Assembly (NCBI GenBank): GCA_012295275.1
Contig: CM022671.1
Span: forward strand, 36,394,001-36,458,000
From: Chrysomallon squamiferum
Taxonomy: Eukaryota; Animalia; Mollusca
Length of the DNA: 64,000 nucleotides
Direction: 5' to 3'
The translations under genes were made by a program, and so were the position numbers. Below the pieces are notes generated by a model. The model was given only the letters and a program-made list of their open reading frames with translations, made no database searches and was not told the origin of the DNA. This document shows positions 1 to 64,000 of this stretch, piece after piece. Each line of letters opens with the position of its first letter. Position 1 is the stretch's first letter.

Positions 1-875
1 ATCAAAATCTAAATATTAAAATTTTAAATATAAAGTGTAAAGTTTAATGTTTTCATATATATTCATTACAAATATTTATAACACAATCTTCAAGCCACTG
101 ATTTGTGTTTATGTTTGGGTATACATATCTATGGTTCTAAATAAACATAAAGCTATCTCAGTTGGTGTGTGTTCTTCTGGAGATAATTATTTGACTTGAA
201 ATTAGGATGCATACATATACAGTGAGAAAAAATTACACTGACAATAGACACTACTACTACTACAACTACTACTATTATTATTTTTAACTAATGGCCTCTA
301 CCATTAAAATTATTCTTAAACTGAATATATAATTCAGTTTGTTCAGGCCTCAGATGCATAATATTAAACCATAGATCTCTGAATCTGTTTTATGTAAAGG
401 AATTAAACTAAAGGATAATTTAAAACTGAGTTTTAAAGTATTCAGTAATGTACAAGGAACATAAGTATTTAATTCAGAGGAAATTTGACAGACTAATGTG
501 TGAAGACATTTCTTTTCTTTTTAAATTCAATTTAAAAAATTCTATAATCTGATCATTACAAAAATAAAATTATAATACAAAATATTTAATTACTTGTTCT
601 GTTTTGAAGCTGATCATAAAAGTATTCTCCAGTATTCTTAATATTTAATAAATTTAAAAAATGAACATTTGCACAATCCCTCTGTATGCACTTTGGCATG
701 TATTTTTCTTAAATTCAGAGGAATTACCTATGAATTTAAAATCTTTCATGAAAATTTTTCATTTCACTCTTTCACAAATAGAGACACAGATAATGAAGGA
801 TTTTGAAAGTTGAGATATTTATAAATATTTTATAGACTTCTGTGTTTTACTCATCACTTCTTTTTTGTTCTGCAG

Positions 876-1447
876 CAGAGCCAGACAGTCATCTTGAAGT
901 GAAGAGATCATTTTCAAAATCTCGGGATATATCTGAATCCAATCTCACAGACATTTTAGTTGTAGGAGGTTTTAAACCAGTGGATAAGAAGAAAGATGGT
1001 AATTTATTTATTTACTGTTTTATTTGACATACATTTGTTTATTTACTAATTTAATACGTTAAATACTAATTTTTTCATACCTGATGCATTAATACTCCTT
1101 TCCTTTTTGTCAGTAATCCAGGTAGAACGTTATAATTCAGAATATGATAAATGGAACCACTTTGCTGGCTTACCAGAACCACGCAATCATCATGCTGTAG
1201 CAGTTCTTCATGGAAAGCTCTTCCTTATAGGTGAGTGATTGTCTGTATGGATTGCATTAGTTTTCTAAAATGCAGTTTTTTTTGGTATAACCATTCAGCA
1301 GTTTTTTCCTGCTTCAGCCAGTGCTCCTTCTGAATATGTTGTATGTGGGAAGGTGAAAACAAAAAATATCTTGCTTCAGACTGATAATAAAATATGTTTT
1401 GGTAAACCATGTTAGTGTTAAATTTTTTCCCCTTCTGTTTGTTGTTG

Positions 1448-1517
<70 letters not shown>

Positions 1518-3373
1518 GATATTTAGGTGGCAGTGATCCAAGAAAGTCAAAAAAGAATCCGGTTGCTACAAATACAACATTTATGTATAACCTGGATGAA
1601 CGAGAGTGGTACAAGATGGCTAACATGAGCACATGTCGAATGCACCACTCTGCCTGCACGTTGTTTGGAACGTTGTATGCTATCGGTGGACAGGATGAGA
1701 AAAACCAGTAAGTGTAACTGTACAGAGATGATAGTAAGATTAGTTCTGTTCATACTTTCCTTTCAGCTGGTGTCTATAGCTGAGATATCATGATGTAGTA
1801 TATCTTGAATGTGAGAAAGCATACTTAAAATGAATACTTACTGTTTGTTTTAGTTATATATAGGATGATTTCTTTCATTATTCAGTACAGTCATGTTTTA
1901 AAACAGAACTAGTGTATATAATATCAACTAATTGTAGATATCTGTTAATAAAATGACACACAAATTATATTGACTTGCTTGTTTCTTTTAAATATAGAAT
2001 TATTTTTTTTATTCAACAACAGATATGTAAAATAAGTATTTACTTAGCCTTTGTTGATAGCAGTTATTTCCCTTCACTCCTTATCTAAGTAATTCAATTT
2101 TGTAATTTGTTGTAATTTTTAATATATATAATTTTATTAGTTATGTATTTTGTTTTGTTTATATTACTATTTAATATTATAGGTAGTGTATAATTTATTT
2201 TTTTATTTTAGTATATATTATATAATCATGTGTGTATTTTGTTTGGTTTCTGTTACTTAATATATTTAATATTACCACTTCTGCATAATCACAGATCAAC
2301 CTTTTGATGTTTATGTTTGCCACAACAATTGCTATATGTTTAATTACTACAACAACAATTACTACTACCACTGTTGTTGCTGCTACTACTATTTCTACAA
2401 ATTTCATTATTACCACTAGTATAGTTATTATTATTATTATTATTATGCTGTTGTTATTTATTTTTGTAACAGCGTGCTAAGCAGTGTGGAATGTTTCAAT
2501 CTCAAAACTAACACATGGACATCTGTAGCCTCAATGAAGGTAGCACGATGTGGTTTTGGAGCCACTGTGCATGACGGCTACATCTATGTTGCTGGAGGTT
2601 TTGGTGAACCACCTGATAAGAAATCAAGAATGCCTGTTCTCAGCCACATGGAAATCTACAGTCCACGTACAAACAAGTGAGCCATTTCAAATTTGTTATT
2701 TTCTTCAAGCTATCACATTGTCTGTAACAGTAGGGTACAAAGAAATAATCTGTATATAATAATTATTTTGTTGTTTGCCATTTGCCAAGCAGAGTGTATG
2801 TAATGTTTGTTTTTAATATCTGTAGGTGGACAGAGGCATGCAAACTGTCAATTCCACGGTGTTATGCCAATTTGGTGTCGGTAAATAACCACTTGTATCT
2901 GTGCGGAGGAGCTACTCGGGGTGGAGGGAAGGGGTCAGCTGATGCCAACGCCTTGACCAGCTTATCTCTCATTGATGAGTACGACCCATTTGAGGACACC
3001 TGGCAAGAGTGCTCGGATCTCTATATCGCACGTCATAATGCTGGCGCTGTTGTAATGGGTGGGATTTTTATACTCTATAAAGAATTTTGATTCATTCATT
3101 AGTTATTTATTTATTTATTTATTTATTTATTTTTGTCTGTTTGTTTGTTTGTTTATTTGTTTCTTTTTTTCTTTATCTAAAGTTGAACTTATTTTGTTTT
3201 GTTTTTCAGGTAACAAAATTTACATTATTGGTGGAGTATCCTCAGAGCGGAACGACACGCTGCAGTCAGTTGAATGTTTTGATGTTCATACTCGCTCGTG
3301 GGACAGAACTATAAACAATCTGCCTCATCCTGCTACAGGAATTGGATGTGTTGCTATCCCAGCCAAGCATTAA
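876..3373 (+). CDS. Kelch-repeat beta-propeller protein (scruin-like/KLHL-type), last 6 coding exons; 5' part lies outside the window
   Basis: GT-AG exons 876-998, 1114-1230, 1527-1707, 2473-2676, 2826-3058 and 3210-3373 splice in frame. They give six kelch repeats with GG dipeptides and Y..W / R..H motifs (ILVVGG, LFLIGG, LYAIGG, IYVAGG, LYLCGG, IYIIGG), ending GIGCVAIPAKH*. The scruin resemblance is from memory. Confidence 0.9.
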
Positions 3374-5416
3374 TAAACAAAAGGCTAAATTAGCAAAATT
3401 AACAAATTTGAGTGCTTTGTGGGACTAAACAATATATATGTATATATATATATATATATATTTTATTTTTTAAATTAAAAATAAATTAAAAACAAATAAT
3501 TAAAAACCTTAAAATATATATGTGACAATAATTTAAAAAAATAAATAAATTAAAAATAAAAGTCATTAAAACAGTAAAATGAACCAACAACCCATAAACA
3601 AAATGAACAATAGCTTGCATTTCAGAAAGGGCTAGACTGGATCACAAAATAATGAGACGATCAAAGATTTGTGTTTTTAAACTCATACTATTAAGAATTG
3701 ATTGATTGTTTATAGAAAGAGGTGACTGTGTGTCAGCAGGTTTGGGACAAGCTGGTTTGTAAATATAATTTCTTGTTGTTTCATTACCTGTAGGATTATT
3801 GAGAGCAATTGTGATTTGTTTGGATGTTTTGGTAGATAAATATGCATGGTAAAACATCTTTCACTTTTCTCTTCTTTTTTCTTTTTCTTTTTTTGACATC
3901 TTTGTTGTTGTTTTTCCTTTTTCTAAACTTTCTTTCTTTCTTTCTTTCTTTCTTTCTATCTTTCTTTCTTGATTTTGTTCTTAATCAGTGTGACAAAAAC
4001 GAATGTGACTTTATATTTTGTTCTAGTTTGATATTGCAGTGTCTTATTTATCAGGTGATGCAGATTTGCTTTTTTATTGTTTTTATATTTTTCATGTTTG
4101 CTTTTTTTAAATGAAATTTACATGCCAATCATGATACTTAATCTTTTTCTTAATATTAAAAAAAAAAAAAAAGAAGAAGAAAAAGGAAAAAGGAAAAAAT
4201 AATTTAAAATTATGTTTTATTGTTTTGGGTTTTTTTGTGTTAAAAACACACTTTTATATGGTCTGTCAAAGGAACTATTGTTTGGTGTGGAGAATCTGCT
4301 TTGTTATTCTTAGCAATACATGGAATGGTATGTGAATGTTTATTATTTGTTCATTATTATTAATTATACTCTGTTTTTACAATGCCTCTTCTGAAAAACC
4401 AAAAAAGTAATGCCATTAATTCTAATATTATTAATACTATTACAATCATTAATAATAAACAAACCAAAAATTAAAATAAATCAAAAACAATAGAAACTGT
4501 ATAATAGTTTTGAATTTCCAGTGATTTATTCACACAAACTATTCTGGTTGGTTGTACTGATTTGTATTGCTAGTATAACCAGATGGAGGCTTGTAGTTTT
4601 GAAATCAAAGTTCAGTTAATTGTACTGGATGATGCTGTTACTAATATTAATGATAAACTTTTGTTTGTTATGTATCTATTTAGTACTGAGTGATTTTGCT
4701 AACATGGTTGTTATATTTTATATTTGTGTTGGTGTTTTTGTTAATGGTATGGGTGGGATGTTGTGTATATTTGTACATACTTATAGTCCTAATCAAATAG
4801 CACACACTGACATGGGTTCAGTGGAGTGATTTCCTAATGTATTGCTATACATACACATAATGTATGTTTACATTGGTATTCAAACTGTTACAACAATGGA
4901 CAGTTTTGCAGGCAAGTGAATATTATCAACACTGTAATTAAATTAGATTGTCATTTAAACTAGTGTTGATTTACTTTAAACTGTTCATTGTTACAGTTTG
5001 AAAATTGTGTTGTTTTAATTAAACTGTTTGTTTTAGCTGGCTTTATGAGATCAACTGTGTGTACTACTTTACTTCTGTCATTTCTTAGTCCTCTGTATTT
5101 TTATTATTTTATGATAATATTTTCTTTTGTTGTTATTTGTGTTAGCTTGTGAACAGTGCCTTCCTTCTATTATTACAAATCTACTCACACACTTCTGGTG
5201 TACGGAACATTGCTTCCTCCGTGCTATATGATCTTAATGCACATTAATATACATGTATAAAAAATATTAAAATGCCGAATTAAAAATTGCATAAATCAAT
5301 CACTGTTTTGTTTTGTTTTCCTGTTTAAATGCAAATTCTGGTCTTATATTTATTCAGCAACATTAAACCATTACCTGTAAAAGATGTTTTACTATTTTTA
5401 TACAGATTACCGGGCT

Positions 5417-5450
<34 letters not shown>

Positions 5451-5724
5451 TTAACACTGTTAGTGAGCTTACTTTAAAAATGACACCTATATAAAATATC
5501 TTTCTTTATTTATTTTGTTAAATGTATTTTATTGCATATGTTGGGTATGCCAAAATTCCACTTGTTCTGTAGTAAAAAATAAACTTATAAACCAGTTTTA
5601 TTAAATAATGCATCTTACAACACCACACACTGAATGAGCTGGTTAGTATTAAATTCAGTTTTTAAAAATAAATGCTAGAAAGAAAATCTCTCTCTTATTA
5701 CAATTTGTTATTATATAATTTATT

Positions 5725-5870
5725 ATATATAAAAAATAAAAAATAAAATAAAATAAAGTAAAATAAAATAAATATATAAAAAATAAAAAATAAAAAATAA
5801 AATAAAATAAAATAAAATAAAATAAAATAAAATAAAATAAAATAAAATAAAATAAAATAAATAAATAAAT
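5725..5870. repeat. (AAAAT)n low-complexity repeat
   Basis: Direct reading of the sequence. Confidence 0.9.
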
Positions 5871-6085
5871 CATAAAAAAAAAATGTATATAATATGAAAT
5901 AAAATAACAAAAAAAAATACTTATACTTTCAATAATAGATCACTAGTTAGAACGGGAATTCATCGCCAAGGTCTATGAAATTGTCATTGTCACCATTGTC
6001 ATTCCATCACTAAAATAATTAAGATCTTGATGATTATGATGGCAAGTTAAAAAAATTATTTATTATTATATTATTATTTTTAATG

Positions 6086-6090
<5 letters not shown>

Positions 6091-6161
<71 letters not shown>
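6091..6161. repeat. (AG)n microsatellite
   Basis: Direct reading of the sequence. Confidence 0.95.
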
Positions 6162-6163
<2 letters not shown>

Positions 6164-7701
6164 GCTAAAGTTACAAAACGCGCACATTGTCGGATTTGAG
6201 TGGAATCTTGATGTTCCAGTTCACTGCTAGATTACAGTGCGAACGAGTTAACGAGTGGATGTAGTGACCTTAAAATTGTCCAGTTACACTTAGTTCGAAG
6301 GCTTGACCTCATAATTACAAAAACCAGTTAAAATAATCGGAAAGAAAATCACTGTTACGTAAAACTGAATGCCGTTAATTCACCTAAATCGTTTAACCTG
6401 ATTGTTGTAAAATCCACGCGAAGGTTCCAAGAGGGGGTAACAAAACGCTTCCCTCTGCTTTGGGTAGTTTTTTCGTTTGCTGTCTTAACTTGTAAAATAA
6501 GTAAGCCTAATATCCTAAAGTTTAAAATAATGTTACTTTAAAAATCAAAATATTATTGTATGTATATGTATTATTATAGATTTAAAAACGTTATAATAAT
6601 AATAATAATAAAAATAACAACTATAACAGCAAAACATCATTGTGATTATTGTGTTTAATTCACGCCTCTTTCTGAAAACTCTAAAAGAGTTTCGCAGATT
6701 AGTTTTAGTTTTTGTTTAACAATTAACATCATTAAAATCCTGCCCTTCTAGAAACTTGTAGATTATACCTAAACTTGAATTTCCAAACATAAATTCGTCG
6801 TCTGAAACTCCCACCCCTTCTTTAAACCTAGATCCACCTCTGAATCAATGCCTGGATTACCATTAGCTTTACGTGGATCAAATTAGAAGCTTTCCCTGCA
6901 CCATACTAATTTAGATAATAAAAGCTTTGTTCATTCATTAGCATACCACATTTGTATAATAGAGCCTAATTTAAGAGATTTTTTTTTTTTTAAAAAGTTA
7001 AAAAAAATAATTCCTTTTTGTGCATATAAATTCAATGTTAAACTGATATACATTTTTTTTTAAGCAGTTAAATATATAAGTATCTACCTGTGTGTGTAAA
7101 TTTGAAAACACATGTTTATATGACTAATATTTTTATATAGTGCATTATTGTACAGGAATCTGTTATAAACAATATATAATATGTTTGTGAAGGTTTGATT
7201 CAGTTTATAATTTGTTTACAGTGGAATGATATTACTAATAATATATTCATTGCAGTACTCAAACAGTACAAGAGACGTGTTAAAACGATAAAACAAAACA
7301 ATGAAATCGCTCGGTGGGATGACGGCTGTCATATTTTCTTTCTTCGTGGTCTGTCTCGTTCTTCCAACTGGACACGCAAACCCGACTGCGCTTTATGGTG
7401 GAAACAATGAGTATACAATTACAGTTTGACAGAGTGGGGCATGTCAAACACAAAGACTTATTTAAGCTGTGTGTCTCATCGAGAACACCCGTGACGTCAC
7501 GCCAGATCTGGCTGCCAGGTAATTGGCGACCTCGCGGGAAGGGTAGAAATGTTTGGGATTAATCGTAACGAACAGAGCTAGAGCTGGTTACACGTCGAGA
7601 AGACCGCCACACAAAACAGATATTTATTTCTAATCGCCGAGACAGTTTATCGCTGTGTTTGAAGCGGAGTGAAAGGAAGGGACAGTTCAATCGTAACAGA
7701 G

Positions 7702-8562
7702 ATGACAGAGCGAATTCGATATCACAATCCGAAGTTTATATCGCAGGATGTCCCGTTTGGTAAAAATAAAATGGTAAAGGATGACGGCGTTAGAAACATA
7801 GCCGTAACTTTTCTCACGTTGGAAACCGAACGTGTGAGCAGTCCTACAGAAGATATCCATGCAGGTGATGATATTCGACATAAATCAAAATTTCTTCACG
7901 AGTTTCGGGTGAGAAGAAAAAGTCCGTTTATTAAGAAGATTTCTCCGCAGTTACACAAAGATGACACGTTCCTGGAGCTGGGGTTGCTTGGCAAGGGCTA
8001 TCTGAGTGACAGCTACCACAACAAGCCTCAAACAAAAACGAAGGACTCCTCTCTTCAGGCGATCTCTCCAACCAGCACATCGCCCAGCATACTTGGACTT
8101 CCACCAGTGACCAACAGGTCCTCAAAATCCGACACACCCACGTTGTCAAACATTCACCAGTTCTCCTACCTGAATACTGACTTCGGGTTCGGAAAGTACA
8201 GAACGGACACATTTTCTGGTTTAGGCTTGCACGGCAGCCGCCACTTATTTGAAAGCAATGATCTAGAGTCTAGATTGGCTACGCAGGCTAGGAAACATAT
8301 AGAGGCATGCACCACTGTTGGGATGGTGAGGAAACAAAGCAGAGCAGCTCAAAATGTTCTTGGTCTGAAGAGGACGATCGAAGAAGGTGTTATTATTGAT
8401 AAGTACGGCAAACTAGTTCCCCTCCCCATTCACGTTGGAAACCACCACAAAAACAGTTCACACAAACTACAGTCAGCTATACATAGCAACAAATCAACAA
8501 AACAAAACAAACACAGCCTTCCATTTATTTCTGGTAATTCCTCCTTTCCTCTCACAGAATGA
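7702..8562 (+). CDS. Intronless uncharacterised protein (~286 aa from the first ATG), basic and Ser/Thr-rich
   Basis: Open 894-nt frame (7669-8562), clearly more GC-rich than its flanks and non-repetitive. First ATG at 7702 (MTERIRYHNPKF...). No domain recognised. Confidence 0.6.
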   Translation: MTERIRYHNPKFISQDVPFGKNKMVKDDGVRNIAVTFLTLETERVSSPTEDIHAGDDIRHKSKFLHEFRVRRKSPFIKKISPQLHKDDTFLELGLLGKGYLSDSYHNKPQTKTKDSSLQAISPTSTSPSILGLPPVTNRSSKSDTPTLSNIHQFSYLNTDFGFGKYRTDTFSGLGLHGSRHLFESNDLESRLATQARKHIEACTTVGMVRKQSRAAQNVLGLKRTIEEGVIIDKYGKLVPLPIHVGNHHKNSSHKLQSAIHSNKSTKQNKHSLPFISGNSSFPLTE

Positions 8563-11484
8563 AGAGAGTTTAAATACATGGAATTAATTTGTGCTTTTTC
8601 GTCATGGAATTGTTAACTAGGAATATTTAATTTCTTAAAACACTGACGTGGTGTAATTCGTAAAACAGTAGCCAAAAGGCTGTTATTTAAATTGTGCAAA
8701 TGATTTAATATTTTTCATATGATCACTAAATGTGATTTTCATTTTGTCTGACATCTTAGATTATAATTTTATGTGACGAGATAAAATAAATAAGCATTTT
8801 TATGTTATGCAATTATTCTAAAATTGTGTTTACCAGAAAATGATGTCTTTACACCAGAAGAGAGTTTTTATTAATAGTACGAGAAAAATATAAATCAGAG
8901 GGAAGAAATGTTTTATGAATATTCAAAAGAATGGAATATGTTGATGAAGAATAAAAGTAAATCCGAGCAGTGTATGAATCAGATTGTTAAGCATAAGAAG
9001 ACTTATTTACAAGTGTACTAATGTTAGTAACCAGTCTCTATACACAAAGTAAGCTCAGCCATGGATGTGTACACACCTGACGTGAATTAACACAAGAACA
9101 GCGTGATTGAAAATAATAACAACAGTAATCTGCAGACGTGATGAAGTGTGTTCATATTACAGTGTCCAGTGAACCGAGGCGCCCCCACTTACTGAATAGT
9201 CTCTGTGTGGACAAAAAAAAAAAAATAATAATAAAAAAAAAAAAAAAAAAATCAAAATTGATTGGATTTCTGAGATCAGTAATCGATAGGTTTGGCAATA
9301 ATCCATGAACTGGGTAAACACAACAAGAATTTTGTACAGTATTATTTATATCGTATTAAATATTTATTTGTAAATAGAATTTTTTAAAATAAATGTCTTA
9401 TTAATTTTACCTGTCTACTCACGGTTATACATAAACAATATTATTATTATAAAATACGAATTTACATGATTTGTGTGCATGTTTAAGAGCATGTGAGTGA
9501 CAAAGAGAGAAGTAATGTTGATATATTTGTTACATATGTAAATATATGTACTAATGATATTTATTCGTGTTCGGTTTCTGTACATTTATTTCTTTCTCTA
9601 ATAATACTGACGTTTAACTGGGATCAATTCTATGTAATTGATAGCGTGTAGTTTAAAAATTAACAAGATTGTTATTTTATTTTATTAATTTATTATACAC
9701 TTTGTGTCGCCAGCTTATTGCCAGTATTGAAGGCCTTTGTATGAGCATCGATTCTTTTATTTCCAGTTAGTGCGTATTTTTCGGTATGAGGGAAGGTGTA
9801 GATTACACATCACTTATTGCTAATCAGCCAATGATCTTCATTGTACAGGAAATAATTGATATTTCGCAAACCATTCACTGTATTTACTTTTTCGACCATT
9901 TAAAAAAAAGTATTTCCGCTTCACATAACTAACATGCAGCACAGCAGATATTCTGGCTTTAATCGCCTCCCATATTGGCCAGTGCTGACTTCTCTTTCAG
10001 GGCCTCACAATGATTACATATTCATCGACTCTTTCAACTTCATGTAAATCCTGTCAGATTAATACTGCTTGTAGGTCAGTCCTATCTGTCTGTTGGTGGC
10101 TTTCGAGAGTTGTAGGGATTTTCACAAAGCAAACAATTTTATCTTTATAAATGTTGACATTTCGACTCAAGTTTCATTCCTGTGACTTTTACATAACCCA
10201 GACAACGCACATACAACAACTCCCTCAACAAAGTAGGTTTATGTTAATAACGAAATACTGAAGACAGTTATTATAACGTGAGGTAGATTATTAACTGTTT
10301 TTAACATTGTTGTATTGCGACTATAAAACACTGATAATAATTTCAGTGACTTGTAAATTATTAAAAACATTAAATATGTTTACTCTTTCGTTTGTTTTTA
10401 TTTAAAATGTTGAGAATTTTAAAATGTATCACAACTGACAAGAAGATAAAACCCTATCCTATCGTGTGAGCAGTGTAGCGAAGTTGAGATACAATCGGGT
10501 AACTCTGTATTGTTCTCTATTTCACAAATAACCTGTGTGTAATTTAGTCAACAGTTTTAATACATACACACACACATACATACATACATATAGAGACCTA
10601 CACATACATGTGAAACATACATCATACATATATATATATATATATATACACACACATACATACACACACACACACACACACACTATCAGTTCGTGTAAAT
10701 TTATTAAATGAAATAAAACGTGAAAAACTCACGCGTCAAATATCAATCATTTATATTTACAAATAAGTAAATCATGAAATACGTACATTTGTCACACAAG
10801 TGTTTAATCAGTAAATAATCCTACTTTTAGATATTCTCTATAAAAGAATTACAGTACTAAGTCCGTCGCTGATGCTTATTACCGACAAAACCAACATATT
10901 CCGCAGTATCTGAAACAAAGAAATGATTAGCCATGTTAAAAACTGTTCAAGCGCGGTTGATCAAATCAGCTTTTGAGATGCCGGTCAAAGACCTCGGTAT
11001 AAAGTATAAACAATATCTTTTTCCACTTTCAAGTTAACGTGTTAAAAAAGTTCAAAATATCCTTCAGTTGGGTATATGTGTACATATACATATATATATA
11101 TTGTATGTATGTGTAGGCCTCTGTATGTATGTATGTGTGCATGTATGTATGCATGTATGTATGTATGTATGTATGAGTATATAATGAAAAAATAATTCAT
11201 TTAATATGATAACGAATACCAAAACAGGCGACGTTCAAACAGAACAGAACAGAACAAAACAAAACAAAACAAACAAACAAACAAACGAACAAACAAAAAA
11301 TCCTAAGTAAATGGTAATATTGCTACTTAGGACACAACATAATTATTATATATTTTATTGCATAAGAGTTATCTCCCATAAAATAAATTGAAGCCTAGTG
11401 AAGGAAGAAAAGTAACTTCCGGTAGCAGACAAACGCATTTGGACTTCGCCATTAGAATTTTGATATACATGTTTAGTAAACATC

Positions 11485-14443
11485 ATGCCTTTGCCTGCTG
11501 CTTTAGCTGCACGATTGGCCAAAAGGGGACTGGTAAAACCTGAAGAAATCAAGCTTCCACAAAAACCAGGTTTAATTATTTATATATATTAAATTGTAAA
11601 TAAATAAGCAGTAACCAAGGCAAGAGTACCGTCGTCTGATCTGATCCTAGGCTAGAGAATAGACCCAGTTACTAGTATTACTGTATTAGTCTGTTACAGT
11701 TGCTAGTACTGTATTTAACAATAATAATAAAAAAAAAGTATCCTAGCATTATATATTAAAAAATTATATCACATAACATTATAATTGACATATTACATGA
11801 TTTGATACCAAACTACGAAGACTGAATAAAAAAAAAAAAAAATTAAATGTGAAATTAAAATTAAATACATACGTAACATAGTGACAAAAAAAAAAAAAAA
11901 AAATAAATAAATAAATAAATAAATTAAAAAAGAAAGAAAGAAAGAACAAAATTGTTTAGTTAAGGAAGTTACAAATTCATTAAATATTTTTCCTTTGTAA
12001 GGAAAATTCTGATTCATATTATTACTGTTTATTTATAAATTTAATATATATTTTGTTATTTTTTGTGTATAAATGTACACATATAAGTAAACTTTATTCC
12101 TCCACTCCCCAGAAACTGAAGAAAACATTCTGCAGCATAAACTAATGGCTAAACTGGTAGTAGTACATATTAATTAATGTGCAGCCTAAGTCAATTTTTG
12201 GAATGAAAAGATATTCATTTAATTTTTGTTTTACTGTAGTTTATTTTCTTACATTTAGAGGAGGTTGAAGAGGTTTTTGCAGAGGACTATGATGATCCAT
12301 CCAATCCAGACACAACTTTGGAGTCCACCGTGAAAACAACCACCAACAGTATAGACACACCCACTGAACACACCCTTATCTATGAAACAGTTGCTTGTCC
12401 AAACAAATGGAACCCATACCACAAATGTGTGGCTTTTTGTCGTGGTCACTGGGGAGTTAAAGAGTTCATTCCAGAACCAGTGATGTTGAAACGCAGAGAA
12501 AGACATCTGAGGAAATATCCTCTTCCCGAAGGTTGGATAGAAGTAGCTGATCCAGAAACGTTAGTGCTTTTTTTTTTTTTTTTCTAAAATGAGCAGGTGA
12601 TACGTGAAAACCTGTGAAATCAATAACTTTTGTTTCTGTTAGGCATGATTACTGTTTACTTTGATTCTAGTTACTGTTGACTTTACTGTACATTTTCAGA
12701 GGCAGATACTACTACTGGAGTGTCACCACTGACCAAGTGTCCTGGCTCTCACCACTGCATCCACAGGCAACCATTACTTTACCTGCTGACAGACTACAAG
12801 GTACTCTGACTTACTCACGGACTACTTGCCAACAACTGTCTCACATATTTTGTATCTGTCTGGATTTTTCAGAACCAAATTCAAATATAAGCTAAAAAAA
12901 AATTACTGCTTAATCATCATAATTTGAACAAACCTCTTTGATTCCAGTTAATTATTATTCAGTTAGCATATTCAGTTAAATAGTGCCTCTAAAACAGATA
13001 TATCAAAGATTGTGGTATCACTAGAGTGTAAAACTAGTGTGTAAGAGCAGGTTTTTATCAATACTACAGTTTTTGCCTTTGTTACTTGTAATTCCACTGT
13101 GAATATTTTCTTTTCAGCCATGTTGGACAGTTCAGGGAGGGCTGACATAGCAAACAATGATGATGAACACATGGAAGTCCAGAGTGATCTGGTTTGTCAC
13201 AAATTATTATTAGTTTTTCTTTCTTGTTTGTCCTATTTTCTATCAACCTATATCTGTCTCTCTATCTATGCATGCACACATGTAAACAAAACTGAGGATG
13301 ACTAAATTGTAAAGAAGCAAAACAAGGTGTATTTTTGTACTGTTTCAGAGTGATCTAAGCAGTTCTGAATCTTCAAGTGATGGAGAACAAGAGAGACGCA
13401 GGGACAGAAACCGAGACAGGGGAAGACGATATTCACGAGGTCATAATGTAGAAAAAAAAGGTTTGTATTTTATCATTACATGAAAAAGGACAGGAAATAA
13501 ACTTTAAAAGTAACAAAAAATGTGATGATACAGTTGTCAGTGTATATGTATATAAACTGTTTACAATCAGTAAGAAACAGGATCAAGTACAAATGTTGTT
13601 TCCAGAGTATTGGTATCTCAAACGCAGCTGTTATTTGTTTAGATCCTCATGATGTTAAATTAAAATAATTTTTCAGGCAGCAAACGAGGTAAAGAAGACA
13701 CTTTGGATCCAATGGACCCTGCATCATACTCAGACATTCCTCGGTAAAGTTAATTTTAAATTTTAAATATACAGAGAAACCTTCCTAAAATCAAAACTCT
13801 CTTTAAACCAGACACAGTATTTTAATTTTTTTTTTTTATTATTTACAGTTTATTAGAATAACATAATAATAATACAAATAATTGTATACAAACTTAAACT
13901 TCCCTCCTCCAGCCCCCAAAAATGAAAGAAAATAGAAAAATATGAATACCTAATGTTAAAAAAACCCTACATTACATTCTGCAATATCAACTAACAACTA
14001 AATTAGAACATTTTAATTTTTAAATATTTTAGTTAAATCAAACTGTAGACCATGTTAATATTTAATTATTTTAGCTAGTAGTACATATTATTATTTAATT
14101 ATTTTTAATTGTAGAACCAGCACATTTTAGATTACAAATATTTAATTGATATTTAACTATTTTAGATAATACAAACTGTAGACTTAGTGCTATAGATATT
14201 TAAGTATTTTAGATAATACAAACTGTAAAACTCGTACATATAACAATTTAATAATGTGAACTGTAGGACTGAAACATATTTAATTATTTCAGGGGTTCGT
14301 GGTCTGATGGTCTAGATCAGAGAGGAAAGGCAAAGACTGGGGTGGATGTTACAGTCTCCGGTCCCCTTTTCCAGCAGCGTCCCTACCCCAGTCCTGGGGA
14401 CGTGTTACGTGCAAACAGAGAAATGTCAGAAAAAAAGACATAA
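11485..14443 (+). CDS. PQBP1: Polyglutamine-binding protein 1 (WW-domain splicing factor), 7 coding exons
   Basis: Exons 11485-11569, 12259-12559, 12700-12800, 13118-13191, 13349-13439, 13677-13743 and 14293-14443. Hallmarks: N-terminal [23 protein letters not shown] domain (LPEGW..GRYYYW..VSWLSP), [21 protein letters not shown], and [28 protein letters not shown] (YxxPxxVL motif). Confidence 0.95.
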
Positions 14444-15563
14444 TAATTAAAACAAACAAATAACTTTTTGCTTGAGAAAAGAAAGAGTATGCTGAGTTGG
14501 GTTGTTTCTTAACTATATTTTACAGTTTTACTCCGAGTTGATTGTTATTTTAATTCATTTACTTTTACGTTTGTCAGATATTTTTCACAAGATTATTTAC
14601 TAATTTACCTCCGCCTTTAAATAACACTGTTAACAACATACTTTAATATCTCAGCAGAAAAAGATGAAACTTGTTATTGTCATTCTGTTGGCTACTATTA
14701 ACTGATAAATGGTGTACAGTCTTTCATTTACAGAATATGTAGTGGCACTGTTGTTTCCAGAGACGGGGCTTACCTCCCCTTGTCATCCCTTAGTTCTTGC
14801 TCAGTTTGATTTATCATCTAGTACAGTTACCAAAACCATCATCGTATTATTGCAACCACCTTCTTCAGTTACTGAAACATGACTAAGTTTGATACAGTAT
14901 TTTTCAGCACTGTTAATTTAAGATGGCTGTTACAGTTGTGTATGTTGGTATTTCATTCTGTAGACACGGTGCACAAGGCACGTTATTTCGAGATGTTTCT
15001 GTCCTCTCAGAGCAAAGTCACTTGAGCATCACTGATCTGCTGGGGATGACATGTTCTGTCTGTGTTTCAACAAAACCATTTGTTTTATTTTTCACGAATT
15101 ATTATTATTATTTTTTTATATGTAAATAAAACTCATATGAATCAACATCTCAGATATGTAAAATATTTTCCCATTTGTTGTTGTTCTTGCATAATTGATG
15201 TATTCCTCATTTATAATAAAAGTTGACAGCTATATCAGATTAATAAAAAGGAAAAGAAGAAGATAATTCTTTCAATGTACTTTAAAGAATGTTCTTATTG
15301 TATTAGTTAATATAATAATAAAATCACTATTATTAATTTAATATTAAAAACAAAAATAAAAGAAAAGGTAAATTAATGTATTAGTAGGACTATTCAGTTA
15401 GCAGAATGAGAAAAGAATAATGTAAGAAATGATATTCATGTTAATGAAAGTAAGAAATGATACATTATAAACTATAATTTGATGTCAATCTGTCATTGTT
15501 ATTAAAAATCTGCTCACAGGAAGAGATAAAATATTCATAGGGTACATTATTTGTTCATATATA

Positions 15564-16284
15564 CAGTGGTACTTGACTTACAAATTTAATTCTTTCCGTG
15601 ACTGAGCTACTATCTGAGTTTGCTTGTAAATCAAATCAATTTTCGCAACTAAAATTAATTGAAATAACATTAATCCGCTCCAACCTCCCGAAAACCACAC
15701 CATTTTTTTTTTTTTTTTTTTGTAACGTGTTTTTAAATAAGAAAAATGTATTTAGAAATGACAAATATTGCATGAAAACAAACAAAAGAAATATATTCAT
15801 TTTGTAAAGTGTATGTATCTTGGAGATCAGACAAATTATTTTAACTCCTTCAGCTTCAGTATGGTACATACCATAAACATACTATGCTCGTACTGACCAG
15901 CCAAGTTAACTACATGCAGTCCTCGCTCATGTTTATCTATGAATTCAAACTTTAGTTCAATGGACATCATCGACTTCTTCTCAGCACTGTTCTTTGCACT
16001 CACTTTCTTAGGATCCATGGAAATTTATCAAATTACTGCATAAAACGCGAGCACAACACAACACTGATGCTTTTGCGGCGAAGTAATCACATGAAGTAAA
16101 CGAGGGAGACGCGGGATGCTGGTCGGATGTTGTGTTGTTCGTTGAGCCAACTAGCTGCGGCATATCTTAGGCTCGCTTGTAAATCGGAATTTGGCTCGCA
16201 ACCCAAAGCAAAAAATCGACTGGGCGACTGCTCGTAACTCGATAAACTCGTAAGTTGGGACACTCGTAAGTGGATGTACCACTG
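15564..16284 (-). mobile_element. Internally deleted Tigger/pogo-type (Tc1/mariner superfamily) DNA transposon, 721 bp
   Basis: TA|CAGTGGTAC...GTACCACTG|TA termini (TIRs with a TA target duplication). Minus-strand ORF 15836-16018 (MDPKKVSAK...SIELKFEFIDKHERG..V..LA.QY...VCTILK) resembles the CENP-B-type N-terminal HTH of Tigger transposases. Confidence 0.85.
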
Positions 16285-16547
16285 TATATTGGTGTGTGTG
16301 TGTGCGTGCGCGTGTGCGTTTATTTATTTATTTAAAAACAATCACAACAACATTGTTGTGTGTAAGATGAATTCCACTTCATTTGACTAACAACTGTATA
16401 ACGATTAGATAAGAACATATTTAACAGTGCGGAAACATCAACTACGACAACTACCAATGACGGAACTTTTTATTTCTGTGAAAAAGTCAACAATTTTCTT
16501 TTATTTCAGTTCTTTAATTCCGGTGTTATTTTCTACTATTTGGAAGG

Positions 16548-17502
16548 TCAGACAGAGAATGTGTAGTCTGAAATTAAAATATTCAAATAATATACATTAA
16601 ACAAAATAGTGAATACTTTTGGATATACTAAAAACAGTTTAACACATTTTGATATATTAACAAATGTAGCTCATTCAGAAATAATATAACTGTTTTGTTA
16701 ATACAGAAATGCAAAAAACCGTAAGCGACTTTTTCAGACATGACGTAGTGACGTCACTAACAAACCGAAGTGCTGCCTTAGAAACCAGTGATGTGTCTGA
16801 TCATGTCTTTTCACTCGTAAATTTGACAAGTGATTCATGCGATGTTGTTATTTACTATCCCTTGTTGTTATTTAATCAAACAATAACACTTCACATCATT
16901 TTCACTCGTTGCTTACATAAATATGTATCTAAATTTTCTGTTGAGAATTGTATAATAAATATTGATACCTAAATCTCTTTCACTTTATCTTTCTGTCATT
17001 GTTTCAAAAAGAGTGTCTGTGATTTAATGTTTTTTCTGAGAGTTTGTGACACAAACTTTTACACTTACCCGCTACCAGACAGTCGCATATGTTCGTATCG
17101 CTGTTGCAGAAGCCAAGTATTGCATTGTATTTATTTCTGCACTGAGATGAACAGAAGCTAGCATCATCCTGATCACTGCACGGAGGGCCATCCTTGAGTG
17201 TCGTGTCCCCAGCTGAATATTACAAGACAAGTTCTTATTGTATAAACTAATCGTTGCTGCGGTCATTTTAGTTCAAACGTGAAATATCAATTTATCCGCT
17301 TCTAGTATAGATCAATGACAATGTCGTGTAAAATGGAACATTAACATTTATTTTTGATTTCTTTCTTTGCTGCAAACACAGAGAATCATACGTTTCTTTT
17401 ATAATAACTTGCTCACCTATATTTCAGGGTTTATAAAGTAAGCCGCTGAGTCTACTGAGATTAAGCCAAGAAAACCCTCAAACTCAAACCCACCATTAAT
17501 AC

Positions 17503-17550
<48 letters not shown>

Positions 17551-17921
17551 TTCTCTCAGAGTAGGACGGTCAGTTGACGAAGACTCTGTCGGCCGTTGTC
17601 TTTATTTGAAAGGCTTGTCTGTGTACTTGGTACATTACGACTATAAAAATACTTTATGAGCAGACTGAAATGAGTCTACATTTCACGTGATCCTCGGCCT
17701 CTTACCAGCTTTGCGCGAGTCTGTATACATGCAAATCAAACTTGGAACATGCTCAAGAAATCAATTCGAGATATTAAAATCTTAATGTAATTTAAACTTT
17801 TAATATTAAGCTTGATAAATTTCGTTTCGAATTATTTGTACGTTCACATTTTACAACTACTGCGATACTTACATTGAACAAAGTAGAAAACCAGGAACAT
17901 TAGGAGATGTTTGCCAGTCAT
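16548..17921 (-). CDS. Secreted 6-Cys CS-alpha-beta defensin/toxin-like peptide, gene 1 (75 aa, acidic)
   Basis: Exons 17921-17873, 17720-17706, 17212-17069 and 16567-16548, all joined by phase-1 GT-AG introns: MTGKHLLMFLVFYFVQYSRKA-AGDTTLKDGPPCSDQDDASFCSSQCRNKYNAILGFCNSDTNICDCLVADYTFSV*. TATAAAAA lies ~80 nt upstream of the ATG. Confidence 0.85.
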
Positions 17922-17954
17922 CTTGACGCAGTGAAACCAAAAGTTGTGCGATTG

Positions 17955-18110
17955 GAGAATGTAGTAAGCAGAAGAGATAAAAACAGACAGAGCTGACGAG
18001 TTTTTATACTTTTAGATCTTCTACCAGCTGTTACTTGTGTAATCAGTAAAACTACAGTTTGTTTTAAAACTGTCATTGTGTTTAGGAAACTGCTGAGAGA
18101 TAAATGAAAA
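17955..18110 (-). promoter_or_regulatory. TATA-containing promoter/5'UTR module of peptide gene 1, shared by all family members
   Basis: TATAAAAA at 18001-18008 (minus strand) within a ~150-bp block that recurs at ~21225-21375(-), 23490-23630(+), 26255-26378(+), 35870-36020(-) and 37215-37340(+). Confidence 0.7.
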
Positions 18111-18389
18111 AGATTTTATAGATAGACTATTGCTTATTTATTAAACAAAATTCCTATTCAAATTTAAAAAAAAGAAGAAAAAAGTAAATTTTAAAATGTA
18201 AAGAAAGAAATATGCATTTTTTGTGAGTATTAATTTTTTTATGTGAAATTCAAATAAAAACAAAAATGTTATAGATGGAATAGTAATTATTTACTAAATA
18301 AACCTGCTATTTAAATAAATAATGTTTTAAATTTCCTGATGATAAAAATTATGTATATATATAAAATATTGACCTCAGGTAGACAAAAA

Positions 18390-18900
18390 GAAATACATTA
18401 AAAGAAGTATACCAAAGATTGTGTTCACTAAATGAGGTATATCAAAGACTGTGGTACATTAAAAAAAGTATATCAAAGACTGTGGTACATTAAAAAAATG
18501 TATATCAAAGACTGTGGTATATTAAAAGAATTATATCAAAGGCAGTTGTCATTAAAAGAATTATATCAAAGACTGTGGTATATCAAAAAATTTGGTTTAT
18601 TAAAAGAGATATATGTGGTCATTAAAAGAGGTATATAAAAAAAATGGTAGATTAAAACGTATATCAATATTAGTGTGTTTATAATATTACAGTGTATCAC
18701 TATAATGTAACACTACTGTGTAACGCTGTTGTGTTTGTAATATTAGAGTGTAATACTAGTGTATTTGTCACACTACAGTGTGTCACTAGAATGTAATACT
18801 AGTGTATTTGTAATACTAGAATGGAATACTGAAGTGTAAGTCTAGTGTGTTCGTAATGCTGGTGGATAATACTGGGGTGTAATACTAGAATCTTTGTAAT
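18390..18900. repeat. Degenerate minisatellites (~31-bp GTATATCAAAGACTGTGGTACATTAAAAGAA unit, then GTAATACTAG-type units)
   Basis: Direct reading. The first array recurs inverted at ~22810-23045 and direct at ~36460-36680. Confidence 0.75.
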
Positions 18901-18904
18901 TATA

Positions 18905-19300
18905 ATTATTTTTGAGGCAGTAGTCGATCCTATGAACGCTGCATTATATTCAGACATTCCTCGATAACGTTATTTTTTAATTTTAAATATACAGTGAAAC
19001 CTTCGTCATCAAACCAGACATAATAAAATTAGTACTATTGATATTTAAGTATTTTAGATAATACAAACTGTAGAAGTAGTACATATTAAAATTTAGATAT
19101 ATTAGACATTTAAATAATATAAACTTCAAAGTCCATATTAAAATTTAAATATTGTAGATAACATGAAGTGTGAAACAAGGACATACTTAAATTTAATTAT
19201 TTTAAGTAATACAAACTGTAGAACAAGTATATATTAATATTTAATTATTTCAGATGAAACAAACTGTTGAACTGGTATACATTATTATTTAATTATTTTA
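18905..19300 (+). pseudogene. Degenerate older copy of PQBP1 exon 6 and intron 6
   Basis: gatcctatgaacgctgcattatattcagacattcctcg|ataacgtt versus the gene's gatccaatggaccctgcatcatactcagacattcctcg|gtaaagtt (donor GT changed to AT), followed by intron-6-like sequence. Confidence 0.8.
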
Positions 19301-19975
19301 GTTGACATATATGTAAGTATTACCAGCTGATCATCTTGTTATCATCATGTTTTTCAAATCTGAATAAAGAACAGGATTGAGTCTGATGCAACATTTTGTG
19401 TGAACTGTTAATTCGTGATGGCCCTTACAGCTGTGTACATTCATTTGTTATGTAGTGCACGAGAATCATTGTTTCTCTCTTTGAAATTCCTCCCCAGTCC
19501 TCCCCTAGCTGAAATTCCTGCCCTTTTGTTTTGAAATTCCAACCTTGTGCTGTCTGTGTGAGAATCTGTGATCTACTTGTGTGGACAAGCTCTGTCAGTG
19601 CGACTAAGAAATTCATTAAAATCGACTGTTTCAGTTTTGGTCAGCCTTTGTCTGATATAATCAACATGTAAATGATTTAAAGTAGTTTTCCTTTTATTAC
19701 TGTTTTTCTCAAAATATAAATTCCTAACTAAATTAGATTAATAAAAAGGAAAAAAAAGAAAGTTTCCTTGATTCAATGTATTTTGAAAAAAACATCGTTC
19801 ACATTTTTGTTGTCATTATTTGTTTCTACACGTAGATAATAACGAACTCTGAAATTAAAACATTGAATGTTAATAAACTGAAAGAAAATAAAGAAAATAT
19901 TTTGATATAATAAATAATACAATTTTGATATAATAAAAAATGAGTGTATTTTAATATTTTCTTGTGTGTGGAAAG

Positions 19976-21197
19976 TCAGATAACGAATCTGTAGTCTGAA
20001 ACTAAAATATTCAAAGAATATAGATTAATGAAAATAATGAATACTTTTTGATATATTAACAACAGTTTGATACATTTTGATATATTAACAAATTTAACTC
20101 ATTCAGATTTAAGATAACTCATTAGTTCACTCAGAAATAAGAAAATCGTAAGCGACTTTTTCGGACATGACGTAGTGACGTCACTAACAAACCGAAGTGC
20201 TTCCTTTGAAACCAGTGATGTGTCTGATCATGTCTTTTCACTCGTAAATTTGACAACTGATTCATGCGATGTTGTTATTTACTATTCCTTGTTGTTATTT
20301 AATCAAACAATAACACTTCACATCACTTTCACTCGTTGAATACATAAATATGTATCTAAATCTCTTTAACTTTATATTTCTGTTATTGTTTCAATAATAG
20401 TGTCAGTTTTCGTGTTTGTCTGAGTGACACAACGTTGTGTACTTACACCGCATCCAACATTTGCACAGTTTCGACTGCAGGTCGCAGAAGCCACTCACTG
20501 CATGATAATTTTTTCTGCATCCATCCAGACAGAAGTTGAGACGATCCTTTTCACTGCACTCAGGTCCATGCTTTACTTTCGTCTCGCCAACTGAAAGCAA
20601 CAAACAGATTTCTACTGAATAGACTAAACGTTGTAGCGTCACATTAATTTAAAATATGAATTTACCGTCATCAAGAAGAAATAAATGAAAATATCAAATA
20701 AAATACATTAGTATTTCCTTTTAATTTAATTATTTTTAAAAAAACACACACACTCTAAAATCCATACACGCATGCGCGATACTTTTATGATAAACGGGCG
20801 CCTGCTCACAGGTACAGCGTATTAACACAACAAAGACAAAACATCAACGTGAAGAAAAAATAATAATAAAAAATACATATAAAAAAATAAATAAGATTAC
20901 TTAATGAATACACTGAAATGGATCTTCATTTGACAGGCTTGTTTGTTTATTTAGCACGTGCTCTAACATTGCACGTGATTCTCGCCTCTTACCAGCTTTG
21001 CACGGGTCTGCATTCATGCAAATCGAACATGGAAGAAATCAACTAGGGACATCAACTTTTAATGTAATTTAGAATTTTAATATTTAACACGGTAAATTTC
21101 GTTTCGAATATTTTACATTATATATTTTACAGCTACTGCGACACTTACACTGAACAAGGTAGAAAACCAGGAACATTAGGAGAAGTTTACCAGTCAT
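19976..21197 (-). CDS. Secreted 6-Cys CS-alpha-beta defensin/toxin-like peptide, gene 2 (75 aa, cationic)
   Basis: Exons 21197-21149, 21007-20993, 20590-20447 and 19995-19976 (phase-1 introns): MTGKLLLMFLVFYLVQYPCKA-VGETKVKHGPECSEKDRLNFCLDGCRKNYHAVSGFCDLQSKLCKCWMRYYRFVI*. Confidence 0.85.
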
Positions 21198-22406
21198 CTT
21201 GACGCAGTGAAACCAAAACGATGCGACTGGAGAATGTAGTAAGCAGAAGAGATAAAAACAGACAGAATAGACGAGTTTTTATACTTTTAGATCTTCAACC
21301 AGCTGTTACTTGTGTAATCAGTAAATCTACAGTTTGTTTTAAAACTGTCATTGTGTTTAGGAAACTGCTGAGAGAAATAGTAAAACAAAATTTATAGACA
21401 TAGTTTTACCTCTTTATTAGAAGAAAAAAAAATGGAAACTTTATTTTATGGTTTTGATCGATACTCTGCTTTAGCCGCATGATTATCTAGTTGTCTAGTA
21501 GAACTTAAAATATTTTGTCTTTGTTATTTGTTTCTTAATTTGACTTGTTACTGAATGAATGTTAATTACTTTAGAAAGTTCAGAGGAAGGACAGCGAATG
21601 AAATAAATTATTACGCAATTTTGAGTAACGGTTTTTAAAAATATGTTTCATGTAAAATCAACAGAATCATACGAACGTTGTTATAATTATTTTACCTAAT
21701 TCGTAGATTTTGTGTGACAAAAAAAAAAACAACAAGAAAAAACCAACATTACAAAAAAACAACAACAAAAAAACAACACAATAATAATAATAAAAAATAA
21801 AAACAAACGAACAAAAAAAAAAAAAAAAAAAAAACCCAGACAACAACAACAACAACATAAGAAAAAGGGGAAAAAAAGATTCATAACCGTATAACTATAA
21901 TTATGAATGTTGTTTGTAGATGTTGTGCTCATGTCCTCTTCTGTGACTAAAAAACAAATATGGATTTGTGAAAAACATTTATCTTACGAGAAACAGCAAA
22001 TAAATAAATAAATAAGAAAAAAAGGTTTTGTCTGATTAATAATTTGAATACCAAATTTCTACTGAAAACATTTAACTGTTTTTCACTAGATATAAAGAAA
22101 CATTAAATACAATATACAGTACACATCACCCTGCCTAGAATTATTAAAATATGTAATACACAGAATGTAATGCAGTAGATTATCATAAACTTAACAATAA
22201 AAAATATTGGTGTATTTTACATATTTATCTATTTTACCTAGTTTACATACTGAAACATGATAGATGTTACCAGTACTCGGACCGTGCAGGATTTTAATAC
22301 ACTGAAGTAAATGAAACAGTTTATATACAACATTACGTCAGGTTAAGAAAATGTTTGTCATATACATAACATGGATGCAGTTTATATATTGATACACACA
22401 CACACA

Positions 22407-22513
<107 letters not shown>

Positions 22514-23663
22514 AGTTATTTTATAGCTAGGACATCCAGCGAAATATAATTTGCATGAAATGAAATAAATTATTACGCACTTTTCTCTAATGGTTTTTAA
22601 AAATATGTTTCATGTAAAATCAATAGAACCAGATGGACGCTACTAGAATTATTTTAATTAATTCATGGGTTGTGCTTGATAAAGAAAAAAATTCATAAAC
22701 GTACAACTAGAATGATAACGATTACGTTTTATGTGTTGTTCTCACGTCTGCCGAGTCTTTCAGGAAACACGACTTGCCGGCCTCCAACTCACATTTATAT
22801 ATCTTACACAGTACCACAGTTTTTGTTGTACTTCTTTTAATATACTACATTTTTTGATATACTTCTATTAATATACCATGTTTTTTTATATGCTACAGTC
22901 TTTGATATACTTCTTTTAATATACCACGGTATTTGATATACTTCTTTCAACATACCACAATCTTTGATATACTTTTTATAATGTACCACAGTCTTTGATA
23001 TACCTCATTTAGTGACCACAGTCTTTGGTGTACTTCTTTTAATGTATTTCTTTCAGTCTACCTGAGGTCAATTTTTAAATATATATACATAAATTTTATC
23101 GTCAGGAAATTCGAAACATTATTTATTTAAAAGGGAGGTTTATTTAGTAAATAATTAATATTCCATCTACAACATTTTTTTATTTCTTTGGATTTCACAT
23201 AAAGAATTAACGCTCACAAAGAGAGCATATTTCTTGATTTACCTTTTAAAATTTATGGGTTTTTTGTTTGTTTGTTTTCAATTTAAATAACAGGTTTATT
23301 TAGTAAATAATTACTATTCCATCTATAACATTTTTTTTTGGGGGGGATTTCACATAAACAAATTAACACTCACAAAAAAACATATTTCTTTCTGTACATT
23401 TTTAAATTTATTTATTATTTTCATTAAAATTTGAATAGGAAGTTTGTTTAATAAATAAGCAATAGTCTATCTATAAAATCTTTTTCATTTATCTCTCAGC
23501 AGTTTCCAATGACAGTTTTAAAACAAACTGTAGTTTTACTGATTACACAAGTAACAGCTGGTAGAAGATCTAAAAGTATAAAAACTCGTCAGCTCTGTCT
23601 GTTTTTATCTCTTCTGCTTACTACATTCTCCAGTCGCACAACTTTTGGTTTCACTGCGTCAAG

Positions 23664-24132
23664 ATGACTGGTAAACTTCTCCTAATGTTCCTGGTTTTCT
23701 ACTTTGTTCAATGTAAGTATCGCAGTAGTTGTAAAATGTGAACGTACAAATAATTCGAAACGAAATTTATCAAGCTTAATATTAAAAGTTTAAATTACAT
23801 TAAGATTTTAATATCTCGAATTGATTTCTTGAGCATGTTCCAAGTTTGATTTGCATGTATACAGACTCGCGCTAAGCTGGTAAGAGGCCGAGGATCACGT
23901 GAAATGTAGACTCATTTCAGTCTGCTCATAAAGTATTTTTATAGTCGTAATGTACCAAGTACACAGACAAGCCTTTCAAATAAAGACAACGGCCGACAGT
24001 CTTCGTCAACTGACCGTCCTACTCTGAGAGAATCATTATAATTATTATTATTACTAATGGTGGGTTTGAGTTTGAGCGTTTTCTGTGCTGATAGAAGAAA
24101 TATTTATTATTATTTATTTATTTATTTATTTA

Positions 24133-24184
<52 letters not shown>

Positions 24185-25077
24185 TTATTTATTTATTTAT
24201 TTTTTTTTTTTTTTTTTCTCGACGTAGAAGTTTTGTCTTTGTTGTGTTAATACGCTGTACGTGTGAGCAGGCGCCCGTTTATTAAACAAGTATCGCGCAT
24301 GCGTGTATGGATTGTATGCACGTTTCTGTGTGTTCTTAGCAAAGAAAGAAATTAAAATTAGAATACTAATGTTGTATTTTATTTGATATTTTCATTTATT
24401 TCTACTTGATGACGGTAAATACATATTTCACTTTTAAATTAATGTGACGCTACAAACGTTTAGTCTATTCAGTGGAAATCTGTTTGTTTCTTTCAGTTGG
24501 CGAGATGCGGTCAGTCTATGGTTCTCCCTGCTATCCTGGCGAGAGTTACGCGTACTGTGTTCATAAATGTCGGGAGAGTGGCTTGGGAATGTGGGCCTAT
24601 TGCGACCGGACGGCAAATATGTGCGTGTGCGTGAAGGCGCGTAAGTACATTTATGTTTTATATTCGTCCTTAAAAAGCGTTGAAACATGACAGACACTCG
24701 TATTCAAACAATGAAAGAAAGAATAAGATGTAGATATCTAATTTATCATAAAGCTCTCAACAGAAAATTTGGGTACATATTTACGTATTCAACGAATTAA
24801 AGTGATATGAAGTGTATTATTGTTTGATTAGATAACAACAAGGAATAATAAATATCAACATCACATGAATCAGTTGTCAAATTTACGAGTGAAAAGACAG
24901 TATCATGTGAGCTAATCAGTTATCTTGAATATGAATGAGCTAAATTTATTAATATATCAAAATGTATCCATTATTTAAAATACATTCATCTTTTATTATA
25001 TCAAAATATCTTCATTATTTTCGTTCATTCTATTAACATTCACTATTTTAATTTCAGACTCCTATATTAATCGATAA
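23664..25077 (+). pseudogene. CS-alpha-beta peptide gene 3 (inverted copy) with an in-frame TAA in micro-exon 2; a pseudogene unless exon 2 is skipped
   Basis: Exons 23664-23712, 23865-23879 (AAA changed to TAA at 23873-23875), 24497-24640 and 25058-25077. Exons 3-4 are intact: VGEMRSVYGSPCYPGESYAYCVHKCRESGLGMWAYCDRTANMCVCVKAHSYINR*. AATAAA at ~25125. Confidence 0.75.
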
Positions 25078-26254
25078 GCATTTAGCAAAATACTAACTAC
25101 TGTAGTTCGAACAATATTTTACAAAATAAACTGACACGATGTAACTTCTGTATTCTCCTTTTTTGTTAATGTAAATAAGTTAAGAACTTTCATTTTATAT
25201 TTGGGAATATAAAAACTGAGGAAGAACAGTATAAGACGAAACACGTTAACTATTTTAGACGTTGACTAGATCAGACAAAGACTGACCAAAACTGAAACAA
25301 TCGATTTTAATGAATTTCTTAGTGGCACTGACAGAGCTTGTCCACACAAGTAGATCACAGATTCTCACACAGACATCACAAGGTAGGAATTTCAAAACAA
25401 AAGGGCAGGAATTTCAGCTGGGGTGGGGGACTGGGGAGGAATTTCAAAGAGAGAAACAATGATTCTCGTGCTACATAACAAATGAATATACACAGCTGTA
25501 AGGGCCATCACGAATTAACAGTTCACACAAAATGTTGCATCAGACTCAATCCTGTTCTTTATTCAGATTCTGAAAAGCAGTTTAACAGTTTGTTCCATCT
25601 GAAATAATTAAATATTAATATATACTATTACTTAAAATAAAAAATGTTGGTATGTCCTATGTTATCTAAAATAATTAAATACTAACATGTACAAGTTCTG
25701 CTGATCGTATTACTTTAAATAATTAAACATTAATATACATTAGTTCTACAGTTTGTATTACCTAAAACAATTAAAGTTATTTATTTATTTATTTATATAT
25801 TTATTTATTTTCAACTACTGTGTAAGATATATAAATGTGAGTGGGAGACCGGCAAGTCGTGTTTCCTCAAAGACTCGGCAGACGTGAGAACAACACATAA
25901 AACGTAATCGTTATCATTCTAGTTGTACGTTTATGACATTTTTCTTTATCGAGCATAACCCACGAACTAATTAAAATAGTTCTAGTAGCGTCCATCTGTT
26001 TCTATTCATTTTACATAAAACATATTTTTGAAAACAATTACCGAAAATTATGTAATAATTTATTTCATTTCTTGCATATTGTCTTTCGTTCGATGTCCTG
26101 CCTATAATGTAATTAACATTCATTCAGTAATAATTCAAATTAATAAGCAAATAAAAAGAACAACTATATTACGTTTTCGGGATTTTGTTTTTCTCATAAG
26201 TAAATAATATTCTGTCCGTAAAATGTCTGGGGTTTTTTCTCAAAAAAGATTCCT

Positions 26255-27020
26255 AAACACACTGACAGTTTTACAGCAAACTATAATTTTACAAAAGTAA
26301 CCGCTGCTAGAATATATAAAAGTATAAAAACTCGTCAGCTCTGTCTGTTTTTATCTCTTCTGCTTACTACATTCTCCGCTGTTACTTTTTGGGTGTTTGT
26401 AGCGGATAGTGGGTGTGACAAAACTTGCTCAGTAGATGGAAATCACGACAGGTTTTTTTTTAGTTTGAAAGCACTGTGTAAAACAGGGTGTGTGTGTGTT
26501 TTAAAATAATTGTACATGCGTCCATGTGGGTTTGAAAGTGTGTGAAAGAAACAAGTTAAAAGTGAATATTAATGTTGTATTTTCCTTGACATGCAGTGAT
26601 CAGTTTCACTGTCGGAGTTGGATTTAATGCGCTTGCCGCCCATAGGCTAAAGAAATTTTACCTCCCCCTCGTCAACACTCCTCACCCTTCCCACTTAGTT
26701 TATATAACATGAATGGTTATAACTTATGATCTAGTTGAAAGCAAAAACATGGTTTTACATTTACATAATGATTTATTTATAAATCAAATGTGGAATTACG
26801 AATTTACGCAAAAACTGCCGCCCTAGGCTCTAGCCTAGAAAGCCTGTCTGGGAAAACCGGCCCTGATCACTGTAATTACGATGGTAAATTAATATTTAGT
26901 TTTTCAACTAATATGTGTCGTAGAACGATTAGTTCGTACAAATTACCTTTCTCGTAATATACTCTTGGCGAGACGATAATCTTCGATGGCCCTGCGTGCC
27001 AAGGGAATTCACATTCTCTA
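26255..27020 (+). pseudogene. Relic of a further CS-alpha-beta peptide gene (promoter plus 5' third of exon 3)
   Basis: Promoter module with TATA at ~26324; exons 1-2 are absent. From 26965 it reads GETIIFDGPAC (compare GDTTLKDGPPC, GETKVKHGPEC). The acceptor AG is lost and the remaining Cys are missing. Confidence 0.7.
26613..26865. mobile_element. Putative hAT-type MITE (~253 bp)
   Basis: Flanked by an 8-bp near-direct repeat (ttcactgt / atcactgt). Right end is AAAACCGGCCCTG; left end is the degenerate inverse CGGAGTTGGATTT. Confidence 0.5.
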
Positions 27021-27699
27021 GGGCTCAGGGCTTTTTTATGGAGAGGTGCTAAGGACTCTTATATCGCTTTTGTAACTGTTTAGTTAAAATGAAAAGTCTT
27101 TGAAAAAGTTACTGAGAATGTAATATATTCACGTTTCTTTGGTTCCTGAGGGGGGAGGGAGGGAGGGAGTGAGTGAGGGATGGGGGGGGCGATGCAACAA
27201 TTTACTTTTATAATTTGTACCATTTATTACTTGTATAATTAGTAAAACTACAGTTTGTTATAAAACTGTCATTGTGTTTAGGAAACTGCTGAGAGATAAA
27301 TGAAAAAACATTTTACACTCAGTGTTACCTATTTAGAAGAAAAAAAAACCCAGTGGAAATATTATATATATATTTAAATGTATTTTAAAATATGTAGTAC
27401 GCGGAATGTAATGCAGTAGATTATCATAAACTTAACAATAAAAAAATATTGGTGTGTTTTACACATATTTATCTATTTTAGCTAGTTTACATACTGGAAA
27501 CATGATAGATGTTATCAATACTAGGACTGTGCAGGATTTTAATGAAGTAAACGAAACAGTTTATATACAACATTAAAAGTGACTAACTGAGAAATGAAAA
27601 ACAAATAATGGAACTAACTAATGCATACGTCAGGTTAAGAAATGAGTAAAGTGACTAATAGTTGTGTAGCTGAGGGTAAGAAAAAGTGACCAACATACG

Positions 27700-28930
27700 A
27701 CATGTTAATGTCACAGAAATAACATCGATACAGTTTATATGTCGTTAGTTAAGATATTTAATGTAGTGGAAACATGGATTCAGTGGATATTGGTTAAATG
27801 ATATTTATTCACTTTCTGATATTTAATAATAGGGACATAATTTGCCTCATGGGTATATTATATGTTAATGAAATACCACGGATACAATTTGTGTTAAATG
27901 ACATGGATACATTTTATGCTAATTAAATAACCGCGATACAGTTTGTTAGATCAGTGATATAAATGCAGTTTATGTCAGTTAAATAACATAGAGCTGTTTA
28001 CGTTTGTTAAATAACATGGATAGAGTTTATGTCAGTTATTCAGCAAAATTATCTGGTGCCGGCGATGTGTTTGTGACTGGCATGTTCTACATGGAAGAGA
28101 GTGGCAAGTCAGTGTCTGTTCTTATTTTGACAGTGTATAATGTATAACTAACCTGTGTCAGTGACAATTCTTATAGATACATTTTAAATTGTTTAATCTG
28201 GCTTTCATCTGGATTCTTATATTTATTTATTTATTTATTTATTTATTTATTATTTTATTTTTTGGGGGTGGAATTCCCTGTGATATTAACTCACACTGCA
28301 GCACTGAAATTGTAAATAAAACTATTCAAATATTTGTATTATAAATTGTTGTATCGCTTATGATTATCTGGCTCGTAATTAAATAGTAGATATACCGTAA
28401 CTCGTGCTTATTCCTCATGTGGGGAGATAGAACTGTTCCTTTATACACACTGGTGTCAAATTAGTTTTCAAATTCCTTGTCAGGTGGGTACAAAACGTGA
28501 TTAACTGTCAAACTGAATCCTGGTAAAACACTCCACACGACACAGTTAATAACAGGGATGCGATTTATGTTAGTTAAACGGCATGTATACAGTTTATGTT
28601 AGTTATATAATATGTATACAGTTTATGCTCATTAAATAGCAAGGATACATTCAATGCTGGTTAAGTAACATCGATATAATTTATGTTAGTAATTAACGTG
28701 AATACAGTTTAGTCATATAATGTGTATACAGTTTATATTAGTTATATAATTTGTTAGTAAATAAGTGGATAGTTAAATAATGTGTATAGTTTGTTAGTTA
28801 AATAACATGGATACAGTATACGTATGTTAAATAAAAAGGAGACAGTTTATGTTAGTAAATACCGTGGATACAGTTTGTTAAATAATATCAGTACAGTATA
28901 TGTTAGTTATATAACAAGCTAACAGTTGAT
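27700..28930. repeat. Degenerate ~30-bp minisatellite (GTTAAATAACATGGATACAGTTTATGTTA-like) in two blocks
   Basis: Direct reading; duplicated at ~38630-39830. Confidence 0.7.
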
Positions 28931-29387
28931 GGTAGGTTAAACCCTTTGGACGATAGTTGGAAAAGTTTAATTTTTGAGAAGATTATAAACATTCTTACCT
29001 CATACCATACCTTTTTAATTTTTTTTTTTCAATTCAAGGTAATTTGTTTTGACTATTATTATTTGTTTTAATACATAGTATATTTATACATAGTATACTG
29101 TAGTTGTATACACAATCGTACGTAAATACATACAAACGAACTTACTCAAGTACACACATATATATTGGTTTAACGGACATTAATTTTTGTTTCTATATGA
29201 TGTTAATCAAATGGAAACTTCGATACAACATTTGTCTGCACGTATGCTCTCTCTCACGTACAAATAAAATTGTAATTGTCATTATATATTATTCTTAATG
29301 CTTTTGCTGTCACTCAGGAAACAAACTGCGCATGTCCATCATTGTCTACCACTAAGTCAAATTTAGATTTCTGAAAAACGTTTATCT

Positions 29388-29434
<47 letters not shown>

Positions 29435-30956
29435 TAATAAATAAATAAATAAATAAATAAAGCTATTTTGTTGGTTACAAATTTGATCGATAGGAACCAA
29501 ATATTCACTAATTTTCTACCAAATATATTTGACTGCTTTTCAAGAGATATTAAAAAAGAAGAAAAAGAAAAGAAACATAAAATACAATAAAGACTACACA
29601 ACACAGTATAAAATATATTTGTATGTGATATATATGTATATGTATATATATACACAATAAAATGTGTAACACACAGAATATAATGATAACACACAGAATA
29701 TAATGATCACAAACTTAACAATGAATAAGGTTAGTGTATTTTACATAGTTCTCTGTTTTACATATTTTTCATACAGGCAACACAACAGCTGTTTTCCAGT
29801 GTTTGGACTATACCACAATTTAATAAACTTAATAAATAACATAATTTTTAAAACTGTGTTACAAGGAATAATACTGAAATAAGAAATAAGTAAAATAACT
29901 AACATACGTATAGCACAGGGTAAAAAATAAGTAAAGTGACTAACATATGGATAGCTGAGGATAAAAATACACTGAATAAAAACGAGTATTCGCACCAAGC
30001 TAGAGTTATCTGCCTTTCTACATTATGAAACAAAGTCACGCACTAAGCACTCGTTTAACTAAGAAAATAGTTCTTCATGGCAGAGTGGGGCACATTTAAC
30101 CGACGACTTTTACCAATAAATCTACACAGACTGCACTTCCTGTCTTTGCAGTATTGTTTCCACATGTACACATTTCTCCCTGCCAGAAATCTCCCAAGTT
30201 GTCTTTGCTTCACAACAGGAACAAATATGCGGATAAAACACACTATTCACAGAAATGCTACTAGAATTGATTTACATCCTTTAAGATTAATAAAATAAAT
30301 ACTGTGGAATGAAAATACTTCCGGGGAATGGTAATATTCCTACAGCAAAACGAAACACAGAAAGTGGATTTTATCCAGTGAGAAGTTGAGAGTAAACTGT
30401 GAACACATTAATTGAATAACATGATTATTCAAATACATCTTACAATATTCAACAGTTGACCTATATCACTTTTTACACTTCATTAATTTCTCACACAGAC
30501 AAACAAATCACAACTTAGTTTACAAGTAAAACCTTAAAAAGGTCTCTCTTCAAATACAACTTCACAATGTTTTCACTTTACAAAAATAAAAAATATAATA
30601 AAAAAATTTATAATAATAAAAAAAAATATGTATAATATAAAATAAAATAAAATAAAATATTTTTTAAATAAATAAAAATTACAATTTTCTCCCTTCACTA
30701 ATGAAACTTTACAATAATCTGACTTTGAACAGGAAAGTTTACCAAATGCATATTAGTTTCCTCTAACCAAATATTATAAACACTGCAGTTTGTTCACACT
30801 TAAATACTGACTACATGTTAAACAGAGAGCAAAATAAGACAATTTTAAATTCAAAATAAAAACACTGTGAATATATTTAAATTAATCTTTTGTTTTGGTT
30901 TCGTTCTGTTGCAGATTGTAATCACTAGATTACTTATCTTGAACATATGTATGTTG

Positions 30957-30997
<41 letters not shown>

Positions 30998-31567
30998 CAT
31001 GATAATCATGATGATGATGACAATGACAATACGAATAATGAAAACAAAGTTAGAAATATTTCTTAGAAATATATTTCTGAAAATAGGAGTAAACTATACA
31101 ACGAATGCACAGAATGTTTAACATCAAAACAAAATGTGTATGCACTCATTCAGAAAAGAAAGAAAGACGATACCATTGCACTTGATAAATGTAACTGCAT
31201 GTTTTACATGTAAACAGAGGCTCTAGGTTTGGAATGAAATAAAACATTTTTCACTTGCTACTCATGTATTAATGGTTCTATTAAATGTGTTTGTTTTCTG
31301 AAAGAGGCTATCTGTTGCATCAAAGATTTGATTAAACCAGGCAGTAAGCAGGATTAACTGAGAGGTGTTCTTTCTTAACTGTGTCTTGCAGCAACAGCAA
31401 ATTACAAATCTTATAATAACATTTATATAACATTTATATATTTACTTTTACAGATGTTACAGTTGTTAGTAAAATTAATGGTAGCAGATAATAAAATAAC
31501 AGTCTGGATACACAAACACAAAGTGAATAATGAGCTGTATTAGCTGAAATAATAAAACTTGTTTTAT

Positions 31568-31778
31568 TTATATTTTCGGAGCACTTTTGTCCACAGTGGT
31601 TGTCTTTTTCAGTGTTTGTTTGCTGAAACTTGAAATTGATCCAAGCAAAGCTCCTCGACTCTCCACTCCTACTGGAGGGCTGGTTGCATTAGGAGGGGGT
31701 GGAGGAGGCGGTACACATCCAAGCGGAGGGGGTGGAGGAGGCGGTACACATCCAGACGGAGGGGGTGGTGCTGGAACT
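31568..31778 (-). pseudogene. Orphan duplicate of the PXK last exon (poly-Pro + WH2), with its 3'UTR extending leftwards
   Basis: Matches 42546-42723 apart from an extra 33-bp tandem unit. It is truncated at the duplication junction, so the native acceptor is missing. Confidence 0.85.
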
Positions 31779-31786
31779 CAGACATT

Positions 31787-32474
31787 CTCAGACATTCCTC
31801 GGTAAAGTTAATTTTTAATTTTAAATATACAGTGAAACCTTCCTAAAATCAAAACCAGACACAGTATTTTAATTTTTGTTTTTTTATTATTTACAATTTA
31901 TTAGAATAACATAATAATAATACAAATAATTGTATACAAACTTAAACTTCCCTCCTCCAGCCCCCCAAAATGAAAGAAAATAGAAAAATATTAATACCTA
32001 ATGTTAAAAAAAAAAACTACATTACATTCTGCAATATCAACTAACAACTGAATTAGAACATTTTAATTTTTAAATATTTTAGTTAAATCAAACTGTAGAC
32101 CATGTTAATATTTAATTATTTTAGCTAGTAGTACATATTATTATTTAATTATTTTAAATTGTAGAACCAGCACATATTAATATTTAAGTATTTTAGATAA
32201 TACAAACTGTAGACTTAGTGCTATTGATATTTAAGTATTTTAGATAATACAAACTGTAAAACTCGTACATATAACAATTTAATAATGTGAACTGTAGGAC
32301 TGATACATATTTAATTATTTCAGGGGTTCGTGGTCTGATGGTCTAGATCAGAGAGGAAAGGCAAAGACTGGGGTGGATGTTACAGTCTCTGGTCCCCTTT
32401 TCCAACAGCGTCCCTACCCCAGTCCTGGGGACGTGTTACGTGCAAACAGAGAAATGTCAGAAAAAAAGACATAA
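31787..32474 (+). pseudogene. Orphan duplicate of the PQBP1 3' end (end of exon 6, intron 6, intact last exon 32324-32474)
   Basis: The last exon encodes the same GSWSDGL...[21 protein letters not shown], with only two synonymous changes (TCC>TCT, CAG>CAA). Confidence 0.85.
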
Positions 32475-33587
32475 TTAAAAAAAACAAAAAACTTTTTGCT
32501 TGAGAAAAGAAAGAGTATGCTGAGTTGGGTTGTTTCTTAACTATATTTTACAGGTTTACTCTGAGTTGATTGTTATTTTAATTCATTTACTTTTACGTTT
32601 GTCAGATATTTTTCACAAGATTATTTACTAATTTACCTCCGCCTTTAAATAACACTGTTAACAACATACTTTAATATCTCAGCAGAAAAAGATGAAACTT
32701 GTTATTGTCATTCTGTTGGCTGCTATTAACTGATAAATGGTGTACAGTCTTTCATTTACAGAATATGTAGTGGCACTGTTGTTTCCAGAGTCGGGGCTTA
32801 CCTCCCCTTGTCATCCCTTAGTTCCTGCTCAGTTTGATTTATCATCTAGTACAGTTACCAAAACCGTCATCATATTATTGCACATTCTTCAGTTACTGAA
32901 ACATGACTAAGTTTGATACAGTATTTTTCAGCACTGTTAATTTATGGTGGCTGTTACAGTTGTGTATGTTGGTATTTCATTCTGTAGACACGGTGCACAA
33001 GGCACGTTATTTCGAGATGTTTCTGTCCTCTCAGAGCAAAGTCACTTGAGCATCACTGATCTGCTGGAGATGGCATGTTCTGTCTGTGTTTCAACAAAAC
33101 CATTTGTTTTATTTTTCACGAATTATTATTATTATTATTTTATATGTAAATAAAACTCGTATGAATCAACATCTCAGATATGTAAAATATTTTCCCATTT
33201 GTTGTTGTTCTTGCATAATTAATGTATTCCTCATTTATAATAAAAGTTGACAGCTATATCAGATTAATAAAAAGGAAAAGAAGAAGATAATTCTTTCAAT
33301 GTACTTTAAAGAATGTTCTTATTGTATTAGTTAATATAATACTAAAATCACTATGTATAATTTAATATTAAAAACAAAAATAAAAGAAAATGTAAATCAA
33401 TGTATTAGTAGGACTATTCAGTTAGCAGAATGAGAAAAGAATAATGTAAGAAATGATATTCATGTTAATGAAAGTAAGAAATGATACATTATAAACTATA
33501 ATTTGATGTCAATCTGTCATTGTTATTAAAAATCTGCTCACAGGAAGAGATAAAATATTCATAGGGTACATTATTTGTTCATATATA

Positions 33588-34314
33588 CAGTGGTACTTGA
33601 CTTACAAATTTAATTCTTTCCGTGACTGAGCTACTATCTGAGTTTGCTCGTAAATCAAATCAATTTTCGCAACTAAAATTAATTGAAATAACATTAATCC
33701 GCTCCAACCTCCCGAAAACCACCCCATTTATTATTTATTTTTATTATTTATTTTTATTATTAACGTGTTTTAAATAAGAAAAATGTATTTAGAAATGACA
33801 AATACTGCATGAAAACGAACAAAAGAAATATATTCGTTTTGTATGTATCTTGGAGATCAGACAAATTATTGTAACTCCTTCAGCTTCAGTATGGTACATA
33901 CCATAAAAATACTACGCTCGTACTGACCAGCCAAGTTAACTACATGCAGTCCTCGCTCATGTTTATCTATGAATTCAAACTTTAGTTCAATGGACATCAT
34001 CCACTTCTTCTCAGCACTGTTCTTTGCACTCACTTTCTTAGGATCCATGGAAATTCATCAAATTACTGCATAAAACGCGAGCACAACACAACACTGATGC
34101 TTTTGCGGCGAAGTAACCACATGAAGTAAACGAGGGAGACGCGGGATGCTGGTCGGATGTTGTGTTGTTCGTTGAGCCAACTAGCTGCGGCATATCTTAG
34201 GCTCGCTTGTAACTCGGAATTTGGCTCGCAACCCAAAGCAAAGAATCGACTGGGCTACTGCTCGTAACTCGATAAACTCGTAAGTTGGGACACTCGTAAG
34301 TGGATGTACCACTG
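33588..34314 (-). mobile_element. Second copy of the deleted Tigger-type element, carried by the segmental duplication
   Basis: Same TIRs, TA target site and flanks as 15564-16284; HTH ORF at 33866-34048. Confidence 0.85.
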
Positions 34315-34549
34315 TATGTGTGTGTGTGTGTTTATAATTTCATTTATTAGAAAAAACCCGACAACAACATGGTTATGTGTAAGATGAATTCCACTACATT
34401 TGACTAAAAACTGTATAAAGATTAGATAAGAACATGTTTAACAGTGCGGAAACATCAACTACGACAACTACCAATGACTGAACTTTTTATTTCTGTGAAA
34501 AAGTCGACAGTTTTCTTTTATTTCACTTTTTTAATTATGGTGTTATTTT

Positions 34550-35539
34550 CTACTGTTTGGGAGGCCAGCGAGAGAATGGGTAGTCTGAAATTAAAATATT
34601 CAAATAATATACATTAAACAAAATAGTGAATACTTTTGGATATACTAAAAACAGTTTAACACATTTTGATATATTAACAAATGTAGCTCATTCAGAAATA
34701 ATATAACTGTTTTGTTAATACAGAAATGCAAAAAATCGTTGGCGACTTTTTCAGACATGACGTAATGACGTCACTAACAAACCGAAGTGCTTCCTTAGAA
34801 ACCAGTGATGTGTCTGATCACGTCTTTTCTCTCGTAAATTTGACAACTGATTCATGCGATGTTGTTATTTACTATCCCTTGTTGTTATTTAATCAAACAA
34901 TAACACTTCATATTACTTTTACTCGTTGAATACGAAAATATGTATCTAAATTTTCTGTTGAGAATTGTATAATAAATGTTGATACCTAAATCTCTTTCAC
35001 TTTATCTTTCTGTCATTGTTTCAAAAAGAGTGTCTGTGATTTAATGTTTTTCTGAGAGTTTGTGACACAAACTTTTACACTTACCCGGTACCAGACACTT
35101 GCATGTGTTCGTATCGCTGTCGCAGTAGCCAAGTATTGCATTGTATTTATTTTTGCACTGAGATGAACAGAAGCTAGCATCATCCTGATCACCGCACGGA
35201 GGGCCATCCTTGAGTGTCGTGTCCCCAGCTGAATATTACAAGACAAGTTTTTATTGTATAAACTAATCGTTGCTGCGGTCATTTTAGTTCAAACGTGAAA
35301 TATCAATTTATCCGCTTCTAGTAGAAATAAACGACAATGTCGTGTAAAATGGAACATTAACATTTATTTTTGATTTCTTTCTTTGCTGCAAACACAGAGA
35401 ATCATACGTTTCTTTTATAACAAGCTTGCTCACCTATATTTCAGGGTTTATAAAGTAAACCGGTGCTATCTCAATCAACTGAGATTAAACTAAGAAAACC
35501 CTCAACCTAAAACCCATCTACCAAAAAAAGAAAACCGCC

Positions 35540-35605
<66 letters not shown>

Positions 35606-35838
35606 TATCCTCGGCCTCTTACCAGCTTTGCGCGAGTCTGTATACATGCAAATCAAACTTGGAACATGCTCAAGAAATCAATTCGAGATATTAAAATCTT
35701 AATGTAATATAAACTTTTAATATTAAGCTTGATAAATTTCGTTTCGAATTATTGGTACGTACATATTTTACAACTACTGCGATACTTACACTGAACAAAG
35801 TAGAAAACCAGGAACGTTAGGAGAAGTTTACCAGTCAT
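34550..35838 (-). CDS. Secreted 6-Cys CS-alpha-beta defensin/toxin-like peptide, gene 4 (80 aa; recent paralog of gene 1)
   Basis: Exons 35838-35790, 35637-35623, 35228-35085 and 34584-34550: MTGKLLLTFLVFYFVQYSRKA-AGDTTLKDGPPCGDQDDASFCSSQCKNKYNAILGYCDSDTNTCKCLVPDYPFSRWPPKQ*. Confidence 0.85.
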
Positions 35839-37214
35839 CTTGACGCAGTGAAACCAATAGTGATGCGACTGGAGAATGTAGTAAGCAGAAGAGATAAAAA
35901 CAGACAGAATAGACGAGTTTTTATACTTTTAGATCTTCTACCAGCTGTTACTTGTGTGATTAGTAAATCTACAGTTTGTTTTAAAACTGTCATTGTGTTT
36001 AGGAAACTGCTGAGAGATAAATGAAAAAGATTTTATAGATAGACCTTTACTTATTTATTAAACAAATTTCCTATTCAAATTTTAATGAAAATAATAAATA
36101 AATTTTAAAATGTACAGAAAGAAATATGCTTTTTTGTGAGTGTTAATTTTTTTATGTGAAATCCAAATAAAAACAAAAATGTTATAGATGGAATATTAAT
36201 TATTTACTAAATAAACCTGCTATTTAAATTAAAAACAAACAAACAAAAAACACATAAATTTTAAAAGGTAAATAAAGAAATATGCTGTCTTTGTCAGTGT
36301 TAATTCTTTATGTGAAATCCAAAGAAATAAAAAACAGTATTGTAGATGGAATATTAATTATTTACTAAATAAACCTCCCGTTTAAATAAATAATGTTTTG
36401 AATTTCCTGATGATAAAAATTATGTATATATATAAAATATTGACCTCAGGTAGACTAAAAGAAATACATTAAAAGAAGTATACCAAAGACTGTGTTCACT
36501 AAATGAGGTATATCAAAGACTGTGGTACATTAAAAAAAGTATATCAAAGACCGTGGTATATTAAAAGAGATATATATAAAAAAAACTGTAGTATATAAAA
36601 AAATGTGGTTTATTAATAGAAGTATTACAAAAAATGTAGTATATTAAAAGAAGTATAACAAAAACTGTGGTACTGTGTCAGATATATAAATGACATATAA
36701 ACATTAATATACATTAGTTCTACAGTTTGTATTACCTAAAACAATTAAAGTTATTTATTTATTTATTTATTTTCAACTACTGTGTAAGATATATAAATGT
36801 GAGTGGGAGACCGGCAAGTCGTGTTTCCTGAAAGACTCGGCAGACGTGAGAACAACACATAAAACGTAATCGTTATCATTCTAGTTGTACGTTTATGAAA
36901 TTTTTTTCTTTATCAAGCATAACCCACGAATTAATTAAAATAGTTCTAGTAGCGTCCATTTGTTTCTATTCATTTTACATAAAAAATATTTTTGAAAACA
37001 GTTACCGAAAATTATGTAATAATTTATTTCATTTCTTGCATATTGTCTTTCGTTCGACGTCCTGCCTATAATGTAATTAACATTCATTCAGTAATAAGTC
37101 AAATTAATAAGCAAATAAAAAGAACACCTATATTACGTTTTCGGGATTTTGTTTTTCTCATAAATAAATAATATTCTGTCCGTAAAATGTCTGTTTTTTT
37201 TCTCAAAAAAGATT

Positions 37215-37970
37215 CCTAAACACACTGACAGTTTTACAGCAAACAATAATTTTACAAAAGTAACAGCTGCTAGAAGATCTAAAAGTATAAAAACTCGTCA
37301 GCTCTGTCTGTTTTTATCTCTTCTGCTTACTACATTCTCCGCTGTTACTTTTTGGGTGTTTGTGTGACAAAACTTGCTCAGTAGATGGAAATCACGACAG
37401 TTTTTTTTTTTAGTTTGAAAGCACTGTGTAAAACAGGGTGTGTGTGTGTTTTAAAATAATTGTACATGCGTCCATGTGGGTTTGAAAGTGTGTGAAAGAA
37501 ACAAGTTAAAAGTGAATATTAATGTTGTATTTTCCTTGACATGCAGTGATCAGTTTCACTGTCGGAGTTGGATTTAATGCGCTTGCCGCCCATAGGCTAA
37601 AGAAATTTTACCTCCCCCTCGTCAACACTCCTCACCCTTCCCACTTAGTTTATATAACATGAATGGTTATAACTTATGATCTAGTTGAAAGCAAAAACAT
37701 GGTTTTACATTTACATAATGATTTATTTATAAATCAAATGTGGAATTACGAATTTATGTAAACTGCCGCCCTAGGCTCTAGCCTAGAAAGCCTGTCTGGG
37801 AAAACCGGCCCTGATCACTGTAATTACGATGGTAAATTAATATTTAGTTTTTCAACTAATATGTGTCGTAGAACGATTAGTTCGTACAAATTACCTTTCT
37901 CGTAATATACTCTTGGCGAGACGATAATCTTCGATGGCCCTGCGTGCCAAGGGAATTCACATTCTCTAGG
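37215..37970 (+). pseudogene. Duplicate of the peptide-gene relic (promoter + GETIIFDGPAC), including the MITE at 37563-37813
   Basis: Near-identical to 26255-27020; the exon-3 remnant starts at 37913. Confidence 0.7.
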
Positions 37971-40355
37971 GCTCAGGGCTTTTTTATGGAGAGGTGCTAA
38001 GGACTCTTATATCGCTTTTGTAACTGTTTAGTTAAAATGAAAAGTCTTTGAAAAAGTTACTGAGAATGTAATATATTCACGTTTCTTTGGTTCCTGAGGG
38101 GGGAGGGAGGGAGTGAGTGAGGGAGGGGGCGATGCAACAATTTACTTTTATAACTTGTACCATTTATTACTTGTATAATTAGTAAAACTACAGTTTGTTA
38201 TAAAACTGTCATTGTGTTTAGGAAACTGCTGAAAAAACATTTTACACTCAGTGTTACCTATTTAGAAGAAAAAAAAACTCAGTGGAAATATTATATATAT
38301 ATTTAAATGTATTTTAAAATATGTAGTACGCGGAATGTAATGCAGTAGATTATCATAAACTTAACAATAAAAAAATATTGGTGTGTTTTACACATATTTA
38401 TCTATTTTAGCTAGTTTACATACTGGAAACATGATAGATGTTATCAATACTAGGACTGTGCAGGATTTTAATGAAGTAAACGAAACAGTTTATATACAAC
38501 ATTAAAAGTGACTAACTGAGAAATGAAAAACAAATAATGGAACTAACTAATACATACGTCAGGTTAAGAAATGAGTAAAGTGACTAATAGTTGTGTAGCT
38601 GAGGGTAAGAAAAAAGTGACTAACATACGACATGTTAATGTCACAGAAATAACATCGATACAGTTTATATGTCGTTAGTTAAGATATTTAATGTAGTGGA
38701 AACATGGATTCAGTGGATATTGGTTAAATGATATTTATTCAGTTTTTGATATTTAATAATAGGGGTATAATTTGCCTCATGGATATATTATATGTTATTG
38801 AAATACCACGGATACAATTCGTGTTAAATGACATGGATACATTTTATGCTAATTAAATAACCCAGATACAGTTTGTTAGATCAGTGATATAAATGCAGTT
38901 TATGTCAGTTAAATAACATAGAGCTGTTTACGTTTGTTAAATAACATGGATAGAGTTTATGTCAGTTATTCAGCAAAATTATCTGGTGCCGGCGATGTGT
39001 TTGTGACTGATATATTCTGCATGGAAGAGAGTGGCAAGTCAGTGTCTGTTCTTATTTTGACAGTGTATAATGTATAACTAACCTGTGTTAGTGACAATTC
39101 TTATAGATACATTTTAAATTGTTTAATCTGGCTTTCGTGTGGATTCTTATATTTATTTATTTATTTATTTATTTATTTATTATTTTTTTTTTGGGGTGGT
39201 TTTCCCTGTGATATTAACTCACACTGCAGCACTGAAATTGTAAATAAAACTATTCAAATATTTGTATTATAAATTGTTGTATCGCTTATGATTATCTGGC
39301 TCGTAATTAAATAGTAGATATACCGTAACTCGTGCTTTAGCCTCAAGTGGAGAGATAGAACTGTTCCTTTATACACACTGATGTCAATTTAGTTTTCAAA
39401 TTCCTTGTCAGGTGGGTACAAAACGTGATTAACTGTCAAACTGAATCCTGGTAAAACACTCCACACGACACAGTTAATAACAGGGATGCGATTTATGTTA
39501 GTTAAACGGCATGGATACAGTTTATGTTCATTAAATAGCAAGGATACATTCAATGCTGGTTAAGTAACATCGATATAATTTATGTTAGTAGTTAATGTGA
39601 ATACAGTTTAGTCATATAATGTGTATACAGTTTATATTAGTTATATAATTTGTTAGTAAATAAGTGGATAGTTAAATAATGTGTATAGTTTGTTAGTTAA
39701 ATAACATGGATACAGTATACGTATGTTAAATAAAAAGGAGACAGTTTATGTTAGTAAATACCGTGGATACAGTTTGTTAAATAATATCAGTACAGTATAT
39801 GTTAGTTAAATAACAAGCTAACAGTTGATGGTAGGTTAAACTCTTTGGACGATAGTTGGAAAAGTTTAATTTTTGAGAAGATTATAAACATTCTTACCTC
39901 ATACCATACCTTTTTAATTTTTTTTTTTTCAATTCAAGGTCATTTGTTTTGACTATTAATTTTTTTTTTAATACATAGTATATTTATACATAGTATACTG
40001 TAGTTGTATATACAGACGATCTTACCAAATCTTATTTATACACATAAACACACACACACACACGTAAATACATACAAACGAACTTACTCAAGTACACACA
40101 TATATATTGGTTTAACGGACATTAATTTTTGTTTCTATATGATGTTAATCAAATGGAAACTTCGATACAACATTTGTCTGCACGTATGCTCTCTCTCACG
40201 TACAAATAAAATTGTAATTGTCATTATATATTATTCTTAATGCTTTTGCTGTCACTCAGGAAACACACTGCGCATGTCCATCATTGTCTACCACTAAGTC
40301 AAATTTAGATTTCTGAAAAACGTTTATCTTATAATAATAATAATAATAATAATAA

Positions 40356-40415
<60 letters not shown>

Positions 40416-41911
40416 AGCTATTTTGTTGGTTACAAATTTGATCGATAGGAACCAAATATTCACTAATTTTCTACCAAATATATTTGACTGCTTTTCAAGA
40501 GATATTAAAAAAAGAAGAAAAAGAAAAGAAACATAAAATACAATAAAGACTACACAACACAGTATAAAATATATTTGTATGTGATATATATATATATGTA
40601 TATATATACACAATAAAATGTGTAACACACAGAATATAATGATAACACACAGAATATAATGATCACAAACTTAACAATGAATAAGGTTAGTGTATTTTAC
40701 ATAGTTCTCTGTTTTACATATTTCTCATACAGGCAACACAACAGCTGTTTTCCAGTGTTTGGACTATACCACAATTTAATAAACTTAATAAATAACATAA
40801 TTTATAAAACTGTGTTACAAGGAATAATACTGAAATAAGAAATAACTAAAATAACTAACATACGTATAGCACAGGGTAAAAAATAAGTAAAGTGACTAAC
40901 ATATGGATAGCTGAGGATAAAAATACACTGAATAAAAACGAGTATTCGCACCAAGCTAGAGTTATCTGCCTTTCTACATTATGAAACAAAGTCACGCACT
41001 AAGCACTCGTTTAACTAAGAAAACAGTTCTTCATGGCAGAGTGGGGCACATTTAACCGACGACTTTTACCAATAAATCTACACAGACTGCACTTCCTGTC
41101 TTTGCAGTATTGTTTCCACATGTACACATTTCTCCCTGCCAGAGATCTCCCAAGTTGTCTTTGCTTCACAACAGGAACAAATATGCGGATAAAACACACT
41201 ATTCACAGAAATGCTACTAGAATTGATTTACATCCTTTAAGATTAATAAAATAAATACTGTGGAATGAAAATACTTCCGGGGAATGGTACTATTCCTACA
41301 GCAAAACGAAACACAGAAAGTGGATTTTATCCAGTGAGAAGTTGAGAGTAAACTGTGAACACATTAATTGAATAACATGATTATTCAAATACATCTTACA
41401 ATATTCAACAGTTGACCTATATCACTTTTTACACTTCATTAATTTCACACACAGACAAACAAATCACAACTTAGTTTACAAGTAAAACCTTAAAAAGGTC
41501 TCTCTACAAATGTAACTTCACAATGTTTTCACTTTACAAAAATACAAATAATAAAAAAAAAAATTATAATAATAAAAAAATATATGTATAATATAAAATA
41601 AAATAAAATAAAATATTTTTTAAATAAATAAAAATTACAATTTTCTCCCTTCACTAATGAAACTTTACAATAATCTGACTTTGAACAGGAAAGTTTACCA
41701 AATGCATATTAGTTTCCTCTAACCAAATATTAGAAACATTGCAGTTTGTTCACACTTAAATACTGACTACATGTTAAACAGAGAGCAAAATAAGACAATT
41801 TTAAATTCAAAATAAAAACACAGTGAATATATTTAAATAATCTTTTGTTTTGGTTAAATTCTGTTGCAGATTGTAATCACTAGATTACTTATCTTGAACA
41901 CATGTATGTTG

Positions 41912-41958
<47 letters not shown>

Positions 41959-42545
41959 CATGATAATCATGATGATGATGACAATGACAATACGAATAAT
42001 GAAAACAAAGTTAGAAATATTTTTTAGAAATATATTTCTGAAAATAGGAGTAAACTATACAACGAATGCACAGAATGTTTAACATCAAAACAAAATGTGT
42101 ATGCACTCATTCAGAAAAGAAAGAAAGACGATACCATTGCACTTGATAAATGTAACTGCATGTTTTACATGTAAACAGAGGCTCTAGGTTTGGAATGAAA
42201 TAAAACATTTTTCACTTGCTACTCATGTATTAATGGTTCTATTAAATGTGTTTGTTTTCTGAAAGAGGCTATCTGTTGCATCAAAGATTTGATTAAACCA
42301 GGCAGTAAGCAGGATTAACTGAGAGGTGTTCTTTCTTAACTGTGTCTTACAGCAACAGCAAATTACAAATCTTATAATAACATTTATATAACATTTATAT
42401 ATTTATAACATTTATATATTTACTTTTACAGATGTTACAGTTGTTAGTAAAATTAATGGTAGCAGATAATAAAATAACAGTCTGGATACACAAACACAAA
42501 GTGAATAATGAGCTGTATTAGCTGAAATAATAAAACTTGTTTTAT

Positions 42546-45124
42546 TTATATTTTCGGAGCACTTTTGTCCACAGTGGTTGTCTTTTTCAGTGTTTGTTTG
42601 CTGAAACTTGAAATTGATCCAAGCAAAGCTCCTCGACTCTCCACTCCTACTGGAGGGCTGGTTGCATTAGGAGGGGGTGGAGGAGGTGGTACACATCCAG
42701 GTGGAGGGGGTGGTGCTGGAACTGCTGAAAGAGAAAAAGCGTTAACGTAATATGATACAGAAATACTGTAGTATGTTAAATATCTGTACATCATCAAACC
42801 AAAGGTAAATAAAATAAATTAAAAAAAATTAATAATAAAAATATATACAAATAATTGTATAATTTTAATACACACAACAACACTCATATATGCACATACC
42901 CCACAAACCAGTCATATATATGAGCACACGCATTTATGTATACATATGTGCATACACATGATACACACACACAGACATCGTGCATGTAAATACATTCACA
43001 AATACAAACTGTTTAGATTACATGAACACTGCATGCAGACCAGTTTAAGTAAATGTAATGAACTAAAACATGTCACTCAACACCTGTGTTTTAATGGTAA
43101 ACTAACAAAATCTAAAACATGTACACTCAACACCTGTGTTTTAATGGTAAAAAAATAGGCGGTATGGTTATGTTTTTAATAACAATAACAATAATAATTC
43201 TTAAATAAGTTATTTATTATTTATTATCTTTACGAGCATTCTAATTATGCTTAAAATTGTGCATTAACTAAAAACAGCCTTTATTAATTTAAACCTGAAG
43301 CAAAGAGAAGCAGAGTTACTATTCTGTATCTACACAGTCCGACACTGTTCAATGATGAATTAAAGCTACTGTTCTGTATCAAATAACCATGGACTGACAG
43401 TGTGAAGTAATGAATTTCTGAACACAAACACAAATGACCTAACACTATACCATACCAGGTTTTATATAGTAAAACACGTTACTACTGGCTATGATTATTA
43501 TACACTGAACATATATTTGTATTGCAGATTCCTGGATTTGAAATGATTAAGAACTAAGAGGTGATTTGTTTGGGTTTTGACCAGTTGTGTTGGAAGAGAC
43601 TGTTTACTGGAGAATCTAGAGACTGTTGTGATACAGAGACTAATCAGATGTAAGCTCTGTGGATCACCAGTACACACAAACAGTTATCAAGCTAGAATCA
43701 CACTAGCATAAAGCAAATAATAAAATATTTTGAAATTAATAGATATGTTTGTCCATTCATTTTCAGTGTATTTATTTACAAACATCTTTCACATTATATT
43801 ATTCTGTAATTAACAAAGTCAGAAAAATTCAATGTAATGTTGTGATAAGCATATTAAAAATCAATAACCAATCTATTTATAGCTAAACTGAAGTTTCTGT
43901 TTCCTGCTCATAAAACTTATTTGTTCTCATCTAATCAGTGCTGATAAAGACTAGCAATTTTAAACTAGTTTTAAGCTAAATCTCTGAATCATAGAAAAAT
44001 GTTTATTTATGAAGTATTTCTCTAAGAAAATTCTCAACAGCAATTATTCAAACCATTCACTGAAGATATTACATTTTGTTTAATAGAGCAAAGTCCAGTA
44101 ATATTTCTAGACAGGATATCATGTTGGTTCAGTGTGGCAGATATCAGTAATATTTCTAAACAGGATATCATGTTGGTTCAGTGTGGCAGATATCAGTAAT
44201 ATTTCTAAACAGGATATCATGTTGGTTCAGTGTGGCAGAGGTAAGTAATATTTCTAAACAGGATATCATGTTGGTTCAGTGTGGCAGATATCAGTAATAT
44301 TTCTAAACAGGATATCATGTTGGTTCATTGCAGGAGAGATCAGCAATATTTCTAGACAGGATATCATGTTGGTTCATTGCAGGAGAGATCAGCAATATTT
44401 CTAGACAGGATATCATTCAATATGATTTGAAGACAGGATAAAGTTGGACAATGACAAAATGACAGGAAATCATGTTGAAGGAAGATTTCTAGAATAGCAT
44501 TCAATATATCATTTGTAAATCTGAAGGAAGAGTGAATTGCTATCATTTGTGAAAATGTTGAGAAAAGAGAGAAAGCTGGTAATTTAGGAAAATACTTGAA
44601 GAGTGAAGAAAACAATAATTATAAATTTAATAGAGTATATATATATTTTTTTGTTTTGTGAAAGGTATGGACTGTTAATCACAAACCAGTTTTTCTATGA
44701 TTCATAAGACAAGCATAAGTTTATATATTATTAAGTATAAAATTATTAAACATGCGCTCATAATGAAGGTATAAAGCCTATTATCCAACACCTTTAGTCA
44801 ATGCAGTATTAGAAAACATGCCCAAGTATACACCAACAACAGAGAAGAAGCAAGACAGAATCTAATTAGAGAAAAGTGTTTACCTCAGTCACTATTCTCC
44901 TGAAGTTAAAAGAAATCACATGTCATTTTTAATTAGATCTATCAGTCTGTTTATATGTACACACAAATGACCAAAAAAAAAAAAAAAAACACAAAAAAAT
45001 CAAACATATTCACCTGGATTTCAAAAAATGTTAAAAGACAATTCAAAATTTTATGATAAAAAGTCAACAAAATATGAATATCCTGTTGAAAATATAACAA
45101 TATTTTTTTATAACAATGGTAATA

Positions 45125-45174
<50 letters not shown>

Positions 45175-45859
45175 CAATGTCAAAATAACCACAAGTCTAG
45201 ATCACTTTCTACATTTCAAAAACGTCTCCATGGTAACATGTAAAATGTCTGTGTGAACATCTCTCTAAGTGCAAAACATACAACACAAGATAAAATCATC
45301 TGCTGTCTCTTTCCTTTTAAATCTCGGTATATTTTCACTTTCCTCATTTTTATAAACAAAATTAAATAAAATACTGACTTATAAGAGTTGCACTTCAATA
45401 GTTAAAATTATTTGAAAAATTTATTATAACCCCCTGTTCCATTAGAAAACCCCTCTAGCCAATCTCTTTATCTTGAAGAAAACAAATGAAAAGTTCTGTT
45501 TTTCAGTCTATTATTCCAGCATGCAGTCAGAATGCAGAGACGTCAAATCTGAGAGAAGACAGATTTCTCTTGCAAAACTGATTTAAAGACTTGTAAATTT
45601 CTTAAAGTTAACAAAATGCACAAATTAAACTGGAAATGAAGCGTTAGATGCAAGCACGATGTTAAACTGTTTATTTTTGAGAAACACTACCTGGTGTTGT
45701 AGTAGTTGATGTTGGGCTAGCTGTAGAGTCTAGTGATGTTGGTGATGTTGGTGATGATGGTGTTGTGGGAGAAACAGGTGACATTGGTTCAGCTACATCT
45801 CCATTTTCCATAGCTTTCTGTTAAAAACAACATGATTTTTCCAAATCTATCTTAATCTC

Positions 45860-45924
<65 letters not shown>

Positions 45925-48791
45925 ATCTATCTATCTTATCTGTCTGTCTATCTGTCTGTCTATTTGTCTATCTATCCATCTATCTATTTATCTATTCTTC
46001 TGGTAAATGTATATGATTACAAACATGTTTTATATAAGATACATACATGTATATAATTATAATAACACCTAGGAAAATTACATTTTTCCTCACAATAGTG
46101 GTAATTTATGTAGAACTGTTGATTTGAGAAATGGAAGTTTAAAACTGAAATGAAACCTTTCGTGACTTTCTTCTTCTTTTCTTCTCCTCTTCACACATGT
46201 GGAATTCTTTAGCCTTGGAAATACGTTTCACCTTGCTTATCTGATTAAACAATAATAATAATAATAACAACAACAGCAACAACAACAACAAAATGTTGAT
46301 AACTTTTTGATTACGGCAATTAACAAAATGTTGATAACTTTTTGATTACGGCAATTAACAAAATGTTGATAGCTCTTTGATTACGGCAATTAACAAAATA
46401 TTTAAATAAATATTTTGATTTCTGTTTTGTCATTCTGTGAATTATCTAGTTTTCATTAAGAATTTTTTTAAATGTTCAAACTGAATTTCTGTGAATAAAA
46501 TATTGTTTTAAACCACAAACCAAACAAAAGACTATCATGAAGAATAAAAAAAAAGTAGAAATTAGAATGAGAAAAAAAAATAACCAGTTTGTGTTCTTCT
46601 TTCAGTCTGTGTTCCATCTCATCTCGAGCCTGTCTCACGCTCTCCTTCAGTTTGCTTGGAACTTTGAACTGTGGCTTGTCCATCAGTCCGAACGTCACAT
46701 CACTGAACAGTCTGTCAACAAACAGCTTAACTTAGGTTACATACGAAAAAACAGCCAGTGTGTTATGACAGACAATCAGCAGTAAGAGATACAAAAACAA
46801 CTGGTTGGATTGGGAAACACTGCTAAGAACAGACCAGTGACGTGTTGTCACGTCTGTCTATAAACAAAATAATTATCTCAGTTACAACATCAAGTCAATA
46901 ACTGATCAATAACAAAATATCCTACTCAGCGTTTTATTAGTTCTATTTTAAAATCCTTTAATTACACACTGCTTCTTAACTGAGTCCTACAGGATATATG
47001 AAAGCAGTAGTAAGTCATACAGGATATAAAATAAGCAGTATGGGATATATTGTTGATCCAAAGGATACTAACGAAATATTTCTGCAGGAGATAAGTATGA
47101 CTACTGTTTAGGATATATAACAAGTCCTGCAGGATACCAACGAATGTGAAAACTTACGGATGTTGCAGAAGATCTCCGACAGTAGGTAATCCATTTTTAC
47201 ATGCTTCAGTAGTTAGAATCGACTCAAGTACTGATCCTGTGTTTCAGAGAAAAAATCAATTTAGTATAAAATACACTGTTTTAATTATACCTTTTTGGTA
47301 ACAGTGTTAAATAAAACAGTGCTACAGCTTTGGTACAATAAGATAAGATAATTAAATTATATTGTTTTAGAAAGAATGTGAAATAAAATATTTAAATTAT
47401 ACTGTTTTGGTAACAAAAAAATTGCTGGTTTCGTATCCATTTCTTTGTCACTTTAATACATTATGAACAACTGTAAGGAAAACTGTGTAAGCTAACAACT
47501 GAATTTACAATTCAGCTGGCTGTTTTAACTGTAACACTAGATTTAATTTAAACATTACTTGTCTTCTCCAGCCATATTCTGAGAAACTTGAGGACCTAAA
47601 CTGTTTGGTAAACTTGCTGAAAATTACATTTTTTGTGTCATTAGTGGAAGCCTCCCTCTTCCTCTATAAATGTTTACACCAAAAAAATTAAACTACACAC
47701 TAGAAAGATCATTCTTGAACAACTCCTCTCCACAAAGTATGGATACTAAATATACATATCTGAAGTATTGATATTAAGTAAACATACATATCTGAAGTAT
47801 TGATATTAAGTAAACATACATATATAAAGTAGGCATACTAATCAAAAAATATATCTGATGTAGCAATACTAAATAAATATATCTGAAGCAGGGATATCAA
47901 ATAAATGTACATACAAGGAGAAGGGATGTTAAGCAAGTGTATGTATCTGAAGTAGGGATACTAAATGAAACATGAAACTGAAGTAGGATACTAAATGAAA
48001 CATGAATCTGAAGTAGGATACTAAATAAATGTATGTATCTGAAGTACAGATACTAAATAAACACATGAATCTAAAATAGGCATACTAAATATATATTCAT
48101 ATTTGTAGAAGGGATATTAAATAAATATATATATCTGAAGTAGGGATACTAAATGAACGTACATATCTGAAGTAGGGATACTAAATGAACGTACGTATCT
48201 TAAGTAGGGATACTAAATGAACATACGTATCTTAAGTAGGGATACTAAATGAACGTATGTATCAGAAGTAGGGATACTAAATGAACGTACATATCTGAAG
48301 TAGAGATACTAAATGAACGTACGTATCTGAAGTAGGGATACTAAATGAACGTATGTATCTGAAGTAGGGATACTAAATGAACGTATGTATCTGAAGTAGG
48401 GATACTAAATGAACGTACGTATCTGGGCGGGACAGGCTGGAGGGTAAGAGTCACAGGTGGGTGAGTTGAGTTGGTAACCAAGAACCATTTCGTAGAGAAG
48501 ATGTCCAAATGAGTAGACGTCTATCTGTTCTGTTGTCTGAAATAACAAACACATTTTAAAATCTTTACCATCCGTTCAAACAGTATCGTGTGATACTGTT
48601 AAAATCATAAAATTATTTGTTATAAAATTTATTAAAAAAAAAAAAAAAAAACTTTTGTAAGTGTTGTGTATTCACAAACATTCATTCTAACACAGACACA
48701 AAAACATTTAAAATACTAACTTCAATATAAAATGTTCTCTCAAAAATACTTGTAATAAATAAACAATTTGTTAACTATGAAAATGTTGTTG

Positions 48792-48822
<31 letters not shown>

Positions 48823-50039
48823 TACATCACAAAATAAAAGATCTACCTGTATTTTTTTGAACTCTGTGAAATAAATTCGGTAGTAGGATGGCACGCCTAG
48901 CAACCAGTTTTCCAGTTCTGTCAAACGACAAACGTTCTTTTCCACTATCACATTTCCTGCATGTAGGTGACCTGTATACAGTTTTAAAAATTACTAAGAC
49001 CTGAATATAATAAACCTATTATATCAAAACTTTCTCAGAATAACCCCCCACCCCCCAAAAAATCCTTGTAATGTATTTTTTAAAATTATATTATGATACA
49101 TTTTAAAAAACAAAAACAAAGGAAAGCGTTATTTGCCAAAAATTTAATAGTAAGTGAAAAAAAAAGTTCATTTTAGAAAAGTAAAGCATAAAATAAGAAA
49201 AATAATGAAATCAATTTCAATGAAGACAAGAAACAAATGAATTGCTTACAGTCATGGAACTTTTTAAAAGAAATTGATTGGCAGACACAAATAAGCCAAT
49301 CATTTTAATGTATAGAAATAAGCAATACATTTTAATGTATACAAATAACCCAATCATTTTAATGTATACAAATAACCTAATCATTTTAATGTATACAAAT
49401 AACCCAATCATTTTAATGTATACAAATAACCCAATCATTTTAATGTATACAAATAAGCCAATCATTTGAACAACAGAAAAGACACTGGGACTGTAATTAT
49501 ATTAGCAGTTCAGTTTACTCACCGTAAGGAAAACCTTTATCTTGCAAATATTTCAAAGCTTCTAAAATCTGTTTTCCAAATTTCTTAATGGAGGCAACAT
49601 CTAATCCCGAAGGAGCTTTGGGCAACACATATTTTTTCAAAAAATGTCCTTTCGGCTTGCACTTGCAGATAATATCTCTGAGACAACCACTTTCACTAAA
49701 TGAATGAATCACAACTCCACCATTTTCATTTGCTGTTGCATACAATACTGGATGAATGAACGGATGCTGGAAAAAAAAAAAAAAAATGTTTGTTTAATTT
49801 GAATTTGTTAATATTACAAGTAGCCAATTTTAAATGAATTTTGAACATTCTCTTTAAATATATTTTTAATATCCACTTTGTATTAAACATTACAAGTATG
49901 GATAAATAATGGGGAATGAGTTCAGAATAAATAAACAAAGGAAATGACATTGTTAGATGTCTCTTCTCCCAACCCAAATAATCAGAAACAAAACCTAAGT
50001 ACATCTGTTTAATATTCTAATTAAATTATGTTGCAATTA

Positions 50040-50077
<38 letters not shown>

Positions 50078-51714
50078 GAGGAAGAAGAAGAAGAAAAACA
50101 AAAACAACAACAACAATGATAAAAATGAGATTATCAGTCTATATCAGCTTCTGTTACATAAAGTAATAACATGAATATATTAAAATACATGATATATCAA
50201 ACACTGTTACATAAACTGATAATTTACTATGTTAAAACATAAAGACATATTCATTTACTCTGACTGTGATTATCTTACCTGTATTGTGGGTAAAAATTTC
50301 ATCAGTGCACATAGTTCCTTTTCTGGAATGTATTTGTCAGGACCAAAGTCACACTGAAATAAAATATTTAAAAAAAATAAAATAAAAATAAATAAATAAA
50401 TAAACAAAATACACCTGTTATATGTCAATTTTCATATATTGTAGCTTCTACAATTTAATTTTCAAAATGTATTTTTATTCTTAAAGATACCATTGTTGTA
50501 TTCATGCACTGGTTAGTGTCAAATAGTTACAACTAGGACTGGAAACTTGATGGAAAACATAAATTGTCGATAAAGTACAAAGTAATTTTGACAGCAAAGT
50601 GGTTTTTAAAAGTAAATTTTGCTATAAATCAAACTTTCAAATACGACAACAAAATACTGATTGAAAAAAATTGCCTTCAGCTGTCCTGGTCTGAAGTTAG
50701 TGTACTGTGCTGTGATTGGTTGTGTCACATTGGACAAACCAATCACAAGTCATGATACAAATATTTGACATTACAACAGCTAGACAGGTAAAATAAAAGA
50801 TTTAAGAGTTTTAAGCAAAAGGTTGAGAGAAGATTCTGGAAAGTTTTAATTAAACAAACCCATGACAACATCTGCCGAAGTTTTGGTTGAGCAACTGGTC
50901 TGATGAGAATGTAAGTCTTTCGAATACGCCATCCTACAAAATAAATAAATAAATAAATAAATAAATAAATGTCTTCCTTTTCTTCAAAATATTATTTTAT
51001 TATATTTTAGTTTGTACAAACATTCTATTTATCATAACATTAACAGCTAGATTATATTAATTTGTTATGTTAATTTGTTAAATATCTGTGTTAATTCTGA
51101 AGCGTATATTTATTAAAAAAAAGAAAGACTCATGTAGTACTCCTTAAACTCTAATAATTATTTTAATTTTTAAATTTCAAACACACACAGATGAAAGTTA
51201 AATGTGACCCTACATTAATAACAGCTCATGAATCACTTATCCAGTGTTTTGTTTTAAAAACACATTTCCCCATTTAAAAAATGCTCTGATGTTTTTGAAA
51301 TGGAGAATTAAAGAGATAAAGAAAATTAATTGAAGATTATTTTGTAGACAGCCATCAACACATCTTAAATGATTTATAATTTCATGGAAATGTAAATAAA
51401 GAATTAAATAATTTAAAATTACCACAGCTTGGAAATGTAGTTAAAATATTTAAATAATTTAAAATTACCACAGTCTGGAAATGTAAATAAATATTTAAAT
51501 AATTTAAAATTACCACAGTCTGGAAATGTAATTAAAAGATTTAAATAATTTAAAATTACCACAGTCTGGAAATGTAAAAAATATTTAAATAATTTAAAAT
51601 TACCACAGTCTGGAAATGGCTCCACGACATCCCAGTTTGGTTCAGATCGGAACAACATGGAAACATGCTGCAGTGCCACTTCTAATAAAACACAAAACAA
51701 ATTACACAGTGACA

Positions 51715-51772
<58 letters not shown>

Positions 51773-52355
51773 CAGTAACAATAACAATAACAATAACAAT
51801 AATTAAAATGCTTAAATACTGAAATAAATAAATAAATAAATAACAACAACAATAATAATACTAATAATGGTTACAACAACGTTAATATTAAATAATAACA
51901 GTAAAGATCATAATAAGAAGAACTTAATGAGAACAGAAATCATTTAAAACACTGGATAGTTAAATTAGGTTTAATATACTGTACAGACCTTTGAAAGTTG
52001 CAGTTGTTCAAGAAGCAGTCCTGTCTGCTAATAATAACAATAACAACAACAGTGACAGTATTTGTAACAATTTAACAATAGTGATGCTAGCAGTGACAAG
52101 GAAACTGACGATGAAAAAGGTCAAGGTTACCTAGGAAGTTTGCTCCGTAGTTTGTAGGATCTAAAAATCTCTTCACTGCGACACTTTCACTGAGCAAATG
52201 GTAAGTCATTATTTCATTGAGCAGGTTCTGAAGTTACACCAAAACACAGTACATAACATTACAACAGTGAAATCAAACCGATTATTTATATACAACAATA
52301 TAATATACATTAGATATATATTGATGTACTTCAAATACATGAACTTTATTATGAG

Positions 52356-52424
<69 letters not shown>

Positions 52425-55400
52425 CTCTGAACACATAACACAGCAGAAATGAGTTAAATCTCCTAACTGAAATTACCTGCAGTCCTTTCTGTCTCATGGC
52501 AACAAATTCTCTGTCGAAATTTCCGAACACTTTTTTTGGTGGTATTGGTAAATCAAGTCCAGATATTTTCAGCTGGGTGACGAGGTTGTCGAAGTCACTG
52601 TATCGCTTCATCAGGTGCCACGAGTTTTCCCTGAGAGGTCCACGCTGTACACGTATCATGTACTCCTAGCCAAATATCAACACATCATCAACTGGCTGAA
52701 TTATCAACATTTTACCAACTAAATGAATGATCTAATCAACTAGCTGAATTACCAACATTTTACCAACTAAATGAATGATCAACATCTAATCAACTAGCTG
52801 AATTATCAACATTTTCATCAACTAACTTAATTATCAACATCTTGTCAGTTACGTGAATTATCAACTAGCTGAATTAACAACATTATCAACATATGACAGG
52901 AAAAAGTACAGAATTTGTAAAACATTCTCTCAACCAGAAAGATAATCAGTTATCATTCCACATATTACAATGGGCTGATAAATCTATATGTTTTTATGTT
53001 TAGAGAGGAAACCCACACACAGTTTTCTAAATTGGAGTATTAAATTTTATCAATGACTAGTTAGGAAATGTTTTTAAATTGTGACATGAAAACACAGTTG
53101 TTAGTTTGTTGGGCACTTTCAGAATGGGAAAAACATCTAACTAACGGGTTCATCTGTGTGATTTCAACATATATCTGTGTTAGGCTAAAAAAAAAAAATG
53201 AGATTAGAGAGCTTGTTGATTCAGTCCTACTAAAAGTGTCGTTTCCATTCTTATCAGAAACATGTGACTGTTTTATCAAAATGGCCGTCTGCTTACAGGT
53301 AAAAATCTTTGTTATTAATTTTCTCTTTTATCCTCACTGTATAAAAACTGACATTAAAACATGTTGTGGTTTACTCATTTACTGATGAGATATCACTCTG
53401 TGACAAGTTGTGTTAAATTCCATGGTTTGTTTAAACATTTGAACACTGTTGCAGCAGATTTATATTGTTATATAACAAAGAAAACAAGTCAAGGTAACAG
53501 TCTTCAACTAAAATACTGTAACTTCATACTGGTTGCTTCTTATCTTAACCTACATACACATATAATACAACAGATATAATTACAAGAGCTATACACAGAT
53601 ATACTTCTAAATGTCATATACATTATAGTACACCTGTCAGAAATAGCTGAAGTCCACGTACAGATAACAACAATTATTTATATTAGATGTCCAAGATGTG
53701 GTTTTCTTTTCTAATAACACAATAATCATAATAGTAGTAGTAATAATAATAATAATAATAGTAGTAGTAGTGGTAATTATAATAATAATAATAACAACAA
53801 TTATTATAATAATGATGATTATAATAATAATGATCATCATTATTTTCTTCATTTATTTGTGAGATATTGTCTGGGTTCATCTGTAGAATTATGAAACTGC
53901 AATCAAATAACACTAATTACTACGTTTAGATATATAATTAAATTAAATCTGGAAGTGTATGTTTTCACACTTAGATGAACAGCTAACTGCTAACACAGAA
54001 TGCTCAGTTCACTATTTCACTATGTTTTCACTGTAATTAAAAGAATTTTAAAAAATCATGGTACACGTTATTCAGAATCCTACTGCTGCACCCTATGCTG
54101 TTTTGTAAACTACTAAACAGTTCTAAAGTGCACTGAAGATTGTTGTTAACAAATATTGTGCCAATTTTTTATTTCTAATGAAGTTCTTCATAATGGTAAA
54201 TAATTATTTCACTGATCTTAGTATTTGTTATGTATACACATACATGTATACTGTTTACTTATAATGCTAAAAATAAATAAATATATATATATATATATAA
54301 AAATAAAATTAAAAAATGAATTAAAAAAATGTATTAAATAAATAAATATAAATGAATAAAAATCAACAGTTGTCTAAAACCAAACAGAGAGTGTTAAACA
54401 ATATGGAACAAAAGAGTATTCATTTGAAAATTAATGCCCTTCTAATTTATATACAATATTTTTATTATTATTCTTTTTTTAAATTATCTCAGTGAAAAAG
54501 TTGACTCAGTGTGCCAGGTCATACAGGAGATAACACAACTCTTCTGAAGAGTCTTATTTCTAATATGTAGGACATAATATTTTAATTGTGTGTTCACATG
54601 GTTCTTCACGTGAGGAAATTACAGTACTGGTCAGAGATGAAATATAAAGATCTGTCAATCCAAATGGCTAATTATCTTATTGAAGAATAATGTTGATGAC
54701 AAAACGCTAGTCACAAATTAGTAAGAAAGATTCTGAATCAATCTTAGTTACAGAAAGAATAGATATTGTCAGTTAATTTATAGTTTGATGAAAATAGCCA
54801 TGTCTAACTTATTTTCAAGGAAACCTTTACTGTTTATATTTTGTACATTGGTTACACTGGAAAGTTTGTTTTGAGGAATATTTTATCTCTGACAAACAGT
54901 ATTACACGACAGCTTACAAATTGATATATATATATACACATATATATGCAGGGCAAAAAGTATGGCTGATTAATACAAATAAAGTAGTAACTGTCTATCA
55001 GGTATGACAAAACTATGTAGGTTTCACAAGCATTATAAATGTGATACATGGATACCAATCAGCAGTAAAATAATTGTTTTATGACAACTGCTCTTTATTA
55101 TTATACATAATATAAAGATATTGTGGTCTACATTAGACCTAATTCTGTGACTGTTTAGGAATTTAATTATAATCGGAACGTGATATAAAATCGCTGCTCA
55201 GAGTCTATAATTACCAGTCAATTATCAAACTAGTTGTTGTTAAAACAGATTTTTGAAAATAAAATGTTCCCTCCTATAAACTCACTTTACATAGGTCTAA
55301 AGAACAAGGAAGTATGCTATATATAAATTGTAATGTAATCGGTAATTGCAACGTACAATATGATCACCATTCTTCTGGGCAGATTCGATCAAACACGTCA

Positions 55401-55461
55401 AGAGCTGTGTGTCATCTAACGTCAGTCTGGACGATTTCACATCTTCAAATACCTGCGCCAT
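42546..55461 (-). CDS. PXK: PX domain-containing protein kinase-like protein (PX + pseudokinase + poly-Pro/WH2), ~14 coding exons
   Basis: Exon 1 at 55461-55357 (MAQVFEDVKSSRLTLDDTQLLTCLIESAQ), then 52665-52477 (EYMIRVQRG..ENSW...RYSDF..LPIPPKK..GNFDREF..RQKGLQ), 52227-52131 and 51681-51604 (ALQHVSMLFRSEPNW). Further exons lie at ~50860-50933, ~50279-50353, ~49522-49767, ~48847-48971, ~48419-48536, ~47157-47237, ~46586-46709, ~46156-46240 and ~45691-45817. Last exon 42724-42546 (RGALLGSISSF..LKKT...DKSAPKI*). The pieces follow the recalled vertebrate PXK sequence in order. Confidence 0.95.
44095..44420. repeat. 49-bp minisatellite (~6.5 copies) in the last PXK intron
   Basis: Unit GATATCAGTAATATTTCTAAACAGGATATCATGTTGGTTCAGTGTGGCA. 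Confidence 0.9.
47740..48425. repeat. 32-bp minisatellite overlapping a PXK splice donor
   Basis: Unit GAAGTAGGGATACTAAATGAACGTACGTATCT, decaying away from the exon. Confidence 0.9.
49280..49470. repeat. 27-bp minisatellite (~7 copies)
   Basis: Unit TATACAAATAACCCAATCATTTTAATG. Confidence 0.9.
51400..51617. repeat. ~43-bp minisatellite (5 copies) containing the PXK exon-4 donor
   Basis: Unit includes TTTCCAGACTGTG|GTAATTTTAAATTATTTAAA on the minus strand. Confidence 0.9.
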
Positions 55462-55910
55462 ATTTATCAGAAAAAAACTACATCAAGGCATGTTACACGA
55501 CTAAAACGTAAAAAATTAAGCGCTAACGGATTTGTTGTCTTCTGGGGGCGTGCCATATGACCCTTTTGCCAAAAAGCGGTCTATAAATAAATGTCGTAAC
55601 ATCCACGCTTGTCAGTACTTGAGAATGATTCTGTAACATATATAATAATATTTCAGAAATAATATTGAAGTCTATTAAATTATTTTTATAATTAACAAAT
55701 TTATATTCTACCTCATTATTTATGCCTGACATATCTATCGTGCTTTTCCGGAACACTTCGTGACGATTAAGTTAAACAAAGTCGCTACGTTTTGACACTG
55801 AATTACTATATTAACAAATACAATAATTCGGATCTTCTAAAATATATTTTACATGTGTAGAATTTCTGAGATTTATTCATTTGTATGATTTTGTACGGTG
55901 CGGAGAGACA

Positions 55911-55957
<47 letters not shown>

Positions 55958-56530
55958 TGCGTGCGTGCGCGCGTGTCTAAATTTGTTTTAGTGTTATCAC
56001 TAACAGTCAGGAATACTAAAAAGTGATGTTTCTTACGATCAAGTGTAAGACAAAAAATTACCAAAAATATACAGAATTAAAGTTACGAGTGAATGTAATG
56101 TTTGGATTAAATCTCGAGGGTAAAAATGAAACAATTTAAAAGCATTAGTTTAAATTGAAACTAAATATAAACTAATATATTTCAAACCAATGGATTGATC
56201 TGGGTATAACTTGATTTGTGTATCATTGTGTCACCACCTTCGACATCACCACATTAATAATACCATTAATACTGTCATACTAAATATTTACCTATTTACT
56301 TAATTACTTAGGTAGTTATTGATTTAGCTATTTACTTTATTTCTTTACTTTATTTACTTAGTTATTTTTTTTATTTATTATTATTTACTTTATTACTTAT
56401 TTATTAAATGATCTATTTATTTATTTATCAAGCGTTATAATGAACTTGACAAATATTTGCAAGTTTAAGCAGAACACATCTGTACTAACGATAAAACGAA
56501 GTACAGTCGGTGTATTTGCAGGTGGACAAT

Positions 56531-57532
56531 ATGTCAAAGGTTAGAGAGAGGATACCTGAGTTTCTGGAGAAGATGACGCAAGATCTTGAACGATGTGTCA
56601 AATTTTGGCTAGATAACTCACAGGATACCGAATGCGGGTAAAATATTTTCATACTGTAGTTAGCTTCGACTTACTAGTTTGTCACACCCGGATAATTATA
56701 TACACCTACTTACTGCATGTCGCACTGAATACGACTACGTTTATTTGCAGTGGATTTTTCTCGTGTCTCGGTGAAGATGGTAAAGTATATGATGACAACA
56801 AGTACGGCTGGCTTCTCAGTAGACAGGTATCAAAGATATCAGACCGCTATAGACAGGTTTCAAATGTATGACACTGCTACAGACAAGTAATAAATATATC
56901 ACACTGCTACAGACAAGTAATAAATGTATCACACTACTACAGACAAGTAATAAATATATCACACTGCTATAGACAGGTTTCAAATGTATGACACTGCTAC
57001 AGACAAGTAATAAATATATCACACTGCTACAGACAAGTAATAAATATATCACACTGCTACAGACAGGTATCAGATATATCACACTAAAGACAGGTGTCTA
57101 ATATATCACGCTGTTTTAGACAGCTATCAAATATAACAAATCATTGCTATAGATAGGTATCAAATATATCACACCGCTATAGACAGGTATCAAATATATC
57201 ACATAGTTTTAATTTGATCTCTCTCTCTCTCTCTCTCTCTTTTATAAAAAATAGATAGATAGATAGATATAGATTGATTGATTAATAGATAAATAGATAA
57301 ATAACTTTAATAAATAAATTAAATAAACAGAAATAAAAAATTAAATTATGAAGTAAGTTTACATTATATAGGTTTGGACATTTGCAAGACTTTACAATGA
57401 GGTAGAAGGCTACAAAAGAGAAGACATTTTAAACGCGGCAGTAAAAGGTATTTTATAAGCTCGAGTAAATTTAAATTAATTAAAAATAAATAATACGATA
57501 TTCTCAAAGTGTTTTCATAAGTCGACGAAAAC

Positions 57533-57568
<36 letters not shown>

Positions 57569-57668
57569 TTCTTTCGGACGCTTGAAATAAGCAGACTAAA
57601 GCATATATATATTTCTTCATAAGTCTTATATATGAATGTTTATTTGCTCGAGCTATGGTTATGAATTT

Positions 57669-57726
<58 letters not shown>

Positions 57727-58183
57727 TTCTTCATAAGTCTTATATATGAATGTTTATTTGCTCGAGCTATGGTTATGAATTTGCTCTCTCTCTCTCTCTC
57801 TCTCTGTTTTCATTTAGTAAGTAACTATATGTATGTATGTATTTATTAGGTGCAGATTTCATTATGAAACATGTCAAAGACTCTGACTCACTGAGATGTG
57901 CTCTCACTCTGAACAGAAAAGGGGAAATAACAAAATTTCAGAAAACGATTTTCTCAGAATGTTTTTATGTCATGGCGACATCCGAACTTTATAGAGCTAC
58001 GAAAATACAAATTTACAGGGTAACTGTTCTGATATTTTTTATTTAAAGTTCTTTCTTTATAGAATTTTATTTATACAAGTTAACAACCAAAACAATTATT
58101 CAAGTCAGTATTACATTATATCAGTGCGCTGTCTTGCCGTAGTCATTTGGTGATATTCAGTATGCATCGAGTCTCTCTCTGTC

Positions 58184-58223
<40 letters not shown>

Positions 58224-59514
58224 CTGTAACGAATATTAAAATAATATTTGATTATTCGCTTTCTTTTTCACTTAGGAAGAAGCGTCACAGATTTTTGAAA
58301 AAATAGCTTTTTGGATTCAAGAAAACGACGATGAACTAACTGGTCCCAAATTGCCAGGACACCAGTTCATTAACCAACTTGCCGTTCCCATGATGCTGTT
58401 GTGTGTGCTGGACCAGCTGGAGTCGTCGATAAAACCGTCGGTGACGTCACTGAACGTCGTGACAGAAGACTGGTGTGTTCGACAGATTTTGGCTCACATC
58501 CAGGTATCGCCGAGTTATACAGAGTTGACTTTTAAAATACTATTTAACTTTTACTTACCAAGTATAATAATATCAATAATTAAATTAGCATAATTATATC
58601 AAGAATTTTGTTTTTACACATAAAATTGTCCTTTTAATCATAATACAAGTCAAAAATACATGTTTAGTATTTTGTTAATGAAGACGGTGGTTTTTTTTTT
58701 TTTTTTTTTTTTTCATTATAAAGCGAAACGGAACTGCAGTTTTAGAAAATGTGTCTGTGGATGGGAAAGAACTGCCTGGAAGCGCGGGTCGCCTGATGAT
58801 CCCTGGTAGTGTATGTTTTCATTTTCCTCAAACATGGACAAAACGTTGTAGTCTGTATGAACACTAGTATTGTGTGTGTTCACATTAGAAACATTGTCAC
58901 AACGTAGTAGTCGATATGAACACTGGTATTGTGTGTTCACATTGGAAACACTGTCACAACATAGTAGTCTATATGAACACTGGTTTTATCTGTGTTCACA
59001 TTAGAAACATTGCCACAACGTAGTAGTCTATATGAACACTGGTTTTGTGTGTTCAGACTGGAAACACTATCACAACGTTGTAGGTCTATATGAACACTGG
59101 TATTGTCTGTGTCATATCTGTATAAAGATGTTCTTATAGAATCAGTGTTAATGATGTTTTATACTAGAGATGTTTCCCGAGAAGAGAACGACGTTTTTAA
59201 TATAAACGGAACATCTCATTTGTACTCAAACCTCCACGTCTATCATAATACAGAATAAAATAGTTAACACCTGTTTAAAATAATAATAATAAAAAAATAT
59301 TTCTGTTGGATTCCTGATTAAGAAAAATGTATGTAAACAACAAACAATTTAGATATGGAAAAACAAATGATAACATGATATCAGATACTGATTTTTTGGA
59401 CTGGGATCCCTGCAGATAAAATCGTCTTGCATTATACTTTTGGACAAAACTGAATTTTTATCAAAAGTGTTGTTTATTTTCAAAAAAAAAAAAATAAATA
59501 AATAAAAAAAAAAA

Positions 59515-59545
<31 letters not shown>

Positions 59546-61565
59546 AAAAAAAAAGTTTTTAAAATAAAACTTGAAGACTGTAAAATTGTTGTTTTATTGT
59601 AACGTTGTCTTCCAGGTCACGCTATAGAAGCAGGCTGGTTTCTTTTGAAACATGCTCTTAAGACAAACGACAGACAACTGAAAGATACGGCAATTGAGAA
59701 GTTTATGGTGAATCCGTTTCTGCGAGGCTGGGATTCTCAGTATGGTGGTTTATTTTATTTCCTGGACGTTGACGACTTTTCACCAACTCAGCTGGAGTGG
59801 CACATGAAGCTGTGGTGGCCGCACAACGAGGCTCTTATTTCGTTCTTGATGGCCTACAAAGAAACTGGAAATGTTGAGCATCTCCAGCGATTTGCAGAAA
59901 TCTTTGACTGGTGTTACACACACGTACGATACACACACTCAAATTAGAAACAAGTTTTACACTGGTGTTACACACACTCAAATTAGAAACAAGTTTTACA
60001 CTGGTGTGTTACACACACTCAAATTAGAAACAAGTTTTACACGTGTGTTACACACACTCAAATTAGAAACAAGTTTTACACTGGTGTTACACACACTCAA
60101 ATTAGAAACAAGTTTTACACTGGTACGATACACACACTCAAATTGTTTACACACACTCAAATTAGAAACAAGTTTTACACTGGTGTTACACACACTCAAA
60201 TTAGAAACAAGTTTTACACTGGTGTTACACACACTCAAATTAGAAACAAGTTTTACACGTGTGTTACACACACGTACGATACACACACTCAAATTAGAAA
60301 CAAGTTTTACACTGGTGTTACACACACGTACGATACACACACTCAAATTAGAAACAAGTTTTACACTGGTGTTACACACACGTACGATACACACACTCAC
60401 ATTAGAAACAATGTTACACACACTCAAATTAGAAACAAGTTTTACACTGGTGTTACACACACGTACGATACACACACTCAAATTAGAAACAAGTTTTACA
60501 CGTGCATTCAAAATTACTCGTGTCCATGACTGCGATAAAACAAATGAACGTAGAACGAAACATAATCATAGTTTATCTTAATACTTTGTAATTCCAATTC
60601 AAATAGTCAGAGAATGGTGATCAAAGGTAATTATCCACATTTCCAGTGAAAAAATATTTATCGACATCTTATTATTAAAATTTAAATATATGTATACAGC
60701 TACATAAAACAATAAAACATTTAATATCAATGGTATGTTACAGGCCGGATGTTAAAGATGCCTTAATTTGATTGTTAATGTTTTGTTTTGTTTATTTATT
60801 TTAGTCTATTTTTTATATTTTTTTAATTTTATTTTTTTAGTTTGTTGATGATGTCAACGGCGAGTGGTTTGGGTATCTTAACAGGCAAGGTGAAGTGACA
60901 CATAACTTCAAAGGAGGCCCATGGAAAGGTAATTCAGTTTATCACGTGAAAGTTTCTTTCTGTTAATTTTCGAATAACTAAGAAAACATCTGACTAGAAA
61001 TCGACATAAGTAGAAAAAGAGAAAAATAAAAATCAGTTAACAGACTTTCATACTGAACCATCAGTATGTAAAATTTTCACTGCCCTCTGAGTGTTCTATC
61101 ACTGTTTTAAATACAGTTATTACTGATCGTGTTGACAGTGATCTATCACCGTTTTAAATACAGTTATTACTGATTCTGTTGACAGATCTATCACTGTTTT
61201 AAATAAAGTTATTACTGATTTTGCTGACAGTTCTATCAGTTTTAAATAAACTCATTACTGATTCTTTTGACAGTTCTATCAGTTTTAAATAGTTATTATT
61301 GATTCAGTTGACAGTTCCATCAGACTGTTTTAAATAAAGTTATTACTGATTGTGTTGACAGTTCTATCACTGTTTTACATAGTTATTACTGATTCCATTG
61401 ACAGTTCTGTTTTAAATAAAGTTATTACTGATTGTGTTCAGAGTTCTACCAGACTGTGTTAAATAAACAGAATTTCTACTAACAGGTTTCTTCCACGTTC
61501 CACGATGTCTCATGATGTGTCAGCAAATGTTAAAGGAACTTCAGTGCCATGGCAATCAGAAGTGA
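56531..61565 (+). CDS. RENBP: N-acylglucosamine 2-epimerase (renin-binding protein), 9 coding exons
   Basis: Exons 56531-56637, 56751-56826, 57372-57447, 57850-58019, 58276-58503, 58724-58805, 59616-59923, 60841-60928 and 61486-61565. Motifs: [87 protein letters not shown]. Confidence 0.95.
56820..57200. repeat. 30-bp minisatellite starting at the RENBP exon-2 donor
   Basis: Unit AGACA(A/G)GTAATAAATATATCACACTGCTAC. Confidence 0.9.
58845..59110. repeat. ~59-bp minisatellite in RENBP intron 6
   Basis: Recurrent ATGAACACTGGT..TGTGTTCACATT.GAAACA.TGTCACAACGTAGTAGTC. Confidence 0.8.
59908..60505. repeat. ~39-52-bp minisatellite starting at the RENBP exon-7 donor
   Basis: Unit CTGGTGTTACACACAC(GTACGATACACACAC)TCAAATTAGAAACAAGTTTTACA; it explains ORFs 59871, 59996 and 60143. 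Confidence 0.9.
61090..61485. repeat. ~50-bp degenerate minisatellite ending at the RENBP last-exon acceptor
   Basis: Recurrent TTCTATCACTGTTTTAAATA..GTTATTACTGATT..GTTGACAG. Confidence 0.8.
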
Positions 61566-62592
61566 AGAACCAGAATCAACAGCTATAGAAGAAAGCCCCA
61601 GAAATATTTCTTATTTAAAACAATAGTGATGATGATAATAATGTTATGTTACATTTCAGTCTATTTTTGACAGAATGTGAACATTACTATTAGATAATTA
61701 TTTTATTCGCCAGTACAGCTAAACAGCAAAATATTGTAATAAAACATTTGCCAAAACATTTAGAACTTTATGATCATTGTTTATCTTGTTAAAGCTACCT
61801 AACAAACCAAACAAATTATTCAGATACAAACATTAAAATAGTTCAAAATCAGCATTTGCATCTCACTAAACAGATAGACAGTGATACAGAAAAACAATAA
61901 TCATCATCATACAACTGTAAATGAAACACAATTTTAAACATGGACAAAGTGTAATTCCAGGGTGAATGTAGGTTGGTGAATATCTTCACTGACAATGTTA
62001 GTTAAAAAAAAAAAGTTGATTTTATTTTACAATGTTCATGGATAACAATATGATAAGAAAATATAATTTGTGAATTAATTTCTCAGGTGCTGGTCTAAAT
62101 GTGTTGTTTTATTTAACTAGTATGGTAAATGTTAAAGCTAATCTCAAGTATTAAATAAAATGAGATATACAAGACAGCCAGCAAGTATTTTACAAATGTG
62201 CAGTTTGAATATGTGGTATAACTCAATCACAGTAACAGTGCAGCGTGTGTTTTTGAAGTTGTGCAGTAAAAGCTATATTTAGACACAAAAATCTTTGTAC
62301 ATGATTTTCAAAACACATTTTACTATTTTAAATATTATCTTCTGTACACCAGTTTTCACTAATCTCCAATCATAAACTGACAGCCTCAAGTTCGAAACAA
62401 GAAAACCATCTTACATGTAAACATACTCGAACAAATTCTCCTATTACCAGCTCTACTGAAAAACAGCCTTTTCAAAAACCAGTTGCTTAACATTTTCATC
62501 TTACAGAAAACTGACACAGAAATATTTTATCAAACACATGATTTAGAAACAACTGCTGTAGAAAACACATTATAAATGCACGTTGTTTTACA

Positions 62593-63328
62593 CTACACCT
62601 CGGCTTCTATTTCTCGAGGTATGCTGTTCTCTGCATTTGATTCCATATTCTTAATGACAAGAAAAGCAAAAACAAGAAGCACTATGAACACTGAAAGTTT
62701 CACCCACAAAGGAATTCCTTTTTTTGTTGTTGTTGTCACTGGGCTGCTGCTGGGTGTACCAGGTGGTGTTCTGAGTGAAAAAATAAACAATTAAACAACA
62801 CAAAACAAGAACTATGTAATGGATTTTTAATGACATTTATTAAATTAGAATATTATATTTGTAAATAAATTTAAGATAAAAAATGTAAAAGTTAAATATA
62901 TCAAACTGCTAAATAAAAGACAGGATTGGATTCTTAAAAAAAAAGAAAAAAGAAAGAAAGATCTGTGAAAAAAGACAGTACCAAAACCATCAAGTGCGAG
63001 TATTTCCAGCAAAATGAGATATACATTAACTGACACATGAGTTAAACATGTCAAAAGATGTTATACATTAACTGACACATGAGATAAACATGTCAAAATG
63101 TGTTACACATTAACTGACACATGAGTTAAATATGTGAAAATGATTTGTACATTAACTGACACACAAATTAAATATGTGAAAATGATTTGTACATTAACTG
63201 ACATACAAGTTAAAAGGATTATGTCTAACCTGCGAGGTAAAGGTCGGATGCGATCTCCAGCTCCCTCGAACTTTGGGTTACGTGCTGGAGATATTATTGG
63301 AATTGGCCGTTTCCTCATTTCTGTTTGT
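62593..63328 (-). CDS. Last two coding exons of a tail-anchored membrane protein, LAP2beta/emerin (LEM family)-like; 5' part lies outside the window
   Basis: Exons 63328-63230 and 62770-62593 splice in frame: QTEMRKRPIPIISPAR...RPLPRRTPPGTPSSSP..KKGIPLWVKLSVFIVLLVFAFLVIKNMESNAENSIPREIEAEV*. One TM helix, with PLW.K and ME.N recalling the LAP2beta C-terminus. No LEM domain is visible in the window. Confidence 0.55.
63020..63212. repeat. ~41-bp minisatellite
   Basis: Recurrent TACATTAACTGACACATGAGTTAAA.ATGT.AAAA. Confidence 0.8.
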
Positions 63329-64000
63329 CTGCAATAGATTTATGTCCCTTTCTTAATCCAATGTAGATTATTTCAAAACAAATACTTCTTAATAATGAAA
63401 CAGTAATATTAACAGAATAAATAAATAAAAATAAAAATAAAAATAAACACATAACCCTTTCTCTATAACAAACAAAGGTCAGCTGGAATAAACATGTCTG
63501 GATTCCTCATTTAGACATTTCTTTGGTTTGTCTGGGGCACTTTTCAAAATGACTGCCCTGTCAGAACCTAAGATTACTATGGTTTGTTTGCATGCAATCA
63601 TTTGTTGACATCAGGATTCAGTAAATATTACTGCCAATCAGGCTGTGATTAAAATAAATTACAGTCTGCATTATTAATGGTTCAGAAAGAACAAAGACTC
63701 AAAAAAACAACAACTGAGTAATGTATTCTCTTATCAGGATTTAAATAAATAAAAATGTAATTTATGGCACAAGTAAATTATATTTATTACAGCTGTGTTG
63801 TGTATTAAACAGATGAGGAGATTAGACAAGCATGTAACTAGTCAAACATTTCATGTCGGTCATTTTTTTTAAAAAACAAACCCTGTCCCCACAAAACAAA
63901 AGAAGCAAAAAGTTATTATAATTTAAAAGAAAAGAAAAAAGAAAGAGAAAAGAACAACAACCAGAAACACAATAATAGTAATAATAAAAAAGCCAACACC

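Follow-up and report, generated by a model that had tools for sequence, protein, structure and literature searches.

We analysed a 64-kb window (the whole stretch of 64,000 nt) of Chrysomallon squamiferum, AT-rich animal DNA with 30% GC, in which four genes for predicted cysteine-rich peptides (genes 1–4) lie among a Kelch-repeat gene, PQBP1, a PX-domain kinase-like gene with a WH2 end, and a gene for N-acylglucosamine 2-epimerase (Table 1). The top match of the epimerase came from Gigantopelta aegis (77%; runner-up 71%, 472 hits), which makes a gastropod close to that genus the likely host; Gigantopelta is a vent snail carrying symbionts. Genes 1, 2 and 4 are read from the minus strand and gene 3 from the plus strand. 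A plus-strand open frame of 897 nt was also seen at 7663–8559, between the Kelch gene and PQBP1.

Table 1 Positions of the peptide genes and of the duplicated units within the window
Feature	Position	Strand	Remark
Gene 4 peptide exon (exon 3)	35085..35228	-	144 nt, phase 1 at both ends, six Cys
Gene 1 peptide exon	17069..17212	-	8 nonsynonymous differences from gene 4
Gene 1 predicted signal-peptide exon, coding part	17873..17921	-	16 codons + 1 nt; hydrophobic core
Gene 4 predicted signal-peptide exon, coding part	35790..35838	-	
Gene 1 predicted exon 4, coding part	16548..16567	-	Short tail and stop; AATAAA 42 nt past the stop
Gene 4 predicted exon 4	34550..34584	-	3 nonsynonymous differences; common stop lost, tail longer by 5 residues
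Gene 2, older paralog	19976..21197	-	Signal 21149-21197, peptide exon 20447-20590, exon 4 19976-19995
Gene 3, inverted older paralog	23664..25077	+	Signal 23664-23712, peptide exon 24497-24640, exon 4 25058-25077
Unit A: PQBP1 end and gene 1	13725..18600 (right end approximate)	.	Self-BLAST, alignment
Unit B: duplicate of unit A, contains gene 4	31783..36670 (right end approximate)	.	Self-BLAST, alignment
Tandem-duplication junction	31679..31841	.	Copy of WH2 exon (PX-kinase-like gene) fused to PQBP1 exon end
PQBP1 last coding exon, functional copy	14293..14443	+	Match to solved PQBP1 C-terminus, E 7e-14; RNA contig match begins at 14292
PQBP1 last exon, orphan copy	32324..32471	+	Upstream PQBP1 exons not duplicated
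Unit C, duplicate of unit D (36698-42713)	25724..31735	.	Other half of the tandem duplication

The four peptide genes share one layout. Their leader exon of 16 codons is hydrophobic and near-identical across the genes, and the predicted precursors, with an N-terminal nine-residue hydropathy of 2.6–2.9, are predicted to start with a signal peptide. In all four, exon 3 spans 144 nt in phase 1 at both ends and encodes the array C-x8-C-x3-C-x10-C-x6-C-x-C; it ends at a GTAAGT donor, so the frame runs on into a further exon. This exon 4, a prediction from sequence signals alone, begins at a TTTCAG acceptor ~420–500 nt downstream that is kept in 4/4 genes, reaches a phase-1 stop at the identical codon in genes 1, 2 and 3 (TGG in gene 4, which gains five residues), and is followed in every gene by a polyA-type hexamer. 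Open frames, splice sites and the six Cys are intact throughout. An alternative exon-4 acceptor near 14870 was rejected: the frames beyond it disagree between genes, and it lies inside the stretch under a PQBP1 RNA contig. That contig (run X7, 14292–15250) suggests that the PQBP1 3′ UTR reaches to at least 15250, toward the convergent peptide gene, and at 14440 and 14461 it has the states of unit B. Exons 3 and 4 had no contig in this single RNA run, which carries no information on their expression. Exon 3 of gene 1 is 40% identical to that of gene 2 and 26% identical to that of gene 3.

The structural model of the peptide (pLDDT 93.5) has a strand–helix–strand–strand order (E4-10, H19-28, E32-36, E41-46), and its top structure matches were plant defensins, followed by short scorpion-type peptides and drosomycin. 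Foldseek comparison with plant defensins and drosomycin reached a probability of up to 1.0 and a TM of up to 0.73, with E values of 0.06 or higher, while the VIA fold comparison gave Z 5.2 (under 8) and rmsd 2.2 over 44–46 aligned residues; sequence identity to these proteins was 14–28%. The motifs CxxxC and CxC lie within the six-Cys array of all four genes (spacing 8,3,10,6,1), and the gamma-core GxC, usual but not obligatory, reads GFC in genes 1 and 2 and GYC in gene 4, with AYC in gene 3. The motif suggests the pairing C1-C4, C2-C5, C3-C6. Net charges of exon 3 are −4 and −3 in the anionic genes 1 and 4, and +3 and +1 in the other two. Pfam matches all fell below cut-offs (Defensin_like E 0.008, Gamma-thionin E 0.025), with no match for two of the four peptides; the best Atlas score, 0.83, was below threshold and is a lead only, and a second Atlas search gave no usable match. 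Neither a word search with one peptide or with the alignment nor a comparison with solved sequences returned a sequence homologue. The sole match of a profile search among 1.84 billion proteins, a 697-aa tandem-repeat protein, was rejected on inspection, as were 26 metagenome loci matched by pattern, the six-Cys array being present in 0/26.

On the model, the peptides would be six-Cys CS-alpha-beta peptides, plant-defensin-like in fold, a likeness that does not show common descent with plant defensins. They resemble the six-Cys invertebrate defensins, as outlined in PMC5116183, in the CxxxC on the helix, the CxC on the last strand and the predicted N-terminal signal peptide, and also in the GxC of genes 1, 2 and 4; they differ from them in a predicted extra N-terminal strand, in the anionic charge of genes 1 and 4 and in a best Pfam E value of only 0.008. 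The beta-alpha-beta-beta order is that of plant defensins and drosomycin, which, unlike the peptides described here, have eight Cys and a fourth disulfide closing the N- and C-termini. All four predicted precursors contain six Cys and no other Cys, which excludes the eight-Cys families and a fourth disulfide, and sets the peptides apart from mussel defensin, myticin and mytilin as PMC5116183 and PMC7168163 define them. Myticin C and the mytilins also have a cationic mature peptide (PMC3164099, PMC7168163), and the mytilins carry a long anionic C-terminal extension, as described in PMC7168163, whereas the tail predicted here is 6–11 residues long. According to the superfamily definition in PMC5116183, six-Cys spacing cannot separate toxins from antimicrobials, and gastropod CS-alpha-beta members were little characterised at the time of that account. 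From the fold and precursor layout, the products may work like secreted CS-alpha-beta defence peptides, possibly with an antimicrobial role.

The cluster owes its present form to a tandem duplication that begins late in PQBP1 and extends to the final exon of the PX-kinase-like gene, with the units in the order A+C then B+D; genes 2 and 3 are present only in the first copy. Units A and B are true tandem duplicates, 2.9% divergent, while units C and D differ at 93 of 5833 sites (1.6%), about half of that though they stem from the same duplication (P 2e-5). Six DNA runs (X1–X6) were available as contigs only; contigs lose variants, and the states in X2, X4, X5 and X6 come partly from totals of diagnostic sites. 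A 163-nt contig with one difference crosses the duplication junction in X2, X5 and X6, which belong to three studies, and in a fourth run (X4) a contig covers 31756, inside the junction, so that a crossing contig is among the listed contigs in 3/4 runs. Gene-1-type and gene-4-type copies were moreover both found in contigs of single runs. Together, these two observations reject an assembly artefact in which alleles were placed in tandem, and an artefact of any kind, consensus errors included, seems to us highly improbable. At the junction (31735–31800), a proline-rich minus-strand WH2 exon that contains one additional 24-nt repeat unit is joined to a PQBP1 splice donor.

Terminal inverted repeats and a degraded transposase-like frame mark a high-copy element present in both units A and B (15561–16285 and 33585–34316), which therefore inserted before the duplication. 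Units C and D contain pieces resembling the 5′ UTR exon of the peptide genes (26179–26377, 37143–37340, 27203–27315 and 38143–38232) with no leader or peptide exon after them, which may be remnants or a repeat.

The original prediction had read positive selection from the peptide exons of genes 1 and 4, with the PQBP1 last exon as an internal control from the same duplication. The two PQBP1 copies do differ at only 2/148 aligned sites, both synonymous, an outcome with a chance of ~6% without selection. Unit B, in turn, contains of PQBP1 only this exon and ~20 nt of the preceding one with its splice donor. The comparison is invalid as a control because it sets a working exon against an orphan exon that has no upstream gene. 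Run X3 carries further variants of the PQBP1 last exon at 14317, 14326 and 14338, all synonymous.

Our recount of the peptide exon itself agrees with the earlier one: 8/144 nt differ between genes 1 and 4, every change is nonsynonymous, and the six Cys are kept. By exon-3 codon number on the minus strand, the changes are S13G, R26K, F35Y, N37D, I42T, D44K and A48P, D44K taking two nucleotide changes that are nonsynonymous whichever path is followed. The proposed clustering in the C-terminal hairpin was likewise recovered, with 5/7 changed residues on the final two strands of the model or immediately beyond them and 6/8 nucleotide changes in the last third of the exon (P = 0.02, nominal, the test having been chosen post hoc). 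That all Cys remain untouched would be expected by chance in ~33% of cases. About 76% of exon-3 sites are nonsynonymous, so a ratio of 8:0 is expected by chance 9–14% of the time (P(0 synonymous of 8) = 0.085–0.143, or 0.088 with the empirical mutation spectrum of the locus). The locus was chosen from the 64-kb window after the fact, and all P-values given here are nominal.

Background divergence was counted after masking five poorly aligned repeat/indel zones. Against a background that still included exon 4, the 8/144 differences gave Fisher P 0.08 (all non-coding DNA) and 0.31 (local). An exon-3 divergence within the non-coding range had been named beforehand as evidence against selection, and the result leans partly that way: at least eight differences occur in 4/26 non-overlapping non-coding windows of 144 sites, which places exon 3 inside their range. 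With exon 4 excluded, non-coding divergence was 110/3751 overall, 35/1071 (3.3%) in the introns of the gene and 54/1333 when UTRs were added, and the exon-3 pN of 7.6% compares with these at P 0.015, 0.033 and 0.080, respectively. CpG/CpA transitions, a class that differs at 17/152 non-coding sites, make up 3/8 of the exon-3 changes, and after accounting for this class and for overdispersion, P rose to 0.07–0.16. Adjacent differences are also in excess in non-coding DNA (11 pairs observed vs 3.2 expected); laying the real non-coding difference patterns on the reading frame gave P(N ≥ 8, S = 0) of 0.007–0.02. The 8:0 ratio is true, but by itself it is weak and only marginally beyond chance.

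This count was also partial. It omitted the signal exon, in which genes 1 and 4 differ by two nonsynonymous and two synonymous changes and which weakens the case, and it missed the predicted exon 4, which strengthens it with three nonsynonymous changes and the stop loss. The nonsynonymous-to-synonymous ratio becomes 11:0 for the mature region (exons 3 and 4; P = 0.046, or 0.034 with the empirical spectrum) and 13:2 for the whole coding sequence (P 0.24, or 0.19). Mature-region pN is 9.3% vs 3.3% in the introns of the gene (Fisher P = 0.004), and permutation of non-coding patterns gave P(N ≥ 11, S = 0) of 0.001–0.004, while correction for CpG class and overdispersion gave 0.02–0.07. The UTRs are divergent as well: the 3′ UTR beside exon 4 differs at 9/87 sites (10%), as much as the mature region, and the 5′ UTR at 10/175. 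The peak of divergence therefore extends beyond coding sites, and its 3′ UTR part is compatible both with a divergence peak due to selection and with an older tract of conversion.

Comparison with the older paralogs revealed a patchwork of identity. Genes 1 and 3 differ at 1/180 sites in the 5′ part of intron 2 and 1/163 in the 5′ UTR, but at 78/144 in exon 3; genes 1 and 2 at 47/451 in intron 3, but at 52/144 in exon 3; and genes 2 and 3 at 22/185 in the 3′ part of intron 2, but at 71/144 in exon 3. This pattern is likely the product of repeated gene conversion that spared the peptide exon. The inverted 5′ part of gene 3 (23281–24056) nearly matches that of gene 1 (17527–18316), the peptide exons of the two being 26% identical in protein, and we read this near-identity as a probable recent conversion, or a swap of promoter and leader. 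A similar arrangement is known from the red/green opsins, where introns are homogenised, a coding exon stays divergent and divergence peaks form under gene conversion (PMC3924837). Unlike in the opsins, the peak described here takes in UTR sequence.

Codon models across the four genes were suggestive only, as they draw on four sequences with one saturated branch and recombination. Pairwise dN/dS in the mature region was 0.56/0.34 for genes 1 and 2, 1.04/0.73 for genes 2 and 3, and 1.07/1.25, below 1, for genes 1 and 3, and single-omega fits gave 1.1–1.3, no different from 1. The M1a/M2a comparison returned an LRT of 7.7 on exon 3 and of 14.9 once exon 4 was added, with about half of the sites in the latter set at an omega near 7. 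This larger LRT was reached in 0/61 runs of a null with double-nucleotide changes, and with site-rate variation it held at P = 0.010 (1/58 null runs); for exon 3 alone, the signal was lost under site-rate variation (P = 0.13, 12/83 null runs). Gene conversion can itself imitate positive selection, as discussed in PMC3924837.

We somewhat favour diversifying selection on the mature-peptide exons of genes 1 and 4, with gene conversion mixing the four-gene cluster. Neither the 8:0 count nor the PQBP1 comparison establishes positive selection; with the predicted fourth exon and the older paralogs taken in, it is the likeliest reading. Under such selection, three disulfides, inferred from the motif, would hold the fold and leave exposed residues of the tail and the C-terminal hairpin free to alter the binding surface. 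New variants might be favoured for recognising different microbial targets. Conversion would homogenise promoters, signal exons and introns, and would be resisted at the peptide exons.

Relaxed constraint, which we rank behind selection and hold to be possible though doubtful, would have the Cys and a few Gly conserved while the rest drifts neutrally, CpG decay, clustered mutations and conversion tracts producing 8:0 by chance. Much of the above is compatible with this: a chance frequency of 9–14% for the ratio, a single omega of 1.1–1.3, CpG involvement in 3/8 changes, mutations as clustered as the 11 adjacent pairs, a background as uneven as 1.6% (C/D), 2.9% (A/B) and 10% (3′ UTR), and the lost stop codon of gene 4. 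Relaxed constraint has, moreover, been argued for the C-terminal extensions of mytilins, which have a four-exon layout, in PMC7168163. Weighing against it are the mature-region excess, at P 0.02–0.07 after correction and 0.001–0.006 by permutation, the four-gene test of exons 3 and 4 with rate variation (P = 0.01), and the intact frames, splice sites and six-Cys arrays of all four genes.

Diversifying selection of this kind would have precedent, as tandem myticin-C genes are reported to undergo recombination or conversion together with positive selection in the mature and C-terminal regions (PMC3164099). The family itself looks new and the selection pattern already known. Among the titles listed, our literature search found no description of this peptide family (supplements of genome papers could list the genes) and nothing pairing Peltospiridae with an antimicrobial peptide. 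The locus would thereby add an apparently undescribed gastropod family with a defensin fold and a young duplicate caught diverging, converting and lengthening its tail, an evolutionary pattern already known from mussel immune peptides.

Among individuals, the differences between genes 1 and 4 do not sort cleanly by copy. In both X1 and X3, a single contig directly carries gene-1 states over 17072–17089 and at 17137, and gene-4 states at 17105, 17110 and 17177. Two of the switches between states are 16 and 27 nt apart, closer than the 31-nt assembly word (a size we infer), so the mosaic would exist as actual molecules and not arise from bubble choices. At 17105, 17110 and 17177, the gene-4 state was direct in 3/3 DNA runs and agrees with the counts in X2, X4 and X5. 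Runs X2 and X5 match gene 1 at 35088 and 35098, with totals of 14/17 and 21/24 diagnostic sites that fit the X1/X3 haplotype; X4 and X6 have gene-4 states at 35088/35098 and totals that fit gene 4 over 17072–17110, X6 requiring one more unlisted change. Both states therefore occur among the listed contigs at 4/8 exon-3 sites (I42T, D44K, A48P), while S13G, R26K, F35Y and N37D show a single state among the listed contigs of the six runs and are likely polymorphic or private. In the exon-4 region, two separate contig types were present in X2, X3, X5 and X6.

Of the eight exon-3 differences, about half are thus likely still segregating, and the original prediction, by placing them after the duplication as changes between paralogs, overstated their fixation. 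Restricted to sites with both states among the contigs, the ratio falls to 4:0 for exon 3 (P 0.33) and 7:0 with exon 4 (P 0.14); synonymous changes occurred in neither the fixed nor the segregating class. The X1/X3 mosaic and the shared gene-4 states at 17105, 17110 and 17177 fit a balanced or transient polymorphism at a copy-variable locus, in which selection, if any, would maintain alleles within the species rather than separate paralogs. We consider this quite improbable, as contigs drop variants, the exon-4 cluster forms two types in four runs, and the 17072–17089 cluster has both states across runs. Four states of the window, those of gene 1 at codons 13, 35 and 37 and that of gene 4 at codon 26, are absent among the listed contigs, partly by count, as consensus errors might be; yet gene 1 agrees with gene 2 at codons 13 and 35, as expected of ancestral alleles.

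An unlikely extension of the favoured reading, by analogy with the nodule cysteine-rich peptides of legumes, is that these lineage-specific, partly anionic, plant-defensin-shaped peptides manage the bacterial symbionts of the vent snail, and that the youngest copies are now diversifying in their hairpin and tail, in step with symbiont strains differing between individuals. If the peptides did act on the symbionts of the animal, the locus would carry much greater weight.

Contig depths in X2 over 34258–34609 and 35085–35400 were ~129 for the gene-1 type, 62 for the gene-4 type and 185 for shared contigs, with 244–336 near exon 3. This ratio is unlike the roughly 1:1:2 of X3 and X5 and weakly hints at copy-number variation.
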